The translations under genes were made by a program, and so were the position numbers. From an uncultured Planctomycetaceae bacterium (GTDB lineage: Bacteria > Planctomycetota > Phycisphaerae > SM23-33), in contig CAZFPT010000001.1 of assembly GCA_964521005.1 (NCBI GenBank), positions 3,122 through 67,121 of the forward strand: a stretch of 64,000 bases of DNA, read 5' to 3'. Shown here one piece after another: positions 1 to 64,000 of the stretch (positions are counted from its first letter, which is position 1; each line of letters opens with the position of its first letter). The notes under the pieces were generated by a model. The model was not told the origin of the DNA, did no database searches, and worked only from the letters and a program-made list of their open reading frames with translations.

Positions 1-2
1 TC

Positions 3-1592
3 ATGAAGGACTCGATCCTTTCGGTGCGTCTGGCGGCGATGGGCCTGGTCGAGCGGCAGATCGCCGCCGGCGAGACAATCTCCGAGGCGCTGCGCCAGGA
101 GGTCCGCAAGGAGCTCAGCCGAAAGGAGCCCGCCAGCCGGGGCGCATCGGCGCTGCTCGTGGCGAGCCTGGGTGACGACAAGAGCATCCCCCCGCTGCTG
201 GATCGTTTGGAGGTCGAGAAGAGCTCTCCGGTTCGCCGGGCACTGCACAAAGCCGTCGGGCAGCTCCGGGTCACCGATGCGGTGCCTTTGCTGATCGGCG
301 ACATCGAGAGCACCGATGGCCGACTGACTGCCTCCGCCGCCGCCGCCCTGGGACGCATCGTGCAGGCGAACGACCTCAGCGAGAAGCTCCGGTCGGCCGC
401 CCGTGACGCGCTGCTGAAACGGTACGCCAAGGTCACCGCCTCGGACAACGACGTCGAGACCCGCACCTCGCTGCTGGTGGCGATGGGGACTCTCGGCGAC
501 AAGGCGTTCCTGGACGCCCTCAAGAGCGGGCTGAAGGACGAATCCACGCGCGTGCGTCTGGCGGCGGTCAATGGGCTGATGAAGCTGGGCAGCGAAGAGA
601 CCGCCCGGGCGATCAGGCCGCTGCTGAAGGACAAGGACCGCGGGATCCGCCAGGCAAGCCTCGTGGCGCTGGGGCGCCTGGGGGGCGGGGACTATCTCAA
701 GGACGTCTTCGCCCTGACCGACCCGAAGTCCGAGGCCGAGTCGGCCGTCCGCCGACAGGCGTGGGATGTGTCGATGGAACTGCTGAAGTCGGCTTCGGCC
801 GGGACGATGGGCGAGATCGTGACCGAGCTGGACAAACGCACCGACTCGCCGGCCGAGCGGATCCGGGTGATGGAGATGTACGTCGCCACGCTGAAGAAGG
901 CCAAGAGCGACCGCCTGCCCGACGCCCAGCGAGCGCTGGGGCTGACGCTGGTCGACGCGAAACGGCCGGCCGAGGGTGCCCCCAAGCTCAAGGAGGCGAT
1001 GGGGTACTACCGCGATGCCAACAGCCCGCTGGTCGAGACGGTCTGGCTGGAATGGGTGACGGCCCAGTTGGCCGCCAACGACACCTCGGCGATCCAGGCG
1101 ATCAGCGAACAGAAGAGTCAGCAGCAGTACGGCAAGGCGATGGAACTGTTCCGCAAGCGTCTCAACGCGCTGACTGCCGAGGAGAACTGGTCGACCGCTA
1201 TCCTGCTCACCGAGCAGGCGCTTCGCCAACTGAAGTCCCGCCTCGACGATACACAGCGCGAGGCGCTGCAGGCGATGCTCAGCGAAGCCCGCAAGAGTCT
1301 CCTCGCCGCCGATCACAAGCGTGTGGCCAGGTTGGTCTCGCAGCTGACCTCGTCGGACGCCTCCGTGCGGAAGTCCGCCCACGACGGCCTGACGGGCATG
1401 GGGGGGCGTGCAATCGCGCCGGTGCTCGATCAACTCGATGCACTGCTCCAGGCCACCGAGCCCAACGCCAAACTGGAGCGGGAACTTCTCAACGTGTTGC
1501 GCCAGATCGCGCCGGAACTGACCGGCTACGACGCCAGTGACCCCCTCAAGACGCGCCGCGAGGTCATTCAGGGCTGGCGCAAAACACTCTGA
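3..1592 (+). CDS. HEAT-repeat (PBS-lyase-like) protein; 5' end may lie upstream of window
   Basis: Repeated ~30-aa units with the pattern 'VR..A..ALG.LG...A.P.L...L.D'. The ORF begins at the first in-window ATG. Confidence 0.55.
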   Translation: MKDSILSVRLAAMGLVERQIAAGETISEALRQEVRKELSRKEPASRGASALLVASLGDDKSIPPLLDRLEVEKSSPVRRALHKAVGQLRVTDAVPLLIGDIESTDGRLTASAAAALGRIVQANDLSEKLRSAARDALLKRYAKVTASDNDVETRTSLLVAMGTLGDKAFLDALKSGLKDESTRVRLAAVNGLMKLGSEETARAIRPLLKDKDRGIRQASLVALGRLGGGDYLKDVFALTDPKSEAESAVRRQAWDVSMELLKSASAGTMGEIVTELDKRTDSPAERIRVMEMYVATLKKAKSDRLPDAQRALGLTLVDAKRPAEGAPKLKEAMGYYRDANSPLVETVWLEWVTAQLAANDTSAIQAISEQKSQQQYGKAMELFRKRLNALTAEENWSTAILLTEQALRQLKSRLDDTQREALQAMLSEARKSLLAADHKRVARLVSQLTSSDASVRKSAHDGLTGMGGRAIAPVLDQLDALLQATEPNAKLERELLNVLRQIAPELTGYDASDPLKTRREVIQGWRKTL

Positions 1593-1767
1593 CCGCTCCG
1601 GGGTTGGACGGTCTCTGCGGCCCTGTCTCCCGAAGTCTGCTTGACGTCACCGTTGTGGTGGGCGAATCTATGGGTCGATCCGGTGGCGATGCGCCGCGTG
1701 GGCCGGGTTGTCTTTCCTCCGGGCGGGTTGTTCGGCGCTGTCCCGCACAGACGTAGAGAGGTGATCC

Positions 1768-3153
1768 ATGGAACACCGTATTCTGACGATGCTCGTACTG
1801 GTCGGTCTGCTGTTGGTTTCCGGGGGATGCGGCGAGGCGGGCAAGACTCCCGCCGACGGCGAGGGGAACGGAACCGTCGGCTTGGGAGGGGCGAAGCATG
1901 AGCGCCTGGAGTCGGCCGAGAGCGCCGGCAACCGGGGCGATCGCTCTGCCGTTCCCGCCCTGATCGAGATGCTCGACGAGGACGATTCCGACCTCCGCCA
2001 CGCAGCTGCCGAGGCATTGGGGAAGATCGGCGACCGTCGCGCCGTGCCGGCGCTGATTGCCACCCTGCGCGACCGTGACGCCTTCGTGCGTCGCCAGGCG
2101 GCGATGTCGCTGGGCTACATTGCCGATCCGTCCGCCGATGCAGCCTTGGCGCTGGCGGTGCAGGACGAACACGGCCAGGTCGCCCGCGCCGCCGGGGAGT
2201 CGTTAAGCAAGATCGGCGACCAGGCCGTCGACGAACTTACGGAACTCACCCGGCATCGCTCGGGGCAGGTGCGCCTCATCGCCGCAGAGAACCTCGGACG
2301 AATCGGCAGCGACCGGGCCGTCGAACCGTTGATCGCGTGCTTTACGGACAGGAACGCGGATGTCCGCGACGCCGCCGCCCGAAGTCTCGCGAGGCTGGAT
2401 GGCCGAGCTTTGCGCCAACGTCTGATCGACCTGCTGGGCGCCGACCACTGGCAAATCCGCGCGGCCGCTGCCCGCACGCTGGGATTCTGTCAGGCGAGCT
2501 TGGCGATCGATCCGCTGACCGGGCTGCTGGGAGACCCGCGCGCGGAGGTCCGCTGGGCGTCGGCCGACGCATTGGCCCGGATGGGACGAAGTGCGATCGG
2601 CCCGCTCGTGAAGAAGCTCTCAGCCGATTCTGCCGACACGCGCAGTCAAGCCGCCATGGCCCTGGGCCGCATCGGCGATTCCCGGGCCGTGAAACCGTTG
2701 ATCGATGCGCTGGACGATGACCAACCCGCCGTCGCCACCGCAGCCGCCGATGCCCTGGGACGCATCGGGAACGCCAAGGCGATCGACCCGCTGATCAAGT
2801 CGCTTGGCGATGAGCGGGCAACGGTTCGTAACGCATCGGCCGGGGCGCTGCGGGTGATCGGTTCGCCGGCGGTGGACGCGTTGATCGATGCACTGGACGC
2901 CCGGAATTCTCACGCGCGCATCCTGGCTGCTCGTACACTGGGCGAGCTGGGCCCTCAGCGGGCTCTCAAGCCTCTGGGCAAGACGCTGGAGGATGAGGTG
3001 CCCGCCGTTCGCATCGCCGCTGCCGAGGCGTTGGGAGAGATCGGCCACAAGGACGGCCTCTGGCCGCTGCTGGAGGCCGCCGATGACGACGATCCCTCCG
3101 TACGGCAGGCGGTCGCCAAAGCCGCCGAGAAGATCCGCGACGCCAATAAGTAG
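1768..3153 (+). CDS. HEAT-repeat lipoprotein
   Basis: Signal peptide plus lipobox (LLLVSGGC). At least 10 tandem PBS-lyase HEAT-like repeats ('D.D..VR..AA.ALG.IGD.RAV.PLI..L.D'). GAGAGG RBS lies upstream of the ATG. Confidence 0.65.
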   Translation: MEHRILTMLVLVGLLLVSGGCGEAGKTPADGEGNGTVGLGGAKHERLESAESAGNRGDRSAVPALIEMLDEDDSDLRHAAAEALGKIGDRRAVPALIATLRDRDAFVRRQAAMSLGYIADPSADAALALAVQDEHGQVARAAGESLSKIGDQAVDELTELTRHRSGQVRLIAAENLGRIGSDRAVEPLIACFTDRNADVRDAAARSLARLDGRALRQRLIDLLGADHWQIRAAAARTLGFCQASLAIDPLTGLLGDPRAEVRWASADALARMGRSAIGPLVKKLSADSADTRSQAAMALGRIGDSRAVKPLIDALDDDQPAVATAAADALGRIGNAKAIDPLIKSLGDERATVRNASAGALRVIGSPAVDALIDALDARNSHARILAARTLGELGPQRALKPLGKTLEDEVPAVRIAAAEALGEIGHKDGLWPLLEAADDDDPSVRQAVAKAAEKIRDANK

Positions 3154-3217
3154 GCCTCTCCCGGCGGGGGCGCCCTCGGCAACGACGTCGGCGCCGCTGT
3201 GAGGATTGTGCAGGGCT

Positions 3218-3246
3218 TTGACAAACCCGTCGCGCCCGGGGAGAAT
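3218..3246 (+). promoter_or_regulatory. sigma70-like promoter candidate for glucokinase gene (TTGACA-17 nt-GAGAAT)
   Basis: Perfect -35 TTGACA, 17-nt spacer and a -10-like GAGAAT, about 30 nt upstream of the glk start. Seen in sequence only. Confidence 0.3.
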
Positions 3247-3275
3247 GGCCGCCTGCTTTTTCAACGAGGAGAGAG

Positions 3276-4277
3276 ATGGCGACGTATTGCATTGGAATTG
3301 ACCTGGGCGGGACCGCGATCAAGCTGGGCCTGCTCGACGATAACCAGACCCCCACCGACACGATCGAGCTTCCCACCCCGACCGAAGGCGCCGACGCGGT
3401 GATCGACACGATGGTGCGTGGTGCCCGCCGGGCGATGAGCGACGCCGGCGTGAGCCCGGCCGACGTGCTGGGTGTGGGGATCGGTTCGCCCGGCCCGCTG
3501 AGCATCACCGAGGGGACCATCCACGCCCTGCCCAACATTCCGGGCATGGACGGCTGTCCGCTGCGCGACCGGGTGGCTGCGGGCATCGAGCTGCCTGCCG
3601 TTCTGGAGAACGACGCCAACGCCGCCGCGTACGGCGAGTATCTCGTCGGGGCCGGCCAGGCGTCGGCGAACATGGTCATGCTCACGCTGGGAACCGGCGT
3701 GGGAAGCGGGATCATCATCAACGGGCGGATCGTTCACGGCAGCCATGAGATCGGCGGCGAGCTGGGCCATATGATCGTCGATCCCGGCGGGCAACGCTGT
3801 GGCTGCGGGCAGGCGGGCTGTCTCGAACAGTACGCCTCGGCGACCTACATCGCCCGATACGCCGAGAAAACACTCAGCGAGACGCAGCGCGGCAGCTCAT
3901 TGGCCGACGTGCTTGCCACCAACGGCGAGCTGACCACCAAGGACATCAACGAGCACCGCAAAGCGGGCGACGACTTCGCCGCGGAGGTCTGGGATCGCGG
4001 GTTGTACTACCTGGCGGTGGGGTGCGTGAGCATCTGCCGGATTTTCGATCCGGACCAGATCGTATTGGCCGGAGGACTGGTCAACGCCGGGGAAGACCTG
4101 ATGGCCCCGTTGCGCGAGCACTTCGCCCGCGAGCACTGGACACTCACCGAACCCCGGACCGAATTGGCCATCGCGACGCTCGGCAGCGACGCCGGAATGA
4201 TCGGGGCCGCCGGTGTGGCGTGGTCGGCGTTCGGCCCCGAAGCCAACGGAAGCATTCCCACCAGCAACGACGCATAG
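3276..4277 (+). CDS. ROK-family glucokinase
   Basis: N-terminal 'CIGIDLGGT.IK' ATPase motif. ROK zinc motif 'HMIVDPGGQRCGCGQAGCLEQYAS'. AGGAGAGAG RBS. Confidence 0.8.
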   Translation: MATYCIGIDLGGTAIKLGLLDDNQTPTDTIELPTPTEGADAVIDTMVRGARRAMSDAGVSPADVLGVGIGSPGPLSITEGTIHALPNIPGMDGCPLRDRVAAGIELPAVLENDANAAAYGEYLVGAGQASANMVMLTLGTGVGSGIIINGRIVHGSHEIGGELGHMIVDPGGQRCGCGQAGCLEQYASATYIARYAEKTLSETQRGSSLADVLATNGELTTKDINEHRKAGDDFAAEVWDRGLYYLAVGCVSICRIFDPDQIVLAGGLVNAGEDLMAPLREHFAREHWTLTEPRTELAIATLGSDAGMIGAAGVAWSAFGPEANGSIPTSNDA

Positions 4278-4311
4278 CGCCGGTCGACCACTCTCGGCTG
4301 CGGAGACAACC

Positions 4312-5820
4312 ATGAAGCACTACTACCCGAATTTCGATGAATTCCGCGAGCTGGCGACGCGGGGCAACACCGTGCCCGTGTACCGTCAACTGCTGGCCGA
4401 CACGCTCACGCCGGTGACCGCTTACCAGCGCCTGGCCATGCCGGCCGGCTTTGCCCCGGCGAAGTACGCCTTCCTCCTGGAGAGCGTCGTCGGCGGCGAG
4501 CGGATGGCAAGGTTCTCTTTCGTCGGCTGCGACCCCGACGTGGTATATACCGCCCGTCGGAACGAGTTGACCGTGCAGGTCGGCCGCCAGGAGCCGGACG
4601 TCCTGGAGACCTCCGACCCGCTGGCGGAGATCCAGAAGGCGCTGGATGCCCATCAGCCGGTGCATCTGCCGGACCTGCCGCGATTCACCGGCGGCGTCGT
4701 CGGCTACGCCGGGTACGACATGGCTCGCTACTACGAGGACATCGGCGAAGGTCCCGTCGACGACCGTCACCTGCCGGACATCTGCTTCGGGCTGTATCGG
4801 ACGATGGTGATTTTCGACCATGTCTCCAAGACGATCAAAGTCGTCGCCAACGCCCACATCGAGAAGGACCCGGGCGAGGCGTACAACGACGCGGTCAACG
4901 CCATCGAGCGAACCATCGGGCGTCTCCGCGAGGGCGGGGGGTATCCGGTCAGCGAGATCAACCTCCAGGGCCTGCCGCAGAAGGCGTTCCGCAGCAACAT
5001 GACGCGGGAGGAGTACTGCCGCATCGTCGAAGGCTGCAAGGAGTACATCAGTGCCGGCGACATCTTCCAGGTGGTCACCTCCCAGCGGCTGGACGTGGAA
5101 ACGTCGGCCAGTCCGTTCAACATCTACCGTGCATTGCGGGTGGTGAACCCCTCGCCGTTCATGTTCCTGCTGAGCATGCCCGAGGTGACGCTGGTGGGCA
5201 GCTCGCCGGAGATTCTCTGCCGCGTGGAGAACGGCGTGGTCACGAACCGTCCGTTGGCGGGAACCCGGCCGCGGGGTGAGACGGAGGAGGAGGATCTCGC
5301 CATGGAGAAAGAGCTCCTGGAAGATCCCAAGGAGCGGGCCGAGCACATCATGCTGGTGGACCTCGCGCGAAACGACGTGGGCAGGGTCGCCGAGCCGAAC
5401 ACCATCGAGCTGGCGGACGTGATGACGGTCGAACGCTACAGCCACGTGATGCACATCGTCTCGAATGTCGAAGGCAAACTGGCCGAGGGCAAGAACGCCT
5501 TCGACGCGCTGAAGGCGGCCTTGCCGGTGGGTACGGTCAGCGGCGCGCCGAAGATCCGCGCCATGGAGATCATTGACGAGTTCGAGCCCACCCGCCGCGG
5601 GCCCTATGCCGGTGGCGTGGGATACGTGGATTTCGGCGGCAACATGGATACCTGCATCGCGCTGCGGACGATGGTGGTTTCCAACGGGAAGGTCTACCTG
5701 CAGGCGGGGGCGGGCATCGTGGCCGATTCCGTGCCGGAGAACGAGTACCAGGAAACCATCAACAAGGCCCGTGCGCTGCTCAAGGCCGTCGAGGTCGCCG
5801 AGGCCGGGCTGGAGCACTGA
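4312..5820 (+). CDS. trpE: anthranilate synthase component I
   Basis: TrpE hallmarks 'LLESV.GGER.ARFSF', 'NRPLAGTRPRG', 'VDLARNDVGRV' and 'GAPKIRAMEII'. ATG at 4312 is in frame with ORF 4213..5820; the upstream extension overlaps glk. Confidence 0.85.
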   Translation: MKHYYPNFDEFRELATRGNTVPVYRQLLADTLTPVTAYQRLAMPAGFAPAKYAFLLESVVGGERMARFSFVGCDPDVVYTARRNELTVQVGRQEPDVLETSDPLAEIQKALDAHQPVHLPDLPRFTGGVVGYAGYDMARYYEDIGEGPVDDRHLPDICFGLYRTMVIFDHVSKTIKVVANAHIEKDPGEAYNDAVNAIERTIGRLREGGGYPVSEINLQGLPQKAFRSNMTREEYCRIVEGCKEYISAGDIFQVVTSQRLDVETSASPFNIYRALRVVNPSPFMFLLSMPEVTLVGSSPEILCRVENGVVTNRPLAGTRPRGETEEEDLAMEKELLEDPKERAEHIMLVDLARNDVGRVAEPNTIELADVMTVERYSHVMHIVSNVEGKLAEGKNAFDALKAALPVGTVSGAPKIRAMEIIDEFEPTRRGPYAGGVGYVDFGGNMDTCIALRTMVVSNGKVYLQAGAGIVADSVPENEYQETINKARALLKAVEVAEAGLEH

Positions 5821-5841
5821 GCGACCGCCGGGGGCGGGGCG

Positions 5842-6252
5842 TTACGCGGTTGTTTCGGTGGAGCGTCGGCTTCGCCATGCGGCGAGGCCTTCGATCAGCG
5901 CGATCGCGAGGATCATTCCCGCGATGTTCGCCAGCCAATCGGTGATGGCGGCCGACCGGCCCACGAGGGGCTGGGTGAGTTCGTCGATCGCGCCGTAGAT
6001 GGGGATCACGTGCAGGACGGTCACCATGCGTCGGTATCGCCTCCAGCGGCGTGCGATCATCATCAGCACGAAGACCGCCGTCAGACCGAAGTAGCCCACC
6101 AGGTGAAGCAAGACGTCCGAGGGGCGGAACTCCATGTCCCTCAGCACGCGATTGATGGGGACGTGCGTGGCCGTGAATGCGGCGATCCAGACGACGGGGC
6201 AGAGTACGGTCATCACTCGGGCGGAGCGTGGCAGGGGGGCTGGTTCCATCAT
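5842..6252 (-). CDS. VanZ-like family membrane protein
   Basis: VanZ motif 'IDELTQPLVGRSAAITDWLANIAGMI' plus hydrophobic helices. Its ATG overlaps the ParA stop (ATGA). The N-terminal part of the track ORF is GC-rich read-through. Confidence 0.5.
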   Translation of the reverse strand: MMEPAPLPRSARVMTVLCPVVWIAAFTATHVPINRVLRDMEFRPSDVLLHLVGYFGLTAVFVLMMIARRWRRYRRMVTVLHVIPIYGAIDELTQPLVGRSAAITDWLANIAGMILAIALIEGLAAWRSRRSTETTA

Positions 6253-7253
6253 TCCGCCGAGTGGATGTCCACCGCCGAGGCGTCGGTCGAGCTGTATCGG
6301 CCGGCGGTGTCGAAATGGGCCGATGGGGCGGGACGCGATTCCGGCATGGCCGCCGGGTAGGTGGTTGGCGCGGTGCGTGCGTGCGTGACGGCCGACGCGG
6401 GTTCGGTGCCTGATTGGACGCCGAGCGGCTGGGAGGCCTCGTCGCGGCCGTCGCTCGATGGGGCCGAGAGGAACTCGTCGGCCAACGCGGCGTAATCGGC
6501 GGCCCCGTGGCAGGAGGGGTCGTACTGGAAGATCGTGGTCCCGTAGGATGGGCACTCGGCGAGCTTGACGTTGCGGCGAATGACGGTCTGGAAGACGCGG
6601 GCCGACGCCCACGGGACATCCTGGTCGCGGGACTGACGGATGAAGTCCTCCAGGTCGTCGCGGACTTCGCCCGCCAGCCGCGTGTTGGATTCATACATGC
6701 AGAGAATCACGCCCGAAACTCTCAGCGACGGATTGATGCGACGCTGCACGAGCGAGACGGTCTCCAGCAGCTTTCCGAGCCCCTGCAAAGCGAGGAAGTG
6801 GGGCTGAAGCGGGATGATCACCTCATCGGCGGCCGCCAGTGCGTTGAGCGTAAGAAGCCCGAGGCTGGGCGGACAGTCCATCAGGATGCAGGACGCATCG
6901 AGGTCGGCTTCGTCGATGCGATCACGCAGGATCTGCTCGCGTCCGACGGTGGCGGCGAGTTCGACTTCCGCCCCGGCCAGGTCAATCGACGACGGCAGCA
7001 CGGTCAGTCGGTCGGCCGGCGTGATGGCTGCCTTCCGCAGCGGCATGTCCGCCACCAGCACGTCGTAAAGGCTGGGTTGATCAACCGTGGGCTCGATCCC
7101 GAAGTGCAGCGTCAGGTGGGCCTGCGGATCCATGTCGATCAGGCAGACTTCCTGCCGGCGGTCGGCCAACGCCTGCCCGAGATTCGCCACGGTCGTGGTC
7201 TTGCCGACCCCGCCTTTCTGGTTGATCATCGCGATGGTTCTCACGAGGTGCAT
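6249..7253 (-). CDS. ParA/MinD-family ATPase (orphan) with ~90-aa low-complexity C-terminal extension
   Basis: Deviant Walker A 'MINQKGGVGKTTT', 'LIDMDPQ' and 'ILMDCPPSLG'. No parB is adjacent. Confidence 0.75.
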   Translation of the reverse strand: MHLVRTIAMINQKGGVGKTTTVANLGQALADRRQEVCLIDMDPQAHLTLHFGIEPTVDQPSLYDVLVADMPLRKAAITPADRLTVLPSSIDLAGAEVELAATVGREQILRDRIDEADLDASCILMDCPPSLGLLTLNALAAADEVIIPLQPHFLALQGLGKLLETVSLVQRRINPSLRVSGVILCMYESNTRLAGEVRDDLEDFIRQSRDQDVPWASARVFQTVIRRNVKLAECPSYGTTIFQYDPSCHGAADYAALADEFLSAPSSDGRDEASQPLGVQSGTEPASAVTHARTAPTTYPAAMPESRPAPSAHFDTAGRYSSTDASAVDIHSAE

Positions 7254-7319
7254 TATACGGCCTGCCCGCGTGACCACAACCCCCGCCCGGATCGCCGGAG
7301 GCGCGATCCCCATCGAGGC

Positions 7320-7356
7320 GCAAAGAACACGGCGGCGATCGGAATCGATCGCCGCC
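7320..7356 (-). terminator. hairpin terminator downstream of histone-like gene
   Basis: Perfect 11-bp stem ggcggcgatcg/cgatcgccgcc with loop gaat. On the minus strand it is followed by GUGUUCUUUGCG. Confidence 0.4.
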
Positions 7357-7409
7357 GTGGGTGTGACAGTCGATCGGCAGGGCAGCGCCCCGCCGAGGTC
7401 AGCCGAACA

Positions 7410-7877
7410 CTACTTCTTCTTGGACGACTTGCGGGTCGCTTTCTTGGCGGCCTTCTTCGTCGTCTTGCCAGCCTTCTTGGTGGACTTCTTCGCGCGCTTC
7501 TTGGTTTTCTTCGCCGCCTTCTTTGTGGCCTTCTTCGCGCGCTTCGTCGTCTTCTTCGCGCGCTTCGCGGTCTTCTTGGCAGCCTTCTTCGTTGTCTTGC
7601 GAGCCTTCTTGGCCGCCTTCTTGGTGGACTTCTTCGCTCGCTTGGCAGTCTTCTTCGCGCGCTTCGCGGTCTTCTTGGCCGCCTTCTTCGTGGTCTTCTT
7701 CGCGCGCTTCGCGGTCTTCTTGGTAGCCTTCTTCGTGGCCTTCTTCACGCGCTTTGCTGCCTTCTTGGCGCGACTGACCGACTTCTTCGCCGCCTTCTTC
7801 GTCGTCTTCTTCGCGCGCTTCGCGGTCTTCTTGGCCGCCTTCTTCGCCGTCTTCTTCTTTGCTGTCTTTTTGGCCAT
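7410..7877 (-). CDS. histone H1-like Lys/Ala-rich DNA-binding protein
   Basis: 155 aa made of KKAAKK/TAKRAKK repeats (MAKKTAKKKTAKKAAKK...). Start is M35 of the track ORF, with an AAAGAGG RBS. Confidence 0.7.
   Translation of the reverse strand: MAKKTAKKKTAKKAAKKTAKRAKKTTKKAAKKSVSRAKKAAKRVKKATKKATKKTAKRAKKTTKKAAKKTAKRAKKTAKRAKKSTKKAAKKARKTTKKAAKKTAKRAKKTTKRAKKATKKAAKKTKKRAKKSTKKAGKTTKKAAKKATRKSSKKK
7440..7860 (-). repeat. in-frame coding tandem repeats (degenerate units encoding AKKxxKK)
   Basis: The nucleotide sequence shows recurring 'gtcttcttcgcgcgcttcgcggtcttcttggc(c/a)gccttcttcg' units. Confidence 0.6.
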
Positions 7878-8256
7878 GCCTCTTTCACCACCTTCCACTT
7901 GAGTCTGAACGAAATGTTCGGAGATATGTCCCCGATGCTTGTACCGTAGCGAGTGGTTCATGTGCAAGTATTTACACATGCCTTTCGATCTTAGTATTCG
8001 TCATAACGGGGATCATTCATTGAGGCTTTTCCACAAAGAGATGCGCACTTTCGGATTCGAAGCCATCGAAAACGCTTCGCCCGGCACGCTCGCCGGAGCG
8101 CCCGGCCGTCCCGGCGGCGTGCGAATGCGCCCGGCGAATGCGTCGCGCGGCGCGATCCCAATCGATCCGCAACGAGCAATTCCATCGCACCCCCGGCCGA
8201 TAGTATACTGAGATGTTCGCAGACGACCTGACGCTCCAGACACGAGGTGAAAACGG

Positions 8257-9036
8257 ATGAAGAAGTTCCTGTCCCTGGCGATGGTGGCGACGCTGCTGGC
8301 GGGCTGCCCGGTCCCCCAGCCGCAAAACACGCCCAACCAGCACTGGCACGAGATGGACCCCGCGACGGGCAAGGGGTTCTACATCTACGTTCCCAGCAGC
8401 TACTCCGACGACAAGCCCGCGCCGCTGATTGTCAGCTGTCACGGAACGCCGCCGTACGACGTGGCGAACCATCACATCCGCGAGTGGAAAATGCTCGCCG
8501 AGGAGAACGGCTGCATCGCCGTCGCCCCGGAGCTGATCGGAACCGACGGCGTGCTCGGCGACGGGCCGCTGGTGGGAATGATCGCCAACGAGCGGCGCAT
8601 CATGAGCATCATCTCCCTGCTGGGCTACCGCTACAACATCGACCGTGCGAACGTGATGATCACCGGTTTCTCCGGCGGCGGGTTCCCCACCTATTGGGTG
8701 GGCATGCGCCATCCGGAGGTGTTCTCCACGATCGTCGCGCGGAACTGCAACTTCAACAAGTGGAACCTTCACGGCTGGTACCCGGACGAGGCGATCGGCA
8801 TGAACGTGCTGGTCTACTACGGGCAGAACGACCCGGCCACCATCATCGCCCAGTCCGAGCGGGCGGTGACTTACCTCCGCAAGCAGGGTGTCGCCGTCGA
8901 GAAGCGCGTGGTCCCGGGCAAGGGACACCAGCGCGTCCCGAGCATCGCGATGAAGTTCTTCCGCGACAACTGGAAGCCCGCCAAACCGTCCCTGCCTATC
9001 GGCGAGGATACCGGCACGGTGGCCGTCAGCGACTGA
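8257..9036 (+). CDS. alpha/beta-hydrolase fold esterase lipoprotein
   Basis: Lipobox 'LLAGCP' and a nucleophile-elbow-like 'GFSGGG'. It outranks the overlapping ORF 8247..9236. Confidence 0.55.
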   Translation: MKKFLSLAMVATLLAGCPVPQPQNTPNQHWHEMDPATGKGFYIYVPSSYSDDKPAPLIVSCHGTPPYDVANHHIREWKMLAEENGCIAVAPELIGTDGVLGDGPLVGMIANERRIMSIISLLGYRYNIDRANVMITGFSGGGFPTYWVGMRHPEVFSTIVARNCNFNKWNLHGWYPDEAIGMNVLVYYGQNDPATIIAQSERAVTYLRKQGVAVEKRVVPGKGHQRVPSIAMKFFRDNWKPAKPSLPIGEDTGTVAVSD

Positions 9037-9109
9037 GCAACACCGGGCAGACTTCTCTGCCATGGAGCATCGGTCGGGGCGTGAGATCGCCGACGGCTGC
9101 GCACACAAA

Positions 9110-9158
9110 CGCCCGCACCATGAGGATGATCCTCACGGTGCGGGCGATTCGTTTTGCG
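9110..9158. terminator. bidirectional intrinsic terminator between esterase gene and V-ATPase operon
   Basis: 16-bp stem with 1 mismatch (cgcccgcaccatgagg / cctcacggtgcgggcg) and a 5-nt loop. It is followed by ATTCGTTTTG on the plus strand and GTTTGTGTG on the minus strand. Confidence 0.55.
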
Positions 9159-9219
9159 CGACGGCCGAGACGGGGGAAAAGCCCGCCGCCAGGTCCGTGT
9201 CTGTTCGCGGGGCTGCGTG

Positions 9220-9675
9220 TTACGGCAGCAGCATGAACATGAAGACGAAGGCGAAAATGCCGACCGTCTCGGCGATGCCCATGGCGATCAGCGTGTTCGT
9301 GAAGGGCTTGCCCTCGGCTTCGGACATGGCCCGCACACCGCCGGCACCGATCTGCCCCTGCATCCAGGCGCTGAACAGCTCGCCCAGACCGGCGGCCAGG
9401 CCGATCACGAACAGCGCCCCGCCGTTGGCGGCGACGTACTCGGCATTACCCAGTGCGGGCAGGATCACCAGCAGCGAGACCAGCAGGCCGTAAATCGTCT
9501 GGCTGAGGGGCATGCCCAGCAGGACGATGTACTTGAAGTTCATCTGTTCGCCCGCGCGGGCTTCCTTTGCCCACGCGCCGGTGGCGGCCCGTCCGGCGGC
9601 TCCGATGCCCAGCGCGCTGCCGATCGCACCGAGGCCGAGAGGCAGGGCGAATCCGATCTGACCTAACCATTCCAT
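9220..9675 (-). CDS. atpK: V-type ATP synthase subunit K (proteolipid c)
   Basis: Glycine-rich double-hairpin proteolipid with a conserved carboxylate helix (GIAETVGIFAFV). AAGGAG RBS. It is the last gene of the V-ATPase operon. Confidence 0.85.
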   Translation of the reverse strand: MEWLGQIGFALPLGLGAIGSALGIGAAGRAATGAWAKEARAGEQMNFKYIVLLGMPLSQTIYGLLVSLLVILPALGNAEYVAANGGALFVIGLAAGLGELFSAWMQGQIGAGGVRAMSEAEGKPFTNTLIAMGIAETVGIFAFVFMFMLLP

Positions 9676-9676
9676 G

Positions 9677-11536
9677 TTATCGATCTCCTTCGTTTGAAGC
9701 GGTCTTCAGGGAGAAGGGGGCGTAGGGATAGCCGGCCCACTGCACTCCCGCATTCATCGAGAACTCCAGCATATTCAGTCGCACACCGTGTGCGAAAATC
9801 GCAATCAGACACAGGGCAATGTTCAGCGAGTGCGCCAGGACCAGTACCAGGATGGTAGCCGGAAGGGCCCACATCGAGGTATCGAGCATGCCGACCGCCA
9901 GGTCGTTGAATGCCGAGGCGATGTAGTAGCTCGCCAGGCCGACGGCCATCAGGCGGATGTAGCTGAGCATGTCGCCGAACGCCCCGGGGATGCCCATCAG
10001 GTTGCCCAGCACGCCCATGCCCACGCGCTTCAGCGGGTTCTTCGCCGGCGAGGTGAACAGGGCGATCAGGGCGAAGCTGCCCAGCAGGATCCACAGCGTC
10101 ACCATGCCCGGGAAGAGCTGGTCTTCCGGGAAGAACATCAGCCAGACCAGCGTGAACATCCCGAAGATGAAGCCGATCCAGCCGATCTCGGCGATGCCGC
10201 GCTGATCGGGCAGAATCATGATCGCCTGCTTGAGGTGCGCCAATACCAGGTGCACGCAGCCGATGATGAAGCTGATCTGCATGATCAGGTTTCGGCCTTC
10301 CTCGGCCTGGGCTTCCGGGCGCCACCAGACGGCGATGTTCTGCCACGCGCCGCCCATCGTGGCCCAGAGGCCTCCGGCGCCCATCATCTGTCCGGGACCG
10401 ACGCCGAAGGCGTTGCCGGTCAGCACGCCCCACAGCACCGTGGTCAGCGAGAAGATGACCACCAGTTGCCCGGTTTCCTTGTTGCCCGAGCGGGCGAGCT
10501 TGCCGTACGCCAGCAGGCCGATGATGGTAAAGATCAGCCCATAGCCCGCGTCGCCCACGAGCATGGCGGTGAAAATCGGCATCGCCAGCATGAAGAACGG
10601 CGACGGGTCGAACTCCCGGTAGCCGGGATTGGTCCCGAGCATGTTCAGCAGCGACTTGATCGGGCGGGCCCAGCGGGGATACCGGATGAGCGTGGGCGGC
10701 TGTTCGTCCTCTTCGGGGTCCATCACGCAGACGCCGGCGTTGACGTCGCGGGCGGCCAGGTCGTCCGAGAGGCGGTCGACCTCGGCGGCGGGCACCCATC
10801 CCTGGATGGCGTAGATGGCTTCGTGATCGATTCCGCTGCGCTCGGTTACGACGAACTCGGCGGACTGCTCGGCCTCGACGACCCGGGCACGGATGGCGTC
10901 CTTGAGGTTCGCCAGTTCGGCGAGGCGCTGGGCGTCCTGCTTCATTGCTTCGTCGATTTCGGCGGCTTCTGCCTGGATGCTCGGCCGATCGCGCTGGGGT
11001 TTCTCCAGCAGCTGCGCGTCTTCGGGGAGCTCGGGCGTCTGATCGCGATCGGTGACGACGGCGACGAGCACTTCGCCGCGGACCTCGTCGCCCTCCAGCG
11101 GCTGAACGCATTTGCCTTCGAGCTGGTCGGCCTGTTCGGCGGGCAGCTCCACGAAGTGCAGGGCGAGCCCGGCGCGTTCGATCGCATCGAGTTGGTCGAT
11201 GGTGACATCGCCCCACATCCGGAGTTCTTCGATCTGGCGGTGCAGGGCGGCGAGGCGCGTGTTCCGTTCGGTGTTGGCCCGGTCGATGGACATCACCTCG
11301 GCGGCGGCGTCCTCGGGCTCGATCTCCGGGGTGTTGGAGGCGGGTTCGACGTTGTCCAGAATAACCGCGGCCCGGTTGAGCATGTCCAGCCGTTGGGAGG
11401 TCTGCTCGTCGGCGACGGCCCGGTCGGGGTTCACCGGTTCGACGTGTACCATGCCCAGCTCGCGGACGGCCTGGAGCAGGGCGTCCCGATCGCGCCGGCA
11501 GGCGGCGACGTAGACCTTCTTCATCGGGGCGATCAT
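9677..11536 (-). CDS. atpI: V-type ATP synthase subunit I (a-subunit)
   Basis: Hydrophilic N-terminal half followed by multi-TM C-terminal half in the canonical position. Start is MIAPMKK (M104 of the track ORF), overlapping the atpD stop as ATGA. Confidence 0.8.
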   Translation of the reverse strand: MIAPMKKVYVAACRRDRDALLQAVRELGMVHVEPVNPDRAVADEQTSQRLDMLNRAAVILDNVEPASNTPEIEPEDAAAEVMSIDRANTERNTRLAALHRQIEELRMWGDVTIDQLDAIERAGLALHFVELPAEQADQLEGKCVQPLEGDEVRGEVLVAVVTDRDQTPELPEDAQLLEKPQRDRPSIQAEAAEIDEAMKQDAQRLAELANLKDAIRARVVEAEQSAEFVVTERSGIDHEAIYAIQGWVPAAEVDRLSDDLAARDVNAGVCVMDPEEDEQPPTLIRYPRWARPIKSLLNMLGTNPGYREFDPSPFFMLAMPIFTAMLVGDAGYGLIFTIIGLLAYGKLARSGNKETGQLVVIFSLTTVLWGVLTGNAFGVGPGQMMGAGGLWATMGGAWQNIAVWWRPEAQAEEGRNLIMQISFIIGCVHLVLAHLKQAIMILPDQRGIAEIGWIGFIFGMFTLVWLMFFPEDQLFPGMVTLWILLGSFALIALFTSPAKNPLKRVGMGVLGNLMGIPGAFGDMLSYIRLMAVGLASYYIASAFNDLAVGMLDTSMWALPATILVLVLAHSLNIALCLIAIFAHGVRLNMLEFSMNAGVQWAGYPYAPFSLKTASNEGDR

Positions 11537-12195
11537 GCGGCACCTCCCGGGGCGGACTGGGTGTGAATGCCTTCGTCCTCGTACACCGTGCCCTCCGTCT
11601 CGGCGAGCTTGTTCTTGGCGATCTTCGCGCGGCCGACCGCGGCGGTCATCTCGTCTCCCAGGCGGATGCGGATGCGTCGGATCGCTTCGCGGGCCTCGGG
11701 AATCTTGACCTTCTCGAAGAGGTTCACCCGCTGGATGATCTTCGTCAGTTCGGCGTTGAGCAGGCGGTACTGCTCGGCGAGCACGTCGCAGCGGGCCTTC
11801 ACCTCGTTGAGCTGGCGGATGTCCCGCAGGGCCTGGTCCACCCACGCCGGGGTGGCGAAGAGGCTGTAAACCGCCTCGGGGAAGTCCACCCCCTCGAAGA
11901 CCGGAAGACGCACGCCCGCGACGTTCTGCTTGCTCGTGCGGACATGGTCGGGCTTGGCGAGGTTGCGGATGTTCACGCCGGAGAAGTCGGCCAGCACGGC
12001 CTGGTACTGCCGGACGGACCGGATGGCCCTGTCGCGCCGGGCATCCATCTTGCGCTGCTCGGCCTGGATTTCCCGGAGGCGCACCTGGAGCATCTGCTGT
12101 TTGAGCTTCAGCATCGGCAGGTAGCGCTCGAAACGCTGCAGCGCGTCGCGCTGTCGCTTGAGCTCCGGTCGGGTCAGTTTGATCTTCTTAGCCAT
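11533..12195 (-). CDS. atpD: V-type ATP synthase subunit D
   Basis: 'MAKKIKLTRPELKRQRDALQRFERYLPMLKLKQQ...' is a typical V-ATPase D coiled-coil. Confidence 0.85.
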   Translation of the reverse strand: MAKKIKLTRPELKRQRDALQRFERYLPMLKLKQQMLQVRLREIQAEQRKMDARRDRAIRSVRQYQAVLADFSGVNIRNLAKPDHVRTSKQNVAGVRLPVFEGVDFPEAVYSLFATPAWVDQALRDIRQLNEVKARCDVLAEQYRLLNAELTKIIQRVNLFEKVKIPEAREAIRRIRIRLGDEMTAAVGRAKIAKNKLAETEGTVYEDEGIHTQSAPGGAA

Positions 12196-12233
12196 TGCTG
12201 CTCAATCCCGGTGGGGAGTGCACGGTAGTTCGC

Positions 12234-13613
12234 TCAGGCGGACGCCTCTGCCTCGGCGGTTTCTTCGGCGGAGGCCTGGTCGTCTGCCTCGCTCTGGGAC
12301 TCTTCCTCTTCGGCGGCGAGGTCCTTGGGCCAGTGCTTCTCGATGATCGATCGGCGGATGCCCGTCTCGAACGGCTCGAAACAGTCGGCGAGAATCTCCC
12401 AGCAGCGGTCCAGCGCCTCGAAGAGGGGAATGTTCACGCCGAGGTCCATGATCTGCGATTCGAACAGGTCGCCGTACTTCAGGAGCTTTCCGTCCCAGGG
12501 CGACATCTCGAAGCCCATGTCCCGCTTCTCGCGCGACTCGCGGCAACTGGCGTACAACTGCAGGCAGCCGTCCATGATCGCCCGGTGGTCGTCCCGCGTG
12601 TCGCCGTTGACCTGCTGCTTGAGACGCGAGAGCGAGCCGAACGGTTCGATTCGCCCGTTGCGGAGGTAGAACTGCCCTTCGGTGATGTATCCGGTGTTGT
12701 CGGGAACCGGGTGGGTCACGTCGTCGCCGGGCATGGTCACGCACGCCAGCAGCGTCATGGACCCGGCCCCGTCGAAGTCGACGGCCTTCTCGTATCGCCT
12801 GGCCAGCTGCGAGTAGAGGTCGCCCGGGTAGCCACGGTTGGAGGGGATCTGCTCCATCGTGATCGCGATCTCCTTGAGTGCGTCGGAGAAGGCGGTCATG
12901 TCGGTCAGCAGGCAGAGAACGCGCTTGCCCTGCAGGGCGAACTGCTCGCCGACGGCCAGGCAGAGGTCGGGGACGGTGAGGCATTCGACCGTCGGGTCGG
13001 CGGCGGTGTGCATGAACATGATGGTTCGCCCCAGCACGCCGCCTTCTTCGAAGGTTTTGCGGAACGTGAGGTAGTCGTCGTGGCGCAGCCCCATCCCGCC
13101 GAGGATGATGATGTCCGCGTCGGCCTGGAGCCCCACGCGGGCCAGCAGGGGGTTGTACGGCTCGCCGGCGACCGAGAAAATCGGCAGCTTCTGCGACTCG
13201 ACCAGCGAGTTGAACACGTCGATCATCGGGATGCCCGTCTCGATCATCTGATCGGGCATGCGACGCTGGACGGGGTTGACCGGGGGGCCGCCGATTTCGA
13301 CGGTTTCGGCTTCGACCTCGGGGCGGTCGTCGCGCGGGCGGGCCGAGCCATCGAACACGCGGCCGAGAAGGTCCTCGCTGAACGGGACGCGCATCGCGTG
13401 CCCGAGGAAGCGAACCTTGTCGCCCGTGGAGACGCCCTGGGTTCCGGCGAATATCTGCAGGGAGACCTGGTCGCTTTCGAGACGAATCACCTGTGCGAGC
13501 GAAGGCCCGCGGTCGGTGCTGATGATCGCCAGTTCGTCGTAGCCGATGCCCTCAGCCGTCACCGTCACGACGTTGCCGGCGATTTTCGTAATCTCGTCGT
13601 AGTACTTTCTCAT
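12234..13613 (-). CDS. atpB: V-type ATP synthase subunit B
   Basis: Nucleotide-binding fold without a catalytic P-loop ('[21 protein letters not shown]', 'SALKEIA', '[11 protein letters not shown]'). Start is MRKYYDE (M8 of the ORF). Confidence 0.9.
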
Positions 13614-13633
13614 GGTCGCTCGCTTCGCTCGCA

Positions 13634-14181
13634 ATTCTGAATTTCGAAATACGAATGTAGATTCAATTCTGAATATCGAATGCTCGACTGCTCATGCCCG
13701 TGTTCGGGCCTGACCTGCTATCATTTGTCGTTCCTGCTGCAACTCCTGAATATCTTGGAGAAGATCAGGTTCAGTTCTTTTGCTTCTTTCCACAGGCTGC
13801 GGGCCTGATCGGCTTGTTGCTCCTCGGCGGTTGCAATCATCCGAAGCCAGTGTTTCGTCTCGTGGCTCTCTTTGCGGCAGATTCCGATTTTGTTCCGAAA
13901 GTCCCGTTTTGAGACCGCGTCGTTTGCTTCGCAGTAGTTGGCTCCAACGCTGGTAGCCGCCCGGACCAACTGGCTGATCAACGGCGTCGTCACCGGCGTC
14001 TTTCCGATCGTCTTGGTGAACTGGATTACGGCCATTCCGAACTGCGCCGTGCGCTCCTCAAGGTCATACACACCCGGTTCGAGCTTGGACGTATCCATTC
14101 CTTGTTCCTGTCGGCCATTCTGAATTCGGCATCCGTCATTGATTCATCATTTATCATTCGTCATTCGGATTTCAGAATCTG
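13634..14181 (-). mobile_element. low-GC insertion cassette carrying a four-helix-bundle (TIGR02436) gene, flanked by imperfect inverted repeats
   Basis: Left flank 13666-13682 is ATTCTGAATATCGAATG. Right flank 14162-14178 is CATTCGGATTTCAGAAT, which matches the left flank 14/17 as its reverse complement. Extra copies of the ATTCTGAAT..CGAATG module occur at 13634-13657 and 14117-14132. GC is about 50-55% against about 68% around it. Confidence 0.4.
13721..14098 (-). CDS. four-helix-bundle protein (TIGR02436 family, so-called 23S rRNA intervening-sequence protein)
   Basis: Family signature 'YDLEERTAQFGMAVIQF....LISQLVRAATSVGANYCEANDAVSKRDFRNKIGICRKESHETKHWLRMI'. Confidence 0.8.
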   Translation of the reverse strand: MDTSKLEPGVYDLEERTAQFGMAVIQFTKTIGKTPVTTPLISQLVRAATSVGANYCEANDAVSKRDFRNKIGICRKESHETKHWLRMIATAEEQQADQARSLWKEAKELNLIFSKIFRSCSRNDK

Positions 14182-15963
14182 TCATTCCGCTGCTGCGGCC
14201 TCTTCTTTTTTCTCTTCGTCGGCCCGCACTTCGTCGCGGACATTCTGGCCCTTGTTCTCGATGAACGCGTCGATCTGCGAGAGGATCTTGTTGTACTCAT
14301 CGCTGTCGGTCGGGGCGAAGTTCCAGTTCCGGAACAGGTCCTGGATGTGGAAGATCGTCCGCCGCGCGACTTCCTTGTCCTCGAAGCCGTAATCCAGCTC
14401 GATCGCCTGCCAGATCTTGGCGAACACGAATTCCTGTCGCTCGCCGGGGCAGGAGGCGTCCACTTCGTCGAAGGCATTCTGCTGCAGGTAGCAGTTGTCG
14501 AACATCTCGGCCTTGAGCATGGTCACGAAGTCTTCCAGCGTCGTTCCTTCCTCCCCGACCACCGTCATCATCTGTTTGACGTCGTTGCCGCGACGCAGCA
14601 GCGAGCGTGCCAGCTCGACGGTGTCGCTGTCGATGATGCCCTTGTACTTCGACCAGGATTCCAGCGGGTCGATGGCCGGGTAACGGCGGGCGTCGGAGCG
14701 GGCGCGCGATAGGCCGTGGAACGCACCGACCACCTTCAGCGTGCCCTGCGTGACGGGTTCTTCAAAGTTGCCGCCTGCCGGGGAGACGGTTCCGCCGATC
14801 GTGACCGACGCGAGGGTTCCGTCGTTGAGCTCGACCTGCCCGGCCCGTTCGTAGAAGCTGGCGATTCGCGATTCCAGATACGCCGGGAACGCCTCTTCGC
14901 CGGGGATTTCTTCCAGTCGCCCCGAGACTTCACGCATCGCCTGGGCCCATCGACTGGTCGAGTCGGCCAGCAGCAGGACGTTCATGCCCATCTGTCGGTA
15001 GTATTCTGCCAGCGTGACGGCCGTGTAGACCGACGCCTCGCGGGCGGCCACGGGCATCGCGGAGGTGTTGCAGATGATGATGGTCCGCTCCATGAGGCTT
15101 TTGCCGGTGCGGGGGTCTTCCAGCTCGGGGAACTCGCGGATGGTTTCCACGACTTCGCCGGCACGTTCGCCGCAGGCGGCGATGATGACCACGTCCACGT
15201 CGGCGTACCGGGCGGTGAGCTGCTGGAGGACGGTTTTTCCGGCCCCGAAGGGTCCGGGGATGCAGTAGGTCCCGCCGCGATTGATCGGGAACATCGAGTC
15301 GATGATCCGCTGACCGGTCACGAGGGGCTCGGCGGGCATCAGCCGGGTCTTGTAGACGTCGATGGCTCGCTTGACGGGCCAATCCTGCTGCATCGTGACC
15401 GGCTTCTGCTCGCCCTGCGGGTCGGAGAGGACGGCGATTTCCTTCTCGACGGTATAGCTGCCCTTCTCGACGATGGACTCGACGGTGAAGGAGCCCTTCC
15501 AGCCGAACGGGACCATGACCTTATGCTCGAAGATTCCCTCGGGCGTGGTGCCCAGCGTATCGCCGGCGCGGACGGTATCGCCTTCCTTGACGGCCGGGGT
15601 GAACTCCCACTGCGTTTCGGCGTCCAGGCCGGGCAGATAGAGGCCGGGCTTGAGGAAGTATCCCGCCTCCTCGGCCACGTTGAACAGCGGGTTCTGCAGG
15701 CCGTCGTACACCTGCCCCAGCAGGCCGGGCCCGAGTGAGACCGAGAGCATCTCTTCTTCGAACTCGACGCTGTCGCCGATTTTCAGGTCGCGCGTTTCCT
15801 CGAACACCTGCAGGTCGGCCAGGCGTCCGCGAACGCGGATGACCTCGCTGAGCAGGCGTGCGCCGTCCTCTCGGATGCAGTAGGCGGTGGCGTTCTGGAC
15901 CACGCGTCCGGTGAGTTCTACGATCACCATGTTTCCGAAGATGGCTACGATTCGTCCGGTCAC
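14182..15963 (-). CDS. atpA: V-type ATP synthase catalytic subunit A
   Basis: Walker A 'GPFGAGKT' and the catalytic-subunit N-terminal pattern 'TGRIVAIFGNMVIVE'. GTG start with a GAGAGGA RBS. Confidence 0.9.
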   Translation of the reverse strand: MTGRIVAIFGNMVIVELTGRVVQNATAYCIREDGARLLSEVIRVRGRLADLQVFEETRDLKIGDSVEFEEEMLSVSLGPGLLGQVYDGLQNPLFNVAEEAGYFLKPGLYLPGLDAETQWEFTPAVKEGDTVRAGDTLGTTPEGIFEHKVMVPFGWKGSFTVESIVEKGSYTVEKEIAVLSDPQGEQKPVTMQQDWPVKRAIDVYKTRLMPAEPLVTGQRIIDSMFPINRGGTYCIPGPFGAGKTVLQQLTARYADVDVVIIAACGERAGEVVETIREFPELEDPRTGKSLMERTIIICNTSAMPVAAREASVYTAVTLAEYYRQMGMNVLLLADSTSRWAQAMREVSGRLEEIPGEEAFPAYLESRIASFYERAGQVELNDGTLASVTIGGTVSPAGGNFEEPVTQGTLKVVGAFHGLSRARSDARRYPAIDPLESWSKYKGIIDSDTVELARSLLRRGNDVKQMMTVVGEEGTTLEDFVTMLKAEMFDNCYLQQNAFDEVDASCPGERQEFVFAKIWQAIELDYGFEDKEVARRTIFHIQDLFRNWNFAPTDSDEYNKILSQIDAFIENKGQNVRDEVRADEEKKEEAAAAE

Positions 15964-15983
15964 TTTCGGTGTCCTCTCAAAGG

Positions 15984-16694
15984 CTACAGGATCGCCTCAT
16001 CGAGCAGATCGTCGTCCGCTTCGTTGAGGCGTTCCCATCGAATCAGCAGGGTCAGTTTGGTCGCGTAGGCAGCCAACTCGTCATCGGAGAAGGTGAACCA
16101 CGCGTCGTGATCTTCAATCCAGTTCCATCGGGCCCGGTCCAGCACTTTCAGCCCGTCCAGCGGATGGGCTGCCGAGGCCCATTCATTCACCGTTGTGCGG
16201 AGATCCACGTGAAACGGTGCCAGCTCGGGAGCCACCAGATACGGCGTGGCGTCCAGGCCCAGTTCCTTCGCCCGCGCCTCGGCGAGCTGGTTTCGCAGCG
16301 CCACCTCGAAGCCGATGTACTCCCGCAGAAAGCCGGCGTGGAGCGTCTGGGCCCGTTGGGCGGCGTGACGGTAGTACGCCGTCCAGATCGCGTCGGACGC
16401 GACGCGGCGGGAGCTGTCCTCGCTGCCCTGGAGGAAATCGGGCAGGGGCTCGGTCCCGTCCATCTGCGCCTCGGAGAGCACGAGCGGCTCGGCCTGGTCG
16501 ATTTCGCCCGACGCCAGCGCCTCGCGCTGCATCAGATCGTGTTCGAGCAGGAGCAGATCGATGGTCTCGCGGGCAGGGTGGTCGGCACCGAGCCATTCCA
16601 GGTACTCCGCCAGCGACAGCGGGGGAGCGATGCCCAGCTCACCCAGCGACGGCAGGGCGGTGATGGTGAAAAGGTTTTCGCCTCGCAGACCCAC
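15984..16694 (-). CDS. V-ATPase operon-associated protein (DUF2764 / Chlamydia CT309-like), possible C/stator-subunit substitute
   Basis: No recognisable motif. It is called on conserved synteny between atpE and atpA, as in Chlamydiae and Bacteroidetes operons. GTG start 3 nt after the atpE stop. Confidence 0.45.
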   Translation of the reverse strand: MGLRGENLFTITALPSLGELGIAPPLSLAEYLEWLGADHPARETIDLLLLEHDLMQREALASGEIDQAEPLVLSEAQMDGTEPLPDFLQGSEDSSRRVASDAIWTAYYRHAAQRAQTLHAGFLREYIGFEVALRNQLAEARAKELGLDATPYLVAPELAPFHVDLRTTVNEWASAAHPLDGLKVLDRARWNWIEDHDAWFTFSDDELAAYATKLTLLIRWERLNEADDDLLDEAIL

Positions 16695-16697
16695 GGA

Positions 16698-17351
16698 CTA
16701 CTCCCCTTCGGTCTGGTTGTCGGTGTCGACGGCGTGGTCGAGCGTCTCGCGGAGCTTGGGGCTGACCATTTCGCTGAGCATCTCGACGACCGAATCGAGC
16801 GTGACTTCGACGGTCGCACCGGCGCAGGTGTACTCGAAGCCGGACTGCTTGAGCGTGCCCTTCAGATCGATCCCGATGTGCTTGCGGGTTTCCTCGACGC
16901 GCTCCTTGCCGATCTCGCTCAGGGCCCAGTCGACCAGTTGGTCGCGCAGCTCGGGTTTGACGGAAATGCGGATCTGGTCGGTTCCCTCGCGGTCGCTGTG
17001 GGCGTAGGAGGTGACCACCTCGTGGAGGACCTTGCCCAGGAAATCCACGCTGTCGAGCGTTTCCTGCGTGCCGGCCCGCACCACCGACTGCAGGGCCCGG
17101 TTGAGCGAATCCCGCAGCTTCAGGACGGTGTCCCGGGCGGCAAGGTTCAGCTCCGTCTGGGAGCGTTCGACGTACTGCCGGGCTTCCTGCTTTGCGTCGT
17201 CGACGATCTTCCGGGCCTTCTGCTCGGCGTCGGCGATGATCTTCTCGGCGTCTTTCTGAGCCTGCTGACGGAGCTGGTCGGCCTGCTTCTCGCCGGCTTC
17301 GACGCCTTCCTGCTGGAGTTTGCTTACGAACGACTGGATTGTCTCGGCCAT
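16698..17351 (-). CDS. atpE: V-type ATP synthase subunit E
   Basis: Charged coiled-coil N-terminus 'EAGEKQADQLRQQAQKDAEKIIADAEQKARKIVDDAKQEARQY' in the first-gene position. Confidence 0.75.
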   Translation of the reverse strand: MAETIQSFVSKLQQEGVEAGEKQADQLRQQAQKDAEKIIADAEQKARKIVDDAKQEARQYVERSQTELNLAARDTVLKLRDSLNRALQSVVRAGTQETLDSVDFLGKVLHEVVTSYAHSDREGTDQIRISVKPELRDQLVDWALSEIGKERVEETRKHIGIDLKGTLKQSGFEYTCAGATVEVTLDSVVEMLSEMVSPKLRETLDHAVDTDNQTEGE

Positions 17352-17645
17352 GGGTGGGCGACTCCGTGTTTTGTGCGTCTGGAGAACGATTTCGTGTTCG
17401 TGTATCTAACGTCCGGGGCAGCGGGTTTCACGGGAAAAACGCGAATACACAGCATTGGTCTCGCTGATGCCGACGGAATGTTCATTCATTGGGGGCCGAT
17501 CGTGCAGTTCCGATCGAATCGACCATCATGCCGATCAGCCCGCTGTTGTCAAGAAATCAGACTCCCCCCGAGGGGAATCTGCATCGCGTTCGGGAGCGGC
17601 AACGGCGCATCCCTACTGGGTTTTCGGATTATGGCGAGCAAAACC

Positions 17646-18335
17646 TTACAGGATTCCCTTGAGCTTCATTGCGTGGACCACGTGTTGGGCGATCTGGGCA
17701 AGAGAAAACGCCGAGCAATCATATACCAGGTTGAACGCCGGTTTCCGGGGAAAACGCGTTTCGTAGATCTTCTTGAGGTAATCCTTTTCGCGTTCCTCGG
17801 CCTGGATGCGCAGCCGAGCTTCGGTCTCGCTGAGTCCTTCGCGGAAGGCGATCTGCTTGACGCGCCAGTCTTCGGGCGCTTCGAGACGAACGGTCATACC
17901 GTTGGGCAGGCCGTGGGTGGCCCCGGCGCCGCCCTGGCCGACGACAATCGCCCAGCCGTCGATCGCCAGGTTCCGGATGATCTCGGAGATGCGGTTGCGC
18001 ACCTCGATGCCGCTGGGAAGGCGTTCGTTCTTTCGGCCGAACGAGCGGAAAAACTCGGCGATCACGCGGGGCTTGGTGCGCCGTTGCTGTTCGAGGACCT
18101 CAATATCCAGGTTGGTTTCGGATGCGAGCTGGTCCAGCACTTCCTTGTGGTAGATCTTCCAGTGGGTCTCTTCGTCGGCCTCCTCGCTGAGAATATCCAG
18201 CAACAGCAGACCCAAAGAGAACCCCCAGCACCCGAACTCGCGGGAGATGGTGATGTAGGGCCCCGCCTGGGACTCCTCTTGCTGCTCCGGATCCGGGCGG
18301 TCCTGGAGATGTTCCGCCAGGGATACCTTGGCCAT
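17646..18335 (-). CDS. cytidylate kinase-like family protein (AAA/P-loop-like, Cytidylate_kin2)
   Basis: N-terminal 'ITISREFGCWGFSLG' matches the degenerate P-loop of that family. Start is MAKVSLAEH (M13 of the ORF). Confidence 0.5.
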   Translation of the reverse strand: MAKVSLAEHLQDRPDPEQQEESQAGPYITISREFGCWGFSLGLLLLDILSEEADEETHWKIYHKEVLDQLASETNLDIEVLEQQRRTKPRVIAEFFRSFGRKNERLPSGIEVRNRISEIIRNLAIDGWAIVVGQGGAGATHGLPNGMTVRLEAPEDWRVKQIAFREGLSETEARLRIQAEEREKDYLKKIYETRFPRKPAFNLVYDCSAFSLAQIAQHVVHAMKLKGIL

Positions 18336-18539
18336 CCGACAACTCCTTCTACCAGAGGGCGAGACCCTCACGGGTCATTGTACCGTCATTCTCGACGCGT
18401 CGATCCGTCCATACGCACATTCTGGCGTTCTGGCCGCGAAAGTCCAGCCGGAAAGAACGGTTCCTCTCCGCCGGAGCCGCGGGCGCCTTCCTGCCTGATT
18501 GTCATGCAGCCGAGCGGTCTGCGGATTTGCCCGCAACAC

Positions 18540-19574
18540 TCAGACCGATCGGCTGTCCAGCTTGCCGAAGATCATCCGTCCCGCGGAGGTCTGAATCACC
18601 GACGTGACGGTGATCATCACCTCCTGCCCGACGTAGTCGCGTCCCTGCTCAGCCACCACCATCGTTCCGTCGTCGAGGTAGCCCACGCCCTGGCCTGGCT
18701 CTTCGCCGGGCTTGATGATCTTCACGCCAAGCCCCTCGCCCGGGAGCACCACCGGCTTCAGCGCGTTGGCGAGATCGTTGATGTTGATGACTTCCACGCC
18801 CCGCAGCTGGGCGACCTTGTTGAGGTTGTAATCGTTGGTCATCACCCGCCCGTTGAGGTGCTCGCCCAGCGCCACAAGCTTGGCGTCCACCTCGGATTCG
18901 TCATCGACGGCAGAGACGTGCTTGTCGTAGATCCGCACGTCGATCTTGTCCGAGCCCTGCAGACGGTTGAGCACGTCCAGCCCGCGCCGCCCCCGGTTGC
19001 GACGCAGCTTGTTGTCCGAGTCGGCGATCGCCTGCAGCTCGGCGAGGATGAAGCGTGGAACGATGATTTCGCTTTCCAGGATCTTCGTCTCGGTGATGTC
19101 GGCGATGCGTCCGTCGATGATGACGGAGGTGTCCAGCAGGAACGGACGCGGGCCCTTGGCGTGGCGCGCGAACTCCACGTAGGGAATCACGAAGCGGAAA
19201 TCGTCCTTGGTCTGCAGCACGAACGAGACGCACAAAAACACCGCAGCCGCCCCGACGAGCACCTTGGCCAGTTGCACGAGTGGGTCGTTCTCCGCCAGCC
19301 CGGCCACGGCCACGCCGATCAACGTCGTGATGTGGCCGAGAAGATAGGCGATCACCAACCCCGCCAGCATGCCGAAAAACAGGCCGCTGAGCGCCTCCAG
19401 ACGCTTCCTGCGCCAGAACATGTCCACCATGACCAGCCCGAACGCCAGGATCGCGGGCACGGCAATGTACAGCGTCACGTACTGCGGGCCTTCCTCGGCT
19501 ACGCGTTCGGCGTACGAGGAGGTGAAGGCGAGCACAACCAGCAGAAACAAGGCGCGGACCAGATGGATGACCAT
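18540..19574 (-). CDS. PIN/TRAM-domain membrane protein (YacL-like)
   Basis: N-terminal TM helices, then a PIN-like 'FLLDTSVIIDGRI' and a C-terminal TRAM-like beta segment 'GQEVMITVTSV'. Confidence 0.55.
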   Translation of the reverse strand: MVIHLVRALFLLVVLAFTSSYAERVAEEGPQYVTLYIAVPAILAFGLVMVDMFWRRKRLEALSGLFFGMLAGLVIAYLLGHITTLIGVAVAGLAENDPLVQLAKVLVGAAAVFLCVSFVLQTKDDFRFVIPYVEFARHAKGPRPFLLDTSVIIDGRIADITETKILESEIIVPRFILAELQAIADSDNKLRRNRGRRGLDVLNRLQGSDKIDVRIYDKHVSAVDDESEVDAKLVALGEHLNGRVMTNDYNLNKVAQLRGVEVININDLANALKPVVLPGEGLGVKIIKPGEEPGQGVGYLDDGTMVVAEQGRDYVGQEVMITVTSVIQTSAGRMIFGKLDSRSV

Positions 19575-19682
19575 GCGGAATGTCCTTTCCCGTGCGACGG
19601 CGATAAACCCTATGGTATGAATCCGATGGGCTGACTATACCGCGCCGGGGCAGGGCGGGAAACCCCATCGCCGGCAGGCAGG

Positions 19683-20891
19683 TCAGAGGTTCGGAAGCAC
19701 CGAGACGATCTCCTCGATCGTCGTCTGCCCGCGCAACGCAGCCAGCTTGCCGACGTCGGTCAGCGAGAGCGTCTCGGCCTGGGCGATGTACTCGTCGATC
19801 TCGCCGGCAGGGGCGCGGTTGAGAACCATCTTCCGGGTGGTCTCGTCGGGCACGAACAGCTCGAAAAGCCCGATGCGCCCCTGGTAGCCGGACTGGTGAC
19901 AACTCGGGCAGCCCTCGCCCTGGGAGAGGTGGGCTTCGTCGGCGTCGGTGAGCAGCTCGCGAACCTTCGGCTCGATGAGCATCTCGCCGGTCTCGGGAAG
20001 CTCGGTGCGACACTCCGGGCAGATCGTGCGGACCAGGACCTGGGCGATCACGCAGCGCAGCGCCGTGGCCAGGAAGAACGGGTGAACGTCCAGAAACAGC
20101 ATCGTCTCGATGGCCCGACTGGCGCGGGAAGCATGGGTGGTCGCCAGAACCAGGTGACCGGTGTTGGCGGCGCGGACGGCCGTCCGCGCGGTTTCGGCGT
20201 CGCGGATCTCGCCGACCATGATCACGTCCGGGTCCTGGCGCAGCAGGGCGGTGAGCATCTCGGCGAACCCCAGCCCCACACGCGGGCTGATCTGCGTCTG
20301 GCTGACTCCCTGCAGATCGTATTCGATGGGATTTTCAATGGTGCAGATCTTCCGCCCGGACCCGGCAATCAGGCGGAGCATCGAGTACATCGTCGTGGTC
20401 TTCCCGCTGCCGGTGGGCCCGGAGACGAGAATCAACCCGTTGGGACGCTCGATGATGTCGTCGATCACGTTCTCCTGATCGTCCAGCATGCCCAACTCGT
20501 CGATCTCCATCAGCCCGACGGTGCGGTCGAACACGCGGACGACCATGTCCTGGCCGTGAAGCGTGGGCACGACGCTGATGCGAAGCTCCACCTGCCGATC
20601 GCTGATTTCCGCCTTCAGGCGTCCCTCGTGAGGCTTGCGGTGCTCGGCGACGTCCATCCCGGCGATGCTCTGGACGTGCCCGATCAGGCGGCGGGCAAGG
20701 TCCGGGTCCAACTGCGTCTGGGGGTAGAGCTTTCCGTCGATGCGGAACAGGAGATCACAGCCCAGACGCTGGGCGGAGAGGTGAATGTCGCTCACGCGAT
20801 GCGCGACGGCCTCCTCGACGATGTGCGTCCACTGGGCGGAGGGTTCGCCGCCGAGATCCTTGACGGCCTGGTGGTCGAGTATGGGTTCCAT
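19683..20891 (-). CDS. GspE/PilB-family secretion ATPase (core form lacking N1 domain)
   Basis: Walker A 'VSGPTGSGKTTT', Asp box, Walker B 'IMVGEIRD', His box 'ATTHA', and the tetracysteine motif 'CPECR...CPSCH'. Confidence 0.8.
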   Translation of the reverse strand: MEPILDHQAVKDLGGEPSAQWTHIVEEAVAHRVSDIHLSAQRLGCDLLFRIDGKLYPQTQLDPDLARRLIGHVQSIAGMDVAEHRKPHEGRLKAEISDRQVELRISVVPTLHGQDMVVRVFDRTVGLMEIDELGMLDDQENVIDDIIERPNGLILVSGPTGSGKTTTMYSMLRLIAGSGRKICTIENPIEYDLQGVSQTQISPRVGLGFAEMLTALLRQDPDVIMVGEIRDAETARTAVRAANTGHLVLATTHASRASRAIETMLFLDVHPFFLATALRCVIAQVLVRTICPECRTELPETGEMLIEPKVRELLTDADEAHLSQGEGCPSCHQSGYQGRIGLFELFVPDETTRKMVLNRAPAGEIDEYIAQAETLSLTDVGKLAALRGQTTIEEIVSVLPNL

Positions 20892-20901
20892 GGGGCGTCC
20901 T

Positions 20902-21270
20902 CTACCGGGGGGTGTCGGGCGCGTCGCCCTGGGCGAGCTGCCGGTGGGCGGCGTCGAGCGATTTGACCGTCGGAATCAGGTCGGGCAGCTTGACGGTGTC
21001 CAGCAGGCGACGGATCGCCGGGCGCGGGCGGGCGATGACCAGCCCGGCATTGCGCTCCTTGGCGAACTCATGCAGTGTGAACAGGGCCCCGATCCCCGAA
21101 GAGCTGAGAAACGTCACGTTCCCGAGGTCCACGACGATGCCCGTGACGGCGTCGCCCTCGCTTACCTCGCGAACCTTGTCCACCAGGCCGCCGCGTGCGC
21201 GCCACTCCATCTGTTCGGGACAGTACACCGTGTACACGCCCCCGCCATCCGATTTGACCTGCAGATCCAT
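20902..21270 (-). CDS. STAS-domain anti-sigma-factor antagonist
   Basis: 'IVVDLGNVTFLSSSGIGALF' is STAS/SpoIIAA-like. Start is MDLQVK (M148 of the track ORF). Confidence 0.6.
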   Translation of the reverse strand: MDLQVKSDGGGVYTVYCPEQMEWRARGGLVDKVREVSEGDAVTGIVVDLGNVTFLSSSGIGALFTLHEFAKERNAGLVIARPRPAIRRLLDTVKLPDLIPTVKSLDAAHRQLAQGDAPDTPR

Positions 21271-22116
21271 GGCCGTCCTTTCCGTTCCGGGCGGCCTGGC
21301 CGGTCTTCGCCGGAGACGGGCCGCCGGTAGGAAAGAGTAGAACCCCGCCCCTGGAAGATCAATACCCCTCACCAAAGATGACGAAGGCCGATGGGCATTC
21401 ACGGGCACAAAAAACGCTCGGGCCCCCGCGGAGGGAACCCGAGCGCGTCCACAAAACCCTCGGTAGTTGCGCAATTGCAAGGTATCCGTCTTCGGTGGGT
21501 CGTGGACCTGTACTGAGATTATACGCTCCATGGGAACCGCGGGAAAACCGCCGACCCGATTTATGCGAAAAAATGCCCGCGATGGCAGATATCCGCCCAC
21601 GCCATCACGCAAAAAGCCGGACACGTCAGCCGAGAAGAGGCCCGTAAAGTATTTTAGGAGATAAGGATACGATGGGACTCGGCCCGTGATACTCAATATA
21701 CTGAGACTCATTCCTTTTTCTGAGATTTGTAATTATTCGCAACCCCTTATTGAGAAACATAGTACAATACGGCCAGCAGCGGGAATCGTTCGTGTGATGG
21801 GTCACCGTAAAGCAGACGGGGGGCAGTGATGATCCTCCTTTTCTGCTCCCGCGAGAGGCCGTCTCGGCACGCGGGTCGCTGCTTGGACGACATTCAGCAT
21901 TCCGTCGATGGCGTTCGTCGTTGACGGCATGGAAGCCGGACCAGCTCTCCCCCTGGCTGGTCCGTGCCAGGCAGACTCGGCGTGCCCGGCTGGGTCTGCC
22001 GCTTTATGCGCAACGGACCGCGCCCGAATTGCGTCCATTCCGTCGAGGGTGCTACCATGTCACGCGGGGCGAGAGAGCTTTGCCCCGCTCGGGTTCCCAC
22101 ACGAAAGGATCGCAGC

Positions 22117-23673
22117 ATGTCCGAAGGCGACGCGTCCCGTCCGGCGATGCAGAAACAGACCGCACACAAGGCACCCCCGCTGACGATCGTGATCTTCGGG
22201 GCCTCAGGCGACCTGACTACCCGCAAGCTCATGCCCGCCGTCTGCAGCCTTTTCTGCGAGGGAATGTTCGACGAGAAGTTCCAGATCATCGGCTACGGCC
22301 GAACCGAGATGACCGACGAGGAGTTCCGCACCGGCGTCATCGAGCAATCCGAGCTTACCTGCAAGCGTGAGCAACGCTGCGGCCGACGCTGCGAAGAGTT
22401 CGCCGAGCATCTCTACTACCAGCAGGGCAACTACGACGACGTCGAGGACATCCGCGCCTTAGGCGAGCGAATCGGGCAACTCGCCGATCAGCGCGACATG
22501 CCCCGCAATACGCTGTTCTACCTCGCCACGCCCCCGGGCGTATTCGGCACGCTGGCTGAACTGCTCCACGAGACCGGCCTTTCGAGCAAAGGCCAGGAAG
22601 ACGGCAAGCCGTGGTCCCGCATCGTCATCGAGAAACCCTTCGGCCGGGACTTGCGATCGGCCAGTGCGCTCAACGAGCAACTCCAGAACGCCTTCGACGA
22701 GCAGCAGATCTATCGCATCGACCACTATCTGGGCAAGGAGACCGTTCAGAACCTGCTGGTCCTGCGGTTCGCCAACGCCATCTTCGAGCCCATCTGGAAC
22801 CAGAAGTACGTCGACCACGTGCAGTTGACCGTGGCTGAGACGCTCGGCGTCGAGGGGCGGGGCGGTTACTACGAGGAGGCCGGCGCGATCCGCGACATGG
22901 TCGCCAACCACATGATGCACCTGCTGAGCCTCGTGGCGATGGAGGCGCCCGTCTCGCTCACCGCCGACGCCGTGCGCGACGAGAAGGTGCAGATTCTCCG
23001 GGCACTTCGCCCGATCCCGCCGCAATGCGCCCGGCACGACGTGGTCCAGGCCCAGTACGCCCCGGGTGAGGTGGACGCCGAGACGGTGCCCGGCTACCGA
23101 GACGAGGACGGCGTCGCCGAGGACTCGACCACTCCGACGTACGTGGCCTTCAAGGCATTCGTGGACAACTGGCGCTGGGCCGGCGTGCCGTTTTATCTGC
23201 GCCATGGAAAGCGTCTGGCGAAGAAGGTTACCGAGATTTCCATTCACTTCCACGAAGTCCCGCGGGTGCTGTTCAACCTGCCGCCTACCGGCCCGATGCC
23301 CCCCAACATCCTGCGGATCCGCATCCAGCCCGACGAGGGGATCTCCCTGCAGTTCCAGGTCAAACGCCCGGGCCCGGCGATGCGCATCGAGCCGTTCTGC
23401 ATGGACTTCACCTACGACGAGGCCTTCGGGGCCGCCCCGCCCGACGCCTACGAGCGCCTGCTGCTGGACGCCGCCCTGGGCGACGCGACGCTGTTCACCC
23501 GCAGCGACGAAGCCGAGGCCTGCTGGGCGTTCGTGAACCCGTTGCTCGAAGGCTGCCAGCAACAGGGCCCCGAGCGGATGGCCGACTACCCCGCCGGCAC
23601 ATGGGGTCCGGAGGAAGGCGACCGCCTCATCCGCAACGACGGGCGAGACTGGGCGATCCGCTCGGATTCCTGA
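22117..23673 (+). CDS. zwf: glucose-6-phosphate 1-dehydrogenase
   Basis: 'IFGASGDLTTRKL', 'RIDHYLGKE' and the 'EKPFG' active-site region. ATG at 22117 with an AAAGGA RBS. Confidence 0.9.
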   Translation: MSEGDASRPAMQKQTAHKAPPLTIVIFGASGDLTTRKLMPAVCSLFCEGMFDEKFQIIGYGRTEMTDEEFRTGVIEQSELTCKREQRCGRRCEEFAEHLYYQQGNYDDVEDIRALGERIGQLADQRDMPRNTLFYLATPPGVFGTLAELLHETGLSSKGQEDGKPWSRIVIEKPFGRDLRSASALNEQLQNAFDEQQIYRIDHYLGKETVQNLLVLRFANAIFEPIWNQKYVDHVQLTVAETLGVEGRGGYYEEAGAIRDMVANHMMHLLSLVAMEAPVSLTADAVRDEKVQILRALRPIPPQCARHDVVQAQYAPGEVDAETVPGYRDEDGVAEDSTTPTYVAFKAFVDNWRWAGVPFYLRHGKRLAKKVTEISIHFHEVPRVLFNLPPTGPMPPNILRIRIQPDEGISLQFQVKRPGPAMRIEPFCMDFTYDEAFGAAPPDAYERLLLDAALGDATLFTRSDEAEACWAFVNPLLEGCQQQGPERMADYPAGTWGPEEGDRLIRNDGRDWAIRSDS

Positions 23674-23689
23674 ATCCCCCTCGACGCGG

Positions 23690-25654
23690 CTACTTCGCGG
23701 TGCGCGCCGGGCCCGGAGCCCCGGCCGGGGTGTGCCACTCCTCGCTCGGGTCGCCGATGCAATACAGGTGCGAGACCGACCGCACGAACAGGCGATTTCC
23801 GTGCGGGTAGATCCCCGTGCCCGTGTGCATGAAGTGAGACGGCAGCCCGTTCCAGGCGCCCCAGAGTTTGCGGGCTTGGTAGAGTTCGTTGACGTATTTC
23901 TCGAAGGCCGGGAAACGCGGGATGTTTTCGCCGCCCAGCACATTCATCTGATCGACCCGCTTCGGGCTGGACAGGTCGCTCATGTCGGCAGCGTAAAAAC
24001 GCAGCGCTGTCTTTCCGTCCCACCGGCGACGTCCCCAATAGCTCATCAGCGGATCGCGGTGCCCCTTGTCCGCCCAGATCATCAGATCCCCGGCGAGGAT
24101 ATTGGACAACTCTCCCAGGCCGCTCCGTCGCCCGCCCTTGCGCAGCACCTTCCCGGTGGCGGCTTCGAGGATGTTCGCCTCGTCGCTGGTCATGATCACG
24201 TGGGTCTCCGTGGCGATCTGGCCGTGGTATCCGGGCGAGCCCTTCTTGCCGATCGAGTAGATCTGGGTCGCTGTGACCTGGTCGGGGCCGGTCACCTGCA
24301 GCTTGTAGGCGGTGAACGGCGAGCCGCCTCCGTCGCCATTGGCAGCGCGGAAGACGATGTTGCCGCTGTTGAATATGCTGGGCCCGCCGCTGGGTCCGTA
24401 GTTCCACTCCCATGGGAGATGCCCCACCACCTCGCCGTCCTTCACGCGGATGATGTTGCACAGCGTCGTGACCACCACGTCCATGGGCGTAGCCGATTTG
24501 TTCGCCAGGCGGATGATTTTGTGCGAGCCGACGTAGTAGCCGCCCTTGTTCTTCTTTAGTTTGCTGCTTGCGGTCGGCGCTTCCCAGAGGGTCTTGCCCG
24601 TCTCTGCGTCCAGCCCGCGGAGAACACCCGCGCCGCCGTGCATGTCCACCAGGACGCCGCTCGAAAGCAGGGGAGACTGGATGCTGTCGGTCCGCCCGGT
24701 GGGAATCTGCACGAACTTCCGCCAGAGCAGTCTTCCTTCCAGATCGTAGCAGACGGTATGCCCCTGGCCGAAGGAGGCATAGACACGTTGGCCATCGCTG
24801 GCCGGGACGGACATGCACCAGCCGACCATGTTGCCCCACGGAATGTCCAGGTTGATCTTCTTGCCGCCCAGATGGTCAATACGGCTGGCGAGCGTCTTGG
24901 TGAAACTGTGCTTGCCCCGCAGGATGCCCTTGGCCTTGCCGTAGTTCTTCGCGTCGGCAAGGAAGAGGTCCATCCCCTCAACCATCTGTTTGAGCTGCGG
25001 GCCGTAGTCCTTGCCCGGATCGAGCTTTGCCATCGCCTCGGTGATGCGCGGCAGCGAATGTTTCACGAACATCTCCCGGATCGGGCGGTACTTCTCGGGC
25101 GAGAGTCTCGGCGTCCGGTCGGTGAACTGCGCGTCGAGCACGGCGTCCACGGCAAGGTAGATCTGGAACATCTCGTAGAGTCTCTCGGCCAGCGCTTCAT
25201 CCGGAATGAACGTGCTCCAGACGTTGTTCCGACGCGACCAGAGCACCTTACCCGTGCGAGCGTCCGTGCAGATGAGCATGTCCGGCTCGCCGATGGTGAA
25301 CACCTTGTCGCCCACCACAATCGGATGCGAGTTTGCCCACGAGGGCATCTCGGCCTTCCAGACGATGTTCTTCGAGCGGTCGTCCGTCATGGCGATGTAC
25401 TTGCCCGTGGTCATCCCACGCTTGCCTTTGTACTCGTGTTCCTTCTCGGCCGGCGTACCTTCGTAGAACACCTTCACCGGAGTCGCGCCGGGGAAATAGC
25501 CGTTCCCGTCGCCTCGGTACCCGACCGGACGCTCGACCGACGGGTAAAAGTCCTTGTGGCCCAGCGGGATGGAGTTGGACTGGGCCAGGCAGGGCACAGC
25601 CGCACTCAGGACAACCAGAGAAGTGATGCACGCGGACAGAACAGTTCGGTTCAT
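23690..25654 (-). CDS. secreted PQQ-like beta-propeller repeat protein
   Basis: Signal peptide 'MNRTVLSACITSLVVLSAAVPCLAQS'. Repeated 'GK.LW' / 'DG.V.A....G.V' beta-propeller blades. Confidence 0.5.
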   Translation of the reverse strand: MNRTVLSACITSLVVLSAAVPCLAQSNSIPLGHKDFYPSVERPVGYRGDGNGYFPGATPVKVFYEGTPAEKEHEYKGKRGMTTGKYIAMTDDRSKNIVWKAEMPSWANSHPIVVGDKVFTIGEPDMLICTDARTGKVLWSRRNNVWSTFIPDEALAERLYEMFQIYLAVDAVLDAQFTDRTPRLSPEKYRPIREMFVKHSLPRITEAMAKLDPGKDYGPQLKQMVEGMDLFLADAKNYGKAKGILRGKHSFTKTLASRIDHLGGKKINLDIPWGNMVGWCMSVPASDGQRVYASFGQGHTVCYDLEGRLLWRKFVQIPTGRTDSIQSPLLSSGVLVDMHGGAGVLRGLDAETGKTLWEAPTASSKLKKNKGGYYVGSHKIIRLANKSATPMDVVVTTLCNIIRVKDGEVVGHLPWEWNYGPSGGPSIFNSGNIVFRAANGDGGGSPFTAYKLQVTGPDQVTATQIYSIGKKGSPGYHGQIATETHVIMTSDEANILEAATGKVLRKGGRRSGLGELSNILAGDLMIWADKGHRDPLMSYWGRRRWDGKTALRFYAADMSDLSSPKRVDQMNVLGGENIPRFPAFEKYVNELYQARKLWGAWNGLPSHFMHTGTGIYPHGNRLFVRSVSHLYCIGDPSEEWHTPAGAPGPARTAK

Positions 25655-25759
25655 GGAAATACGCCTCGCAAGGAGGGTCGCCATGGGCATGCCCTCCGGT
25701 AAATGATTCAGGGCGGAGCGCACATCGCCTCCGCAATACCGATAGTTCAATGAATCTTC

Positions 25760-26941
25760 TTACTGATGGTTCCGGTCGATGTGCGCCGAACCAGACCAAT
25801 TTCCCGGATACTCCCGCCGGAGGATTTCCCACGCCTTATCGAGATAGTAGCGGTACGCCTCCAGCCCCGTGCCATTGGGAATGCGATGGTCCAGCCCCAG
25901 CAGGCAGCCGCCGGTGCCGACCATGGGGGGGATCTTGTACTCCAGCTCACGGTCGATGGCGGATTTTCCCTGCCGCAGCACGTGTTTGTCCAACCCGCCC
26001 TGGAACGCCAGACGATTGCCGTAGTGCTCGCGCATGGTCACGATGTCCATCCCGGCGGCGGGCTCGTTGGGGTACATCACGTTCACGCCGGCTTCGAGAA
26101 AGGCGTCGACCACGGGGTTCATGTTGCCGTCGGAGTCCTGCGAGAACAGCCCAACGCCCCGGGACCGCGCGAGATCCCACACCTGCCGGTAGTAGGGCAG
26201 GATGAACTCGCGGACCTGATCCGGGCCCGCCAGGGGCCCGCTCTTGCCGGCCATGTCTTCATGCACGAAGATCCGGTCGACCGGGACCTGCTCGGTCACT
26301 CGCTCGATGGCGGCGCATGCGGTGTCCGCGAAGGTCTGGAGCATGTCGCGCACCAACTCGGGCTGGTCGTAGTAGGCCATGCACAGCTGTGCGTCGCCCA
26401 TGAGCTGGCGGGGTTCATCAAACCCCCCGGGAATGCTCACGGTGAGCACCTGCTCGTCACGGCGCAGCTGATCGGCCCGATCCCTCCAGCCCTCCACAAG
26501 GCGATCGTCGCGCCAGGTGTAGTGGGGTTTGAGGCGCTGCCAGTCGTCGCGCGTCTTGACGGGAAAATCCAGCGGCAGGGGCAGCGTGGCCGAGTGGCGG
26601 CAGAGCTTCATGGTGCGTCCCAGCCCGTCACGGGCGACGATCTCGTCGTCGGTCTCGCTGAGGATCTCGCCTTCGGGCAGGCCCACGGCACCGCAGTGGA
26701 CGCCGGCCCATCCGAACATCGGCTGACGGTAGCGGAAGGCGCTGAAATCCAGTTCGCTCTCCGTGGCGCCCTGGTCCCGCCATTCGTCTTTGAGCCCCAC
26801 CAGCGGGCCGAACAGCTCGGTCAGCATCGGCGGTCCCGGACGGTTGAACGTCATGTACTCGACGTACTCCTGCCGGCCGACCTCTCGCGAGCGATGGATC
26901 GCGATCTTCCGGTGTTCGTTGGTCAAGGCGTCCAGTGACAT
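25760..26941 (-). CDS. uroporphyrinogen decarboxylase (URO-D) family protein
   Basis: C-terminal-half pattern 'F.HEDMAG..GPLAGP..F.EF..PY......G......H..G.......D...E.G.......EP'. GGGGAG RBS. Function unknown. Confidence 0.4.
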   Translation of the reverse strand: MSLDALTNEHRKIAIHRSREVGRQEYVEYMTFNRPGPPMLTELFGPLVGLKDEWRDQGATESELDFSAFRYRQPMFGWAGVHCGAVGLPEGEILSETDDEIVARDGLGRTMKLCRHSATLPLPLDFPVKTRDDWQRLKPHYTWRDDRLVEGWRDRADQLRRDEQVLTVSIPGGFDEPRQLMGDAQLCMAYYDQPELVRDMLQTFADTACAAIERVTEQVPVDRIFVHEDMAGKSGPLAGPDQVREFILPYYRQVWDLARSRGVGLFSQDSDGNMNPVVDAFLEAGVNVMYPNEPAAGMDIVTMREHYGNRLAFQGGLDKHVLRQGKSAIDRELEYKIPPMVGTGGCLLGLDHRIPNGTGLEAYRYYLDKAWEILRREYPGNWSGSAHIDRNHQ

Positions 26942-27041
26942 GCGCATCTCCCCGACGGGCGTGCGTCGCACGGCCCGTCCAAAAGAAAACCTCCGCAGCA
27001 TCTCGCGGCGGAGGTTGGTGAATCGCTTCTATCGGCGGGCG

Positions 27042-27692
27042 TTACCGCATGACCCACTTCTTGTTTTTGAGGCGGATCGACTTGGCCGTCCGCGAGGCCG
27101 CCTCGCCGGAAACGTCGTAGGTCAGCTCGCGCGTCTTGGTGAGGATGATTTCTTCTTTGGTTTTCGTCTCGCCGTCCTTCTGGTACTGGATCGGGACCGG
27201 GAGCTTCACGCGCGTCGACTCGCCGCTGAGCCCGGAAATGAAGATGTCGAACGACCCGGCGTCCTTGTCGAAGTCCGGCCAGATGGCCACGCCCTTCTTG
27301 GCGTTGTCGGCGCCCTGGAGGAGCTTGCCGATCATGGCTGTCTGTGTCCGCAGGAGGGGGTCGTTGTAGACCTTCTTGATGCGGTCGAACACCACCGACG
27401 GAACGCCGCGCCCGGCCCGGAGCAGCTCACCCGTGTCGGTGTACAGCACGAACTCCGGCGTAAAGCCGATGTCCTCGCCCGTGCGATTGACGACCTTGTA
27501 CCGCATGAACCAGAACCGCTGGGGGGTGTCGCTGCCCGGAACCTTCACCATGATCGGAGTGGGGTGCTCATAGGTGAAATCCAGGTCCCAGCTGGGCGAG
27601 GCTTCGGAGGGCTTGGGTGCGGACGTCGCCGGTCCGACCATCAAGCAGGCGGCCGCCGAGATCAGCACTACGGTTGCGAGCTTCCTCTTCAT
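27042..27692 (-). CDS. secreted hypothetical protein
   Basis: Signal peptide 'MKRKLATVVLISAAACLMVGPATSA'. GGGAG RBS. Codon usage is consistent with neighbouring genes. Confidence 0.4.
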   Translation of the reverse strand: MKRKLATVVLISAAACLMVGPATSAPKPSEASPSWDLDFTYEHPTPIMVKVPGSDTPQRFWFMRYKVVNRTGEDIGFTPEFVLYTDTGELLRAGRGVPSVVFDRIKKVYNDPLLRTQTAMIGKLLQGADNAKKGVAIWPDFDKDAGSFDIFISGLSGESTRVKLPVPIQYQKDGETKTKEEIILTKTRELTYDVSGEAASRTAKSIRLKNKKWVMR

Positions 27693-27866
27693 ACGTCAAC
27701 TCCCGAAGGGGTCTGCGAACGGCGCCCACGGCGCCACACAACCTGAAAACTACCCGCCCCCGCCGGCAAAGTCAACGCCGTGAGCAAAAGTTATCCGCCC
27801 TCGCCGCGGACATGAACCCCCGGTGAAACACAAGGGGAGTGCAATCCTGCCGCCGCCGATGGTACC

Positions 27867-28796
27867 ATGCCCGCCATGCCGGAGAAATGGACCATCCAGA
27901 CCCCCGCCCGAGGCGATCGACTCGAGGCATGCAGGCTCGTGGTGGCCGGGCGGGGCGACAACGACCAGGCGGGCGACGCGCTGCACCAGTTGCTGTCCCT
28001 GCGCGGGTCCGATGAATACTGGCTCCGCTGGGCCAGGCCGACCGATCGACCCGCCGCCCCGGCCGGCGGCGCGTGTGTGGTGCTGGCCAATCCAGGAAAG
28101 ACGGGCATCGCGCTGTACCCCTCAGCGGCCGAGCCGACCGTCGAGAGGGCAGCCCTGACGCGGGCCATCGCCGCTGGGGCCGACGATGCATTGTCGGCCG
28201 GTCTCTCGCTGGTGCAGTCCATCCCCCCCGAGGGCGCTGCCGACGACGAGGCTGTGCTCGTGGATGCCGGCTTCCGCCTGCTGGCCGAGCTCCAGTACAT
28301 GCGGCGCGACCTGACGGGCCGACCCGTCTCGCCCGTCCCGCCGCGCGAGGAAGTGACGGTGGAAACCTTCGGCGAATACAGCCAGGAGGAATTGGCCTCC
28401 GTGATCCGGGCGACCTACACGGACTCGCTGGACTGTCCCGGCCTGGCCGAGCTGCGGGAAATGGACGACGTCCTGGAGGGGCATCGCGCCACGGGGATCT
28501 TCAACCCCTCGACGTGGTGGCTGGTCCGACAGGAAGGGCGATCGGCCGGCTGCGTGCTGGTCAACGAAAGCGTCTCCGGCGAGGCGCAGATGGTGTATCT
28601 GGGCGTGGTTCCGGCCTTCCGCGGACGGGGTCTGGCGCGGTGGATGACCGCCGCTGTCTCGCAAGTCTGCCAAAAGGAAGGGCTTACGGCTATGACGCTG
28701 GCGGTGGACCGCCGCAACACCACCGCGGCCCGGGCGTACCGCAGCGCGGGGCTGACGGCCTGCGAAGAGCGAAAAGCATACATAAAGCACTTGTGA
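27867..28796 (+). CDS. GNAT-family N-acetyltransferase (two-domain)
   Basis: C-terminal acetyl-CoA-binding motif 'LGVVPAFRGRGLARWM'. Confidence 0.55.
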   Translation: MPAMPEKWTIQTPARGDRLEACRLVVAGRGDNDQAGDALHQLLSLRGSDEYWLRWARPTDRPAAPAGGACVVLANPGKTGIALYPSAAEPTVERAALTRAIAAGADDALSAGLSLVQSIPPEGAADDEAVLVDAGFRLLAELQYMRRDLTGRPVSPVPPREEVTVETFGEYSQEELASVIRATYTDSLDCPGLAELREMDDVLEGHRATGIFNPSTWWLVRQEGRSAGCVLVNESVSGEAQMVYLGVVPAFRGRGLARWMTAAVSQVCQKEGLTAMTLAVDRRNTTAARAYRSAGLTACEERKAYIKHL

Positions 28797-28826
28797 ACAA
28801 AGCTTTGCGGTTTTGTTAAGGGTTGG

Positions 28827-28902
28827 TGTGGACAACCTGTGGACGAAACTTTTTTTTCGGTCCCAAGATTGGCTGTTTCCTGATCTTGGCGGGTGTGGAT
28901 AA
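28827..28902 (+). promoter_or_regulatory. DnaA-box cluster upstream of dnaA (autoregulatory region / oriC candidate)
   Basis: TGTGGATAA (perfect, 28894-28902), TGTGGACAA (28827-28835) and TGTGGACGA (28838-28846), plus a T7 run at 28850-28857. Confidence 0.5.
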
Positions 28903-29103
28903 GTTCTGGCCGGTGCCGTTAGGCCTTTTGGTTTGACCACTTCCGGATGGTGCGGTAGAGTCTGAATCAGCAAATCGGAGCCCGGAACACGGTGGGCCGT
29001 CGAGGTTGTTTCGGGGTCGGATCTGTGCGGGAAACTTCGTTGTGTCTAAGTCGCTTGCGGGCGGGGATGCCCCCCGGCGAGCCTTTCGGAACAGGAAAAA
29101 AGT

Positions 29104-30522
29104 ATGGATCAAAGGACGGAATCGGTGCGCGCTGAGAGCGACCCGGTGGATGACATCCTCCAGACCCTTCGCGGACGAATCGGGCCCCAGAAGTTCCGTG
29201 CCTGGTTCAAAAGCGGAACCACGCTCTCGCTGGACGATTCTCACCTGAAGGTGGCCGTCCCCAATCCGTTTGTGGCCAATTGGATCGAGACGCACTACGT
29301 TTCCGAGATCGCCTCTGCCACCGAGGACCGCCTCGGGCAGCAGCGGACGGTGATGGTGACGGTGGATCCGGAGTTGAGCGGCAAGCTCCGCAAACGCACG
29401 TTGGACGCCCAGGCGGACATGGTCACCAAGGCAACGCATGGCCGTCAGCGGAAACGCCCGACGTTCCAACCGGCACCGCTGCGATATGCGTTGAAGGAGT
29501 TCGTCGTCGGGCAGAGCAACAAGCTGGCGCACTCGGCCGCGGTTGCGGTCAGCCGGGCCGGCGAGCCGCCGTTCAATCCGCTGTTCGTTCATGGCCCGTG
29601 CGGGGTCGGCAAGACGCACCTGCTGCAGGGGATCTGCAACGGGGCTGCCACCGGGCCGAAGGGGCGGCAGATGAACTACCGCTACGTGACGGCAGAGCAG
29701 TTCACCAATGAGTTTCTCTCGGCGCTTCGGCAGAAGAAGATTGCCGAGTTCCGAGGCCGATACCGCAATCTCGACCTGCTGGCGATCGACGACGTACACT
29801 TCCTGGCCGCCAAGAAGGCCACCCAGGACGAGTTCCTCCACACCTACAACGCGATCGAGTCGCTGGGCAAGCAGATCGTGCTCGCCTCGGACGTGCATCC
29901 GCGCATGGTCGGCGAGCTCAACGAGCAGCTCACCAGCCGCTTCCTCTCGGGGATGGTCGTGAAGATCGACGCCCCCGACGAGACGACGCGAATGAAGATC
30001 CTCCAGCAGCGCGCCCGGCGGATGAAGATGGACCTCCCCCGAGACGTGCTGGAATACATCGCCACCCACGTTCGCTCGTCGGTGCGGGAGCTGGAAGGCA
30101 CGCTGGTGAAGCTGGCAGCCCTTTCGGCGCTGGGCAACGGAAGGGTGACCCTGGAGATGGCGACCGACGCGCTGGCCGAGCACCTCTCGCGAACCGACAG
30201 TGCCGTGACGCTGGGAGGCATCGAGGCGGTGGTCGCGCCGTACTTCGGGATCACGCCGGCCGACCTGCATTCCTCACGGCGGACGCGAACGGTCTCGCTG
30301 GCCCGGATGGTGGCGATGGTCCTCGCCCGCCAGCACACGCAGATGAGCTTCCCGGAAATCGGGCGGTTCATGGGCAAGAATCACTCTTCGGTCATCCTCG
30401 CCTGCAAGCGGTTTCAGAAGCTGCTCGCCGAGGGTGGCGAGGTGAAGTGGAACACACCCGGCGGGACGCGGACCATGCCCGCTGAGGCCCTTCTGGAGTT
30501 GCTCAACGAGCAGATCCGGTAG
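29104..30522 (+). CDS. dnaA: chromosomal replication initiator protein DnaA
   Basis: AAA+ Walker A 'GPCGVGKTHLL', Walker B 'LLAIDDVHFL', sensor motifs, and a C-terminal DNA-binding helix-turn-helix. Confidence 0.9.
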   Translation: MDQRTESVRAESDPVDDILQTLRGRIGPQKFRAWFKSGTTLSLDDSHLKVAVPNPFVANWIETHYVSEIASATEDRLGQQRTVMVTVDPELSGKLRKRTLDAQADMVTKATHGRQRKRPTFQPAPLRYALKEFVVGQSNKLAHSAAVAVSRAGEPPFNPLFVHGPCGVGKTHLLQGICNGAATGPKGRQMNYRYVTAEQFTNEFLSALRQKKIAEFRGRYRNLDLLAIDDVHFLAAKKATQDEFLHTYNAIESLGKQIVLASDVHPRMVGELNEQLTSRFLSGMVVKIDAPDETTRMKILQQRARRMKMDLPRDVLEYIATHVRSSVRELEGTLVKLAALSALGNGRVTLEMATDALAEHLSRTDSAVTLGGIEAVVAPYFGITPADLHSSRRTRTVSLARMVAMVLARQHTQMSFPEIGRFMGKNHSSVILACKRFQKLLAEGGEVKWNTPGGTRTMPAEALLELLNEQIR

Positions 30523-30800
30523 GAGGCGGAGGCAGAAAATGAGGGCCTGACGTGCCCGGCTGGCCGGGACGATGAGGCGGGCTTGCCTGCTCGCTCAGGA
30601 GGCCTTCGGAGGCGTTGTCAGGTGGACGTGCCGGAAGGCGCCGGCGCGGATGGACAGACCAGGGACGGGGCGTCCGGGCTTGCTGAGTCAGCCTGTCTCT
30701 TGTGCAGCAGGTTGAGGGCGGGCCCGGACGTTTTCTTTTTTCCGCGTCTCCACGCGGACGCACCTGCCGAGATGCCCGGGAACCGACCGACGCGAAGCGG

Positions 30801-31802
30801 CTATTTCGCCGCCTGCACTGCCGTGATGGCCGTGATGAGCACGATGTCGTCCACGCTGCAGCCGCGGGAGAGGTCGTTGACCGGTTTGGCCAGTCCCAGC
30901 AGCAGCGGGCCCAGGGCACTGGCGTTGCCGAGACGCTCCACCAGCTTGTAGGCGATGTTCCCGCAGGACAGATCGGGGAATACCAGCGTGTTGGCCTTGC
31001 CCGCCACGGGGGAGGATTTCGCCTTGCGCTCGGCGACGCTGGGCAGGATGGCGGCGTCGAGCTGCAGTTCGCCGTCGATTTTCAGTTCGGGTCGACGCTC
31101 CTGGGCCAGGCGGGTGGCGTCGATGACTTTCTGGACGGCCGGGCTGAAGGCAGAGCCCTTCGTGGAGAAGCTCAGCATCGCCACCTGTGGCTCGACGCCC
31201 AGGAGCGACCTGCACGCGCCGGCCGCCGCGATGGCGATGTCCGCCAGCTGCTCGACGGTCGGCTCGGGAACCACGCCCGTGTCGGCGAAAATCAGCGATC
31301 CGTCAACGCCGACCTCCTCGACGATGGTGTTCATGATGCTGCAGGAGCTGACCGTCTTGTTGCCCTCTTCCAGACCCACGCCGAACAGCCCGCTGCGGAC
31401 GGTGTCTCGCGTCGGGCAGACAGACCCGGCCACCATGCCCTCGACCTCGCCCGAACCCACCATCATCCCGCCGTAGTAGACGGGCTTGGCCAGCAGCTTG
31501 TCGGCGTCGGAGGGAGACATGTCCTTGTGCTTGCGGCGTTCGTGAAGCAGCTGGATGTACTCCTCGCGACGGTCGGCCTGCATGTGGTTGAGGATCTCGA
31601 TCCCGTCGAGGCGGATCTCCAGTTCCTTCGCCCGGGCGGCGATTTCGTCCGGGTCGCCGAGGAGGACGACTTCGGCGTATTTGTTGTCCTCGATCTTCCG
31701 GGCCGCCTGCAGCACGCGGGGGTCGTCCGACTCGGGCAGGACGATGCGCTTGTAGAGTTCGACGGCCTTTTCGGTGATTTTGTTTACGACGGTGTTGCTC
31801 AT
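30801..31802 (-). CDS. pta: phosphate acetyltransferase
   Basis: 333-aa C-terminal part of track ORF 30801..33533, beginning MSNTVVNK. Pta motifs '[11 protein letters not shown]' and 'LVFPDL..GNIAYKL'. The upstream 570 aa of that ORF are antisense read-through. Confidence 0.8.
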
Positions 31803-31904
31803 GGCGTTGCCTTTGTCTCTATTGGTCATTAGGATATGGAATCTTGCATCCCCCGTCGGCAAATTGCAAGGACGGGAACCGAACCTTAACGAGAACTTTC
31901 GGAA

Positions 31905-32909
31905 ATGGGACACTGGCGCGTTCAACGAAAAGAGCTCCTGCAGGTGCAGATCGTGACCGGTCTGGCGTTGGCGGTGACGTACTTCCTGCTCTGGCCAATG
32001 CTTCGCCCGGCGGACCCGGAAGGCCCCCTGACGCTGCTGGCCGAGGGTAACGCACCGGGCATCCTGGCGATTCTGCTGGTGATGGCCGTCCTGGCGGCGA
32101 TCACGTCGGCGGTGACGGTACACTCGCGCCCGGTCGGGTCGATCGTGGCGGCGCTGCTGGGAACCGGCGGGTTGTGCATGCACTCCCCGCCGCTCAAGGC
32201 CTTGCTCTGGGCCCGGGAGGGCGAGTTCGGCGGCCTGTTCACGGGGTTCATCTTCGAGCTTCTGGCGCTGTCGGTGGGCGTGATTGTCGTCTGCCTGGTG
32301 GTGGGGCTCGTGCGACAGGGCATCGCGGGGATCAACCCGGGCTGGGTCTGGCGCGATCCGCTCATGGGTGACAAGACGCCCGGCGTGGGATCCTCCGAGC
32401 CCCGCAAGCGTCGTGTGAACTTCGCCGACCCCGTCTCCGCCCTGATGGAGATCATCGGCCGGCACGGCAGCCAGCACTACGGAAAGAAACGGTCGGCCCT
32501 GGACGAGGCGAAGGCGTTGGCCGGTTGCCTGCTGCTCTCGGCTGTCCTTGGGGTGACGTTGTACATGATCCTGGTCCAGTCGCGCGAGCGGGGGCAGGTG
32601 CTTTTCGCGTTGCTTGCGAGCTTCACCGTGGCGGTGCTGATCGCCCATCAGGCCTCCCCGACGTCGCTGGCCGGTCCGCTTCTGGCGATGCCCGTCGTTC
32701 TGGGCGTGGTGATCTACCTGCTGGGCATGTTTGCCTCGACCGGTGCCGCCGGCGCGCACAACGCGTGGCTGCGCGTGCCTCCTTACGCCCACGCGCTTCC
32801 GTTGGACTGGATCACCGCCGGAGTCGGCGGAGCGGGGCTGGGGTTCTGGATCAGTTCGCGAATCCACGAGCTTCGTCACATGGAAAAACGAGAACAACAG
32901 GCTGCATGA
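31905..32909 (+). CDS. hypothetical polytopic membrane protein
   Basis: About 8 hydrophobic helices and high GC3. No recognisable family. Confidence 0.4.
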
Positions 32910-32963
32910 TCGCCGGCCTGCGGGCCGACCACGAAAGACGCACACAGAGAGGACGAAAACGAC

Positions 32964-33740
32964 ATGGCCAAACCCACCATCGGCGCCCAACTGTACACCT
33001 GCCGCGAGTTTCTCAAGGATCTCGACGGCGTACGCGAGACCTTCAAGAAGGTCAAGGACATCGGCTACACCCACGTTCAGATCTCCGGGATGGGGCCGGT
33101 CGATCCCTACGAGGTCGCCAAGATCCTGCGGGATACCGGGCTGAAATGCTCCTGCACGCACATGGGTTGGAGCAAGTTCAAGGAGAACCTCGACGAGGTG
33201 ATCGACACCCACAAGGCGTGGGACTGCGTCCACACCGCCATCGGTTCGCTGGGCGGGGGCGACTACTTCAGCCCCGACGGCGTCAAGCGGTTCGCCGAGG
33301 AACTCGAACCCATCGCCCGCAAGCTGGCCGATGAGGGGATGGACTTCTCCTTCCACAACCACAACCTCGAACTCCAGAAGATGCCCGACGGCCGAACCTG
33401 GCTGGAGACGCTCTACCAGGACATTCCCGGCGAGTTGCTCAAAGCCGAGATCGACACCTACTGGATCGTCGCCGGCGGCGGAGACCCCGTGCAGTACATC
33501 AACATGTGTGCCGGCCGGCAGCCCCTGGTGCACTTCAAGGACATGGTCATTACGCCCGATCGCGAGATCCGGATGGCCGAGATCGGCGAAGGCAACCTCA
33601 ACTGGTCGGCCATCATCGACGCCTGCGACGCCGGCGGCGTGGAATATGCCCTCGTCGAGCAGGACCAGACCTACGATCGCACGCCGCTGGAGTCGCTCGA
33701 GATCAGCTACCGCAACCTCACGAGCATGGGCCTGAGCTAG
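32964..33740 (+). CDS. sugar phosphate isomerase/epimerase (xylose isomerase-like TIM barrel)
   Basis: 'AQLYTCREF', 'IGYTHVQIS', 'FSFHNH' and 'VEQD' are typical of the AP endonuclease 2 / xylose isomerase-like fold. Confidence 0.65.
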
Positions 33741-33785
33741 ACCAGCCGCCCGGGCGCCTTGGGCGGCATCGAGGTCGGTTGACTG

Positions 33786-34499
33786 TCACTCGGCCTCGGG
33801 CAGGGGGGGCTTGCCCAGTCGTCGGCGGATGTCGGCCTGCATGTCCACGATGGAGGTCCGCACGCTGCGGAGGAGCTGCTCAGCCGACAGTTCACGTGCC
33901 TGGCTGCGCGGAATCGGCGGGGCGTACTGGACCACGATGTGCGCCCCGAGCGATGGCAGGGGCTGGGTGCGGGGCCAGGCTTCGTAGGCGCCCTCGATGC
34001 AGACGGGCACGATCCAGTCGGCCGACCGTTGGGCGATCATGGCGACCCCGGGCATGAACCGCCCGACGTTTCCGTCGCGGGTGCGGGTTCCCTCGGCGTA
34101 GATGGTGACGGCCCCGCCGCCTTTGAGACGTCGCATCGCCTCCTTGATGGCGCCGGTGTCGGCCTTGCCGCGTTTGACGGGGAAGGCGTTGACCGAGCGG
34201 ATCCACCGACCCAGCCCGGGCGCCTCGAAGAGTGAGTCGCGGGCCATGTAATTCATCGGCCGAACCAGCCCGAAACCCACCAGCATCGGGTCCAGGAAGC
34301 TCTGGTGGTTGGAGATGTACAGCGTCCCGCCGCTTGGCGGTTCGAGGTGGCGGTTGAACACGCGAATGCGCCACAGGGCCGATGCCCCGGCCCGCATGAG
34401 TCCGCGGTTGAAGCGATACCACCGACCCGCCTGCGGGACCGACTCGCCCCAAGGCTGTTGCGTCAGTTGCGGGTTCGGACGCGATTCGATCGGTCTCAT
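33786..34499 (-). CDS. plsC: 1-acyl-sn-glycerol-3-phosphate acyltransferase
   Basis: 'NHQSFLDP' (HX4D) and 'YAEGTRT' acyltransferase motifs. Start is MRPIES (M165 of the track ORF), overlapping the cmk stop as ATGA. Confidence 0.75.
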   Translation of the reverse strand: MRPIESRPNPQLTQQPWGESVPQAGRWYRFNRGLMRAGASALWRIRVFNRHLEPPSGGTLYISNHQSFLDPMLVGFGLVRPMNYMARDSLFEAPGLGRWIRSVNAFPVKRGKADTGAIKEAMRRLKGGGAVTIYAEGTRTRDGNVGRFMPGVAMIAQRSADWIVPVCIEGAYEAWPRTQPLPSLGAHIVVQYAPPIPRSQARELSAEQLLRSVRTSIVDMQADIRRRLGKPPLPEAE

Positions 34500-35161
34500 G
34501 AGCGGGCCTCCTTGACGTGCTGTTCCAGGGCGTTCAAGGTCTGCTCGGGCGAAAGATCCGTCGTGTCGATCTCGATGGCGCCCTCGGGCTCCACCAACGG
34601 GCCAACCGGGCGGGTGCGATCGTTGTGGTCGCGCTGCTCGATGGCGTCGAGCACCGCCTGGTAGGAGACGTCCTCTCCGGCGTTGCGCAGTTCGGCCAGG
34701 CGACGCTCGGCCCGGACGGCTGGGTCCGCCTGCAGGAAGAACTTCACGTCGGCGTCGGGGAACACGACCGATCCCTGGTCGCGCCCTTCGGTCACGAAGC
34801 TGCCCAGTTGCCCGCCGATGCTGCGTTGCAGCTCGACAAGCACCTCGCGCACCTGGGGGGAATTCGCCAGGTGGCGAACATTGTCGGTCACGCGCGACGT
34901 GCGGATATCCCGGCTGACGTCCTGGCCGTCCAGCCGCACGCGAAGTTCGCCGCCGTCGGGGTCCAGCTCGATCCGGGCCTGGCGAGCGCACCGCGCGAGG
35001 GCGGCCTTGTCGTTGAGATCCACGCCTTCCCGCAGCGCGCGGAGGGTGGCGGCCCGGTAGGTCGCCCCGGTATCCAGGAAGGCTACGTCCAGTCGTCTGG
35101 CCAGGTTGCGGGCGGCGGTGCTTTTGCCGGACCCGGCCGGTCCGTCGATGGTGATAATCAT
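34496..35161 (-). CDS. cmk: cytidylate kinase
   Basis: 'IITIDGPAGSGKST' P-loop and typical Cmk length and motifs. Confidence 0.85.
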   Translation of the reverse strand: MIITIDGPAGSGKSTAARNLARRLDVAFLDTGATYRAATLRALREGVDLNDKAALARCARQARIELDPDGGELRVRLDGQDVSRDIRTSRVTDNVRHLANSPQVREVLVELQRSIGGQLGSFVTEGRDQGSVVFPDADVKFFLQADPAVRAERRLAELRNAGEDVSYQAVLDAIEQRDHNDRTRPVGPLVEPEGAIEIDTTDLSPEQTLNALEQHVKEARS

Positions 35162-35204
35162 GGTCGGGGCATTCTAGCGAACCGGCCTGTCGGACGCCAG
35201 CGCC

Positions 35205-35669
35205 TCAGCGGGCGCGGGGAACCGCAAGTCGATAGCGACATTTCCGGCGGTCTCCTCGCTGGTACATCTCGCAGCCGGGAGGTACGTCGACGATTCCCAT
35301 CAACTCGGCGCCGAGGATCTCGCAGGTCCGCCGGGAGGGAGTGTTGTCCGGGTTGACGGTGATCCAGAGCTCCGCAAAGCCATGCCGCGCCGCCAGCGGA
35401 AGCAGGAGCTTGCACGAACGGGCCGCGTACCGCCTGCCGCGAAAGGGCGGATCCACGCCATAGCCGATGTGGCCGGCGTAGAACCTGAGGAACTCGGTAT
35501 CGCCCACGCGCAGGCTGATCCGCCCCATCTTCTCGCCCGTCTCATCGTGGACCATGTGGAACTCGTAGGCGGGCACCAGGCCGCGCCGGGGGTCGGCAGG
35601 GCAGGTGCGATGGAGCATCAACGCCAGCTCGCCGTCGATCATGGGGTCGGGATCAAGGAATCGAAACAT
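35205..35669 (-). CDS. GNAT-family N-acetyltransferase
   Basis: 'GYGVDPPFRGRRYAARSCKLLL' matches acetyltransferase motif A. Start is MFRFLD (M17 of the ORF). Confidence 0.5.
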   Translation of the reverse strand: MFRFLDPDPMIDGELALMLHRTCPADPRRGLVPAYEFHMVHDETGEKMGRISLRVGDTEFLRFYAGHIGYGVDPPFRGRRYAARSCKLLLPLAARHGFAELWITVNPDNTPSRRTCEILGAELMGIVDVPPGCEMYQRGDRRKCRYRLAVPRAR

Positions 35670-35718
35670 GGGTTTTTCTCCCCCGCGCCGCGAACCGGTG
35701 CGGGCTTCGCCTCCCATT

Positions 35719-36873
35719 TTACTCGCCCGACTCGCGGCGGGTCCCCGAACGCTGCTGGTATCGCGAGCGGAACTCCGCCGGCGGCTGACCCGTATGGCGT
35801 TTGAAGATGTCCGTGAAACGAACCTTGTTGGTGAACCCGCTTTGCAGCGCGACCGATTCGACGGTGGAGTCCGTGCGGATCAGAAGCTGTCTGGCACGCT
35901 CAATCCGCTGTCGGTGGATTTCCTTCAGCGGCGTTCGCCCGAGGTGTTCGCGGAAGCGGACCTCCAGCACCCGCCGCGAAACGGGGACAGCCTCGATCAG
36001 ATCGCCCACGTTGATCTGCTCGTGAACGTGTGCCGCGATGAACCGCAGCGCCGATCGGACCACCTCGTCCTCGACGGCGAACGTGTCCGACGATTGGCGG
36101 GCGATGACCGTCTCGGGGGGAACCAGCACCGTCCGGGGTTGCTCCACGTGGTAGCCGATGCCTTCGTCGATGAGCGAGTAGAGCGTCTCGGCTGCGCGGT
36201 ATCCCAACAGCCGCCACGGGATGCGCACGCTGGAGATGGTCGGTCGAAGTACTTCGCAGATCCGCGGGGTATCGCCCACTCCCACGACGGCAAGGTCCTC
36301 CGGGACGGGAACGTCTTCCTCCTCGGCTGCCAGCACGACCTCCATGGCGATATCGTCCAGCGTCGCCAGCAGGCCCACCGGTTTGGGCAGGTCCGCCAGC
36401 CACCGGCGGAACTCACCACGCACGGCGGAGTCCGAGAGAAGGGCGTCGCGCGTCCAGGTGTGGCATTCCAGCCCGGCGGCCCGGACGCTCGACTCGAAGG
36501 CCTCCTGACGCTCGACGGCGAAGTGTTCCCAGTTGCGCGAGACCACTGCGAAGCGGCGGTATCCCTTCGCCTGCAGGTGGCTGGCGGCCAACTCGCCGAT
36601 GGCCCGGCTGTCGGCGACCACGCTGGTGACGCCCGGCTCGGCGAGCACCCCAGAGACATTCACCACCGGCAGATCCAACCCGGCGAGCGATTCGACGTTA
36701 CGACGGGTGCTCAAGTGCCCGATCACGCCCCGAGCGCCCTGCCGCATCTGGGCGAGTCGGGAAAAATCACTGCTGCGGATCTGGGCGGCGGCGTCGTGGG
36801 TCTTTACGTAGTCGGCCACGCCGAGCGCGACGTCGTCGTATACCCCCGCGCAAAGGATGGTGGGTATGTCCAT
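35719..36873 (-). CDS. XylR-type transcriptional regulator (periplasmic-binding-like sensor + AraC HTH)
   Basis: N-terminal LacI/PBP-like sugar-binding fold and C-terminal AraC HTH 'VGDLIEAVPVSRRVLEVRFREHLGRTPLKEI...GFTNKVRFTDIFKRHTGQPPAEFR'. Start is MDIPTIL (M30), with a GGAGAT RBS. Confidence 0.7.
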   Translation of the reverse strand: MDIPTILCAGVYDDVALGVADYVKTHDAAAQIRSSDFSRLAQMRQGARGVIGHLSTRRNVESLAGLDLPVVNVSGVLAEPGVTSVVADSRAIGELAASHLQAKGYRRFAVVSRNWEHFAVERQEAFESSVRAAGLECHTWTRDALLSDSAVRGEFRRWLADLPKPVGLLATLDDIAMEVVLAAEEEDVPVPEDLAVVGVGDTPRICEVLRPTISSVRIPWRLLGYRAAETLYSLIDEGIGYHVEQPRTVLVPPETVIARQSSDTFAVEDEVVRSALRFIAAHVHEQINVGDLIEAVPVSRRVLEVRFREHLGRTPLKEIHRQRIERARQLLIRTDSTVESVALQSGFTNKVRFTDIFKRHTGQPPAEFRSRYQQRSGTRRESGE

Positions 36874-37098
36874 TTGATCTCCCTGGTTGGAACGAAGCAT
36901 GGCTGGGTGACCATGCGGAGCGGAAAACATTACCATAAAAACGTTACGTATATTGCGCATTTTAATGAAGGCGTGGAGAAATGCAACGTGTTTAACTCAG
37001 AAGGAAGCTCGATGTGTGTTCTGCCGCGGCAGGGCGTCTGTCGCTGGGGGGCGGTTTGCTGTCGCACGCGCACCAACCACCAACAAGGAGAGAGCGAA

Positions 37099-39447
37099 AT
37101 GGGCATGTGGATCAAGGCAGGTCGGCTGACGATGCTGTTGGCGGTGACGTTCGTGATGGCGACGACGGCGGTGTCTGCCGACGACTACAACGCCGTTCTC
37201 ACGCTGGAGACCATCGCCGGCGGCAGGGCGGATCTGATCCTGGAATTCCCGGTGCGCGACGGCGAATGGGGCAAAACCGCCTGGGGCGAAGCCATCTGGT
37301 TCAACCGCAGCCACCACTTCGCTCAGGTGGAGTCCAGCAAGCTCACCGACGGCAAACACGTCATCGAGATGGACCTGACCATCCAGGGCGACCCGTGGGT
37401 GCCCGGCGCGAAAGGACCGGTCACGCTCACGCTGAAACGCGAGGGGACCTCCTACAGCGGGACGTACGCCGGCAAACTGGGCGGCAAGGACGTCTCGGGC
37501 AAGGTCCACGGAACCGTCGGGCCGGCCTGGCCGACGCCGATCAAGAACGTCACCCCCGCCAAGCCCGGCGAACACCCCAAGCTGATCTTCCGCAAAGGCG
37601 AGTTGAAAGAGCTTCGTCGCCGCGCCAAGGAGACACCCGAGGGCAGAGCGATCATGGCCAGGACCATGAAGATGCTCGACGCGAAGTACAAACAGGAGGC
37701 CGACAAGCGGACGAACTGGCCGGCGATCGGGTACGGGTTCGCCTGGCAGATCACCGGCGAGAAGAAGTATGCCGACAAGGCCCGCGAGATCATCGAAAAG
37801 ACCATGTTCCAGAACCCCGCCGGCCGACGCGGGCAGGGGATCGGGCAGGACATCCATCACGCCCCGCGCCTGCAGGGGCTGGCGCTGACGTACGACCTCT
37901 GTTACGACGCCTGGGACGCCGATTTCCGCGCGAGGGTCGTCGGCGACATCCAGCAGCGTGTCCGTGAGTTGCGGGCCGGCAAGTTCGGCGGGGGGAAGAT
38001 GCGCGGGTTCAACCCCAATTGGTGGTCGAACCACAACGGCATCCGCGCCGGGTGCATGGGGCTGGGCGCCCTGGCGGTGATCGGCGAGAAGAACGCCGAG
38101 GGCAAAACGCTGGAAGACGCCGAGCAGATCATCGCCGAGGCAGCCCGTGGCGTGCGGATGTATTACACGATGGGCGTCAGCGGATCGGGCTGGAACATGG
38201 AAGGCGCGTTTTACAAGGTCATGACGATGCGGCGGGGGCTGGTCCATTTCGTGCAGGCCTACAACAAGACGATGGGCGAGGATTTTCTGGCCGGGCCTGT
38301 GGGCGATTTCGACATGGTCAATTACTTCATCGAGAACGAGCCGGGCAAGGGTTGGCCGAAGCTGGACGGGGTGGTCTGGACGGTCGACCTGGTGACGGTT
38401 CCCGACGGCATGATGCCCGGCGTGAAGCACATCTGGGACCGCACCGTCGGGTTGAAGGGCAACAGGACCTTCGGGATCGACCACAGCATGAACGCCGCCT
38501 ACGCCCTGACGAACTACCCGTTCGACGTCAAGGCTGCCGAGCCGACCGAGAGCATCCGCTGGGTCGCCCCGGACCCGCGCAAGGGTCACTACGTCTTCCG
38601 CCCGACGTATCGTGACAAGGACGACGTTCTGGTCGTGTTGAATCTCAAGTCGCGCATTCTTGCCGGCTGTCACTACGAGCGGTCCGGCGAGGTCTCGGAG
38701 TTTCACCTGCGAAGCAACGGTGTGAAGTGGATCAGCGGAACGTACCTGCCGAAGGTGATGGACATCCCCGCCGGGAACGATCTGCACGGGCCGGTGGTCG
38801 TCGCCGAGAGCGACCTGGGCGAGAAGACCTACGCCATGGACATGAAGCTGGACCACGCCTATTTCACCATGGGACGGGGCAAGACCCCGCCGCGCGGAAC
38901 CGAGTTCGTGAAGATTCCCAACTGGGGCAAGCCGTTGATCGACCGCGGGATCCGCGGGACGCGATCGATGATCGTGGACTGCTCCGGCAAGAGCGGCTGT
39001 GACGTGTTGATCGCCATGCGCGACGTGATCCGCCGCAAGACCGACGACGGCTACGAGCCGGTCAAGACGCGATGGACGCTGCCGCTGGACAAGAAGGCCG
39101 GCAAACTGGAGATCGAGGGCAACCGGTTCACGATGTCCAACGACGGCGATGCCGTGCTTTCGGGCATGCTCGTCGGCGACGTGCAGATCGGTCGAAAGGA
39201 GCCCAAGAAGCAGGCCAAGCCCAAGGTGAACGTGCCCGACTGGGTCAAAAAGGCCAGGAACATCAAGACCGACGTACTGCCGCCCAAGAGCCTCCACGCC
39301 GACGGGACCGGCCCGTGGTGGGTGGTGATCGGGATCTCCGACGGCAAACCCGCCCAGATCAAGGTCAGCGGCGCGGGAGAAAAGACGGCCGTGACGGTCG
39401 GCAAGCGAACGATTACACTCAAGGACGGTTCGCTGCATATCGAGTAG
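37099..39447 (+). CDS. secreted polysaccharide-lyase-like protein (alginate-lyase/heparinase II/III-like alpha/alpha toroid suspected)
   Basis: AAGGAG RBS and signal peptide 'MGMWIKAGRLTMLLAVTFVMATTAVSA'. A helical central region contains 'NPNWWSNHNG'. It is the 782-aa C-terminal part of track ORF 35605..39447. The family assignment is tentative. Confidence 0.4.
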   Translation: MGMWIKAGRLTMLLAVTFVMATTAVSADDYNAVLTLETIAGGRADLILEFPVRDGEWGKTAWGEAIWFNRSHHFAQVESSKLTDGKHVIEMDLTIQGDPWVPGAKGPVTLTLKREGTSYSGTYAGKLGGKDVSGKVHGTVGPAWPTPIKNVTPAKPGEHPKLIFRKGELKELRRRAKETPEGRAIMARTMKMLDAKYKQEADKRTNWPAIGYGFAWQITGEKKYADKAREIIEKTMFQNPAGRRGQGIGQDIHHAPRLQGLALTYDLCYDAWDADFRARVVGDIQQRVRELRAGKFGGGKMRGFNPNWWSNHNGIRAGCMGLGALAVIGEKNAEGKTLEDAEQIIAEAARGVRMYYTMGVSGSGWNMEGAFYKVMTMRRGLVHFVQAYNKTMGEDFLAGPVGDFDMVNYFIENEPGKGWPKLDGVVWTVDLVTVPDGMMPGVKHIWDRTVGLKGNRTFGIDHSMNAAYALTNYPFDVKAAEPTESIRWVAPDPRKGHYVFRPTYRDKDDVLVVLNLKSRILAGCHYERSGEVSEFHLRSNGVKWISGTYLPKVMDIPAGNDLHGPVVVAESDLGEKTYAMDMKLDHAYFTMGRGKTPPRGTEFVKIPNWGKPLIDRGIRGTRSMIVDCSGKSGCDVLIAMRDVIRRKTDDGYEPVKTRWTLPLDKKAGKLEIEGNRFTMSNDGDAVLSGMLVGDVQIGRKEPKKQAKPKVNVPDWVKKARNIKTDVLPPKSLHADGTGPWWVVIGISDGKPAQIKVSGAGEKTAVTVGKRTITLKDGSLHIE

Positions 39448-39468
39448 TCTCGGCCGATCGGAGAGAGA

Positions 39469-40302
39469 ATGAGACTTGGCGGGAAGGTGTTTCGCAAGAC
39501 CGGCACGCCGGCGGAGTGGGTGGCCGCTCACAAGGAACTGGGCTATCGGGCGGCGTATTGCCCGGTGAGCGCCGATGACGACGACGCCACCATCGACGCC
39601 TACGTGCAGGCGGCCGACCGGGCGGATATCGTCATCGCGGAAGTCGGTGCGTGGAGCAACCCGATCTCCAGGGATCCCGACGCCCGGCGGGCGAATATCG
39701 AGAAATGCATCCGCCAGCTACGCCTTGCCGATCGCGTGGGCGCGCGATGCTGCGTGAATATCGCCGGGTCGCGCGGGACGGGGTGGCATGGGCCGTCGCC
39801 CGAGGACATCACCGACGAGACGTTCGACATCATCGTCGAGACCGTCCGGGAGATCATCGACGCCGCCCAGCCGACGCGAACCGTCTACGCCCTCGAAGCG
39901 ATGGGCTGGGCGATTCCGGACTCCCCGCAGTGCTATCTCGACGTGTTGGCCGCCATCGACCGCGACGGGTTCGGCGTCCATCTGGACCCGGTGAACATGG
40001 TCAACTCGCCGCGTCGCTGTTTCCGCAACGCCGAACTCATCACCGAGTGCTTCGAGGTGCTCGGCCCGCACATTCGCTCGGTACACGCCAAGGATGTCAC
40101 ATTGGGTACCGGCCTGTTGGTGCACCTGGATGAGTGTCGCCCCGGAACCGGCGAGCTGGACTACCCGACGCTGCTGCGGGAGATGGACAAGCTCCCGCCC
40201 GACACGCCATTGATGCTCGAACACCTCCCCGACGCCGCGGAGTACGCCGCGGCGGCCGACTACATCCGCCAGGTCGCCGACGGCGAGGGCATCGAGCTTT
40301 GA
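39469..40302 (+). CDS. sugar phosphate isomerase/epimerase (xylose isomerase-like TIM barrel)
   Basis: 'YALEAMGW' and 'HAKD' motifs and the TIM-barrel pattern. Second paralog in the window. Confidence 0.6.
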   Translation: MRLGGKVFRKTGTPAEWVAAHKELGYRAAYCPVSADDDDATIDAYVQAADRADIVIAEVGAWSNPISRDPDARRANIEKCIRQLRLADRVGARCCVNIAGSRGTGWHGPSPEDITDETFDIIVETVREIIDAAQPTRTVYALEAMGWAIPDSPQCYLDVLAAIDRDGFGVHLDPVNMVNSPRRCFRNAELITECFEVLGPHIRSVHAKDVTLGTGLLVHLDECRPGTGELDYPTLLREMDKLPPDTPLMLEHLPDAAEYAAAADYIRQVADGEGIEL

Positions 40303-40761
40303 CCGCACCGCCCCCGGCCGGATGCGAATTTTATTGAGGCGGCCGTAGGGCTGGCGAACCGTCGGCTGCAGGCGAGGCAAACGCTTGCAGGCCAAGGCGC
40401 TGTGTGTGACAGGAGACACCCGGCAGGCAGAGCGGGAAGACGGTTTGCCGGCGGAATGTCTCGGCCCTGTTCGCGTCCCCGTTTCGCCGGCAATCCGCCT
40501 CGTTTGCCTCACTGGTCGGCAGGTATCGGAATGAAACGCTTTCTGAGCGGCGATGCTCCTGGCGAAACGCGCCCGACGGATCGCCAGCCCTACAAGCTTT
40601 GACCCCATGACCGCGCCGTCGCCGGCCCGGCTGGGTGCTTGCGAAACCGCTCGATCCCTGCCATGATGGCGTTCTGAAGGATCCGCATGCGGGCCGACCC
40701 GAATTTCCGCCGGGCGCGTTGAAGAAACGGCGCCCCGCGCGCGTCGGCACCGTTGGTACCC

Positions 40762-43700
40762 ATGACTTACAGGAGACTGATCGTGACGCATTTCTCTCGC
40801 TGGATCGCACCGTTTGTTTTGCTGGGCGTCGCTGCGCTGGTTGTGGCCCCCGCCGCCGGTAGACCTGTTCCCGAGAAGCTGCAGAAGACCTCGCTTGCCA
40901 AGGTGCTGGATACGTCGTCCAGTATCGAGGACTTCATGCTTACCCTCTCCGGCGGCGTCTTCACCGAGAAGGTCAATCGCACCACGGGCAAGGGACAGCG
41001 GGTGACCAAGGACCTGAGGCTGTATTTCAAGCGTCAGGACGGCGAGTGGCTGGCGAATGTCTCGGGCGTGGCTTCGGGGTTCAACCAGGCCGCCACGAGA
41101 GGCAAGATTCTCCCCGACAAGTCGGACAAGAACACCGTGGCGATGATGCTGAACATCGGCTCGGATCGCTGGGTCGAGGGCGACGCGTCCGCCCCGTACA
41201 CCATCGAGATCCGCATCGCCGACGGCAAGGTGGAGGGGACCTACAAGGGCACCTTCCAGGGCCATGCCGTCGAGGGCGAGGTCTCCGGCGTGGTGCGAAC
41301 CGGCGGCTGGGTAAACTGCACGGAGAAAGACGGCGTGATCCACGTCGAGCTGAACCTGGGTACCAAGCGGGTCAACTGGAACAACGCGCGATGGGCCGTC
41401 AACGACCTCGGCCTGCCGGTGAACATGAGCGAGCACGACGGGCTGGTCTTGACCGTCGAGACCGACAAGCCCCGCCACGACGCGTGGGTGGACGTCGGGC
41501 TCATGGAGAACGACGGCTCGTGGTACTACCTCCGCGACGCAGCCCCGCTGACGCAGAAATCGCAGACGGTCGTGATCGACTTTGACGACTTCCGACACGC
41601 CGAGTGGATATTCAACGCTGCCGGGACGGGTCCCGGGGCGGACGGGAACTTCGACGAGGACTTCCACCTCGATCGCAAGAACATCGCGCGGATTGCCATC
41701 GGCACGGTGAACGCCAACGGCGTGGGAACCGTCAAGTTCCGCGTGACCGATATCTCGCTGGGCAAGTGGAAGACGACGTCGCCGGATCCCGACAAGGTCA
41801 CCGTCAGCGGACAGACGTACACCGTCAACGGCACCGGACAGGTCCCCGACGGGATCTTCGGGTTCCACACCGCCGGCGGAAGCGACGGCCAGGTGTCCGA
41901 CCTTCGCGTGGGCAGCCTTCGGCCGTTGCGGGCGATGGCCGGTGGCGGGGCGTTTGTCGCTCCCCCCAACCCCAAGGCCGACGTGTTCCTGCGCGTCTCC
42001 ACGAACTACGACCGTCGCCAGCAGGTCCCGCCGGCCGACTGGGGCGCCGATTGGGCCCGCAAATGCAAGTCGGTCGGGCAGAAGCTCGGCCAGGCCGCCA
42101 AACCCTACGGAGACCAGGTGGCGGTGGAGTGGTGGAACGAGCCTTACCTCGACCTCGGCCGAATGCTGCCCGGCAGCGTTGCCCGCAACGCCGACAAGGA
42201 CCAGGACCGCACCCCGGGCAAGCCCGTGTACATGCACGGGAGGAAGCTCGAATCGATGGTCTGGACGAAGGTGGACGGCAAGGTCGTACCGCGAGATCCG
42301 AGCCGGTTCACCTACTGGTCGGGCCGGCAGTTGGGGATCTTCTACACCGACTCGTTTGAGATCGTCGCCGCCGAAGCCAAGAAGATCGCCCCCGAGATGC
42401 ACATGGTCGGCGGGTTCGGGTTCCGCTGGCAGGAAGACGACTGGGCCGCCTGGAACCTGCTCTACAAGCCGATGATCGACCAGACCATCGAGAATCTCGA
42501 CGGGGTCTGTGAGCACCACTACCAGGGACACACCGACGCGATGGCCGCCTCCTATGAGGTGCTCGTCGCCTACGGGATGGCCAAGCACGGCAAGCGACTG
42601 ATCGCCTACAACACCGAAACCAACGACCTCTGGGACGCACCGGCCCGGGGGCGGTCTGCCGCCACCACGCAATTCGGCGGGAAGTTCAAGTCCCGCAAGC
42701 GACTGATCTACAACGTCCGGGACATTCTTTACTGTGCCATCGAAACGCCCGACAAGATCCGGGCCCGGGCGATCCATGCCCTCTGGGGTGGCGCGAAGGA
42801 CAACCGCGTTAAGATCGGCCAGGAGATCCGCGACCGGAAAGGCCGGGTCAAGCTCACCGTCACCGGCACCAAGTGGGCCGACTCGGCGACGCTCGGCGAT
42901 CAGAACATCACCGCCGAGAAGGGCAAAACGCTGCTGATTCTGGATGTCAAGGCCTGGTCGAATCGCGGCGGAGCCGTCGGGCTGGGCGAAGTCACCGCGA
43001 AGATCGGAAGCGCGACCACCAAGGCCCCCGCGACGGCAGGCAGTTTGCCCGGAAAGCTCAAGAAGAATCAGACCGTCGAGGCGCAGATCGCCTTCGTGTT
43101 GCCTGCCGCAGCCAAGAGCGACGGCATCGTTACCTGGAACCCGGGACGCGGCATGCGGAACATCGTCCACGTCCACGGGCCGTTCGGCGAGGCCGACATC
43201 GCGCCGCACCGCCGGGCGGGCATCGACGAGGGCGAGTACGTCGCCCTGCAGTTCCTCAAGGAGCTTCGCGGAAGTCTGGTTGCCGCCGAGTCCAGCGATG
43301 AGATGATCTGGGTGGCGTCGAGCATCGACCCGCGAAGCAAGGCGTTGGTGGCCGTGGTGTACAACGACGACTACAAGACGCGTTCGCCGGCCGTCCAGCT
43401 CAAGGCCCCGGCGGGGACGTCCTTCGTGAGTGGCGCGGTGGAGTACCTCGTGCATGGCGACGACGGCGATGTGGGCATCCGCACCGAGAAGATCCAGCGC
43501 GTCGGGGACAAGGCCTGTGCGGTGGATCTCAAGCTGCCGGCCGCCCATGCCGCCAAGATCGTGTTGCGGCTGAAGGGGTCGCTGCCCGACAGCGCCGATC
43601 TCAAACGCACGCAGACATTCTGCAAGGCCCCGAGCAAAGACGTCGACCCCATCCTGCATGAGATGGCCCCCGGCGAGTCGCTCTCGCTGCCGATCGCGCT

Positions 43701-43965
43701 TTCGGGCGATGCTCACCAGAGCAGGCGGGCGTGGATTCGCCTGGTGGTCGAACGCGTGGGCCCCGGCGAGGGCACGGTGGAAATCGGCGGCAGGACGTTC
43801 GCCATTCCCCGCGCTCACACGCCGTGCAATGGCCCGTACATCCGAAACATCGAGATCGACCCGGACCTGCTCAAGGGCGTCAAGGAACTGACGTTCAAAG
43901 CCGCCGACGCCACCAACGGCAACGGGTTCCTGCTGGGGATGGCCTCGATCGTGACCGAGAAATAG
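40762..43965 (+). CDS. large secreted protein, possible clan GH-A glycoside hydrolase core
   Basis: Signal peptide (...FVLLGVAALVVAPAAG) and an acid/base-like 'WWNEPYLDLG' motif. An alternative GTG start at 40783 has an AGGAG RBS. The track ORF uses TTG at 40753. Confidence 0.45.
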   Translation: MTYRRLIVTHFSRWIAPFVLLGVAALVVAPAAGRPVPEKLQKTSLAKVLDTSSSIEDFMLTLSGGVFTEKVNRTTGKGQRVTKDLRLYFKRQDGEWLANVSGVASGFNQAATRGKILPDKSDKNTVAMMLNIGSDRWVEGDASAPYTIEIRIADGKVEGTYKGTFQGHAVEGEVSGVVRTGGWVNCTEKDGVIHVELNLGTKRVNWNNARWAVNDLGLPVNMSEHDGLVLTVETDKPRHDAWVDVGLMENDGSWYYLRDAAPLTQKSQTVVIDFDDFRHAEWIFNAAGTGPGADGNFDEDFHLDRKNIARIAIGTVNANGVGTVKFRVTDISLGKWKTTSPDPDKVTVSGQTYTVNGTGQVPDGIFGFHTAGGSDGQVSDLRVGSLRPLRAMAGGGAFVAPPNPKADVFLRVSTNYDRRQQVPPADWGADWARKCKSVGQKLGQAAKPYGDQVAVEWWNEPYLDLGRMLPGSVARNADKDQDRTPGKPVYMHGRKLESMVWTKVDGKVVPRDPSRFTYWSGRQLGIFYTDSFEIVAAEAKKIAPEMHMVGGFGFRWQEDDWAAWNLLYKPMIDQTIENLDGVCEHHYQGHTDAMAASYEVLVAYGMAKHGKRLIAYNTETNDLWDAPARGRSAATTQFGGKFKSRKRLIYNVRDILYCAIETPDKIRARAIHALWGGAKDNRVKIGQEIRDRKGRVKLTVTGTKWADSATLGDQNITAEKGKTLLILDVKAWSNRGGAVGLGEVTAKIGSATTKAPATAGSLPGKLKKNQTVEAQIAFVLPAAAKSDGIVTWNPGRGMRNIVHVHGPFGEADIAPHRRAGIDEGEYVALQFLKELRGSLVAAESSDEMIWVASSIDPRSKALVAVVYNDDYKTRSPAVQLKAPAGTSFVSGAVEYLVHGDDGDVGIRTEKIQRVGDKACAVDLKLPAAHAAKIVLRLKGSLPDSADLKRTQTFCKAPSKDVDPILHEMAPGESLSLPIALSGDAHQSRRAWIRLVVERVGPGEGTVEIGGRTFAIPRAHTPCNGPYIRNIEIDPDLLKGVKELTFKAADATNGNGFLLGMASIVTEK

Positions 43966-44136
43966 TCCGAGCTTGCATCGGCAGCCGGAGCAAACGCTCC
44001 GATTGCCAGGGAAAGCAGCGGGTCGGCCTGCGGGTTGGCCCGCTGTTTTTGTCGTTGTGGCTGCGGGGTCGCATGGGCTTCCAGCCGATGTTCCCTCTTC
44101 ACGCCAACTCCGTGACTCCTTTTCACCTTCGGTGAA

Positions 44137-44431
44137 CCTGCGTGTCGGCAGACACGGCCTGGAAGGCCGTGCGACGGTAAGCGTCGCATGGGCTTCGGAG
44201 CCCATGGTCTGTTCTGTTTTCGTCTTCGTCTTCGGCGATGCGCCCGCAACAAGTTGCGAGCCCTACAGCTGGCCCTGCAATTCTGTTTCGCCTTCGGCAA
44301 CCCTGCGTGTCGGCAGACACGGCCTGGAAGGCCGTGCGACGGTAAGCGTCGCATGGGCTTCGGAGCCCATGGTCTGTTCTGTTTTCGTCTTCGTCTTCGG
44401 CGATGCGCCCGCAACAAGTTGCGAGCCCTAC
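44137..44431 (+). repeat. 165-bp-period tandem duplication of a 130-bp hairpin-rich element (two full copies; 34-bp partial third copy at 44682-44715)
   Basis: Copies 44137-44266 and 44302-44431 are near-identical. Each contains the hairpins gtgtc-ggca-gacac, ggcc-tggaa-ggcc, cgacg-gtaag-cgtcg, catgggct-tcgg-agcccatg and cgcaac-aa-gttgcg. Confidence 0.75.
44187..44235 (+). terminator. intrinsic terminator-like hairpin + U-tract inside repeat copy 1 (second identical copy at 44352-44400)
   Basis: 8-bp stem CATGGGCT/AGCCCATG with a UCGG loop, then GTCTGTTCTGTTTTCGTCTTCGTCTTCGG. Confidence 0.45.
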
Positions 44432-44441
44432 GGTTGACCGA

Positions 44442-44509
44442 CCCCAACCAAGGGCGCCCGGCGTTGTGCAGCGACCCCCCAACCAAGGGTGCCCGGCGTT
44501 GTGCAGCGA
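44442..44509 (+). repeat. 35-bp-period tandem repeat (CCCCAACCAAGGGYGCCCGGCGTTGTGCAGCGA x2)
   Basis: Two copies at 44442-44474 and 44477-44509. Nearby is a 21-bp direct repeat CCGGCACAGCCCCGGGCACCC at 44617 and 44718. Confidence 0.6.
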
Positions 44510-44806
44510 GCCCAAGCGAGCTGAGCAACCCGGTTGGTCCGGATCGCGCTGCAGGTAGTGGTCTGACATCGCGACAGCCGGGTTGCTCCGTTCCTCCCTC
44601 GCTGCGCTCGGTCCGACCGGCACAGCCCCGGGCACCCGAAGTTTCGTTAGGTTCCAAGGAGTGATCGTCCCGCATCCACCTGCGATGCGCCCGCAACAAG
44701 TTGCGAGCCCTACGGCACCGGCACAGCCCCGGGCACCCTTGGTGGAGGCAGGACGCCCGCTGAGGCCGAAGCATACCGCCGCTTGTCGGGCCGCCCCGCC
44801 GGTCGC

Positions 44807-45757
44807 CTACTTCTTTCGGCCGCGTTTGGGAGCCTTCTTGGTCGCCGATTTCTTGCGGGTCTTCTTGGAGGCGGGCTTCTCTTCGCCCTTGGCGGCAGAG
44901 GTCTTCTTCTTGACCTTCTTCCTGCGGACCTTCTTGGCCGCCTTCTTGGCCTTCTTGGCCTTCTTGGCGACCTTTCGGCTGGCTTTGCGTTTGGGCTTGG
45001 GGGCTTTGTCCCGGTGGACGGCGTCGTACGCCCGGGCCGGTCGCCCCGCCAGTGTTCCCTCGCCGGTGGAGTCGTGGTCGGCCAATGCTGCCGGGGGCGG
45101 CGGGCCCATCTCGGGTGGCGACGCTTCGACGATCACCCGCACGGTCTCCTCCAGGCTGTCGGTGAGCGTGAAAAGGTCCATGTCCTCGGCGTCGATCTTG
45201 GCATGGCCGCTGTCGAGCATCGTCTCGCGGACCCAGTCGATCAGCCCGGACCAGTAACTCCGCCCGATGAGCACCACCGGGAAACGCATGCTCTTGCCGG
45301 TCTGGATCAGTGTCATCGAGTTGAAAAACTCGTGCAGCGTTCCGAACCCGCCCGGGAAGCACACAAACGCGTTGGCGTACTTCACGAACATCACCAGCCG
45401 GGCGAAGAAGTAGCGGAAGTCCAGCCGTACGTCCGCCCAGGGATTGGCGTTCTGCTCCATCGGCAGGTTGATGTTCAGCCCCACCGAGAGGCCGTTGGCG
45501 TCGTGGGCGCCGCGGTTGGCCGCCTCCATGATGCCCGGCCCGCCGCCGGTGATGATGCCGTACCCCTCGTTGCACAGCATGCTGGCGAGTTTGCGTGCCC
45601 GCCGGTAGTCCGAGGCGCTGCGGGGCGTGCGGGCGGACCCGAAAATACTGACGGCCGGTCCGACGCGGCTCATGGTCTCGAAGCCCTCGACGAACTCGCT
45701 CATGATACGGAAAACGCGCCAGGGATCCTCGTTCACAAAGTGAGGCAGATTCGACAT
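44807..45757 (-). CDS. LOG-family (TIGR00730; cytokinin riboside 5'-monophosphate phosphoribohydrolase / 'lysine decarboxylase-like') protein fused to C-terminal histone H1-like Lys-rich tail
   Basis: LOG motifs 'IFGSAR', 'GGGPGIMEA' and 'PGGFGTLHEFF'. The C-terminal ~70 aa are 'KRKASRKVAKKAKKAKKAAKKVRRKKVKKK...'. Start is MSNLPHF (M18), with a GAGAGGA RBS. Confidence 0.7.
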   Translation of the reverse strand: MSNLPHFVNEDPWRVFRIMSEFVEGFETMSRVGPAVSIFGSARTPRSASDYRRARKLASMLCNEGYGIITGGGPGIMEAANRGAHDANGLSVGLNINLPMEQNANPWADVRLDFRYFFARLVMFVKYANAFVCFPGGFGTLHEFFNSMTLIQTGKSMRFPVVLIGRSYWSGLIDWVRETMLDSGHAKIDAEDMDLFTLTDSLEETVRVIVEASPPEMGPPPPAALADHDSTGEGTLAGRPARAYDAVHRDKAPKPKRKASRKVAKKAKKAKKAAKKVRRKKVKKKTSAAKGEEKPASKKTRKKSATKKAPKRGRKK

Positions 45758-45942
45758 GTCGTCCTCTCGTTGTTGTGGATGATAATGTACGGAAACGGCG
45801 ATCTTCACAGACTATATCGGCAAATCGCTCGCGGGGCGACACGCTTTTGCCCTCGCGCGGACGAATCGCCGCCGCCCGTCGCGTCGCAGCGTTGACAAAC
45901 GGCCTGTTATCGTGCCTAATCTTCACCATGCGAGAGAACACA

Positions 45943-46755
45943 ATGACATGCTGGCTTCGCTGGATGTGCCTGGCCGCGACGGCTGCCACCGTCGGCTGTG
46001 GCGGCGAATACAAGATGACCGTCCCCGATGCCGTCGCCCCCGCCGGCGAGGAGGCGCCCATCGTCGTACGCCTCCAGCGGAACGACTTTCTCATTCTCGA
46101 CATGGCCGTCGAGCAGGTCCCCATCGGTCTGCAGGTGGACGACGCCCAGCAACGCTACGCCTACACCGACAAGTTCGGCTACGCGGGCACGCTCGTACCC
46201 GTCCCCGATGAGCCGGGCATGTACCCGCTGGAACTCTACCACCAGGACTCCGACGAGGGCGACGAGGTCCGCGGCACCGGACGCGTCTACGTCTGGGATC
46301 CGAATCGCCCCGTCGTCGCGGTGGACCTCGACTGTCTGCCGCTGGCCGGCGATGGCAGGGCGGCCGAGGCCCTTACCCGCTGGGCGAGCCAGGCCCATAT
46401 CGCCTATTTCACGCGCGAGCCGGTCTCCGAGCATGCAGGCCTTCATCGCGTGCTCGCCTCGGGCGGCTACCCCGACGGGCCGATCCTGCTGTGGAAACGC
46501 CAGCGATGGCACATCACGCGGGGCACGTGGAACATCCCGAAGATCGTGGTCGAGTCCCGCCTGGTCAGCCAGCTCAGCGAACTGCGAAAGACATTCCCAG
46601 CCCTGAAGACCGGCCTGGCGGGCTGCTCGCTGAGTGCCCAGACCTTCCAGCAGGCCGGCATGCGAACGGTGGTCGTTGGCGAAACGGACGTGGAGGGCGA
46701 GGTTCGCCGGGTGCCCGACTGGTCGGGCGTCTCGGAGATCGACCCGGCCCGTTAG
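45943..46755 (+). CDS. hypothetical lipoprotein
   Basis: Lipobox 'AATVGCGG' after a hydrophobic leader. No recognisable family. Confidence 0.4.
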   Translation: MTCWLRWMCLAATAATVGCGGEYKMTVPDAVAPAGEEAPIVVRLQRNDFLILDMAVEQVPIGLQVDDAQQRYAYTDKFGYAGTLVPVPDEPGMYPLELYHQDSDEGDEVRGTGRVYVWDPNRPVVAVDLDCLPLAGDGRAAEALTRWASQAHIAYFTREPVSEHAGLHRVLASGGYPDGPILLWKRQRWHITRGTWNIPKIVVESRLVSQLSELRKTFPALKTGLAGCSLSAQTFQQAGMRTVVVGETDVEGEVRRVPDWSGVSEIDPAR

Positions 46756-46770
46756 ACCCGCCCCGGCAGC

Positions 46771-46820
46771 GCAAAAACAAAACGACCCGAAGCCGTCCTG
46801 GCCTCGGGTCGTTTCTCGTT
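46771..46820. terminator. bidirectional intrinsic terminator between convergent lipoprotein and thioredoxin-like genes
   Basis: 11-bp stem with 1 mismatch (gacccgaagcc / ggcctcgggtc) and loop gtcct. It is flanked by an A-tract (gcaaaaacaaaac) upstream and a T-tract (gtttctcgtt) downstream, so it reads as a U-tract on both strands. Confidence 0.6.
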
Positions 46821-46841
46821 GGTGTTCGGTAGTCTCTTCGA

Positions 46842-47897
46842 TCAGCCGGCGGCTTCGAGCTGCTCGATGACCTGCTTCAGCTTCCCCGCGATGGGGCTGT
46901 CCGGGTCGGCATCCAGGGCGGTCTTCAGCGCCTGCAGTGCCTTGTCCTGCTGCTGGAGGAACAGATGCGTCTGGCCGAGCATGGCGTAGACCTGCTGTTT
47001 GTGCTCGATCGTTTTGGCTGATTTGGTCAGCTCGATCAGCAGCTTGGACGCCGCCTCCAAATGCTTGAGGGCCTCGGCCTGGTCGGCGGACTGGCGAACC
47101 TGCCCGAAGCGGCGCATCGCCTCGCCCTGCAGCGCCTTCTGGAGGACCTTCTTTTCGTTTTTCGGGTCGAGCTTGCGGATCTTCTCCACCAGCGAGTCGA
47201 TCCGATCTTCCGCCTTGTCCCTGGCCTTCTTGTCCTCTGCCGTCGCGTGGGTCTTCCAGGCATCCTGCAGCAGAACGAAGGACGCCTTCCCCGCGTCGCC
47301 CTTCTTGTTTTCGGGGTCCAGCTTGCGAACGCGCTGGGCCGCCTCGGCCGCCTTGTCCATCTTGTTGACCTCGGCGTAGATCTTCATTGCCCGGGCCTGG
47401 AAGTCGTAATCGTCCTTCTTGGCGGTCTTGGCATCCTTCTGGAACTGCTTCCAGCGCTTGTGGACCTTCCGCGATTTGGCGAGTTCGTCGACGAACCGGT
47501 CGGGCTTGACGTAGCCGCTGATGGTGCCCATGACGATCCCGTCCGGGGTTACCATCGCCAGGAACGGGTAGCCGGACCCGCCGTATTTCTGCATCAGGTC
47601 GCGGTTGATCTTCGCCTGCTTGCTGGGCTCCTGGCCGCGGGGGACGGTGCAGTCCAGACTGGCGGGCACGAAGTGCTCCAGCGCCTTCTTCGCCTTCTCG
47701 TCGGTGTAGGTGTCTTCCTCGATCTTCCGACACCAACTGCACCAGTCGGTGGTGAAGTGCAGGTAGAGGGGCTTGTCCTGCTCCTTCGCCTTGGCCAACG
47801 CATCGGCGTAGGTGGACTCGAAGCCCTCGACATTCACCGCAAGCAGCGGGCTGGCGAGCATGGCGGTAAGCACTACGGTCAGTACAGAAATTCGCAT
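46842..47897 (-). CDS. secreted thioredoxin-fold protein with helical (TPR-like) C-terminal region
   Basis: Signal peptide 'MRISVLTVVLTAMLASPLLA' and thioredoxin active site 'WCSWC'. Start is M45 of the track ORF. Confidence 0.55.
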   Translation of the reverse strand: MRISVLTVVLTAMLASPLLAVNVEGFESTYADALAKAKEQDKPLYLHFTTDWCSWCRKIEEDTYTDEKAKKALEHFVPASLDCTVPRGQEPSKQAKINRDLMQKYGGSGYPFLAMVTPDGIVMGTISGYVKPDRFVDELAKSRKVHKRWKQFQKDAKTAKKDDYDFQARAMKIYAEVNKMDKAAEAAQRVRKLDPENKKGDAGKASFVLLQDAWKTHATAEDKKARDKAEDRIDSLVEKIRKLDPKNEKKVLQKALQGEAMRRFGQVRQSADQAEALKHLEAASKLLIELTKSAKTIEHKQQVYAMLGQTHLFLQQQDKALQALKTALDADPDSPIAGKLKQVIEQLEAAG

Positions 47898-48049
47898 CGA
47901 TGTTCCTTTCCTGAGGTCAACGTCTCTCTTACACAGCGTATCAGACTCGCGGGGCGTTCCCGGAAATCGTTCTGCAAAAAGCAGGACACGCGGCGAACTG
48001 CCCCGTTTGGCGGCAAAAACGGTACTCACAGCCCGCGTCGGCCATTACA

Positions 48050-49150
48050 ATGGCCCGAATGTCCGACGCTCAGAGACTGGTTGTGTTCCTGCCGAATCCG
48101 GTGGGCGATACGGTGATGGCTACGCCCGTGCTCCGCGCGCTGCGTGAGCATCGCCCCGACGCGCGCATTGTGCACGTCGGTCGACCGCCTGCGCTGGACG
48201 TTCTGAGCGGGTCCCGCTGGGCCGATTCGATGGTGCCGGACCTCACCGCCAAGCGTCCCAAGCTGAGGCACTGGAGGGAGTTGGTCGGCGCCTTCCGCGG
48301 CCGTCGCCCCGAGTTGGCGATCCTCCTGCCCAACAGTCTCCGCCCGGCCCTGGCAGCCTGGCTGGGACGCAGCAGCCGCATCGTCGGCTACGCACGCAAC
48401 GGCAGGGGACTTCTGTTGAGCGACGCGTTAACTGTCCCGCGCGACGAAGACGGCAGCCGACGGGCGATCCCCACCATCGATTACTATCGGGCGATTCTCG
48501 AACACCTGGGAATTCCCTGTCCGTCGCGTCGCATGGAGTTGCCCCTGCGCGATGAAGACGCCCGATCGGCCGATGAAATGCTCGCCGATGCCGGCTGGGA
48601 TGCCCACCGACCGACCGTGATGCTCAACCCGGGCGCCGCCTTCGGAATCAGCAAAATGTGGGCGGCGGAGCGATACGCCGAATTGGCCGACCGGCTCATG
48701 GCGGAGCGCGACGCGCAGGTCATCATCAACGCCGCCCCGTCCGAGAAGCACGTCGCAGCCGCGGTGGCCGAGGCGATGTCCCGCCCGCCGCTGGTGAGCT
48801 TTCACGATCGGGACAACACCATTGGCCTGCTCAAGGGTCTCATCCGCCGGTGCGACCTGCTGGTGACCAACGATACCGGCGCCCGCCACTTCGGGGCCGC
48901 CTTCGGGATCGGCGTGGTCACGTTGTTCGGCAGTACCGATCCTGTCTGGGCCCGGATCGATTACCCGCGCGAGCGGATCGTTCGCGTGGAGGTGCCCTGT
49001 TCCCCGTGTCAGCAGAAGACCTGCCCCAAGCCGCCCGGCGAGGAGTTTCACCGGTGCATGCAGGCCATCACCGTCGCCGGCGTCGCCGAGGCCTGCAGCG
49101 AACTTCTGGACGCCCCCGCCCCCCGTCAGCCCGAGGCAAACCGAGCATGA
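48050..49150 (+). CDS. ADP-heptose:LPS heptosyltransferase (GT9 family)
   Basis: 'LVVFLPNPVGDTVMATPVLRALR', 'LLPNSLR' and 'LVTNDTGARHFGAAFGIGVVTLFG' are classic GT9 RfaF/RfaC motifs. Confidence 0.75.
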   Translation: MARMSDAQRLVVFLPNPVGDTVMATPVLRALREHRPDARIVHVGRPPALDVLSGSRWADSMVPDLTAKRPKLRHWRELVGAFRGRRPELAILLPNSLRPALAAWLGRSSRIVGYARNGRGLLLSDALTVPRDEDGSRRAIPTIDYYRAILEHLGIPCPSRRMELPLRDEDARSADEMLADAGWDAHRPTVMLNPGAAFGISKMWAAERYAELADRLMAERDAQVIINAAPSEKHVAAAVAEAMSRPPLVSFHDRDNTIGLLKGLIRRCDLLVTNDTGARHFGAAFGIGVVTLFGSTDPVWARIDYPRERIVRVEVPCSPCQQKTCPKPPGEEFHRCMQAITVAGVAEACSELLDAPAPRQPEANRA

Positions 49151-50010
49151 TCGTAAACAATGACATGTCCCAGCCGCTGCGTGCGGTGATCGAGCGCGAG
49201 GGGTTGACCACCGTCGCCGGCGCCTTCGCCTACGGGCAGGGCGACGACCTCGACAAGCCTGGTCTGGGGCACCGCCGGCGCACGCGCATCGAGCTGACCG
49301 ACGACGAGAAAACCCCCCACGTGCTGTTTCTCAAACGCTACGGCCCCGAGTCGTTCTCCCGTCGGCTGCGACGCTGGTGGGTTACCGGCGCTCGGGGCGC
49401 GATGGGCCCGATCGAATACGCCAACGTCCGGGCCGTTCGGCTGGCGGGGATCCCCACCATGACCGAACTGTCGGCAGGGAGCGACGAGCAAGGCCGAAGC
49501 TTCGTGCTGGTCACCTCGGTGGACGGCGTGTCGCTGGAATCGCGGGCGGAGGATTTCTTCATCCGTCAGCACGACCAGGCCCAGCGTCTGGGAGAGTTCA
49601 ACCACGCCCTGGCCGAGCTGATGGCGGGGTTCCACCGGGCGGGGTTCGTGCATCGCGACTTCTACGCCTGCCACGTCTTCATGGACGAGCGGGGCGGGGC
49701 GATGGACCTCTCGTTGATCGACCTGGCCCGCGTGTTCCGCCCACGCTGGCGGAAGCGGCGCTGGCAGGTCAAAGACCTCGCCCAGCTGAAGTACTCCATG
49801 TCCCCGCGATGGGTCAGCCAGTGCTGGGACGAGTTTTTCGCACTCTACCTCGGCGGGCGCGGCACGGAGCGGATCTGTCGGCCGGTGGAGCGCGCGATCG
49901 ACCGGCGCGTCGCGCGGATGCAGCGACGCCATCGCGTCGAACCGTTCCGGTACGAACCGAGCCGCGAGGAAGAGCGTTCGGCCCGGACCCGCACACGGAG
50001 GGACGATTGA
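49147..50010 (+). CDS. lipopolysaccharide kinase (Kdo/WaaP/InaA) family protein
   Basis: 'GFVHRDFYACHVFMDE' is a kinase catalytic-loop-like motif of the Kdo kinase family. The ATG overlaps the upstream stop (ATGA). Confidence 0.55.
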   Translation: MIVNNDMSQPLRAVIEREGLTTVAGAFAYGQGDDLDKPGLGHRRRTRIELTDDEKTPHVLFLKRYGPESFSRRLRRWWVTGARGAMGPIEYANVRAVRLAGIPTMTELSAGSDEQGRSFVLVTSVDGVSLESRAEDFFIRQHDQAQRLGEFNHALAELMAGFHRAGFVHRDFYACHVFMDERGGAMDLSLIDLARVFRPRWRKRRWQVKDLAQLKYSMSPRWVSQCWDEFFALYLGGRGTERICRPVERAIDRRVARMQRRHRVEPFRYEPSREEERSARTRTRRDD

Positions 50011-51160
50011 ACATCGCATTGGCCATCGAGCGGATGGATCCCGGCCGCGGCGGCAGAGAGATGTCCGTGGCGCAGATCGCCACCGAACTGGCGGCGCGGG
50101 GACATCGCGTGACCATTCTCTGCCACACCGGCCAGTGGGAGCAGGAGGGAGTTGAGCTTCGCAGGCTGGGCGACGGCGGCGCAGATCTTCGCAAACCGGC
50201 CGAGCTGGAACGCTTCGTCCGGGCCGTCGGCGCTGCCGGCGCGGAGTTTGACATCCTGCACGCCACGCTGCCCGTTCCGGGAGCGAACGTCTACCAGCCC
50301 CGCGGCGGGACGATTCCCGGCCAGCGAACCGCCCGACTGCGACGTTACAGCCTGCTGCGATCCATCGCCGCCCGGCTGGGCGACCGGTTCAACCGCCTGC
50401 GATCGCTGCGATGGCAGTTCGAACGGGAGCTGGTGAATGACCCGCGCTGCGAGCACCTGGCGGTCAGCAAGATGATCGCCGAGGAATACGCCTATCATTA
50501 CGATCTCGTCGATCGCGTGCGCGTGGTGTACAACGCCGTCGAACAGCCCGTCCCGGCGAATCTCGGCCAAGTCGAGGCCAGGCAGGCCCTGCGCGATCGG
50601 CTGGGTTGGGGCGTCGACGAGGTGGTCTTCCTGACCGTGGCGACGAACTTCGCGCTGAAGGGCGTGGGCGAATGGCTGGGGCACGTGGCACGCTGGCGGA
50701 AGCAGGGCGGCCGCGTGCCGGTGCGATCGCTGCTCATCGGCGACCGACGGGCCGGGCGGTATCGCGCCATGGCGGCGTCGCTGGGGCTGGGGGACATCAC
50801 CGCCGTATGGGGACCCGCCGACCGCGAGCAGGTCGCCCAGGCGTGCGCAGCCTCCGACGCGGTGGCGCTGTTGAGCTGGTACGACCCATGCTCGCGCGTC
50901 GTGCTTGAAGGTGTGCGATGTGGGCTGCCGGCAGTGACGACGATCTTCAACGGCGCGGCGGACGTGCTCGTAAAGCACGGCTGCGGGGAGGTGGTCCACT
51001 CGCCCCGACACGTCGAAGGGGTGCATGCCGCCATCGACCGCCTCACGGACGGGCGAAATCGACGGCGATTGGCCCGCGCCTGCGCCGACGCCGAGCCCGA
51101 GCTGTCCATCGCGAGACATGTGGACGAACTCGAAGCCGTTTACACGGAGGTAAGCGAACG

Positions 51161-51164
<4 letters not shown>
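50007..51164 (+). CDS. GT4-family glycosyltransferase (LPS core)
   Basis: TTG start giving 'MNIALAIERMDPGRGGREMSVAQIATELAARGHRVTIL', a typical GT4 N-terminus. C-terminal 'E..G....EAM.CG.P' region. An in-frame ATG at 50034 is the alternative start. Confidence 0.6.
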
Positions 51165-51891
<727 letters not shown>

Positions 51892-51901
<10 letters not shown>

Positions 51902-53106
51902 CTGCCACCTTCGTCGATGCCCAACTGCCTGCGTTTGGCGGTTCGCTCCCGGGCGGCGGTCCGTTCGTAGTCGCTGCGGCGGTATGCTTCCAGGGGATCC
52001 GCCTCCACGCCGAGGGTCTCTCGCACGCGGACCAGCAGGTCGGTGACGTCCGTGTTGTACGCCCGGCGGAGAGTTTCCTCGGCGGCGATGACGTCCTCGC
52101 GATCCTGGGCTGCCTGCAGCGCGTCGCGATCCACGCACAGCGCCTTGGCGAACAGCTCCTGCACCGTGCAGACCGTCTGGATCATCGCCTCGACCTTGGG
52201 CTTGATGTTGTGCGACTGGTCGATCATCCACGCGATGTCCAGGTCGCGGCCGTTCTCGTGCTCCCAGGCGGCGATCTCGTTGAAGATCCGGAACGCCTGA
52301 TACGGGTCGATCGAGCCGACCGTAAGGTCGTCGTCGGCGAACTTGCGATCGTTGAAATGAAACCCGCCGAGCATGTCCTCGTCGATCAGCCAGGCGACGA
52401 TCTGCTCGATGTTGGTTCCCAGCAGGTGATGGCCGGTGTCCACCAGAACCTTCGCCCGCGGACCGGCGGCCTTGGCGAAGATGTAGCTGGCGCCCCAGTC
52501 GAAGAAGTCCGTGAAGTACGTCGCCGGCTCGAAAGGCTTGTACTCCACGAGCATTGTCATGCCATCGGCCAGCGCGCCGTGAACCTTCTTGAGGGCGTCG
52601 GTCGCCCACCGCTTGCGGGCGCGGATATCGGCCTGGCCGGGGTAATTGGCCCCGTCGGCAAACCACAGCGAGAGGGTTTTGCTGCCGGTCTGACGGGCGA
52701 TGTCCACCGAGTCCAGCATGTGCTCCACGGCCCCGGAGCGGATCCCGGCGTCGCGGTTGGTTACCGATCCGAACTTGTACTGCTGGTCCTGGAAGAGGTT
52801 GGGGTTGATCGAGCCGATCCGCACGCCGTGAGACTCGGCAAGCTCGACCACGGCGGGGTCGAACCCTTGCGGGAAGTCCCACAGCACGTGGACCGCCACG
52901 GTGGGCGTCATGCCCGTGTAGCGGTGAACGCAGCCGGCGTCGGCGATCTTGTCGGCCAGGTCCACCGCAGCCGCCGGTTGGAGGTACTTCCCGAACCGCG
53001 TGCCCGTGTTGGCAAAGCCCCAGGAGGGCACCTCGATGGCGAACCGCTCGAGGCGGTCAATGATGGCGTCGGCCCGGTCGGCAGGAATGGACGGTGTGGC
53101 AGGCAT
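51892..53106 (-). CDS. sugar isomerase of xylose-isomerase-like TIM-barrel class (L-rhamnose isomerase-like)
   Basis: 'VLVDTGHHLLGTNIEQ' and 'LGGFHFNDRKFADDDL'. AAGGAG RBS. Start is MPATPSIP (M60 of the ORF). Confidence 0.5.
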
Positions 53107-53293
53107 GGGCGGTACTCCTTGCTGAAGTCTTAACGATGGCGTTGATTGTAGCCCCATCGCCGCGTAAGTACAGCCCGGGCGAGACAATCCCGCCCGCCGG
53201 CGGCCGCCTGAAAGCGAATCCGTCGGCCTGACGCTTGCCCCGTCGCCGCGACCGCATAGAATGGCCAACTGACTTGAGAGCAAAGGATGACTC

Positions 53294-54877
53294 TTGCCTG
53301 ATCTGACTGACTATCTCGATGCCCATTTTCTGGAGCACCTGCGCCAGGCGTTTTCCGACCTCGCCGGGCGGGCGGTGTGCATCTGGGACTGCGACGGAAC
53401 CGGCCCGATCGTACCGGGTTGCACCGACGCCAACGGCGAGCTGCCCTGCTGCGGCGAGCCCCTGCCGTCCTACGCGCCGCAGGTGCGGGTGAACGGGCAA
53501 CGTGTGGGCTATCTCACCGTGGGCCCGGACCCCGTCCGACAGACGCTCGAACCGACAGAGTGGGCGATCAATCTTCTCAACGTGATGGCCGACGTGGTGG
53601 GGGGCATGTGCGAGCGGGAGCAGCAGCTGCGATACCGCCTGGAGGAGCTTGGCACGCTGTATCGTCTTACCGCGGAGTTCACCTCCCAGCGGGACCTCGA
53701 CACGCTGCTGGACCAGGTTGCCCGCACCGTGGTGGACGTGCTGGGGCTCAAGGCCTGCAGCATCCGGCTGTTGAACCCCGACAAGACCGAGCTGCTCGTG
53801 CGGGCGGTGGCGAACCTCTCGCGGGAATACCTGGAAAAGGGCCCGATTCTCCTGGAAGAAAGCGAGATCGACCGCGAGGTGCTCGAAACCGGTCGGCCGG
53901 TGTACATCGCCGACGAGACCACCGACCCCCGCGTGCTCTACCAGGCCGAGGCGAAACGCGAGGGCATCGTCAGTGCCCTGTGCGCCCCGATGATCTACAA
54001 GGACGAGCGGCAGGGGATTATCCGTGTGTACGCCGACAGCAAGCACGAGTTCGACTGGTTCGAGATCTCCCTGCTGCAGGCGATCGCCGCCCAGGCGGCA
54101 GCGGCTGTGGTGAACGCCAACCTCTACCAGGAAGCGGTGCAGCTGGCGACGGTGCGACGACATCTTTCGATGGCCGCCGAGGTGCAACAGCGGATGATCC
54201 CCGATCAGCCGCCCGAGGTGGAGGGGTTCGATCTGGGAGCGATGTACGTTCCCTGCTACGAGCTGGGCGGAGATTTCTACGACTTCATTCCGCTCTCCGA
54301 GGACAACTGGGGCGTGGCGATCTGTGACGTGGTGGGCAAGGGCGTGCGGGCCTCGCTGCTGATGGCGTCCGTGCGGGCCTCCCTTCGCGGACATGCCGTG
54401 AACATCTACGAGATGTCCCGCGTGCTGGACAAGGTCAACCGCGACCTGGTCGCCGACAGCCTCATCAGCGATTTTGCGACGATGTTCTACGGCGTGCTGG
54501 ACGTGGACGAGCGTCGACTGACCTACGCCAACGCCGGGCACCCGCCGCCGCTGCTGGTGCGCGACGGAAAGCTCTGCCACCTCGAAACCGGTGGATGGGT
54601 GCTGGGAATTCAGCCCGGAACCCACTACCGCCACGACTCCTTCGAGTTCCGCCGCGGCGACCTGCTGGTGATGTACACCGACGGATTGGCCGACGCGATG
54701 AACTTCGCCGACGAGAGCTTCGGCGTCGAGCGGATCGAGCGATCCGTCCTGGAGGCCGACGCAATGAACTGCTCGGCCCAGTCGGTGGTCAAGCACATCG
54801 TCTGGAACATGCGCAAGCATGCCGGGCTCACCCAGCGGACCGACGATACGACCCTCGTAGCCATTCGGGCGTTGTAG
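53294..54877 (+). CDS. GAF-domain PP2C-type (SpoIIE/RsbU-like) serine phosphatase
   Basis: Central GAF domain, then PP2C motifs 'GGDFYDF', 'AICDVVGKG', 'GHPPPLL' and 'LVMYTDGL'. TTG start 6 nt after an AAAGGA. Confidence 0.75.
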   Translation: MPDLTDYLDAHFLEHLRQAFSDLAGRAVCIWDCDGTGPIVPGCTDANGELPCCGEPLPSYAPQVRVNGQRVGYLTVGPDPVRQTLEPTEWAINLLNVMADVVGGMCEREQQLRYRLEELGTLYRLTAEFTSQRDLDTLLDQVARTVVDVLGLKACSIRLLNPDKTELLVRAVANLSREYLEKGPILLEESEIDREVLETGRPVYIADETTDPRVLYQAEAKREGIVSALCAPMIYKDERQGIIRVYADSKHEFDWFEISLLQAIAAQAAAAVVNANLYQEAVQLATVRRHLSMAAEVQQRMIPDQPPEVEGFDLGAMYVPCYELGGDFYDFIPLSEDNWGVAICDVVGKGVRASLLMASVRASLRGHAVNIYEMSRVLDKVNRDLVADSLISDFATMFYGVLDVDERRLTYANAGHPPPLLVRDGKLCHLETGGWVLGIQPGTHYRHDSFEFRRGDLLVMYTDGLADAMNFADESFGVERIERSVLEADAMNCSAQSVVKHIVWNMRKHAGLTQRTDDTTLVAIRAL

Positions 54878-54888
54878 GAGGGTCGGCC

Positions 54889-55743
54889 GTGACGAACACG
54901 AAGATCCGACTGGTCGCGCTGGACGTGGACGGCACCGTCGCGGGCGCGGGCGACGAGGTGACCGGCGAGACCGTTCGCGCCATCGGTCGGCTGCGCGACG
55001 CGGGGATCCGCGTGGTATTGGCGACGGGACGGTCCCACGCGGAGGTCATGCCCGTCTGGCGGCAGTTGGCGCTGCCCGAGGCCGACTCGCCGGTGATCGT
55101 CGTGGGCGGGGCGATGGTCAGCGAACCGCTCAGCGGCAGGACGGTCTACCAGAAGGGCATCGCACCGGACCTGGCCGTTCGGTTCGGCAGGGCGTTGCAC
55201 CGGCAAGGCCGATCGCTGATAGCGCTGGTGGACGGCTGGCGACACGGGTTCGACTACTACACCTGGCTGTCGGACGACGCCGAAGAGGTCCGGCGGAAGT
55301 GGTTCGGGCAGATGGACGTGCGCAACCGCTGGCTGGGCGACCTCTCGGAGGCGGCGAGGCAACCTCGGGCGATACGGATCGGCGCGATGGCCGAACCGCA
55401 GGAGGCAGCCGAGCTGGCCGACCAACTCGCCGAGGAGTTTGCCGGGCAGCTGGAGATGCACCCGATTCTTGCCCCGAACTATGGGATCACGATCGTCGAG
55501 GCGTTCGCCGCCGGCGTGAGCAAGTGGTCGGCGATCCAGTATCTCGCGGGTGGCTGGCGGATCGGCCGGGGTCAGATCGCCGCCGTCGGGGACGACGTCA
55601 ACGACGTGCACATGGTGCGGGAGGCCGGGCTGGGGGCGGCGATTCCGGGTCGATGCGACGCGCTGGTGGAGGCCGCCGACGTGGTCGTTGACGACGGGCT
55701 GGCGGGCTTTCTCTCGGACCTGCTGGCCGGTCGATTCGGATAG
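54889..55743 (+). CDS. HAD-superfamily hydrolase (Cof-like, subfamily IIB)
   Basis: 'LVALDVDGT' (motif I), 'ATGR' and 'AVGDDVNDVHM' (motif IV). GTG start with an AGGAGG RBS. Confidence 0.65.
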   Translation: MTNTKIRLVALDVDGTVAGAGDEVTGETVRAIGRLRDAGIRVVLATGRSHAEVMPVWRQLALPEADSPVIVVGGAMVSEPLSGRTVYQKGIAPDLAVRFGRALHRQGRSLIALVDGWRHGFDYYTWLSDDAEEVRRKWFGQMDVRNRWLGDLSEAARQPRAIRIGAMAEPQEAAELADQLAEEFAGQLEMHPILAPNYGITIVEAFAAGVSKWSAIQYLAGGWRIGRGQIAAVGDDVNDVHMVREAGLGAAIPGRCDALVEAADVVVDDGLAGFLSDLLAGRFG

Positions 55744-55797
55744 GAAACGCATCGGTGGGGACTTGCCCCGACCACCACTGCCGCGCAAACTAAGGGT

Positions 55798-56715
55798 ATG
55801 CCAGATCGCCACAACAAAGACGACCGCGTGGATCAGCTCCGTCAATCGCTGCGGCAGGGCGATCTCGACGGGGCGCGTCGCATCCTGGGTTCGGCGAAGG
55901 GAGAGCAGTGTTTCGCGTCGCGCCCGACGCCTTCTCAGCCCGCCCCGTGCGCCCCTCATTCGCTGCAGGCGGTCTGGGGCGGCGAGGAAATTCTCGTCTC
56001 GACGTCGCGCGGGCAGGTGACTTGCTGGCGAAGCGAACCCGACGCGGATGAGATCGACCCCTGCGCCGACGAGATCGGTTCGCTGTTCGCCTCGTGCATG
56101 AAGGGCGGCGGCGAACGGTTCGACGAGCTGCGCGCTTCGCCGGGACTCTGTCATCTCGCGGACGCAGCCGAGAGCGACGTGGTCTTTCTGCGGAGTCACT
56201 CGGCCGGCGGCAAGGCCGGCGCGACGACGGTCATCAGCAAAGCGATCAGCCGGGACGGGGTGATTCAGGTGACCCAGCGCATCGCGCGATCGGTGCAGGA
56301 AGAGCCGGCCGTCCTGCAACTCTTTGCCGACGTCTGCGAGGAGGCGAGCGTGGTGGTGATGTTCGGCGGCAGAGACGATTCGCCACGGTCGCTGCAGCGT
56401 CGCATGAAATCGGCCGGCCTGGACGAGCCGTGGGGCGTCCCCGCGGCGATGCTGGTTCGCGACGACTGCAAGGCGATGTGGGCCGACGAGATGCCGCGGT
56501 TCGGCCTGCGCGTGATCGAGCAGATGGGCCTGGGTCGCTCGCGGCAGGGCGGGTTTCCGCCGTCGGTTCTGGGACGGGTGGTTCGGCGGTTCCACGAGAC
56601 CGGCGACGCCCGTGCGATCGCCAAGCTCCTGCGCCGCAGCGTGTGCGACCTGCTGGTGCTCATCGAGGCGAGCTGCTTCCTGCTGACCGGGCGAGGACCC
56701 GTGGGCGCCTATTGA
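55798..56715 (+). CDS. hypothetical protein
   Basis: Uninterrupted 305-aa ORF in an otherwise non-coding gap. No recognisable motif. Confidence 0.35.
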   Translation: MPDRHNKDDRVDQLRQSLRQGDLDGARRILGSAKGEQCFASRPTPSQPAPCAPHSLQAVWGGEEILVSTSRGQVTCWRSEPDADEIDPCADEIGSLFASCMKGGGERFDELRASPGLCHLADAAESDVVFLRSHSAGGKAGATTVISKAISRDGVIQVTQRIARSVQEEPAVLQLFADVCEEASVVVMFGGRDDSPRSLQRRMKSAGLDEPWGVPAAMLVRDDCKAMWADEMPRFGLRVIEQMGLGRSRQGGFPPSVLGRVVRRFHETGDARAIAKLLRRSVCDLLVLIEASCFLLTGRGPVGAY

Positions 56716-56787
56716 GACGGCGCGAGCAGACGCCCCGGCCGGTCAGGACCGAGGCGTCTGGACAGCCGGTTCGGTCGCCAGGCGGGG

Positions 56788-59352
56788 CTACTTCAGCGGC
56801 GTGAACACCAGGATGGCCGGTTCGTCTTCCGGGTCGTTGCAGTTGCTCCGGTCGATGATCGCGAGGTACTTCCAGGCGTTCTTGGCGGGCACGTCATCGC
56901 CCACCTGCACGTGAATGATCGCGGCGAACGTGTCGCTGCGGACGGTTACGAGGTTGGCCACCGCGTTGTAGAGTCGGTCGCGGGCGTCGATGAATTCCGG
57001 GTGCTGCACGAGCTTCCGGACGGCCGCGTTGGCGGCGGGGTCGGTCGTGGAGGGGTCCCACCCCAGTCGGGCGCTCATGTAGTGGGCCAGGGGGACGGCC
57101 AATTCGCCGGGTGTGCGGAAGCCTTCCAGCGACTGATCTTTACGGAGATCGGGTATGTACGTCTGGTGCTTGGTCCGCTGGGCCAGGCGGTAGTCGATGA
57201 TCTCCCGGGCGAGGTCCGAGCGGGAGATGGAGAAGGTCTTGCCATCCATCGTGATGGATGTCGGCCAGGGCAGGTTCTCCAGAATCGCCCTGGGCGCTGT
57301 GTTGATGTTGATCAGTCCATACGCCCGCCGGTAGTCGTCTGTGCGAGTTAGGTCGCCCTCGTGCATGGCGAAGAACTCACCCAGCAGGCACCCCAGCGGC
57401 ACGCGGGGATAGGTGTTGGGCTGCACGGCGATATCGGGGGTATAGAGGCTCGGTCGACCACGGCCGGGGATGTCCTTGAAGTCCACCGCCTCGCGGTCCT
57501 CCTGCAGGATCTGTTTGCTGAACGGCGTGTGGGTGGAACCGTCCTTCTGCGGGGCGGTCATGTAGACCCGGGCCATCTCGCCGAGGCTGCGCATTTCGTT
57601 CTGGCCGAAATTTCCCACGTCGACGATCGGCACGGAGTTCAGGGCGTCCTTGTCCTTGAGGTCCTCGCTGGTGAGATTGTTGTCCTCACCCAGCCGGTGG
57701 GTCTTGTCGGCGGTGTACGCCTTGTAGACGGCCAGGTTGTACCGGGCCCGCTCGAGGTTGTCGTCGCGGCGGATGCACTTGGTCGTCCCCGCATCGGTCC
57801 GGATGTCCGTGCCGGCGTAGTCCAGATCGTCTCCGCTGACCTGGTCGACGATCACCTCGCCGCGGAAGAGCTGAATCACGTCGCTCTGGTCGAATCGCAG
57901 CTTGGGGTTGTCCACCTCGAACCAGCCTGTGGTGTCCAGACCGGTGTCGTCCTCGCGGTCGGTTTCGTTGCCGGTGTAGCTGCCACCTTCCTCGAAGCTG
58001 TAGAGGACGGCCTTCTTGCCGGGTTGGATCGCCTTGGCGGGCAGGTTCACGTCGTCGCTGCCGACCACGATCCGGTATTCGTTGAGATTGATCGCCTTAC
58101 CGGTGGGGTTGAGCACCTCGATGGCGAACCCGGCGATGTGGTCGTCTGCGTTCGGGGCGGATTCGGGCTTGTGGGACGCGTACGCCTCGGTAATCACCAG
58201 CCGCTGCTTGAGTCCCCACGCCGTCACGTCGCCGGAGGTGAACTTCCACGGCGCGTCGGTCTCGCCCTTGGAGGAATACGCCCAGAGGTTGGCGGTGAGG
58301 CAGGCGGCGAGGCGATCGCGCTGCGTGTTGTCCTTGCCGTACTGGATGGAGTACAGCAGTCGGCGGATCTGCGTGTACACGTCGTTGCGTTTGGCGGCAG
58401 TGCCGAGGTCCAGCTTCAACGGTGCGTCGCCCTTCAGTTGCGGCCAGCGCATCAACCGGCGCGAGCAGCTGTAGGTTGTCAGCAGCGAGCGGGCGTCGTT
58501 GGAGAGATTCACGCCGAGCTCGTCGACGAGCCGACCGGTCTCGGTCATTGCGTCGTCCTCGTAGTACCGCAGGTACATCTCGTCGCTGACGGCGAAGGGC
58601 TGATACTGGTCGTCAAGAGGTTTGAGCAGTCGCGACGCGCCGCGGACGTAATACTGCAGGAGGTTCGGAGCGGAGGTCCAGTTGTTCACGTCGGTCCGGG
58701 CCATGTGGATGCGACGGTAGGCTGTGGTCCCCAGGATGCCTTCCAGGTCGTACAGCGTCGGCGCAGCCGGGATGACGAGGTTCTCCGGGCTGCCGGTGGT
58801 GGTCCCGCCGGTATTGATGCACGCCCGTCCGGCGAGGTCGATCACCTTGACGGCCATCCAGTATCGCTGACCTGTGGAGCTGACCGATCGCGAGTTTCGC
58901 AGCCAGGCGTCTTTGCTCCCGTCGGCGTCGACGTCGATTTTCGTGCGGGGTTCGTTCGCCTCGAACGGGTACAGCAGCGAGAACAGATCCCGCGACCCGT
59001 CGGTGTGTGTCAGATACATGTCGGGGCGGGCTTTGAGCGTCCACCACACCGCGTCGTCGAGCGGCCGAGCGGTTTCGCCGTACGCCAGAACGGGGATTGT
59101 CTCGGCGTCCAGGCCGGTCCGCGAGTAGGGCCCGTTGCTGCCGATGTGCAGGTCGTTCTTGAGCATCTCCGCCATGCGCATCACCGCGCCGCCGGCGACC
59201 TGCGTGGACTGGTTCCGCGTAACGACGGCCCGCGAACTCTTGGCGTTCAGGTGCGAGACCAGCAGGAACGTCGTCCCGAGCATTACCAGGATCGCCAACA
59301 GCCCGATGGTGAGCATCAGGGCCGAGCCGTGTTTTCTATGGTTTGTGTACAT
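56788..59352 (-). CDS. GspK-like type II secretion minor pseudopilin, unusually large (854 aa)
   Basis: N-terminus 'MYTNHRKHGSALMLTIGLLAILVMLGTTFLL' resembles the GspK leader (KRGMALVVVL...). It is the last gene of the pseudopilin operon. An alternative GTG start at 59376 overlaps the upstream stop. Confidence 0.5.
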   Translation of the reverse strand: MYTNHRKHGSALMLTIGLLAILVMLGTTFLLVSHLNAKSSRAVVTRNQSTQVAGGAVMRMAEMLKNDLHIGSNGPYSRTGLDAETIPVLAYGETARPLDDAVWWTLKARPDMYLTHTDGSRDLFSLLYPFEANEPRTKIDVDADGSKDAWLRNSRSVSSTGQRYWMAVKVIDLAGRACINTGGTTTGSPENLVIPAAPTLYDLEGILGTTAYRRIHMARTDVNNWTSAPNLLQYYVRGASRLLKPLDDQYQPFAVSDEMYLRYYEDDAMTETGRLVDELGVNLSNDARSLLTTYSCSRRLMRWPQLKGDAPLKLDLGTAAKRNDVYTQIRRLLYSIQYGKDNTQRDRLAACLTANLWAYSSKGETDAPWKFTSGDVTAWGLKQRLVITEAYASHKPESAPNADDHIAGFAIEVLNPTGKAINLNEYRIVVGSDDVNLPAKAIQPGKKAVLYSFEEGGSYTGNETDREDDTGLDTTGWFEVDNPKLRFDQSDVIQLFRGEVIVDQVSGDDLDYAGTDIRTDAGTTKCIRRDDNLERARYNLAVYKAYTADKTHRLGEDNNLTSEDLKDKDALNSVPIVDVGNFGQNEMRSLGEMARVYMTAPQKDGSTHTPFSKQILQEDREAVDFKDIPGRGRPSLYTPDIAVQPNTYPRVPLGCLLGEFFAMHEGDLTRTDDYRRAYGLININTAPRAILENLPWPTSITMDGKTFSISRSDLAREIIDYRLAQRTKHQTYIPDLRKDQSLEGFRTPGELAVPLAHYMSARLGWDPSTTDPAANAAVRKLVQHPEFIDARDRLYNAVANLVTVRSDTFAAIIHVQVGDDVPAKNAWKYLAIIDRSNCNDPEDEPAILVFTPLK

Positions 59353-59372
59353 CGCTGCATCCTTCCCGGGAA

Positions 59373-60263
59373 TCACTTCCCAATGGTGCAGATAACTTCG
59401 TACTCGTTGCCTTCGCTTTCCGCGCGGGCGGCGTCGGGAAGGGCAACGTCTTTGATGGTGAATGTCAGCTTGACCGCGGCAGGCCAGTTCGCCTGGTTCT
59501 CATTGGTCCACAGGGCGCGGTAGCGTTTGTTCGTGGTGCCCACCTCGTACTCGATGTCCGAGTTGTTCGCCTTCGAGCCGGGCCCGTACCACTTGAGCCC
59601 ATCCGAGCCGCGCGTACCGTCGGTCCAGCGAATTTTCAGCTCCGTACATCCCGGTGCCAGCGCCTGCCAGAGCTTGTGGAGATCGGCCTGTTGCTGAATG
59701 GGAATGGTCACCGACGTGGGCGCCTGGCCGATGGCATACTCGATGTATTCCTCGACGCTGTTCGTGCCGCCTCCGCCGGGGTCTTCGCGAGGCAGGACGA
59801 CGAATTCCGAGAGGTCCCAGCTCTGCATGTCCCCATTGGAGAGCCCCTTGTCGTTCAGCACCCAGCCCTGGCGGAAGAGTGTCTCTTGGTCCATGCCGTC
59901 GGTATCGCATAGGCCGATCGTGACGACCGAGCCGCTTCCGGTGTTCGCCGAGGTGACGCTTTCGGTCAGGCCGGCCTGGGTGAAGATGAGCATGTCGCCC
60001 GAGCTCGTCTCCGCGATGCACAGAAAACCGCTCTGGGTCACGCGGCGCAGGTCGGCCCGCAGGATCTGCGAAAGGGCGGTGGCGGTGTTGTTCTTGCGCA
60101 TGTGCGAGTTGGATACGGACACGACGCGCTGGCTGGTCGAGAGGATCATGCTGAAGGAGAGAATCAGCATCGCCAGGATGGCCACCGCGACCAGCAGTTC
60201 GATGAGCGTCAGTCCTCGGGCGGTGGCGCGGGCGGATCGGGATGTCGTCAATGTCTCGTGCAT
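59373..60263 (-). CDS. prepilin-type N-terminal cleavage/methylation domain pseudopilin (GspJ position)
   Basis: 'RGLTLIELLVAVAILAMLI' has a class III signal with Glu at +5. Confidence 0.6.
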   Translation of the reverse strand: MHETLTTSRSARATARGLTLIELLVAVAILAMLILSFSMILSTSQRVVSVSNSHMRKNNTATALSQILRADLRRVTQSGFLCIAETSSGDMLIFTQAGLTESVTSANTGSGSVVTIGLCDTDGMDQETLFRQGWVLNDKGLSNGDMQSWDLSEFVVLPREDPGGGGTNSVEEYIEYAIGQAPTSVTIPIQQQADLHKLWQALAPGCTELKIRWTDGTRGSDGLKWYGPGSKANNSDIEYEVGTTNKRYRALWTNENQANWPAAVKLTFTIKDVALPDAARAESEGNEYEVICTIGK

Positions 60264-60273
60264 GGGATCTCGT

Positions 60274-60996
60274 TCATTTCTCCGGAAGGGCCGTCCGGAT
60301 GGTGTAGGCAGCCAGCCCCGTGGGGGCGATGATCTTCTCGCCGCTCTCGACGAGGACCCAGACCTTCACTTTCGTCTCGGTGCTCTCCATCCGCGTTCGC
60401 AGGATCGCCTCGCCGCCCTCGATTCCTTCGATGGAGGACAACTCACCGGTGTCGGCGCGAATCAGCGGCGAGTCCGGCAGCACGCCGGCCGGGAAGCTCC
60501 CCGTGGCGCGCGACGCGTCGCCGCGGTCCGAGATGTTGACGTTGGCCTGCTTCATCTCCACGGTGTTGTCGGTGCTGTTGAGCTTGTAGGAGACGACGGT
60601 CAGCTGGTAGTCGTTCTCGTCGCCGACGTGCCGTGCGAGCACACAGTAGCCGTAGGGGCTGGTGGGACTGCCGTCCGAGTCGATCGAGTCGGCGGGGTAG
60701 GTTCGCTCGGCCGGTTTGAGCTCGTCCGTGACGTCCTCAAGCTCGTCCGATCCGCCGATGGGGTTGCCCGGGTTGTGTCGCAACGCCGTGATCGCCACCG
60801 ACGCCCCGTTCTCGCAGATGATGGTTCCCACCACGTTGCGGAAGGACTGGTTGTTGTACTGCATCGCCGCGGCAAACAGGCCGGCCGACATCGTCAGGCC
60901 GTAGGCGATGATGCCCAGGGCGATCATGAGCTCCGAGAGCGTGAATCCCCCGCCTCCAGCCGATCGTCTCGAATTGGTTCCGAATCGTTTTCTCAT
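60274..60996 (-). CDS. prepilin-type pseudopilin (GspI position)
   Basis: 'GGGFTLSELMIALGIIAYG'. Confidence 0.6.
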   Translation of the reverse strand: MRKRFGTNSRRSAGGGGFTLSELMIALGIIAYGLTMSAGLFAAAMQYNNQSFRNVVGTIICENGASVAITALRHNPGNPIGGSDELEDVTDELKPAERTYPADSIDSDGSPTSPYGYCVLARHVGDENDYQLTVVSYKLNSTDNTVEMKQANVNISDRGDASRATGSFPAGVLPDSPLIRADTGELSSIEGIEGGEAILRTRMESTETKVKVWVLVESGEKIIAPTGLAAYTIRTALPEK

Positions 60997-60999
60997 GGG

Positions 61000-61752
61000 T
61001 CAGTCCAGTGGGAACAGCTGTCCCGTGTGTATGTTGATTGGCAGGAGAATCGCGTTGCGGTTGATGTAGTCGCCCTTATCGCCGGCGGCGTCGAAGTCCT
61101 TGTAGTTGAACATGCAGATGGCGGCAGTGCCGTACTCGGCGTCCTGGGTTCCGCTGGCGTCGGGGCTGGTGCGGTTGGTCGTCCAGAGGCGTGTGCGGGC
61201 GCCGCTGGAGGTCACCAGGTCGCTGGAGGGCGAGAGGCGGATTTCCCTGCCCTGCACGCTGCGAACCAGTCGGCCGTTGGGCGAGAAGACGATGGTCATC
61301 GTCGTGAAGCTCTTCGGGCTTCTGTAGTCGAACTCGCCGTCGCCGCCGCCGGCGAAGATCTCGCCGGTCTCGTTGGACAGGTCGCCAAAGGCAATGTTGC
61401 CGGGAACACGCTCGGGCTTGGATTCCGGAGCGATGTCGAAATTCGCGTTCGAGCTGTCCATGCTCTCCAGCGTGACCAGCGAGGTGAAGCAGACGCCCTC
61501 CAGGTCCGGGTTGCGGCTTTCGTCGGCCAACTGGATGTGTACGCCGGCGTAGGTCCCGTTCCGCATGGCCGTCGAACGGGCGGCGCGGATCTGCGCGGAG
61601 ATCAGATTGTACGATTGCTTGTCCGCACCGGCTGAGAGCAGGGCGGAAATGCTCGGAAGGGCGATGCCCGCCGCCAGGACGATCACGCCCAGCACGACCA
61701 TCATCTCCACCATGGTGAACGCACCGCAGGTTGTCTTACGTCGTGTGTGCAT
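61000..61752 (-). CDS. prepilin-type pseudopilin (GspH position)
   Basis: 'CGAFTMVEMMVVLGVIVLAAGI'. Start ATG at 61752 has a GAGGTG RBS. Confidence 0.6.
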   Translation of the reverse strand: MHTRRKTTCGAFTMVEMMVVLGVIVLAAGIALPSISALLSAGADKQSYNLISAQIRAARSTAMRNGTYAGVHIQLADESRNPDLEGVCFTSLVTLESMDSSNANFDIAPESKPERVPGNIAFGDLSNETGEIFAGGGDGEFDYRSPKSFTTMTIVFSPNGRLVRSVQGREIRLSPSSDLVTSSGARTRLWTTNRTSPDASGTQDAEYGTAAICMFNYKDFDAAGDKGDYINRNAILLPINIHTGQLFPLD

Positions 61753-61769
61753 CGTGCACCTCAATAGGG

Positions 61770-62261
61770 TCAGCGGTCCGAGCGGATATCGTCGTGGCCA
61801 TACTCGTCACCCTCGCTGCCGAACCGCCGGTCCGGCCCGGGCGAGATCAGCACGGGCGTTCCGCCGAACCCGCCGTCGGCGTCGTATTTCATCTCCTCGC
61901 CGAACCCGTCGAGGAGCTTGTTGTCCTCCCCGCCGAGGTTCTCCCCGCTCAACTGGTCGAGAATCGCCGAGGCGCTGTCGCTCTTGCGGAGCTCTTTGAC
62001 CAGTTTGCCCGTATCGCTGGCCTGCGGGGGGGCGCTGTCGGGGTCCTCTTCCTGGTAGGCCTGGATGGCGCGGATGACGATCGCCATCGCCGCCTGGGTC
62101 TCCTTCTTGGCGGCAGAGTCGGTCACGTACCGACCGACGTTCACGATCAGCGCCACGATCAGGGCCATGATGAACATGACCACCAGCAGCTCGATCAGCG
62201 TAAAGCCATCCCCTCGGCGTCGGCGTGGGGCGGCGGGTTGTCCTGGTCCTGCAAAACGCAT
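61770..62261 (-). CDS. GspG-like major pseudopilin
   Basis: 'GDGFTLIELLVVMFIMALI' and a GspG-like C-terminus '...SPGPDRRFGSEGDEYGHDDIRS'. AGGAGA RBS. Confidence 0.7.
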   Translation of the reverse strand: MRFAGPGQPAAPRRRRGDGFTLIELLVVMFIMALIVALIVNVGRYVTDSAAKKETQAAMAIVIRAIQAYQEEDPDSAPPQASDTGKLVKELRKSDSASAILDQLSGENLGGEDNKLLDGFGEEMKYDADGGFGGTPVLISPGPDRRFGSEGDEYGHDDIRSDR

Positions 62262-62286
62262 GGAGCGTCTCCTGCGGTTGGCCTGC

Positions 62287-63000
62287 CTATTCGGGCAGGA
62301 AGTTGGTGATGTCGTCGGTGGTCACGTCGTCGCGGTAGGATCTCTTCTTGCCGTCCGGGCCTGCCGACCACAGAAAGAAGTCGTGGCGGAAATAATCGCC
62401 GTCGGCGTCCTTGTAGTACGAGTCGTTTGGCCCGTCGCCCTCGAACCGGGTGTAACTGATTGTGTTCTCGAATTCGTCGACGAAGACCAAGCCGCGGTGT
62501 CTGTCATTGCCCTTCGTGTCCTTCTTCAGCCGAACCTTTTCGGGGTCCACGTACGGGCCGACCTTGCGTTTGTTGGCCTTCATCCGAAAGCCGTACCCCT
62601 GGACGCCGTCATCACCCATCACGATCTCTTCGCGAGTTACGGTGTCTGTCGGGTGCGGCTTGCCGTCGTTGCCGATATCGGGGAAGTAGCCCAGCAGACA
62701 CTGCACGAGCATCTTCGCCCCGTTCCATCCTGTCGGACACTGCCAGGCAGTCATCTCACGGTCATCGTCCGGGGGAAACTCGCCCCAGTCGTCGCGATAG
62801 AGTTTACAGCCGGCTTCGAGGTTGTTGATGGTCGCCTGCGAAGCCTTCACGGCGACCTGGCGGCGGACCTGCAGAATGGTCGGCAGGACGATGCCCGCCA
62901 GCAGGACAATCACCGAGATCACCACCAGCATCTCCACGAGGGTGAATCCCCGGTGGAAAGGTCGGCCGATGGGTCTGTCATTGCGGTCGGTCGCGTGCAT
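62287..63000 (-). CDS. GspG-like pseudopilin with H-X9-DG motif
   Basis: 'HRGFTLVEMLVVISVIVLLAGI'. C-terminal 'HDFFLWSAGPDG' is exactly H-X9-DG, followed by 'DDITN'. AGGAGG RBS. Confidence 0.7.
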   Translation of the reverse strand: MHATDRNDRPIGRPFHRGFTLVEMLVVISVIVLLAGIVLPTILQVRRQVAVKASQATINNLEAGCKLYRDDWGEFPPDDDREMTAWQCPTGWNGAKMLVQCLLGYFPDIGNDGKPHPTDTVTREEIVMGDDGVQGYGFRMKANKRKVGPYVDPEKVRLKKDTKGNDRHRGLVFVDEFENTISYTRFEGDGPNDSYYKDADGDYFRHDFFLWSAGPDGKKRSYRDDVTTDDITNFLPE

Positions 63001-63002
63001 GG

Positions 63003-63638
63003 TCAGCCTCCTGCGTTGCCGTTGGTGATGTCGTCGGAGGTAAAGTACAGGCGGTCGGCACCCGCACTGAGAAGCAGGTACGGCCCGCTGCCCCCGCCGA
63101 AGTTTCCGCCCTTCGTCTCGTCGGTGACCAACTCGCCGTTGTCGGACGCCCTGAAGTTCCCCTCACCCAGTCGCGAGGGGTAGTAGAGAATCGGCATCGG
63201 CGTGGGCAGCCCGTCGGAGAGCACGTTCTCATGGGTGGTTTCGTCGACCTCGTAGTCGAAGAGAATCCCCCCGCTGAAATCGGCGTACTGCGTCGAGGCC
63301 GGGAAGATATCGTCGCCGTCGTCGTCGGTCTTCGTAAACAGTGCTCTGGCCAGCAGCTCGCTGCCGTTGCTGGTGTCGGGGTCGTCCCGCCAGTTGGCGT
63401 TGACCTGTCCGGGGTAGTGGTTGTTGTTGACCTTGTACCAGAGGTCCACGCTTCGGCTGAGCGATTCCAGCCGGGCCTTGGCCTTGGTCTGGTTCATGGT
63501 CTTGATCACCGACTGGACCGTGGGCACGAGGATGCCCATCAGCAGCGTGATGATCACGATCACCACCAGCAGCTCCACGAGCGTGAACCCGCCCGGCAGG
63601 CTGCTTTGCCGTCGTCTTTGTCTGGTCCGTGGCGTCAT
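63003..63638 (-). CDS. GspG-like pseudopilin
   Basis: 'PGGFTLVELLVVIVIITLLMGIL' and C-terminal 'GPYLLLSAGADRLYFTSDDITN'. GAAGGA RBS. Confidence 0.7.
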   Translation of the reverse strand: MTPRTRQRRRQSSLPGGFTLVELLVVIVIITLLMGILVPTVQSVIKTMNQTKAKARLESLSRSVDLWYKVNNNHYPGQVNANWRDDPDTSNGSELLARALFTKTDDDGDDIFPASTQYADFSGGILFDYEVDETTHENVLSDGLPTPMPILYYPSRLGEGNFRASDNGELVTDETKGGNFGGGSGPYLLLSAGADRLYFTSDDITNGNAGG

Positions 63639-63643
63639 GGCGT

Positions 63644-64000
63644 CTAGTCCTTCTTCCAGCTGGTTACGTCGTCGGTGGTGAAGAACACGCGATCCTCACC
63701 GGCGGCGACGAAGACGTACTTCCCGTCGCCATGGGGGATCCCGGTCTTCTCGTTCCGCACCAGGTCCTCCAGGCTGCCGTCGGTCTCGGTCAGCAGGGCG
63801 CTGTTCTGGTTTTCCCTGAACTGGTTCACGTTGCCGCTGCGGTCCGGGTGCGCGGGCCAGTAGCAGATCGCCATCGGCCGGGGGAACCCGTCCATCGGCG
63901 CCCACTTCTTGCCGACTTCATTGCCCGTCTCGTCCAGCAGATTCTCGGGAGGCCTTCCGACGTAGGCGTCTTCCGGCTCCCAGCCGCTACGGAAGGGGTT
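63644..64000 (-). CDS. GspG-like pseudopilin, 3' portion only (N-terminus beyond window)
   Basis: The frame stays open to the window edge. C-terminal 'GDGKYVFVAAGEDRVFFTTDDVTSW' matches the other paralogs. Confidence 0.5.
   Translation of the reverse strand, partial: NPFRSGWEPEDAYVGRPPENLLDETGNEVGKKWAPMDGFPRPMAICYWPAHPDRSGNVNQFRENQNSALLTETDGSLEDLVRNEKTGIPHGDGKYVFVAAGEDRVFFTTDDVTSWKKD

Follow-up and report, generated by a model that had tools for sequence, protein, structure and literature searches.

A four-helix-bundle gene between inverted heptamer arms at the atpA-atpB junction of a planctomycetal V-ATPase operon shares the architecture of rRNA intervening sequences

Introduction

Why should a short, low-GC gene stand between atpA and atpB in a V-type ATPase operon? 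We examined this question in a window of 64,000 nucleotides, the whole stretch of DNA analysed here, from an uncultured member of the Phycisphaerae. A first-pass annotation of the window had proposed that a small, MITE-like mobile cassette carrying a TIGR02436 four-helix-bundle (4HB) gene had inserted into the operon.

Four-helix-bundle genes are familiar from a different setting. Intervening sequences (IVSs) that bear an ORF, the 'S23p' ORF, occur in the 23S rRNA of Leptospira, Coxiella burnetii, Xanthomonas and Brucella, where they occupy helix 9, 25 or 45. The Coxiella IVS combines the S23p ORF with inverted repeats and is excised by RNase III; tandem heptameric GACAGAT repeats lie upstream of the ORF, and the 5' cut of RNase III falls at the first of them (PMC4990558). 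Here, we describe the window copy, its relatives at the same junction and its family in other operons, and we weigh the explanations that these comparisons allow.

Results

The cassette fills the atpA-atpB junction

The gap between atpA and atpB spans 13634-14181, exactly as first annotated: its 548 bp begin directly past the atpA stop codon and finish 20 nt short of the atpB ATG (Table 1). All genes here lie on the minus strand. The TGA stop of atpA (14182-14184) falls within a heptamer-like motif, GGAATGAC, at the cassette edge, and an AGGA-type ribosome-binding stretch stands between the 5' arm repeats and the 4HB ORF. Read from the ATG at 13613, AtpB starts with MRKYYDE, an N-terminus that is conserved among relatives; the 20-nt leader before this ATG lacks a strong Shine-Dalgarno sequence and is kept in the close relatives L005 and L014. 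A promoter of the cassette's own had been suggested, but a scan for promoter-like or terminator-like sites found none within it. The whole window contains no rRNA or any other Rfam family, nor does the region at permissive thresholds, and a tRNA scan found none. A low-GC, AT-skewed patch at 7400-7900 was considered as a second element and rejected, since it is a Lys/Ala-rich repeat-protein gene.

Table 1. Features of the V-ATPase operon around the atpA-atpB cassette, in order of transcription
Feature	Position	Strand	Remarks
atpA, V-type ATPase catalytic subunit A	14182-15963	-	NF003220 760.8 bits, PF00006
Cassette 5' arm (as transcribed)	14099-14181	-	AT-rich heptamer-derived repeats, GC 0.42
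5' arm repeat ATTCTGAAATCCGAATGACGAATG	14178-14155	-	
5' arm landmark GAATCAATGAC	14144-14138	-	Position is that of AATCAAT
5' arm repeat CCGAATTCAGAATGG	14125-14117	-	Position is that of ATTCAGAAT
Four-helix-bundle (4HB) gene, 125 aa	13721-14098	-	TIGR02436/PF05635, Avd-like fold
Cassette 3' arm, reverse-complement repeats	13634-13720	-	Pairs with 5' arm in MFE fold
3' arm repeat CATTCGATATTCAGAAT	13682-13666	-	
3' arm repeat CATTCGTATTTCGAAATTCAGAAT	13657-13634	-	
Leader TGCGAGCGAAGCGAGCGACC, 3' arm end to atpB ATG	13614-13633	-	20 nt
atpB, V-type ATPase subunit B	12234-13613	-	NF002555 710.8 bits
atpB/atpD junction	12196-12233	-	Empty, 38 nt
atpD	11533-12195	-	PF01813

The segment has a GC content of 0.513 (0.550 in the ORF, 0.42 and 0.49 in the arms), compared with 0.636 in atpA, 0.651 in atpB and 0.650 in the whole window. 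The low GC originally noted is therefore real (51%), but the background is about 65% and not about 68%. GC3 is 0.72 in the 4HB ORF versus 0.85 and 0.89 in atpA and atpB.

The inverted pair first reported, 13666-13682 and 14162-14178, does match at 14 of 17 positions, and a stronger outer pair exists at 13634-13657 and 14155-14178 (24 nt, 83%). The motif ATTCWGAAT occurs three times in 64 kb (0.17 expected) and a 17-mer module four times (0.21 expected), all at the cassette, with no further copies elsewhere in the window. Ranked among 85 inverted pairs of at least 18 nt with arms no more than 700 nt apart, the repeat comes 15th, and by length and complementarity alone it is not exceptional for a GC-rich window. 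What makes it credible is the enrichment of AT-rich motifs, the flush placement at both genes and, most of all, the presence of homologous arms in cassettes related to it. The window arms are weaker than most (local score 32 versus a typical 50-90) and relatively degenerate. The element is bordered by ...GAATGACAG on one side and TGCGAGCG... on the other, and these flanks contain no direct repeat that would represent a target-site duplication.

The cassette encodes an intact four-helix-bundle protein

The assignment of the gene to TIGR02436 was upheld by profile and fold alike. The 125-aa product is an intact member of the TIGR02436/PF05635 four-helix-bundle family, scoring 72.2 bits against TIGR02436 (cut-off 24; profile positions 3-107 of 109) and 56.4 bits against PF05635 (cut-off 33.8). 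It matches PDB 2RLD in a phmmer search (E=6e-14), and its AlphaFold (AF2) model consists of four helices (pLDDT 90.3) with 2RLD (TM 0.83) and 2GSC (TM 0.80) as the best Foldseek matches; both of these family structures were crystallised with five chains. Comparison with an 85%-identical orthologue gives a dN/dS of 0.11 (dN 0.095, dS 0.887), and the ORF is, to judge from these substitutions, under purifying selection. Mean column identity is 62% over 30 homologues, and more than 8000 homologues were scored in one search.

Among the matches listed, the closest other cassette protein is the 85%-identical orthologue, at the same junction, and the remaining homologues are at most 75% identical. The 90%-identity cluster of the protein is a single sequence, in the atpA/atpB context only, and a 15-billion-protein collection showed no protein above 90% identity at another site. 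The protein matched none of the PADLOC defence models, and viral contigs held no close relative.

PF05635 is homologous to Avd, which binds nucleic acid and a reverse transcriptase (PMC10053308). This likeness of fold and family raises the idea of an Avd-type accessory protein of a diversity-generating retroelement (DGR), to which we assign a negligible probability. The genomic surroundings are of another kind altogether: the ORF is flanked by atpA and atpB, no reverse transcriptase gene adjoins it, and neither a TR/VR pair nor a long direct repeat occurs within 13500-14300.

Relatives carry cassettes or remnants at the atpA/atpB junction

Full cassettes occupy atpA/atpB in L005 (AtpA 97.6% identical), L008 (72.5%) and L019 (74%), as well as in L059 and L060 (AtpA about 77% identical over the C-terminus). 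In L014 (AtpA 98%), L017 (85%) and L018 (74%), what remains at the junction is about 150-210 nt with both arms and no ORF; the fold energies of these remnants are no better than those of shuffles, and they look decayed. The comparison of orthologous V-ATPase operons also found tight junctions, in other lineages: atpA and atpB lie close together, with no cassette, in L020, L021 and about 15 loci of other phyla. Two Planctomycetota MAGs at 69-71% AtpA identity, like all the other phyla sampled, have a spacer of about 5-40 nt that is free of any cassette.

The outer 5' arm, GGAATGACARATTCTGAAATSCGAATGACGA, is nearly identical in the window and in L008 despite 72% AtpA identity. Relatives with AtpA identity as low as 72% have a cassette or a remnant at this junction, and we therefore regard the window copy as an old resident. 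In this Phycisphaerae lineage the atpA/atpB cassette is inherited at its junction, is fast-evolving and has several times been reduced to an ORF-less remnant in relatives. The atpB/atpD junction is likewise occupied in some relatives, by a second 4HB cassette of divergent sequence (L019, L059, L060) or by a nearly perfect hairpin without an ORF (L018). The element takes the place of the native spacer at these sites and does not duplicate it. We also saw a tandem cassette, marked by a direct repeat of 119 nt, and its deletion counterpart.

These comparisons bear directly on the notion of a recent insertion, in which a non-autonomous MITE-like DNA transposon with terminal inverted repeats entered the atpA-atpB spacer. 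Such an event fits the low GC of the segment, its inverted ends, its exact placement between genes and the local enrichment of motifs, as well as the presence of the family at many sites and the family's ORF-less derivatives. However, the long occupancy of the junction and the outer arm common to L008 speak against it, and so do the nearest other cassette among the matches listed, which is the orthologue at the same site, and the 90% cluster confined to one sequence in one context. Moreover, the motifs have no second copy in 64 kb, and of the features of a MITE the window copy has the terminal inverted repeats, but neither a target-site duplication nor the lack of coding capacity: it bears a selected ORF, which MITEs by definition do not. 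A recent MITE-like insertion is thus largely refuted for the window copy, and we consider it very unlikely. What stands of the original proposal is a discrete unit of ORF and inverted arms that is also found between unrelated gene pairs elsewhere; the window copy is not a recent insertion, and its ORF, being under purifying selection, sets it apart from MITEs in the strict sense.

The cassette belongs to a family found at many operon junctions

Our family survey comprises 78 non-redundant cassettes; the 80 metagenome loci were chosen as best matches to this one protein, and the survey is therefore biased to one subfamily. The neighbour genes of surveyed loci were called by a heuristic. The 78 cassettes have a common order: upstream stop, tandem heptamers, 4HB ORF, reverse-complement heptamers and downstream start. 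The encoded protein is about 120 aa long. Median distances are 3 nt from the upstream stop to the arm start and 20 nt from the arm end to the downstream ATG, and a crude longest-ORF test found co-orientation with the neighbours in 62/73 and 60/72 cases. The heptamers are CGAATGA-like, often with a GAATCAA landmark, and their type differs by locus (CGAATGA, CTAATTC, TTAATTT, CCAATGA, CCGAGGG, TGCGGAT), the 3' arm always being complementary. Flanking inverted repeats with 30-85 matched bases are present in about 60 of the 78. With its co-oriented ORF and complementary arms flush with stop and start, the window copy fits the definition of an operon-embedded 4HB/heptamer-arm cassette. No description of such a cassette was found in open-access papers or bioRxiv preprints.

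About 45 types of host junction were observed, with AtpA/AtpB, RpoB/RpoC, DUF58/BatA, YicC/Gmk, PSD1/DUF1501 and ABC/ABC-2 as recurrent hosts, and the cassettes occur in many uncultured lineages, named Planctomycetota (Phycisphaerae) MAGs among them. The family favours spacers between co-oriented, co-transcribed genes, in agreement with the intergenic target preference first suspected; the accompanying emphasis on highly expressed operons proved too narrow, as many hosts are ordinary (DUF58/BatA, ABC transporters, PSD1/DUF1501). ORF-less hairpins with the same arms are found at other junctions of the same operon in L077 (1296-1445, 6442-6558), L065 and L018. Locus L077 also bears a GxxExxY PD-(D/E)XK cassette with inverted repeats of its own. 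A neighbour-joining tree of 77 4HB proteins, only suggestive because it is poorly resolved at 120 aa, contains tight orthologous clades per site, and the atpA/atpB cassettes together are not monophyletic.

The distribution across hosts also weighs on another explanation, an ordinary resident gene that serves as an accessory or regulatory component of the V-ATPase operon and whose repeats are ordinary intercistronic hairpins. Long-term residence at one junction, co-orientation, purifying selection and the lack of a promoter or terminator of its own are what such a gene would display. Nevertheless, proteins 62-76% identical lie between rpoB/rpoC, DUF58/BatA, YicC/Gmk, ABC transporter genes and others, and 4HB protein relatedness does not appear to track the insertion site. 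The gene is also missing from the V-ATPase operons of all other phyla sampled and has been lost in the closest relatives L014, L017 and L018, which retain arm remnants only. On these comparative grounds the 4HB gene is not a V-ATPase subunit, the same unit being found between unrelated gene pairs, and we judge the resident-gene explanation highly improbable.

The two arms of a cassette complement one another

The arms of one cassette pair with a duplex energy of -92.9 kcal/mol, versus -68.5 when the arms come from different loci and -62.7 when they are shuffled (p=9e-11). In 12 landmark-anchored cassettes, 81.6% of positions are Watson-Crick paired, versus 67.7±2.7% with permuted partners; sliding the arms by 1-3 nt lowers this to 11-29%, and sliding by 7 nt gives 58%. 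Of 77 cassettes, 34 have the landmark AATCAA within the 5' arm and 32 have TTGATT within the 3' arm, while the wrong arm carries AATCAA in 4 and TTGATT in 1. Arm complementarity is conserved across the whole cassette family.

The idea of an RNA structure in the segment gains from folding, which predicts a long-range stem closing the ORF. In the MFE fold of the window the 5' arm pairs with the 3' arm around the ORF, with z=-1.5 for the whole region (not significant) and z=-2.5 for the arms alone. The arms likewise pair around the ORF in L008 (z=-2.3) and in the rpoB/rpoC cassette L011 (z=-6.1).

Tests of the two strands showed no asymmetry between sense and antisense duplex energies (-92.9 versus -92.0, p=0.55), and arm mismatches had no G-U excess (77 sense-wobble, 99 antisense-wobble, 310 transversions), so that complementarity could equally be maintained at the DNA level. 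An alternative akin to REP/RAYT or hairpin transposons builds on this: in DNA that is single-stranded or supercoiled, the heptamer arrays would form hairpins or cruciforms and be recognised by a recombinase of the host or one acting in trans, the stem in RNA would be a by-product, and the 4HB protein, perhaps a cofactor, might bind the arms in maintenance or mobility. Near-identical arms at several junctions of one operon, with or without the ORF, recall an autonomous element and its MITE/REPIN derivatives; the arm type tracks the host genome with complementarity kept, a sign that the arms may evolve in concert or undergo gene conversion with each other; and the tandem cassette and its deletion counterpart show recombination at the site. 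On the other hand, the cassette encodes no nuclease or recombinase and has no target-site duplication, and its bias to the host-sense orientation and flush stop/start placement are more simply explained by selection at the RNA or translation level. The homologous rRNA element, moreover, is experimentally processed as RNA (PMC4990558). We consider DNA-level arms unlikely as the principal explanation.

Discussion

We conclude, with moderate confidence, that the 548-bp segment belongs to a family of promoterless 4HB cassettes that hitchhike in operons and are very widespread, that it is one of the ORF-bearing members, and that its arms form a long mRNA stem. The cassette shares the architecture of ORF-bearing 23S rRNA IVSs, set in an mRNA operon instead of rRNA. 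In both, a PF05635 four-helix-bundle protein is encoded between inverted repeats that form a stem in the transcript (a predicted one in the window cassette), the unit is promoterless and carried on the host transcript, and ORF-less versions occur in a sporadic distribution; the tandem heptameric repeats upstream of the ORF are likewise shared with the Coxiella IVS. In contrast to the rRNA elements, the host is a protein-coding operon, and an intercistronic spacer is replaced, not the tip of an rRNA helix. The Coxiella ORF is decaying and probably untranslated, whereas the window ORF is intact and appears to be under purifying selection.

Under the hitchhiking-cassette reading, the segment, having no promoter or terminator, would be transcribed by read-through within the V-ATPase operon mRNA. 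Its arms, one abutting the atpA stop and the other 20 nt from the atpB start, would pair as the predicted long stem and loop out the 4HB ORF. This stem may be what makes the insertion tolerable, either through an RNase III cut as in rRNA IVSs, which would separate the atpA, 4HB and atpB messages, or by bringing the upstream stop and the downstream start back together. Tolerability by cutting or bridging is the least certain step, drawn by analogy with rRNA IVSs, in which RNase III processing is known from work in other phyla. The 4HB protein is probably made and selected, and it may bind the arms. Cassettes of this family are now found at many operon junctions, and ORF-less hairpins have arisen from them, so that the family is, or was, mobile at the DNA level; the cassette itself encodes no enzyme.

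Several known systems offer partial parallels. RNase III-processed intercistronic stem-loops occur in polycistronic mRNAs, for example in phage T7 early transcripts, and the cassette would similarly place a long double-stranded stem between cistrons of one transcript; a stem of this type could separate messages and leave stabilising hairpin ends. Unlike T7-type stems, which are short and local and enclose no gene, the cassette stem closes a 380-nt ORF, and its cleavage is inferred. REP/REPIN-RAYT systems and MITEs with their parent transposons also disperse short inverted-repeat hairpins in the intergenic spacers of operons and leave ORF-less derivatives elsewhere in the same genome, as seen here in L077, L065 and L018, and here too a protein gene stands between inverted copies of the same repeats. 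However, the cargo of the cassette is a four-helix bundle without a known catalytic motif and not a tyrosine or DDE transposase, its arms are heptamer arrays that vary in sequence between genomes, the copies compared here are not near-identical, and no target-site duplication was seen. Integron gene cassettes likewise carry a promoterless ORF that relies on outside transcription, next to an imperfect inverted-repeat, recombination-like site. We rejected this assignment, as the defining integrase and attI are missing; the repeats here flank the ORF on both sides, and 4HB cassettes are scattered singly in housekeeping operons instead of being arrayed.

A broader proposal is possible, and we advance it only tentatively. 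The 4HB/heptamer-arm cassettes may be a previously unrecognised and very widespread mobile class that colonises tight co-transcribed junctions, with the 23S rRNA IVS as one special landing site. The arms would render insertion harmless at the RNA level, by excision or stop-start bridging, and the Avd-like 4HB protein would bind them and serve the maintenance or mobility of the element, possibly together with a host enzyme or reverse transcriptase. The GxxExxY PD-(D/E)XK cassette may belong to this class too.

Since the early 1990s, the function and origin of rRNA IVSs and of their conserved S23p ORF have lacked an explanation. Our findings suggest that the IVS is not a peculiarity of rRNA and is one manifestation of a general 4HB/inverted-heptamer cassette in co-transcribed spacers, and the cassettes make the question accessible in ordinary operons. 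The inference of function from operons and gene neighbourhoods is misled if 4HB genes are taken for operon members, and the repeats break assemblies, as in contigs L015 and L016. For the organisms that carry these cassettes, intercistronic processing could alter the stoichiometry of complexes such as the V-ATPase and RNA polymerase.

Anatomy of the cassette

The gap between atpA and atpB holds a 548-bp cassette (13634-14181) that begins directly after the atpA TGA and stops 20 nt short of the atpB ATG, the placement given in the first-pass annotation, in a region where every gene lies on the minus strand. The low-GC TIGR02436 cassette with inverted repeats described there is confirmed: its GC content is 0.513 (ORF 0.550; the two arms, inverted arrays of roughly 7-nt repeats, or heptamers, around the ORF, 0.42 and 0.49) versus 0.636 in atpA, 0.651 in atpB and 0.650 in the window; the background of about 68% proposed for the surrounding operon was slightly too high. 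GC3 is 0.72 in the ORF versus 0.85 and 0.89 in atpA and atpB. Inverted copies matching 14/17 are present, as is a better outer pair (13634-13657 and 14155-14178; 24 nt, 83%). Within the 64 kb, cassette motifs are restricted to the cassette (3 matches versus 0.17 expected; 4 versus 0.21). As a bare repeat, the inverted repeat ranks 15 of 85 and is unexceptional in this GC-rich window; its significance derives from comparative data on related cassettes.

Features of the window's V-ATPase operon and of comparison loci from relatives and metagenomes
Feature	Position	Strand	Remarks
E-like subunit gene	window 16698-17351	minus	V-ATPase operon
DUF2764 gene	window 15984-16694	minus	V-ATPase operon
atpA, V-type subunit A	window 14182-15963	minus	761 bits
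4HB ORF, 125 aa	window 13721-14098	minus	TIGR02436 72 bits, PF05635 56 bits
atpB, V-type subunit B	window 12234-13613	minus	711 bits
atpD	window 11533-12195	minus	V-ATPase operon
c-subunit gene	window 9220-9675	minus	last V-ATPase gene
Full cassette, atpA/atpB	window		reference for identities
Full cassette, atpA/atpB	L005		AtpA 97.6%, 4HB 85% to window
Full cassette, atpA/atpB	L008		AtpA 72.5%, 4HB 72% to window
Full cassette, atpA/atpB	L019		AtpA 74%, 4HB 60% to window
Full cassette, atpA/atpB	L059/L060		AtpA ~77% over C-terminus, 4HB 68%/72%
Second-subfamily 4HB, atpB/atpD	L019:6132-6509; L059:5854-6219; L060:5051-5308		
ORF-less heptamer-array hairpins, other intercistronic gaps	L077:1296-1445; L077:6442-6558; L065:1174-1288; L106:1506-1585; L119:3010-3109; L089:2246-2347		
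GxxExxY PD-(D/E)XK gene, 127 aa	L077:2578-2961 (metagenome contig Ga0116114_1000455)		TIGR04256 146 bits; PF13366

Three other features of the window were recorded. A near-perfect hairpin (9107-9149), with 21-nt arms of 90% complementarity around a 1-nt loop, follows the c-subunit gene by about 70 nt, faces a convergent gene and is likely a bidirectional terminator at the end of the V-ATPase operon. A low-GC, strongly AT-skewed stretch (7410-7876, minus) codes for a protein that is rich in Lys and Ala, highly repetitive (AKKTAKKAAKK... repeats) and resembles histone H1-like or Hc1-type nucleoid proteins; it has no Pfam match. An intergenic GC-rich repeat cluster (44401-44759) carries GCGATGCGCCCGCAACAAGTTGCGAGCCCTACGG twice in direct orientation, and CCCCAACCAAGGGYGCCCGGCGTTGTGCAGCGA twice with two inverted partial copies (GCACAGCCCCGGGCACCC).

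The four-helix-bundle protein

The ORF is clearly a member of TIGR02436/PF05635, the latter being the Avd-like family (PMC10053308). The four-helix-bundle (4HB) protein matches PDB 2RLD (E=6e-14), and its model has four helices (pLDDT 90) with 2RLD and 2GSC, both "S23 ribosomal protein family" structures, as the closest folds. The exact protein occurs only on contigs with the order atpA-4HB-atpB. Between the window and L005, the ORF has a dN of 0.095 and a dS of 0.887 and is under purifying selection. Its dS is about 2.6 times that of the adjoining atpA (0.34), as would be expected if codon constraint were weaker or if a paralogue had replaced the gene.

History of the atpA-atpB junction

An AtpA scan over one genome per species assigned the window to Phycisphaerae (Planctomycetota). 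The atpA-atpB junctions compared fall into three states. Tight junctions of about 5-40 nt without an insert, in some of which the stop and start codons overlap, occur in the Planctomycetota MAGs L020 and L021 (71% and 69% AtpA identity) and in about 15 loci with labels from other phyla, such as Myxococcota, Candidatus Accumulibacter, Spirochaetes, Omnitrophota, Chlamydiota and Bacteroidales. Other relatives carry the full cassette (see table). In L014, the closest MAG to the window (98% AtpA identity), L017 (85%) and L018 (74%), only a remnant is left, low in GC and about 150-210 nt long, with both arms kept and the ORF gone. The arm motif AAATGCC/GGCATTT is common to the L018 remnant and the L019 lineage. 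The outer 5' arm, GGAATGACARATTCTGAAATSCGAATGACGA, is almost identical in the window and L008 despite 72% AtpA identity, and so the insertion predates the split of these lineages. The ORF has been lost repeatedly at this junction, and the window insertion is not recent. Orthologous V-ATPase operons include junctions that lack the cassette, which the first-pass annotation proposed to look for, and also cassettes or remnants in relatives down to 72.5% AtpA identity. Its small mobile, MITE-like cassette survives in part: the family has been mobile, and this copy is an old resident rather than a recent MITE.

Turnover at the site is visible in L005 and L014. In L005 (519-1234), a remnant consisting of the 5' arm, the last ~30 nt of an ORF and the 3' flank comes first in a tandem arrangement, and behind it stands a complete gene with a 119-nt direct repeat (95% identity) on either side; L014 (5783-5994) has the L005-type remnant alone (94% identity). 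Two MAG contigs, L015 and L016, end inside the 119-nt repeat, which looks to have broken their assembly.

Architecture and distribution of the family

At least 8000 4HB homologues were scored in a homologue search, many of them about 70% identical. From 80 metagenome loci, together with loci from the homologue and AtpA searches, we assembled 78 non-redundant cassettes, which have a common order: upstream stop, tandem heptamers, 4HB ORF, reverse-complement heptamers, downstream ATG. Median distances are 3 nt from stop codon to arm start and 20 nt from arm end to downstream ATG. The 5' heptamers are CGAATGA or CGAAATT in GC-rich hosts and CTAATTC or TTAATTT in AT-rich ones, with CCAATGA and CCGAGGG also present. 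A GAATCAA(T) landmark is frequent in the 5' array, as is TTGATTC in the reverse-complement array; they lie in the correct arm in 34/77 and 32/77 cassettes and in the wrong arm in 4 and 1. The 4HB start codon and first residues (MTNE...) often fall within the last heptamers of the 5' array. In an alignment of 30 4HB homologues, read together with the family's 5' arms, the variable N-termini of many members start MTNE, MTNG or MTNS, corresponding to ATGACGAATGA, so that the last 5'-arm heptamers encode these residues. In CGAATGA arrays, every reading frame contains both TGA and ATG.

In about 60 of the 78 cassettes, the arms align with 30-85 matched bases. Duplex energy was -92.9 kcal/mol for a cassette's own arms; pairing arms across loci gave -68.5, and shuffling them -62.7 (p=9e-11). 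Watson-Crick pairs occupied 81.6% of positions in 12 landmark-anchored cassettes versus 67.7±2.7% with permuted partners; when the arms of these 12 were slid, pairing was 11-29% at 1-3 nt and 58% at 7 nt.

The preference for intergenic sites in operons suggested earlier holds for the family, whose cassettes favour operon spacers of about 45 junction types. They are co-oriented with their neighbours in 62/73 and 60/72 cases, by a crude longest-ORF test that misjudges at least L011. Pfam tallies give AtpA/AtpB, RpoB/RpoC, DUF58/BatA-VWA, YicC/Gmk, PSD1/DUF1501 and ABC ATPase/ABC-2 permease as recurrent flanking pairs. Tight clades unite the orthologous cassettes of a given site; across lineages, 4HB relatedness does not track the site. 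The L008 protein is 75% identical to that of an rpoB/rpoC cassette and 72% to that of the window, and a homologue between rpoB and rpoC (P0009) is 68% identical to the latter. In the 3' flank of a PSD1/DUF1501 cassette (L081:1372-1480), about nine direct CGAATGA repeats in 5'-arm orientation precede the complementary repeats; another element may begin here in tandem.

At atpB/atpD, some relatives carry a second 4HB subfamily that is divergent (24-33% identical to the window protein; heptamers TGCGGAT/ATCCGCA or TTCGGAT). At that junction L018 has only a near-perfect ORF-less hairpin (7256-7316), and the window (12196-12233, 38 nt), L014 and L009 are empty. One operon, in L077, has four intercistronic elements: two ORF-less hairpins, a 4HB cassette and, between MoxR and DUF58, a GxxExxY gene with a 31-nt inverted repeat of its own on either side (ACCGCGGAGTGCGCAGAGAACGCGGAGAAGA/TCTTCTCTGCGTTCTCTGCGATCTCCGCGGT), which suggests a second cargo type of intercistronic inverted-repeat cassettes. 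Hairpin arms in L077 and L065, including the landmark GAATCAAAT/TTTGATTC, match the 4HB cassette of the same locus, and the L077 hairpins look like deletion derivatives comprising 5' arm, 'AAAACGG' and 3' arm.

Discussion

We class the window cassette as a 4HB cassette of IVS type that is hosted by mRNA operons, and its identity and family architecture are, in our judgement, very secure. The Coxiella 23S rRNA element has inverted repeats and an S23p ORF preceded by tandem heptameric repeats; this intervening sequence (IVS) is excised by RNase III, with the 5' cut at the first heptameric repeat (PMC4990558). ORF-bearing 23S rRNA IVSs are probably nearest in working to the cassette, although it lies outside the location that defines an IVS. 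We found no description of an operon-embedded, heptamer-armed cassette in open-access papers or bioRxiv preprints.

Other systems were considered. The 4HB family is present at many junctions with ORF-less derivatives, and these hairpins resemble REP/RAYT and MITE/transposon pairs. Assignment as a MITE fails on the coding ORF and the lack of a target-site duplication; the cassettes show no such duplication and encode no enzyme. A DGR was ruled out, as the ORF has no neighbouring reverse transcriptase gene and no TR/VR repeat pair lies within 13500-14300.

The first-pass annotation had also proposed an own promoter or RNA structure. Scans of the cassette region found no promoter-like or terminator-like site and no Rfam family (the last also window-wide); a long-range stem closing the ORF is predicted in minimum-free-energy folds of the window cassette (z=-1.5; arms only, z=-2.5), L008 (z=-2.3) and L011 (z=-6.1). 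Sense and antisense arm duplexes are equally stable and mismatches have no G-U bias, so complementarity may be selected at either the RNA or the DNA level. By analogy with the IVS, the cassette would be transcribed by read-through within the operon mRNA, and its arms would pair into a stem with one of two effects, cleavage by RNase III or keeping the upstream stop beside the downstream start; to the RNA-stem/RNase III step we give slightly less than an even chance. Such an arm stem may be why insertions are tolerated in once-tight, probably translationally coupled junctions.

Follow-up and report, generated by a model that had tools for sequence, protein, structure and literature searches.

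Probable GTAG-type REP elements in a Phycisphaerae genome: a BIME/REPIN-like cluster with a 165-bp unit recently duplicated in tandem

Repetitive extragenic palindromes (REPs) are small selfish elements of a widely known kind. The bacterial interspersed mosaic elements (BIMEs) of E. coli are mosaics of REP sequences in alternating orientation, joined by fixed linkers and located in 3' intergenic regions. Related arrangements have been described in other bacteria. According to the family descriptions in the survey by Di Nocera et al. (2013, PMC3733652), GTAG-tagged REP families consist of short palindromes, with a stem that measures 6-13 bp and a short loop that is often TY, and carry an unpaired GTAG-type tag (with GTMG and GTGG variants) at one end; they are extragenic, lie mostly between convergent or unidirectional genes, and form inverted dimers, heterodimers and clusters that are reiterated in tandem together with flanking DNA. 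The same descriptions place such REPs in Planctomycetes and Opitutus (Rhodopirellula baltica, Planctomyces spp. and Opitutus terrae) and mention the hypothesis that REPs act in transcription termination and mRNA stabilization. REPINs of Pseudomonas fluorescens SBW25 are inverted REP doublets with a short spacer that fold as one long hairpin, and ordered REPIN clusters of about 700 bp are tandem repeats of near-identical doublets including their flanks (Bertels & Rainey 2011, PMC3116915). A REPtron, finally, is a gene for the transposase RayT (TnpA-REP, PDB 4ER8) flanked by its own REPs.

The locus studied here lies within a stretch of 64 kb, referred to as the window. Its convergent intergenic spacer spans 43966-44806 and measures 841 bp, against 840 bp in the preliminary description of this DNA; it is bounded by the stop codon of an upstream gene on the + strand (1067-1070 aa, stop at 43965) and by that of a LOG-family gene on the - strand (stop at 44807). 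The named LOG homologs nearest to that of the window come from Phycisphaerae MAGs, and the MAG D1M07_5, whose LOG ortholog is 78% identical, also bears module F (see below). In our reading, the spacer of this Phycisphaerae genome holds GTAG-type REP elements in a BIME/REPIN-like cluster, of which a 165-bp block was recently duplicated in tandem; we put the probability of this reading at about three in four. Three kinds of REP occur in the spacer, namely F (GTAG-GGCTCGCAAC-TT-GTTGCGGGC), C and E (Table 1). A REP/BIME-like family had already been proposed for this region, and the proposal is supported by the GTAG-type tags, by dispersed extragenic relatives in Phycisphaerae-type assemblies, by the absence of the elements from the spacer of close relatives and by their resemblance to REPs that flank RayT genes.

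Table 1. Features of the convergent spacer (coordinates of the window; a dot means that no strand is assigned)
Feature	Position	Second copy	Strand	Description
Canonical intrinsic terminator of upstream gene	44013-44052		+	16-bp stem, -29.1 kcal/mol, z = -5.7, then UUUUU
Degenerate E-type REP	44068-44090		+	GTCG-CATGGGC-TTCCA-GCCGATG, one stem mismatch
Tandem unit copy 1 (165 bp)	44121-44285		.	Hairpins A and B, REP doublet C-E, T-rich linker, REP F, short spacer
REP C	44153-44175	44318-44340	-	GTCG-CACGGCC-TTCCA-GGCCGTG; -15.5 kcal/mol
REP E	44183-44206	44348-44371	+	GTCG-CATGGGCT-TCGG-AGCCCATG
T-rich linker	44207-44234	44372-44399	+	(TTCGTC)2.7 microrepeat
REP F copy 1	44235-44266		-	GTAG-GGCTCGCAAC-TT-GTTGCGGGC-GCATCGC
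Tandem unit copy 2	44286-44439		.	Hairpin A degenerate; 44302-44431 equals 44137-44266 at 100%
REP F copy 2	44400-44431		-	Exact module copy
Two tandem 35-nt G units	44442-44511		+	Left arms of nested inverted repeats
Inner hairpin	44518-44593		.	19-nt arms, 84% complementary, 38-nt loop
Inverted partial G unit	44616-44637		-	Pairs with 44487-44504
REP F copy 3 (F3)	44682-44713		-	93 nt from LOG stop codon
Inverted G unit	44717-44748		-	44717-44738 (22 nt) is a direct repeat of 44616-44637

The core of the array is a direct repeat with a period of 165 bp that links 44121-44274 to 44286-44439 (TRF score 594, 97% matches). Within it, the segments 44137-44266 and 44302-44431, which the preliminary description had singled out as 130-bp copies, were found at exactly these positions and are 100% identical over 130 nt. 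Because of this identity, the tandem duplication of one 165-bp block, comprising the C-E doublet, the linker and F, is very recent. The smaller repeats claimed for the region were recovered as well: the partial third copy at 44682 corresponds to the 32-nt module F (44682-44713), the 35-bp tandem repeat was located at 44442-44513 with 2.1 copies, and the 21-bp direct repeat turned out to be 22 bp long, with copies at 44616 and 44717. No further copy of any module was detected in the 64-kb window using BLAST with a word size of 9 and pattern searches allowing 3 mismatches, and the whole window contains a single cluster of these modules. A CRISPR had rightly been excluded: CRISPR arrays consist of regular repeat-spacer units of ~60-75 bp with unique spacers, whereas the period here is 165 bp with identical "spacers" and the copies of F are spaced 165 and 282 bp apart.

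Perfect hairpins are concentrated at this site, with 6 of the about 24 distinct ones in the window (stem of at least 7 bp) falling in 220 nt of the array. Each unit contains the hairpins A (44122-36), B (44141-56), C (44153-71), D (44170-88), E (44187-206) and F. Five consecutive palindromes per copy had been described; the hairpins are present, but B and C overlap, as do C, D and E, and they therefore cannot all form together. Similarly, the 8-bp stem and UCGG loop given for the putative terminator hairpin are correct, but the UUCG loop that headed that description is not, since the loop is closed by a U-A pair and no canonical C(UUCG)G is present. The REPs of the array have stems of 7-9 bp (7-8 bp in C, 8 bp in E, 8-9 bp with one G.T pair in F), loops of 2-5 nt and a tetranucleotide tag directly 5' of the stem, and their folding energies range from -13 to -15.5 kcal/mol (-13.4 for hairpin E). 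C, E and F all fit the form by which we recognised a REP, an imperfect palindrome of 20-40 bp whose stem measures 6-13 bp and whose loop is short.

Module F is 32 nt long (GCGATGCGCCCGCAACAAGTTGCGAGCCCTAC) and occurs exactly at 44235, 44400 and 44682, with none expected in 100 shuffles. Its folding energy is -14.6 kcal/mol on the GTAG strand, compared with -9.4 kcal/mol on the other strand, because the complement has a C.A mismatch where the tag strand has its G.T pair. The T of this pair is replaced by C in two natural variants, giving G-C. Outside the window, copies were sought by a scan with 22 nt of F in one genome per species; with up to 5 mismatches accepted, the loci recovered contain at least 11 copies on 7 contigs of three assemblies (consensus CCGTAGGGCTCGCAACTTGTTGCGGGCGGAATGAC). 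Among the matches listed, the F-bearing assemblies are the Phycisphaerae MAGs D1M02_5, with at least 6 copies on 4 contigs, and D1M07_5, together with one probably misbinned MAG, in which two GC-rich contigs were binned as "Woesearchaeota". The tag reads GTAG in 13/14 copies, preceded by C or T. F had zero matches in IMG/VR.

All exact copies of F (12/12, the three of the window included) lie outside GC3-defined genes, and as far as adjacent genes could be called, the closest gene 3' end is 10-540 nt away; four copies in L002, L006 and L001, among them both of those in L002 and the one in L006, had no callable neighbour. The distances to the gene 3' end are 10 nt in L005, 36 nt in L003, 83 nt in L007, 131 nt in L001 and 179 nt in L004. 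A convergent setting was found in the window and in L005, where F lies in a 742-bp convergent spacer that also holds C/E-type units. At other loci, F belongs to a tandemly reiterated hairpin mosaic with periods of 148-189 bp (L003), a tags-outside inverted REP dimer is present (L004), or two 179-bp repeats are terminated by F, with ORFs between them that have no Pfam match (L002). The elements of the array are short tagged palindromes with relatives that are dispersed and extragenic in related genomes.

C and E share the form GTCG-CAYGGSC-loop-GSCCRTG and differ by compensatory changes at two stem positions. Their tag is GTCG in the window and GTGG, GTAG or GTAA in relatives, with GTCG being rarer than GTAG or GTGG. 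An unbiased scan of IMG/VR with the degenerate pattern CAYGGSC-TTCCA-GSCCRTG returned 26 stretches, and the palindrome was perfect in 16/16 distinct matches that carry a GT[ACG][AG] tag versus 2/12 untagged ones (Fisher p = 5e-6); in many of the C/E-type matches, a second inverted palindrome follows. REP C matches a GTAG-tagged copy in L004 at 96% over 27 nt, and the degenerate E-type REP at 44068-44090, a third, decayed copy of GTCGCATGGGCTTC, matches tagged REPs in L004, L014 and L037 at 91-92%. C and E belong to a widespread tagged family.

Together, C and E form an inverted, REPIN-like heterodimer with the tags inside, and hairpin D (44170-44188) arises where the two tags meet. Within 44137-44268 (+ strand), the minimum-energy fold pairs C with E around a GUAAG loop to give one long imperfect hairpin. 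As replicative units, REPINs also recur at many loci, which was not seen here: a search for the doublet in JGI metagenomes (GGAAGGCCGTGC-N(3-30)-GCATGGGCTTC) gave only two matches, both due to chance, one in an alcohol-dehydrogenase-like coding sequence and the other unrelated, and no doublet was present in the other loci compared. Generic tagged hairpins in the window outside the locus showed no excess over shuffles (23 vs 26 +/- 6), and for hairpins A and B, the T-rich linker and the whole right half with its G units (44442-44748) no relatives were found among the sequences searched.

The orthologous spacer measures about 200 bp in L012, where LOG is 85% identical, and 270 bp in L009, L010, L011 and L044, where it is 92% identical, and the array is absent from all five. 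The DNA of the relatives resembles the window over 43966-44050 only, at 89-99% identity; the terminator at 44013-44052 is conserved in L009-L012 and L044, and the similarity stops at its T run. L008 is an independent short-read assembly of a strain that is 99-100% identical (LOG identity 99%); its contig ends inside F3, as a multi-copy k-mer would cause, and covers only part of the spacer. The 92% relative L009 in turn contains a REP, GTGG-CACGGGC-ATCCT-GCCCGTG, in a spacer that has no counterpart in the window. The array sits just beyond the conserved terminator of the upstream gene and is missing from relatives; it is therefore an insertion or expansion particular to this lineage, located distal to the real terminator.

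Several other explanations of the spacer were weighed against the REP cluster. The duplication would be an assembly artefact if the assembler had collapsed or expanded sequence at the repeated F module, and both the 100% identity of 130 nt between the copies and the break within F in the short-read assembly from the same population (L008), by which F is seen to confuse assemblers, are compatible with this. The 5' ends of the two units differ, however, with hairpin A intact in copy 1 and degenerate in copy 2, the junctions are distinct, unlike those of a simple assembler loop, and comparable tandem REP clusters exist in L003 and in the literature, so that we regard an artefact as very unlikely. 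A different origin could be proposed for the right half (44442-44748), a nested inverted-repeat structure in which the two tandem G units (arm CCAAGGGYGCCCGGSGYTGTGC) pair with the two inverted partial G copies and enclose the inner hairpin and F3. This segment may be a MITE-like element. Its 28-nt arms (44721-44748 and 44477-44504) are 86% complementary, a second nested pair with duplicated arms is present and the segment folds as nested long-range helices, as would be expected if the right half, and perhaps the whole spacer, were one MITE or several nested ones, bounded by terminal inverted repeats and moved by a DDE transposase and not by RayT. We consider this possible but unlikely, given that searches of the window, of 49 loci and of IMG/VR (zero matches) brought up no other G arm, that no target-site duplication was identified, that REP F3 lies inside the segment, and that TIR-like arms occur in the right half only, the left half having no terminal inverted repeats.

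Readings in terms of transcription or translation fared less well. The preliminary description had proposed tandem terminators, and the hairpins could in principle serve as functional back-up or bidirectional terminators that insulate the two convergent genes. The stem of E fits the form of a terminator, and E with its T-rich tail passes a scan twice, although only a lax one; REPs have been hypothesised to have such a role, as well as one in mRNA stabilization (PMC3733652); and LOG has no evident T-run terminator on the - strand, where F3 could be a 3'-end structure. Against this, the U-rich tract in the tail of E (GUCUGUUCUGUUUUC) is broken by G/C, its first run of four U beginning 11 nt past the stem, and E reaches only -13.4 kcal/mol, whereas a far stronger canonical terminator, kept in relatives, lies 140 nt upstream of it. 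Terminator-like sites are not enriched over shuffles (4 vs 2.2 +/- 1.5 expected), the relatives manage without the array, and the hairpins are palindromic DNA repeats from dispersed families and not locus-specific signals; a terminator function is therefore unlikely. The proposal of a structured ncRNA gene, consisting of the array or of the 165-bp unit, draws on the folding energy of 44102-44440, which is below that of shuffles (z = -2.5 on the + strand and -4.3 on the - strand). The palindromic repeats account for this low energy; as DNA, they fold equally on both strands. Moreover, the Rfam scan that had been suggested found no match anywhere in the window when the gathering score was applied and nothing beyond noise in 43900-44900 at E values up to 10, with no family even at E = 10, a scan for sigma-70-like promoters gave 0 sites, and the array is not conserved at orthologous loci. 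We hold an ncRNA gene to be highly improbable. Both proposals are left unsupported because the relatives have no array and conservation ends at the terminator upstream of it. Finally, since 165 nt are 55 codons and ORFs of 154, 158 and 170 aa cross the array on both strands, the repeat might encode a protein with a duplicated 55-residue domain. The GC3 of these ORFs is 0.61-0.65, compared with 0.86-0.88 in the flanking genes, and such ORFs on both strands are expected at 65% GC; on codon-position GC we reject a protein-coding array, and the chance of a duplicated domain is negligible.

Under the preferred reading, a REP cluster, a cognate RayT gene flanked by the same REP would be expected in the genome. 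A gene for a RayT/Y1 (HUH) transposase was found neither in the 64-kb window nor in any locus bearing F, C or E, using a regular expression for HUH...Y, including the class-3 Y----Q form (window, L001-L012 and 38 loci; about 360 kb in all, window included), and an HMM built from 15 RAYT/TIRYT sequences of the supplement of PMC3733652, which found nothing in the about 360 kb. A RayT profile scan of IMG/VR produced two loci without relevant REPs, and none of the best 120 profile hits was a RayT labelled Phycisphaerae. We also gathered the RayT family starting from Oter_2468 of Opitutus terrae and inspected two loci, L047 and L049, whose RayT proteins (P0139 and P0209) score 77.1 and 87.1 bits, respectively, against NCBIfam NF047646 (REP-associated tyrosine transposase; cutoff 80); for P0139 there is a further match to 4ER8, the structure of TnpA-REP from E. 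coli. The named relatives of both proteins are from Opitutaceae.

The RayT genes of L047 and L049 have REPs on both sides, for example GTAGGGCTCGAGCTTGCTCGATGCCC and GTAGGGCGCGACCTTGGTCGCGGCCC, of the form GTAGGGC-N-CG..-CTTG-..CG. Their initial 10 or 7 bases agree with those of F, as do the CTTG centre and the geometry of the hairpin. MAFFT placed F one base out of register, and F was aligned by hand with the RayT-flanking REPs; in this alignment, which leans towards structure because it was fitted to structure, 56/57 stem cells pair, with covariation at three pairs (A-T/G-C/C-G; C-G/T-A; five types at the outermost pair). This shows F to be a REP of the kind found on either side of RayT genes. 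As neither the window nor the F-, C- and E-bearing loci contain RayT, the link to this transposase rests on similar, not identical, REPs in two genomes.

A plausible course of events is that a RayT (HUH/Y1) transposase, which would recognise a hairpin with a 5' GTAG on one DNA strand, brought in the REPs by acting on single strands, either cutting and pasting or copying them. They might have accumulated in this spacer because DNA beyond two gene ends tolerates insertions, and the tandem duplication could have arisen by replication slippage or unequal recombination, as in known REP/REPIN clusters. An effect on transcripts, such as protection of the 3' end of the LOG mRNA by F3, is possible and would be secondary. 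It is also conceivable, if quite improbable, that the REPs are maintained and increase in number locally through tandem duplication in a lineage that has no RayT within these 64 kb and perhaps none in the entire genome, and that the right half is an undescribed nested inverted-repeat mobile element with a captured REP; if so, Phycisphaerae would harbour a REP system made up of three families that cluster together, plus a new partner element.

The feature is of an ordinary kind, newly seen in this lineage, and opens no new mechanism; the biology of REP/RayT systems is well established from other phyla. With this cluster, the known range of GTAG-type REPs and BIME/REPIN-like clusters comes to include Phycisphaerae, and their sequences become available, which will be useful for annotation, strain typing and the masking of repeats that break assemblies. 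It also calls for caution in annotation, in that hairpin arrays like this one should not be taken for terminators or ncRNA genes.

In layout and in its 3' intergenic site, the mosaic resembles the BIMEs of E. coli, with unrelated REP sequences. The comparison with REPtrons is confined to module F, which has GTAGGGCTCG, the CTTG loop and the hairpin geometry of the REPs at L047 and L049; unlike a REPtron, the window has no RayT gene, and the stem sequence of F differs from that of those REPs. The C-E pair is like the REPINs of SBW25 in being an inverted doublet with a short spacer and one long hairpin, and the array as a whole is like the ordered SBW25 clusters (PMC3116915). It departs from them in that C-E is a heterodimer, its arms being roughly 76% alike as read by eye, that the doublet was found at no other locus searched, and that no RayT gene is adjacent. 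The closest match is with the GTAG REP families, to which F, C and E were compared by the descriptions given in PMC3733652. The host belongs to Phycisphaerae, a class outside the survey as described there, and the tag of C and E is GTCG. The short tagged palindromes with their stems and loops, the unpaired tag at one end and the extragenic position between convergent genes all agree with those descriptions (PMC3733652), and the tags-inside C-E dimer and the 165-bp reiteration of the window correspond to the inverted dimers and to the clusters that are repeated in tandem along with their flanks.

The 3' UTR of the plus-strand gene upstream of the convergent spacer (stop at 43965) is 89-99% conserved among relatives, and the sequence past 44050 is different in all of them. 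On the opposite side of the spacer, the histone-H1-like tail of the LOG protein is kept only in its closest relatives, P0001-P0004 (310-324 aa); most other LOG homologs are about 250 aa long. The right half of the spacer, in which the 35-nt G repeats form nested inverted repeats, looks MITE-like, but we found no further copies of the G unit in the window, in 49 other loci or in IMG/VR.

Features in the window and in other loci
Feature	Location	Strand	Details
Perfect hairpin	window 7328-7359		14-bp stem, CACGGCGGCGATCG-gaat-CGATCGCCGCCGTG
3' UTR of upstream gene	window 43966-44050		hairpin ~43978-44008 and terminator
Nested inverted repeats (G units)	window 44442-44748		around inner hairpin and third REP F copy
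LOG/TIGR00730 protein	window 44807-45757	-	Lys/Ala-rich, histone-H1-like C-terminal tail
Two direct repeats	L002 446-624 and 2025-2203		179 bp, 96% identical; REP F at end of each
Complete REPtron	L047 9890-10630		RayT gene; GTAGGGC-stem-CTTG-stem REPs on either side
Complete REPtron	L049 9800-10640		RayT gene; GTAGGGC-stem-CTTG-stem REPs on either side
REP GTGG-CACGGGC-ATCCT-GCCCGTG	L009 6600-6618		spacer between AP-endonuclease-family gene and neighbour (92% relative)

The minus-strand gene ending at 7410, whose product has the tail KKK, is followed about 50 nt downstream by a perfect hairpin. Because this hairpin continues into TTCTTTG when read on the minus strand, it is probably the terminator of that gene.

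REP F, the 32-nt GTAG-tagged palindrome of the array, was also examined in other assemblies. The 1.4 kb between the F-terminated direct repeats of L002 shows no Pfam match and no coding GC3 signal. At L001 4100-4396, repeats about 85 nt long that resemble coding sequence (…RDADGDGTFEETLYYVTDAGHNVTAMV) have F copies between them; either insertion of a REP within a gene or an error in the assembly could account for this arrangement. Phycisphaerae-type F REPs are also present in the CAYOTW01 contigs L003 and L006, whose MAG is assigned to Candidatus Woesearchaeota by its label, and one gene product of L003 has an end resembling a PEP-CTERM anchor; both contigs are probably misbinned and of bacterial origin.

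Complete REPtrons, in which REPs flank a RayT (REP-associated tyrosine transposase) gene, occur in two loci. In L009, which encodes the 92%-identical LOG protein, a REP occupies the spacer beside the AP-endonuclease-family gene, whereas in the window this gene abuts the same neighbour without a spacer.

Follow-up and report, generated by a model that had tools for sequence, protein, structure and literature searches.

Introduction

LOG proteins of type II are hexameric and are marked by an additional N-terminal alpha-helix (PMC5379747). In CgLOGII, Lys156 and Asp177 form the adenine pocket, and replacement of these residues by alanine leaves the enzyme inactive (K156A) or nearly inactive (D177A) (PMC5379747). 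Lysine-rich low-complexity tails are known from other proteins: on mycobacterial Ku, Hlp, Deinococcus HU, and actinobacterial topoisomerase I they give non-specific DNA binding and bridging (PMC3553676, PMC5714199). In prokaryotes, Lys-rich low-complexity regions are statistically tied to DNA or RNA binding, and metabolic enzymes are generally poor in them (PMC6821194). A search of the literature found no paper connecting LOG proteins to Lys-rich tails. Proteins that join the two are already in public databases, where they stand unremarked as 'TIGR00730 family'. Here we analyze one such gene, located on a 64,000-nt stretch of DNA (the window) from an uncultured Planctomycetaceae bacterium. An earlier note on this DNA had described the gene product as a complete LOG core running into a histone H1-like tail and had suggested that the tail could tether nucleotide or cytokinin-like metabolism to DNA, or reflect a moonlighting role in chromatin.

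Results

A single reading frame encodes core and tail

The minus strand at 44807-45757 was found to carry a single stop-free ORF of 316 aa, the product of which is laid out as (i) a type-II LOG core (residues 1-215), (ii) a disordered linker of 35 residues, and (iii) a tail of 66 residues (Table 1). The N-terminus of the window protein is MSN, as in P0001, P0002, P0004, and every close homologue. A longer version starting at GTG 45808 was considered and rejected, as the homologues begin at MSN and a Shine-Dalgarno-like site precedes the ATG. Two opposite-strand ORFs, at 44783-45895 (+) and 44583-45257 (+), were set aside: in a genome of 65% GC they are taken for shadow ORFs, as the family match sits in the minus-strand frame. 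The GC3 value was 0.86 for the tail frame and 0.89 for the core, and the Lys frame is therefore the coding frame; the other two frames of the tail are likewise stop-free. The gene is monocistronic and is flanked by a divergent lipoprotein-like gene and a convergent gene of 1070 aa. No structured RNA was detected in or beside the gene by Rfam at E up to 1 (43800-46200).

The fusion of core and tail was found in frame and uninterrupted in six independent metagenome assemblies from different samples. The sources of these contigs were Logan SRR15425354 (L001), ENA ERZ922772 (L005), SRR12689534 (L003), and three JGI metagenomes (L002, L004, and L006). Compared with the window protein, the L001 protein is 99% identical, the L005 protein 85%, and the L002, L003, and L004 proteins 92% over the aligned part, while L006 is a fragment of the same architecture. 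When the 3′ thirds of the genes were aligned at the DNA level, the tails were found to differ by indels of 9, 3, 18, 33, and 12 nt, all of them multiples of three, and the frame is kept across these indels although the other two tail frames are also open. Thus, the statement of the earlier note that the LOG core runs without a stop into a Lys-rich tail was borne out, by one 316-aa ORF, six assemblies, and in-frame indels. The note had also pointed to independent sequence as the place where a stop or frameshift would come to light; the fusion is intact in these separate assemblies, with consistent GC3.

Table 1. Features of the LOG-like gene and its product (positions in the window; residue numbers refer to the 316-aa protein)
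Feature	Position	Strand	Basis or remark
LOG-like gene, complete	44807..45757	(-)	ATG 45757, TAG 44807-44809; 316-aa type-II LOG-like protein with polycationic C-terminal tail
Shine-Dalgarno-like GAGAGG	45763..45768	(-)	5 nt 5′ of ATG; read directly off the sequence
LOG core, residues 1-215, Rossmann-like fold	45113..45757	(-)	TIGR00730, PF03641, AF2, Foldseek
Type-II N-terminal extra helix DPWRVFRIMSEFVEGFETM, residues 11-29	45671..45727	(-)	aligns to CgLOGII 46-64
R120, catalytic Arg kept, and L121, replacing adenine-binding Lys156 of CgLOGII	45395..45400	(-)	alignment to CgLOGII
PGGFGTLHE nucleotide-binding motif, residues 135-143	45329..45355	(-)	E143 catalytic Glu; H142 replaces Asp
Pro-rich disordered linker, residues 216-250	45008..45112	(-)	pLDDT <50 over most of 220-257
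Linear motif TGEGTLAGRP, residues 231-240	45038..45067	(-)	conserved in 71-sequence alignment
Polycationic tail, residues 251-316	44810..45007	(-)	29 K, 8 R, 11 A, 0 L/I/F/W/M/Y
Perfect 9-nt tandem repeat GCCAAGAAG x 3.2, AKK units, in tail	44940..44968	(-)	TRF, 100% matches; slippage hotspot

The core has a type-II LOG fold and a substituted base pocket

Residues 35-209 matched TIGR00730 at 124.1 bits (cut-off 96.35), and residues 77-207 matched Pfam PF03641 at 97.6 bits (E 8.8e-28, cut-off 27). An AlphaFold2 (AF2) monomer model was built on an alignment of 71 sequences of the clade. The core of this model has a pLDDT mostly >85, and the extra N-terminal helix was modelled at residues 12-29. 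Foldseek returned as top matches the type-II LOGs 5wq3, 5zi9, and 1wek, with a target-normalised TM of 0.91 and an rmsd of 1.5-1.7 Å, and the identity to characterised type-II LOGs was 50-53% over ~200 residues (E 1e-63 to 1e-71). From these matches the core is assigned to the LOG/TIGR00730 family, with type-II features in its extra helix and its best matches; on family membership, with the TIGR00730 score above the cut-off, the PF03641 match, and the type-II LOG fold, the earlier note was right.

The same note had called the core complete, which holds for the catalytic residues but not for the adenine pocket. R120 and E143 align with the catalytic R155 and E178 of CgLOGII, and with this Arg and Glu intact the protein is expected to cleave the N-glycosidic bond of nucleoside 5′-monophosphates. 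Lys156 and Asp177 of CgLOGII, on the other hand, correspond to Leu121 and His142 in the window protein. The pair that serves as a type-II criterion, an Asp before the catalytic Glu and a Lys after the catalytic Arg, is thus represented here by His142 and Leu121, while Lys and Asp are found in all four of the solved type-II LOGs (4/4). Among the best 150 representatives of the wider family, Lys/Asp was detected in at least 113 and Leu/His in 7, with a further 22 of the 150 having the Asp and a Lys position left unresolved. Within the 71-sequence clade alignment, R120 and His142 are invariant and L121 is kept in at least 90%. Adenine, cytokinin, or AMP specificity is therefore not to be assumed, because the changes of Lys to Leu and Asp to His extend across the clade; as judged from these residues, the enzyme probably prefers a base other than the adenine or cytokinin recognised by the characterised LOGs. 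The cytokinin-like metabolism that the earlier note had offered becomes doubtful in view of the two replaced residues, both of which bind adenine in characterised type-II LOGs. The note had made no mention of the pocket substitutions.

The linker carries a conserved linear motif

Between core and tail lies a linker in which a motif of the form [ST]-[GA]-E-G-T-x-x-G-x-P was identified ~15-20 residues beyond the core in 111 of 118 close homologues (~94%). E233, G234, T235, and G238 are invariant in the 71 sequences, and this EGT motif is also present in some relatives of the Lys/Asp type. The AF2 monomer docks the motif nowhere (pLDDT <50). By pairwise Nei-Gojobori comparison, the dN/dS of the linker was 0.06-0.20. 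The linker and its conserved motif were likewise absent from the earlier note.

The tail is polycationic and changes rapidly in sequence

Lysine is distributed very unevenly along the protein, with 4 Lys in the first 244 residues versus 29 in the last 66 (binomial P ~4e-34). The tail is a Lys/Ala/Pro-rich basic segment of low complexity, disordered or single-helix in structure: K makes up 44%, A 17%, and P 6% of its 66 residues (4 P), residues 245-316 have 37 K+R versus 4 D+E (net charge ~+33), and residues 260-288 were modelled by AF2 as a single helix (pLDDT ~80), with the remainder disordered. On composition, the comparison with histone H1 drawn in the earlier note was well founded. As the tail is without hydrophobic residues, it is not an amphipathic membrane anchor. 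No Pfam family matched residues 220-316, and no curated H1/Hc1/HU-type family model in Pfam matched either the tail or the stand-alone gene at 7413-7877.

The L001 protein, 99% identical to that of the window, was found to be short of exactly one 9-nt GCCAAGAAG unit. Since this length difference of one unit falls at a perfect repeat, replication slippage is indicated. The dN/dS values were 0.06-0.08 for the core and 0.33-0.44 for the tail (pairwise Nei-Gojobori; the tail alignments are of low complexity and uncertain), and the Lys count is 23-29 in all members of the window's group. Such fast change in sequence together with a steady Lys content is what is usually seen in disordered segments whose composition is under selection.

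Basic C-terminal ends are common in the clade, and long tails recur

The 120 best homologues are mostly of 245-265 residues, and those that are named come from Phycisphaerae and other Planctomycetota. In the GTDB species genomes, no species-level relative was detected (best match 67% identical), and the organism is placed by this comparison no more narrowly than in Planctomycetota, probably in Phycisphaerae. In the 111 homologues with the motif, the post-motif segment has, at the median, 19 aa and a net charge of +5, and in 79% its charge is at least +3; typical ends are ...PSRTYRRKNGIK or ...PRRRRRSK. Among the relatives, post-motif lengths form a gradation between 8 and 89 residues. Lys-rich ends of greater length (10-18 Lys) were identified in P0089/P0096, P0059/P0091, P0088/P0111, and the Phycisphaerae MAG locus L009; tails of intermediate length occur at L009, L017, and L018; and the longest (23-29 Lys) are those of the window's group. 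Long tails are placed on at least three or four separate branches of the core-based NJ tree, a count that is approximate given the poor resolution of that tree. Outside the window's group, the nearest relative is P0005 on L020, which is 78% identical, has the same gene neighbourhood, and ends ~25 residues past the motif at ...APEGKQRQKNYD, which aligns with ...APKPKRKASRK of the window protein. On this sister locus, the LOG gene is followed 3′ by a terminator-like hairpin and then a convergent DUF58 gene, and no histone-like gene was found downstream of it.

The earlier note had regarded a Lys-rich tail on a LOG protein as unusual and had named related genomes as the place to look for others. 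For the wider family this is accurate, as none of the best 150 representatives at 50% identity has such a tail (0/150). Within its own clade the rarity was overstated, as a basic C-terminus is the rule there, Lys-rich extensions recur, and long Lys tails arose repeatedly.

Lysine-rich stretches also occur outside the LOG gene. Within the 64-kb window there are only two, the LOG tail and a stand-alone Lys/Ala/Thr-rich gene at 7410-7877 (-). When all fetched loci were scanned for at least 10 Lys in 30 residues, Lys tails were identified on a B12-binding-domain protein (L017, 16172-16951, C-terminal end ...KMKKPASKAKAKSKAKAVK) and on an unannotated protein (L019, 13140-13802, C-terminal end ...GRKKKAAPKKKKTTAPRKAKP). 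Basic low-complexity tails thus seem to recur among the proteins of the related genomes, and their presence on unrelated proteins therefore weakens the case for a need specific to LOG. The conserved neighbours of the LOG gene are the divergent lipoprotein-like gene, a thioredoxin-like gene, and LPS-core genes; because they are found with short and long tails alike, these envelope-gene neighbours say nothing on the tail.

Discussion

The explanation that we favor, at a rough probability of 0.55, is that the gene encodes a type-II LOG with a tail that grew by slippage, was kept for its composition, and binds polyanions, above all nucleic acid. The enzyme would be a nucleotide phosphoribohydrolase and is probably hexameric. 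Its tail would be an overgrown form of the short basic C-terminal end that is near-universal in the planctomycete LOG clade after TGEGTxxGxP; instead of having been acquired as a domain, it would have lengthened via replication slippage of AAG-rich 9-nt units. In the simplest history, the basic end has grown in several lineages and most in that of the window. The tail would be translated and kept for its composition, not its exact sequence. By non-specific electrostatic binding of polyanions, chiefly nucleic acid, it could then hold the enzyme on the nucleoid or RNA, and if the enzyme is hexameric, it would bind DNA/RNA multivalently through its six tails. Of this picture, the intact gene, its fold, the conservation of the motif, and the way in which the tail evolves are shown by the sequences, whereas the hexamer, the enzymatic activity, and the binding of DNA or other polyanions are drawn from what is known of related proteins.

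The step from charge to location is the more tentative part. That the tail tethers the enzyme to nucleic acid (nucleoid or RNA) by charge is, by analogy, close to an even bet and a little short of one. DNA or nucleoid binding is plausible from the examples of Ku, HU, and TopA and may not be specific to LOG, and composition alone cannot tell DNA from RNA, polyphosphate, or acidic lipid. Several points count against a tether: (i) the documented precedents all bind DNA via their core already; (ii) a soluble metabolic enzyme is without obvious need for one; (iii) similar tails on unrelated proteins argue for a general tendency of the lineage over a LOG-specific function; and (iv) the sister lineage of P0005/L020, 78% identical, manages without the tail. 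The nucleoid targeting or moonlighting chromatin role suggested by the earlier note draws on composition only, and the tail looks like a slippage-grown habit of the lineage, not a dedicated chromatin module.

A possible, though rather unlikely, alternative is that the tail is a near-neutral expansion of low complexity, in which the AAG-rich 3′ end of the gene slips and the resulting Lys runs are tolerated without a specific role, since the C-terminus is disordered and solvent-exposed. Such an expansion would account for the evolution of the tail at 4-6 times the rate of the core, its length polymorphism at a perfect repeat between near-identical sequences, the closest tail-less relative that retains the same core and the same neighbourhood, and the similar tails of unrelated proteins. 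It fits less well with a Lys frame that survives at least five independent indels while the other frames are open too, with a dN/dS <1, or with a Lys content that is steady at 23-29 across the group. Moreover, a net positive end is conserved in ~80% of the 111 homologues, and long tails recur on several branches.

The target of a composition-kept tail could also be something other than nucleic acid, namely polyphosphate granules or the acidic inner face of the membrane, or the tail could act as a polyanion-dependent signal for degradation or solubility that sets the level of the enzyme. A charge of ~+33 would bind any polyanion, and the gene adjoins envelope and LPS-core genes in several lineages. 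LOG abundance in mycobacteria is controlled by proteolysis, and polyphosphate promotes the degradation of Lys-rich proteins by Lon in E. coli, both of which would suit a signal of this kind. However, hydrophobic or aromatic residues that could insert into a membrane are absent from the tail, and the synteny with envelope genes is equal in short-tail lineages. We consider a target of this kind improbable.

Capture of the tail from a histone-like gene such as that at 7410-7877, by recombination or gene fusion, would make it a transplanted module of a nucleoid protein. The two share the same composition, and to this extent the view of the earlier note that they are of the same kind stands. At the DNA level, they have an exact match of 21 nt, CCAAGAAGGCGGCCAAGAAGG, a length not attained when the codons of the tail were shuffled 200 times (maximum 20); however, this excess of one base over the null comes from a shared AAG/GCC codon repeat, and a common origin of the two does not follow from the likeness. 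The relatives are graded in length, from 8 to 89 residues past the motif, instead of falling into presence and absence, and Pfam gave no match for the tail or for the stand-alone gene. At the sister locus, the place of a histone-like gene is taken by a hairpin and the convergent DUF58 gene, and fusion with a downstream histone gene was rejected on this ground. Capture is thus very improbable. A frameshift introduced by sequencing or assembly, or the misreading of two genes as one, is a negligible prospect given the same architecture in six independent assemblies, the preservation of frame by every indel, and the agreement of GC3 with the reading frame.

A bolder version of the favored explanation can be drawn, to which we attach little weight: the EGT LOGs with a Leu/His pocket and a basic end would form a distinct subfamily that works on or near nucleic acid, and in the window's lineage a hexamer with six H1-like tails would be a multivalent nucleoid- or RNA-associated protein. 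One possibility for such a subfamily would be the clearing of a non-adenine, perhaps modified or damaged, NMP at sites of RNA or DNA turnover. Should the tail bind nucleic acid, the protein would be a metabolic enzyme recruited to the nucleoid or RNA by basic residues grown through slippage, and would show bacteria making localisation signals out of low-complexity sequence. Should the tail be neutral, it would be a well-documented example of tolerated low-complexity growth. Of more practical use, the Leu/His pocket together with the EGT motif sets apart a body of several hundred or more database proteins that are annotated only as 'TIGR00730 family' and whose substrate is probably not that assumed from characterised LOGs.

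Comparison with known systems

The closest described relatives are the type-IIa LOGs, which are hexameric phosphoribohydrolases of cytokinin riboside 5′-monophosphates and for which CgLOGII/Cg1261 (5wq3), the Streptomyces coelicolor type-II LOG (5zi9), and Thermus thermophilus TT1465 (1wek) served as comparators. The window protein shares with them the fold, the N-terminal helix, PGGxGTxxE, and the catalytic Arg and Glu. Its clade differs in having Leu121 and His142 for Lys156 and Asp177, and the solved structures are all without the ~100-residue C-terminal extension of the window protein (linker, EGT motif, and Lys tail). PpnN/YgdH is another member of the LOG superfamily with a comparable fold; its substrate range among NMPs is broad, and it may offer a model for a non-adenine specificity, should the window's clade have one. 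The similarity to PpnN/YgdH is nonetheless weak (34 bits versus a cut-off of 450), and the window protein shares neither its regulation by alarmones nor the additional domains that PpnN has at the N- and C-terminus.

For the tail, the PAKKA-type tails of Hlp/HupB, Ku, Deinococcus HU, and topoisomerase I are the nearest counterparts. These are likewise terminal, disordered, Lys/Ala/Pro-rich, and fast-evolving; their length is likewise variable among close relatives, and a repeated origin has been proposed for them (PMC3553676, PMC5714199). They differ in that they modulate DNA-binding cores, whereas the core of the window protein is a small-molecule nucleotide hydrolase, and the window tail has just a short AKK x 3 repeat in place of a regular PAKKA array. 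The C-terminal domain of histone H1 and bacterial H1-like proteins, such as the product of the stand-alone gene at 7410-7877, are alike in composition (K ~40%, A ~20%, some P/S/T), and the window tail is likewise predicted to be disordered with helical propensity; unlike histone H1, the window protein is without a globular winged-helix domain, S/TPKK motifs, or a Pfam match for the tail. Homology to H1 or PAKKA tails cannot be established for sequence of such low complexity. Overall, the tail is real, and unless it proves to bind, a specialist would view it as a low-complexity embellishment. We regard it as a curiosity within a known enzyme family and do not claim a new system. Arguably, the Leu/His pocket and the EGT motif are more useful leads than the tail.

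Basic tails and the stand-alone histone-like gene

Lysine-rich ends of 30-40 residues were also found in related planctomycete contigs on two proteins unrelated to LOG, one with a B12-binding domain and one unannotated. Because these unrelated proteins share such ends, the finding points to the growth of basic C-terminal tails as a lineage-wide tendency. Elsewhere in the window, the stand-alone histone-like gene, whose product matched no Pfam family, lies directly upstream of a ParA/Soj-like ATPase gene on the same strand (region 6249-7877, -), and the two may form a pair.

Features in the window and in the comparison loci (L numbers, homologue-bearing contigs)
Feature	Position	Strand	Remark
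Histone-like gene	7410-7877	-	Lys/Ala/Thr-rich, stand-alone
ParA/Soj-like ATPase gene	6249-7313	-	KGGVGKTT Walker motif
Predicted secreted protein	40753-43965	+	1070 aa; convergent, downstream of LOG
Intergenic region	43966-44806		840 bp; between LOG and 1070-aa genes
Tandem duplication, 165 nt	44121-44439		copies 95% identical
35-nt element, three copies	44235, 44400, 44682		in intergenic region
35-nt tandem	44442-44511		in intergenic region
TGEGTLAGRP, residues 231-240	45038-45067	-	short linear motif in disordered linker
H142	45332-45334	-	position of CgLOGII Asp177
L121	45395-45397	-	position of CgLOGII Lys156
Lipoprotein-like protein	45934-46755	+	~270 aa; divergent from LOG
Lipoprotein-like counterparts	L017 9002-9829; L018 6809-7708; L020 4308-5114; also L007, L009
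B12-binding-domain protein	L017 16172-16951	-	Lys-rich tail
Unannotated protein, 220 aa	L019 13140-13802	-	Lys-rich tail

Neighborhood of the LOG gene

Neither flanking gene product has a Pfam match. The synteny of the 1070-aa gene is kept in close relatives (its L002 counterpart encodes 1045 aa). The lipoprotein-like protein, with a signal peptide ending in GCGG, adjoins LOG in several lineages at 39-48% identity; usually its gene also has as neighbors an LPS-core cluster, with heptosyltransferase, Kdo kinase, GT4, and PlsY, and a thioredoxin/DsbH-like gene. The intergenic region 3′ of LOG is dense in repeats, including several inverted repeats, and has no Rfam match; no further copies of the three-copy 35-nt element were found in the rest of the 64-kb window.

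Linker motif and base pocket

The linker motif ([ST]-[GA]-EGT-x-x-G-x-P), left unplaced by the AF2 model, was invariant in 71 aligned homologues, detected in 111 of 118 close homologues, and also carried by some relatives with a Lys/Asp pocket. Across the 71-sequence planctomycete clade alignment, H142 was invariant and L121 present in at least 90%, and by this alignment the Leu/His replacement is fixed throughout the clade. Among the best 150 wider-family representatives, 7 had Leu/His versus at least 113 with Lys/Asp; as sampled here, the Leu/His pair is rare in the wider family. Two adenine-binding residues of the Corynebacterium glutamicum type-II enzyme (CgLOGII), Lys156 and Asp177, are replaced by Leu121 and His142, which suggests that the substrate base differs from that of characterized type-II LOGs, where Lys and Asp bind the adenine.

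Follow-up and report, generated by a model that had tools for sequence, protein, structure and literature searches.

In type IVa pili, the core minor pilins FimU, PilV, PilW and PilX are the equivalents of GspH, GspI, GspJ and GspK in the type II secretion system (T2SS), and the genes for PilM, PilN, PilO, PilP, PilQ and PilD are often unlinked. The retraction paralogue PilT is usually lost in T2SSs (PMC6668835). The logic by which minor pilins make up a tip complex, and the role that the C-terminal strand of K-type proteins plays in it, have been set out in a preprint (Ellison et al., PMC12918778), in which the pilin sheet at the N-terminus of CpaL, as that of GspK, is completed by the extreme C-terminal strand, with a middle region in between that is dispensable; modular pilins have also been described as binding modules displayed at the tip (PMC8179133).

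Full-text literature searches found no paper on the operon with which we compare these systems here. Nearly all of the 316 related stretches that we found are labelled Phycisphaerae or Planctomycetota. Sediments, lakes and hypersaline mats harbour abundant Phycisphaerae, and to our knowledge the cell-surface machinery of these bacteria has hardly been studied. Positions 56788-64000 (minus strand) of the window, by which we mean the whole 64-kb stretch of DNA that was analysed, probably make up the last two thirds of one type IV filament operon of 12 genes, and we favour, with some reserve, the reading that its pilins are the subunits of a retractile type IV filament that carries a modular GspK-like tip protein.

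Layout of the operon and its motor genes

The initial annotation had described eight tightly packed minus-strand open reading frames in this segment, which are present where it had placed them, and the order that it gave (G-type genes, then H, I, J and K) is real. Their third-position GC content, 0.82-0.94, is what coding frames should show in a genome of 64% GC. With the database gene calls, the gaps between the eight genes are 20, 10, 3, 17, 25, 2 and 5 nt; the tight packing thus stands, with a spacing of 2-25 nt in place of the 2-23 nt reported earlier, and of the stop/start overlaps then described only one arises, and this only with the GTG start of K. No terminator-like sites were found on the minus strand inside the pilin block. 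Seven of the genes carry the prepilin-type signals that had been claimed for them, with leaders of 11-19 residues that contain 3-5 Arg/Lys, and all seven prepilin-type proteins that have their N-terminus match N_methyl (Pfam) or TIGR02532; the 854-aa K protein has a GspK-type leader without Glu5. In NCBI records the genes go by the name “type II secretion system protein”.

The source contig of the window is 74,132 nt long, such that about 10 kb of it lies outside the window. A second contig, L002, is 99.78% identical to the last 3.2 kb of the window (60779-64000) and runs 6.7 kb further, and on it four motor genes precede G1 in the order E1 (PilB/GspE-like), T (PilT family), E2 (PilB/GspE-like) and F (GspF/PilC platform). 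T scores 455.5 bits against an NCBIfam PilT_fam cut-off of 319.1 and on its sequence can be taken as a member of that family, whereas the PilB and PilC matches hold at family level only. E1 scores 608.9 bits with the PilB model and 588.7 with GspE, E2 slightly higher with GspE (624) than with PilB (617.3), and neither reaches the PilB cut-off of 675.65 bits; F scores 400.6 bits with GspF and 366-368 with the PilC models (PilC cut-off 700). The GspE and GspF matches of E2 and F lie just under the equivalog cut-offs. The operon thus contains the PilB, PilT and PilC set of the type IVa pilus, with PilB and PilC below their model cut-offs. Both E1 and E2 have an N-terminal MshE-type c-di-GMP motif domain (MshEN) above its cut-off as well as a CxxC...CxxC motif, and the PilT homologue has the motif AISNLIRE.

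The earlier statement that no GspD, GspF, GspC or prepilin peptidase is adjacent holds inside the window, where GspF and the ATPases are missing because the window edge cuts the operon before them; just past that edge the GspF-type platform and the ATPases are found, while GspD and a prepilin peptidase were not found nearby. More broadly, tblastn with E. coli proteins (no match) and Pfam scans of the window, together covering the linked DNA, revealed no secretin, PilM, PilN, PilO or PilP, no GspC, GspL or GspM and no prepilin peptidase, GspO included, in the window, the operon or 1.34 Mb of related loci.

The 12-gene order E1, PilT, E2, GspF/PilC, G1-G3, G4, H, I, J, K recurs on L004 (where K is 46% identical), on L006 and, among GTDB species representatives, in dozens of genomes, and in related loci F is followed by 5-7 consecutive prepilin genes. 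Upstream of E1 lie divergent, unrelated genes with none conserved among them, and downstream of K lies a convergent RNase_H_2-like gene, so that the operon ends at K.

Pilins and the enlarged K protein

G1 (63644-64000, minus) is cut by the window edge, leaving its 3' part, which encodes the C-terminal 118 aa; the window ends before its 5' part, and on contigs L001 and L002 the complete protein has 220 aa with the leader MFQSLPQHRPGRTARDG followed by FTLIELL. G2 (63003-63638, minus; 211 aa) carries a C-terminal LLLSAGADRLYFTSDDITN motif and G3 (62287-63000, minus) has 237 aa. G1 matches TIGR02532 above its cut-off (32.7 bits) and G2 matches N_methyl with 25.3 bits, and a homologue search with G2 returned 56 matches whose source names are “type II secretion system protein” or “prepilin-type...”. 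Against the GspG model, G1-G3 score 46-49 bits over the N-terminal helix only (for G2, TIGR01710 gives 48.7 bits versus a cut-off of 88.85 across residues 17-78, and in G1 the model again covers just the helix region). None of the 48 members of the G1-G3 family matches PF08334 (T2SSG). Judged by these profiles, G1-G3 appear to be a family of their own, made up of larger, lineage-specific pilins that are distinct from the GspG type. The initial annotation had counted the major pseudopilin four times, a count that is not borne out, since the GspG globular domain is found only in the G4 family.

It had also linked one copy, through an exact H-X9-DG motif, to the DUF1559 family. The string, HDFFLWSAGPDG, is indeed present, in G3 only. 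A C-terminal H-X9-DG motif occurs in just 3 of 29 G3 orthologs, all of them at least 83% identical to G3, and orthologs further removed have R, K, T or Y in place of the His. Neither PF07596 (DUF1559) nor TIGR04294 matches any of the eight proteins at E<=1 or any of the 48 G1-G3 family members. Given the unconserved His and the lack of an HMM match, membership in the DUF1559/H-X9-DG family is not supported, and the string in G3 is a chance occurrence.

G4 (61770-62261, minus; 163 aa) directly precedes the H-I-J-K set. TIGR01710 aligns its residues 19-150 with model positions 2-124, nearly full length, at 29.9 bits (cut-off 88.85), PF08334 matches 11 of 24 G4 orthologs (best E 2e-6), and its C-terminal motif PVLISAGPD...DNIRSD is conserved. 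G4 thus looks like the most canonical pseudopilin-like subunit and the sole GspG-type protein among G1-G4. H (61000-61752, minus; 250 aa, or 254 aa from an alternative TTG at 61764) scores 16.3 bits with Pfam GspH (cut-off 21) and has TIGR01708 as its best NCBIfam match (26.4 bits), and hhalign pairs the H family (20 sequences) with E. coli GspH at 95% probability over 61 columns. I (60274-60996, minus; 240 aa) has the class III signal GGGG/FTLSEL and a TIGR02532 score of 17.6 bits; with GspI or solved pilins its N-terminal helix alone aligns, and its assignment to the I position rests on gene order. The same is mainly true of J (59373-60263, minus; 296 aa), which matches N_methyl (26.9 bits), is matched weakly, in its N-terminal part, by models for PpdC-like proteins, PilV, GspJ and Verru_Chthon cassette C and aligns with E. 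coli GspJ at 83% hhalign probability over 43 N-terminal columns. The pilins have GspG-style C-termini and no obvious disulphide-bonded D-region of the T4a kind. In sum, HMM searches bore out the prepilin signals, gave T2SSG by way of G4 orthologs only and found nothing for TIGR04294.

K (56788-59352, minus) has 854 aa from its ATG and 862 aa from an alternative GTG at 59376. Its N-terminus, MYTNHRKHG/SALMLTIGLL, is a prepilin-type hydrophobic segment without Glu at +5, which hhalign and the NCBIfam model align with QRG/VALLIVL of E. coli GspK. GspK (NF037980) is also its sole NCBIfam match, at the N-terminus and with 17.5 bits against a cut-off of 130, and PF03934 does not match the window protein. 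Across the K family NF037980 matches 21 of 51 members (best E 5.5e-8) and PF03934 matches 4 of 51 (best E 4.4e-7), none shown to reach a curated cut-off. K nevertheless has a GspK fold, with the pilin beta-sheet, an inserted alpha-domain and a conserved C-terminal strand of its own; what had been claimed for it is therefore confirmed in leader and fold, though not at the curated HMM cut-off. The GspK core is split into an N-terminal helix with strands and a C-terminal helix-hairpin-helix with strands, between which some 500 residues of modules are inserted: a helical region, an Ig-like domain, putatively of the lamin-tail type (57835..58206, minus; residues 383-506 of 854), and further beta-rich parts. 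The C-terminal helix-hairpin-helix region opens with the motif YGLININTA (57295..57321, minus; residues 678-686), and residues 171-183 hold a first motif related to it, IDLAGRACINTGG. An alignment of 97 sequences shows no variation at N682 and next to none at Y678, G679, N684 and A686; the YGLININTA motif resembles “..N.N..” of the E. coli GspK sequence, a likeness that alone is statistically not significant. HHH_3 matches 6 of the 51 family members and CBM_5_12 matches 2. The family comprises about 3000 clusters at 50% identity, mostly labelled hypothetical, and these are enlarged GspK-fold minor pilins.

A proposed retractile filament and competing readings

How might such a filament work? 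An unlinked prepilin peptidase would cleave the class III leaders, upon which K, with its missing Glu5 and its own C-terminal beta-strand, would nucleate a tip or initiation complex together with I and J, as the adjacency of their genes suggests, and H would connect this complex to the filament body. The PilB-like ATPases would then power the polymerisation of G4, G1-G3 or both beneath it on the PilC/GspF platform, and the PilT homologue would depolymerise the filament and thus retract it. The roughly 500 inserted residues of K would sit at the tip and form a module that binds a surface or a polymer. Sitting less easily with a retractile filament are the missing linkage to secretin, alignment and peptidase genes, the slight preference of E2 and F for T2SS models and the GspG-style C-termini.

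A true T2SS is possible but unlikely. In it, a short periplasmic pseudopilus of G4 with an H-I-J-K cap would drive folded exoproteins, polysaccharide-degrading enzymes for instance, out through a secretin encoded elsewhere. The succession G-H-I-J-K behind GspE and GspF resembles that of gsp operons, the best scores of E2 and F are with GspE and GspF models, just below cut-off, G4 orthologs match T2SSG, K combines the GspK fold with a terminal strand of its own in an operon without a PilY1 gene (PMC12918778), and the NCBI names point the same way. Yet GspE and GspF both stay below the equivalog cut-off, no GspC, GspL, GspM or GspD is detectable near any of about 80 loci, and the operon includes an above-cut-off PilT-family ATPase of the kind typically lost in T2SSs (PMC6668835). 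Three extra large pilins and some 500 added, presumably exposed residues in K are likewise ill-suited to a periplasmic piston. PilT and the extra pilins would be accessory to such a system.

We would give still less credence to an extension of the filament reading, namely that the operon encodes a class of type IV filament of its own that spans the Phycisphaerae, a retractile “pseudopilus-like pilus” under c-di-GMP control, in which K combines the roles of PilK and PilY1 and its Ig-like or carbohydrate-binding inserts catch polysaccharide or DNA that retraction reels in for uptake. The fibres of planctomycetal crateriform structures have been proposed to act in uptake in this manner. In a pilus of this kind, having two PilB-like ATPases, or three large pilins, might allow one platform to build alternative filaments.

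That the filament is a DNA-uptake (competence) pilus, with the helix-hairpin-helix and Ig-like modules of K binding extracellular DNA and retraction pulling it to the cell surface, seems quite improbable. It would account for PilT and for HHH_3 in 6 of 51 K-family members, and there are precedents in competence pili without PilY1, whose K-type minor pilins bring along a terminal strand of their own (PMC12918778) and in the large Thermus minor pilin ComZ, which has been linked to DNA (PMC8179133). However, the helix-hairpin-helix is part of the ordinary GspK alpha-domain and for that reason is not specific evidence of DNA binding, comEA, comEC and dprA are absent from the operon and the window, and a few K-family members (2 of 51) carry carbohydrate-binding modules (CBM_5_12) instead. 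Finally, the initial annotation's view of a stand-alone pseudopilin or fibre module that uses a machine elsewhere, such as the STAS-linked ATPase 36 kb away, and is tied to DUF1559 by H-X9-DG can practically be dismissed: the 64-kb window does hold no full-length GspE-type ATPase, GspF, secretin or peptidase beside the pilins and G3 does have the exact motif, but the contig extension on L002 refutes an unlinked machine by placing two PilB-like ATPases, PilT and the platform directly upstream of G1, syntenic in many Phycisphaerae genomes, the motif lacks both a conserved His and a PF07596 or TIGR04294 match, and the remote ATPase (19683-20891) is a 402-aa protein without N-terminal domains and with no pilins beside it.

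A retractile type IV filament accordingly remains our preferred reading. With it, adhesion or the capture of polymers by planctomycetes gains a candidate that can be tested, and hundreds of loci in metagenome-assembled genomes that bear the label “type II secretion system protein” gain a concrete annotation. Features by which T2SSs and type IVa pili are told apart occur together in this operon, which is conserved, encodes PilT and ends with a member of an enlarged GspK-fold pilin family; this protein would be a further natural case of a K-type tip protein with its own adhesin-like module, in agreement with the recent beta-strand-complementation model of filament initiation.

Comparison with known systems

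With type IVa pili of the pilB-pilT-pilC type the operon shares neighbouring genes for an assembly ATPase, for a PilT-family ATPase and for a platform, and after them pilins and a minor-pilin set of four, the last of which is a K-type protein that lacks Glu5. It differs in its two PilB-like ATPases, both with MshEN-type N-termini, in GspG-style pilin C-termini without an obvious D-region disulphide, and in that pilMNOPQ and pilD were not found nearby (window and fetched flanks). Nor is there a PilY1/PilC tip adhesin that would complement a strand-less PilX or PilK; the operon ends at K, which keeps its own terminal strand and has large inserts.

Compared with gspE-F-G-H-I-J-K of T2SSs (E. coli, Pseudomonas Xcp), PilT and three large pilins are added, K is about 2.6-3 times longer (854 versus 280-327 aa in the reference proteins), and H, I and J have 250, 240 and 296 aa as opposed to 169, 125 and 195 aa in E. 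coli. No linked GspC, D, L, M or O was found, and no component reaches its NCBIfam equivalog cut-off. A T2SS would combine GspC, L, M and D with GspE-K and have no retraction ATPase, a combination not seen in the linked DNA.

Another set of prepilin-type proteins from the PVC superphylum is the verrucomicrobial Verru_Chthon cassette (proteins A-D, TIGR02596-TIGR02600), whose C and D proteins are weakly matched by H, J, G2 and G4 in the N-terminal helix only; with scores far below the cut-offs (for example 20.8 versus 256.5) and no cassette protein A match for K, membership was rejected. Caulobacter CpaL/TadG, Thermus ComZ, S. sanguinis PilB and Vibrio MshQ with MshP likewise join a pilin or GspK-type carrier to a bulky tip module. 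No search detected sequence similarity of K to CpaL, ComZ or PilB, and unlike in these tip pilins the carrier is a full GspK fold including the alpha-domain, with a putative lamin-tail-type Ig domain and helical and beta regions as inserts. The general picture of type IV filaments is unchanged by these findings.

The pilin-type genes and their motors beyond the window edge

All eight minus-strand open reading frames proposed in the initial annotation exist as it described them, and their third-position GC of 0.82-0.94, as opposed to a genomic GC of ~0.64, identifies them as real coding sequence. In transcription order they are G1 (63644 to the window edge; complete at 220 aa on L002, a contig carrying a near-identical copy), G2 (63003-63638, 211 aa), G3 (62287-63000, 237 aa), G4 (61770-62261, 163 aa), the H-position gene (61000-61752, 250 aa), the I-position gene (60274-60996, 240 aa), the J-position gene (59373-60263, 296 aa) and K (56788-59352, 854 aa from ATG or 862 aa if translation starts at the GTG at 59376). 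Under the public gene calls, the genes from K to G1 are separated by 20, 10, 3, 17, 25, 2 and 5 nt, and no terminator-like sites were found on the coding strand within the block.

This block had been taken for a possible pilin module operating with an unlinked machine. That inference reflects nothing more than the position of the window end, because the motor and platform genes continue on L002. In the database record, the contig from which the window proteins come measures 74,132 nt, so that ~10 kb lie outside the window, and exact-protein look-ups located three short-read assembly contigs with these genes: L001, 100% identical to window 59285-64000, and L002 and L003, both 99.8-99.9% identical to window 60779-64000. 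L002 extends 6.7 kb beyond the window end, where G1 is preceded by four tightly spaced genes in the same orientation, encoding a first PilB/GspE-like ATPase (E1, 570 aa), a PilT-family ATPase (T, 380 aa), a second PilB/GspE-like ATPase (E2, 584 aa) and a GspF/PilC platform protein (F, 420 aa). A candidate sigma-70-like promoter, TTGACG-N18-TAAAAT, was spotted by eye at L002 117-152, ~215 nt upstream of the E1 gene; it sits in the operon's ~360-nt non-coding leader, outside the window.

Among the NCBIfam models, T scores 455.5 bits against pilT_fam (cut-off 319.1), and it carries AISNLIRE, one residue different from the PilT signature AIRNLIRE. E1 (PilB 608.9, GspE 588.7 bits), E2 (GspE 624.0, PilB 617.3 bits) and F (GspF 400.6, PilC ~367 bits) stay below the equivalog cut-offs of both models, with E2 and F falling just short of those for GspE and GspF. 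Both E1 and E2 contain a CxxC...CxxC zinc motif and, above cut-off, the MshE-type c-di-GMP-binding motif domain.

Three genes at 18540-21711 (minus) form a module in which a 402-aa GspE/PilB-like ATPase, short at its N-terminus (387 bits against the GspE model), is accompanied by a 269-aa protein with a STAS domain and by a 344-aa PIN-domain ATPase-like protein. We considered the GspE/PilB-like ATPase as the pilin motor and rejected it, as the N1/MshEN region is missing and neither pilins nor a platform gene adjoin it; the pilin operon does not draw its motor from this module.

Conservation and limits of the operon

The same 12-gene order recurs in two MAGs, one from Planctomycetota at 85% identity and one from Phycisphaerae with a K protein of only 46% identity; in the second of these the three genes downstream of the operon are syntenic too. 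When E1 was used as query against one genome per GTDB species, 316 related stretches were recovered, and of the best 80 nearly all carry the label Phycisphaerae or Planctomycetota. In tblastn searches with all 12 operon proteins, every locus of sufficient extent showed E1-T-E2-F and, after these, the G-type, H, I, J and K genes. A motif-based count gave 5-7 consecutive prepilin genes after F in the related loci, usually one to three large (210-290 aa), one small (150-190 aa) and three of 230-360 aa. Pilin gene number differs among lineages (loci L050, L051, L058 and L044), some related loci having two tandem small G4-type genes and others a single large pilin.

Across 51 loci the genes upstream of E1 are unrelated and often divergent, with none conserved, and a convergent RNase_H_2-like gene comes after K; the operon is therefore self-contained, with 12 genes. 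As to the partners that the initial annotation suggested seeking past the window end, the GspF-type platform is present, and a secretin and a prepilin peptidase were not detected in the operon and related loci. Neither these two nor PilM/N/O/P or GspC/L/M occur in the 64-kb window or, by tblastn, in 1.34 Mb of related loci.

Elsewhere, the window contains dnaA (29104-30522, plus strand, with all four Pfam domains), so that the replication origin of the chromosome probably lies nearby; across the window the cumulative GC skew climbs steadily, with no obvious turn. In a V/A-type ATPase operon (9220-17351, minus), which covers subunits c, I, D, B and A as well as an E-like and a DUF2764 protein, the B and A subunit genes are separated by an inserted gene (13721-14098) for a 125-aa member of the '23S rRNA intervening sequence protein' family. 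Two very large plus-strand frames with coding-type GC3 (35605-39447, 1280 aa; 40753-43965, 1070 aa) match no Pfam family at E<=1e-4; the 1070-aa product has a hydrophobic, signal-like segment at its N-terminus. A 190-aa frame (7410-7979, minus) consists nearly entirely of Lys/Ala repeats (KKTAKKAAKKTAKRAKK...), in which it resembles nucleoid proteins of the histone-H1-like type; as an alternative plus-strand frame overlaps it, the gene call is uncertain.

Pilin subunits and the enlarged K protein

The prepilin-type N-terminal methylation motif was found in 7/7 proteins expected to have one (G1-G4, H, I and J), whose Arg/Lys-rich leaders are 11-19 residues long. Pairwise identity among G1-G4 is 32-39%, and all four have the C-terminal pattern [LIV]xSAGxD(R/G)...DD(I/V)(T/R). 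Of the four GspG paralogs initially proposed, one has support: the Pfam T2SSG globular domain occurs in 11 of 24 G4 orthologs, and the window G4 aligns to the GspG model nearly over its full length, below cut-off. None of the 48 members of the G1-G3 family matches T2SSG or DUF1559, and against solved structures this family matches through the N-terminal helix only, type IV pilins and GspG being equally good. A more accurate description would be a GspG-type G4 at the canonical site before H-I-J-K, preceded by three larger, lineage-specific pilins.

The H-position protein has its best NCBIfam match in GspH (Pfam GspH 16.3 bits, cut-off 21), and hhalign of its family against GspH gave 95% over 61 columns, so that its putative assignment as GspH has moderate support. 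For I and J, the assignment is based on gene order together with weak N-terminal similarity. Against PDB sequences, the H, I, J and G2 family profiles match the N-terminal helix of many pilins and nothing else, and thus type IV pilins and pseudopilins are not separable through them. Membership in the Verru_Chthon cassette was rejected, with scores far below cut-offs.

The initial annotation had also linked the block to the DUF1559 family through an H-X9-DG motif. The string HDFFLWSAGPDG is present in G3 and the motif is absent from the other paralogs; in G3 orthologs its His is replaced by R, K, T or Y, the three closest relatives (>=83% identical) being the only exceptions. Neither PF07596 nor TIGR04294 matches any protein of the block or any G1-G3 family member, and the conserved element is an ordinary GspG-style SAGPD turn, so that the link is unsupported at this locus. 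The name of TIGR04294 itself already calls H-X9-DG proteins prepilin-type.

K begins with KHG|SALMLTIGLL, without Glu at +5, and its sole NCBIfam match is GspK, at the N-terminus (17.5 bits). With the single sequence and then an alignment as query, word-index searches yielded no more than 10-11 relatives, suggesting a tiny family; this was overturned by an exhaustive HMMER profile search: 2968 clusters at 50% identity had E<=1e-3 and 410 had E<=1e-30, most of the proteins being 830-1300 aa. Among 51 diverse members, Pfam LTD was found in 34, HHH_3 in six and T2SSK in four (best T2SSK E 4.4e-7), and the only recurrent NCBIfam family was GspK (21/51, best E 5.5e-8).

The GspK core of K is split in two parts by ~500 residues. 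The N-terminal part, a helix and strands, closes with the conserved motif IDLAGRACINTGG (residues 171-183); the C-terminal part starts at an invariant YGLININTA (residues 678-686) and comprises helices and strands, closing with a conserved terminal strand; between them lie a helical region, an Ig-like domain (383-506) and further beta-rich segments. K has the GspK fold, without being an equivalog by HMM score, and the GspK domain on which the initial annotation had staked its reading of the 854-aa protein is therefore there, as a split core and in the family's matches to T2SSK and GspK. A first AF2 model of K from 10 sequences was poor (pLDDT 53.5), with no significant Foldseek matches; the K profile matched no PDB sequence, hhalign and hmmsearch of K against a single E. 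coli GspK aligned the leader only, and no significant BLASTP match linked the K C-terminus to GspK.

Numbered on the window protein, the insertion hot spots of the K family follow residues 128, 319, 640 and 730. Some members (P0068-P0212) reach ~1300 aa, with other modules replacing or joining the Ig-like domain. CBM_5_12 occurs in 2/51 members, and an NCBI record from the family bears the name 'golvesin C-terminal-like domain-containing protein'.

A proposed retractile filament and its known relatives

Of the readings of the 12-gene operon, a retractile type IV filament has the best support. Type II secretion systems have typically lost PilT (PMC6668835), and its presence in the operon thus favours a pilus over such a system; the secretion-system reading keeps some weight given that E2, F, G4 and K all lean to Gsp models. 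A role of the filament in DNA uptake is possible, though unlikely.

For the retractile filament, the established model of the GspH-K and PilV-X complexes serves as the template of the mechanism we propose. An unlinked prepilin peptidase would cut the leaders, whereupon K, I and J would form an initiation or tip complex that H would connect to the filament body. G-type subunits would be added on the PilC/GspF platform by the PilB-like ATPases, probably under c-di-GMP control, and would be taken off again by PilT.

All parts of the operon are members of known superfamilies, and the orphan pseudopilin module as first framed dissolves. In the literature searched, we found no description of the conserved Phycisphaerae operon architecture, of its mix of T2SS-like and T4aP-like features, or of the thousands of 'hypothetical' 830-1300 aa proteins as enlarged GspK-fold, putative tip proteins with Ig-like inserts.

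The proposed mechanism also agrees with a recent finding on K-type proteins: these either get their last beta-strand from PilY1 or, in the T2SS, competence pili and Tad CpaL, supply their own around a middle region that is dispensable (PMC12918778). The operon has no PilY1 gene, and in K the terminal strand is conserved and the middle region large. K probably combines carrier and binding module, as do the modular pilins described earlier (Raynaud et al., PMC8179133).
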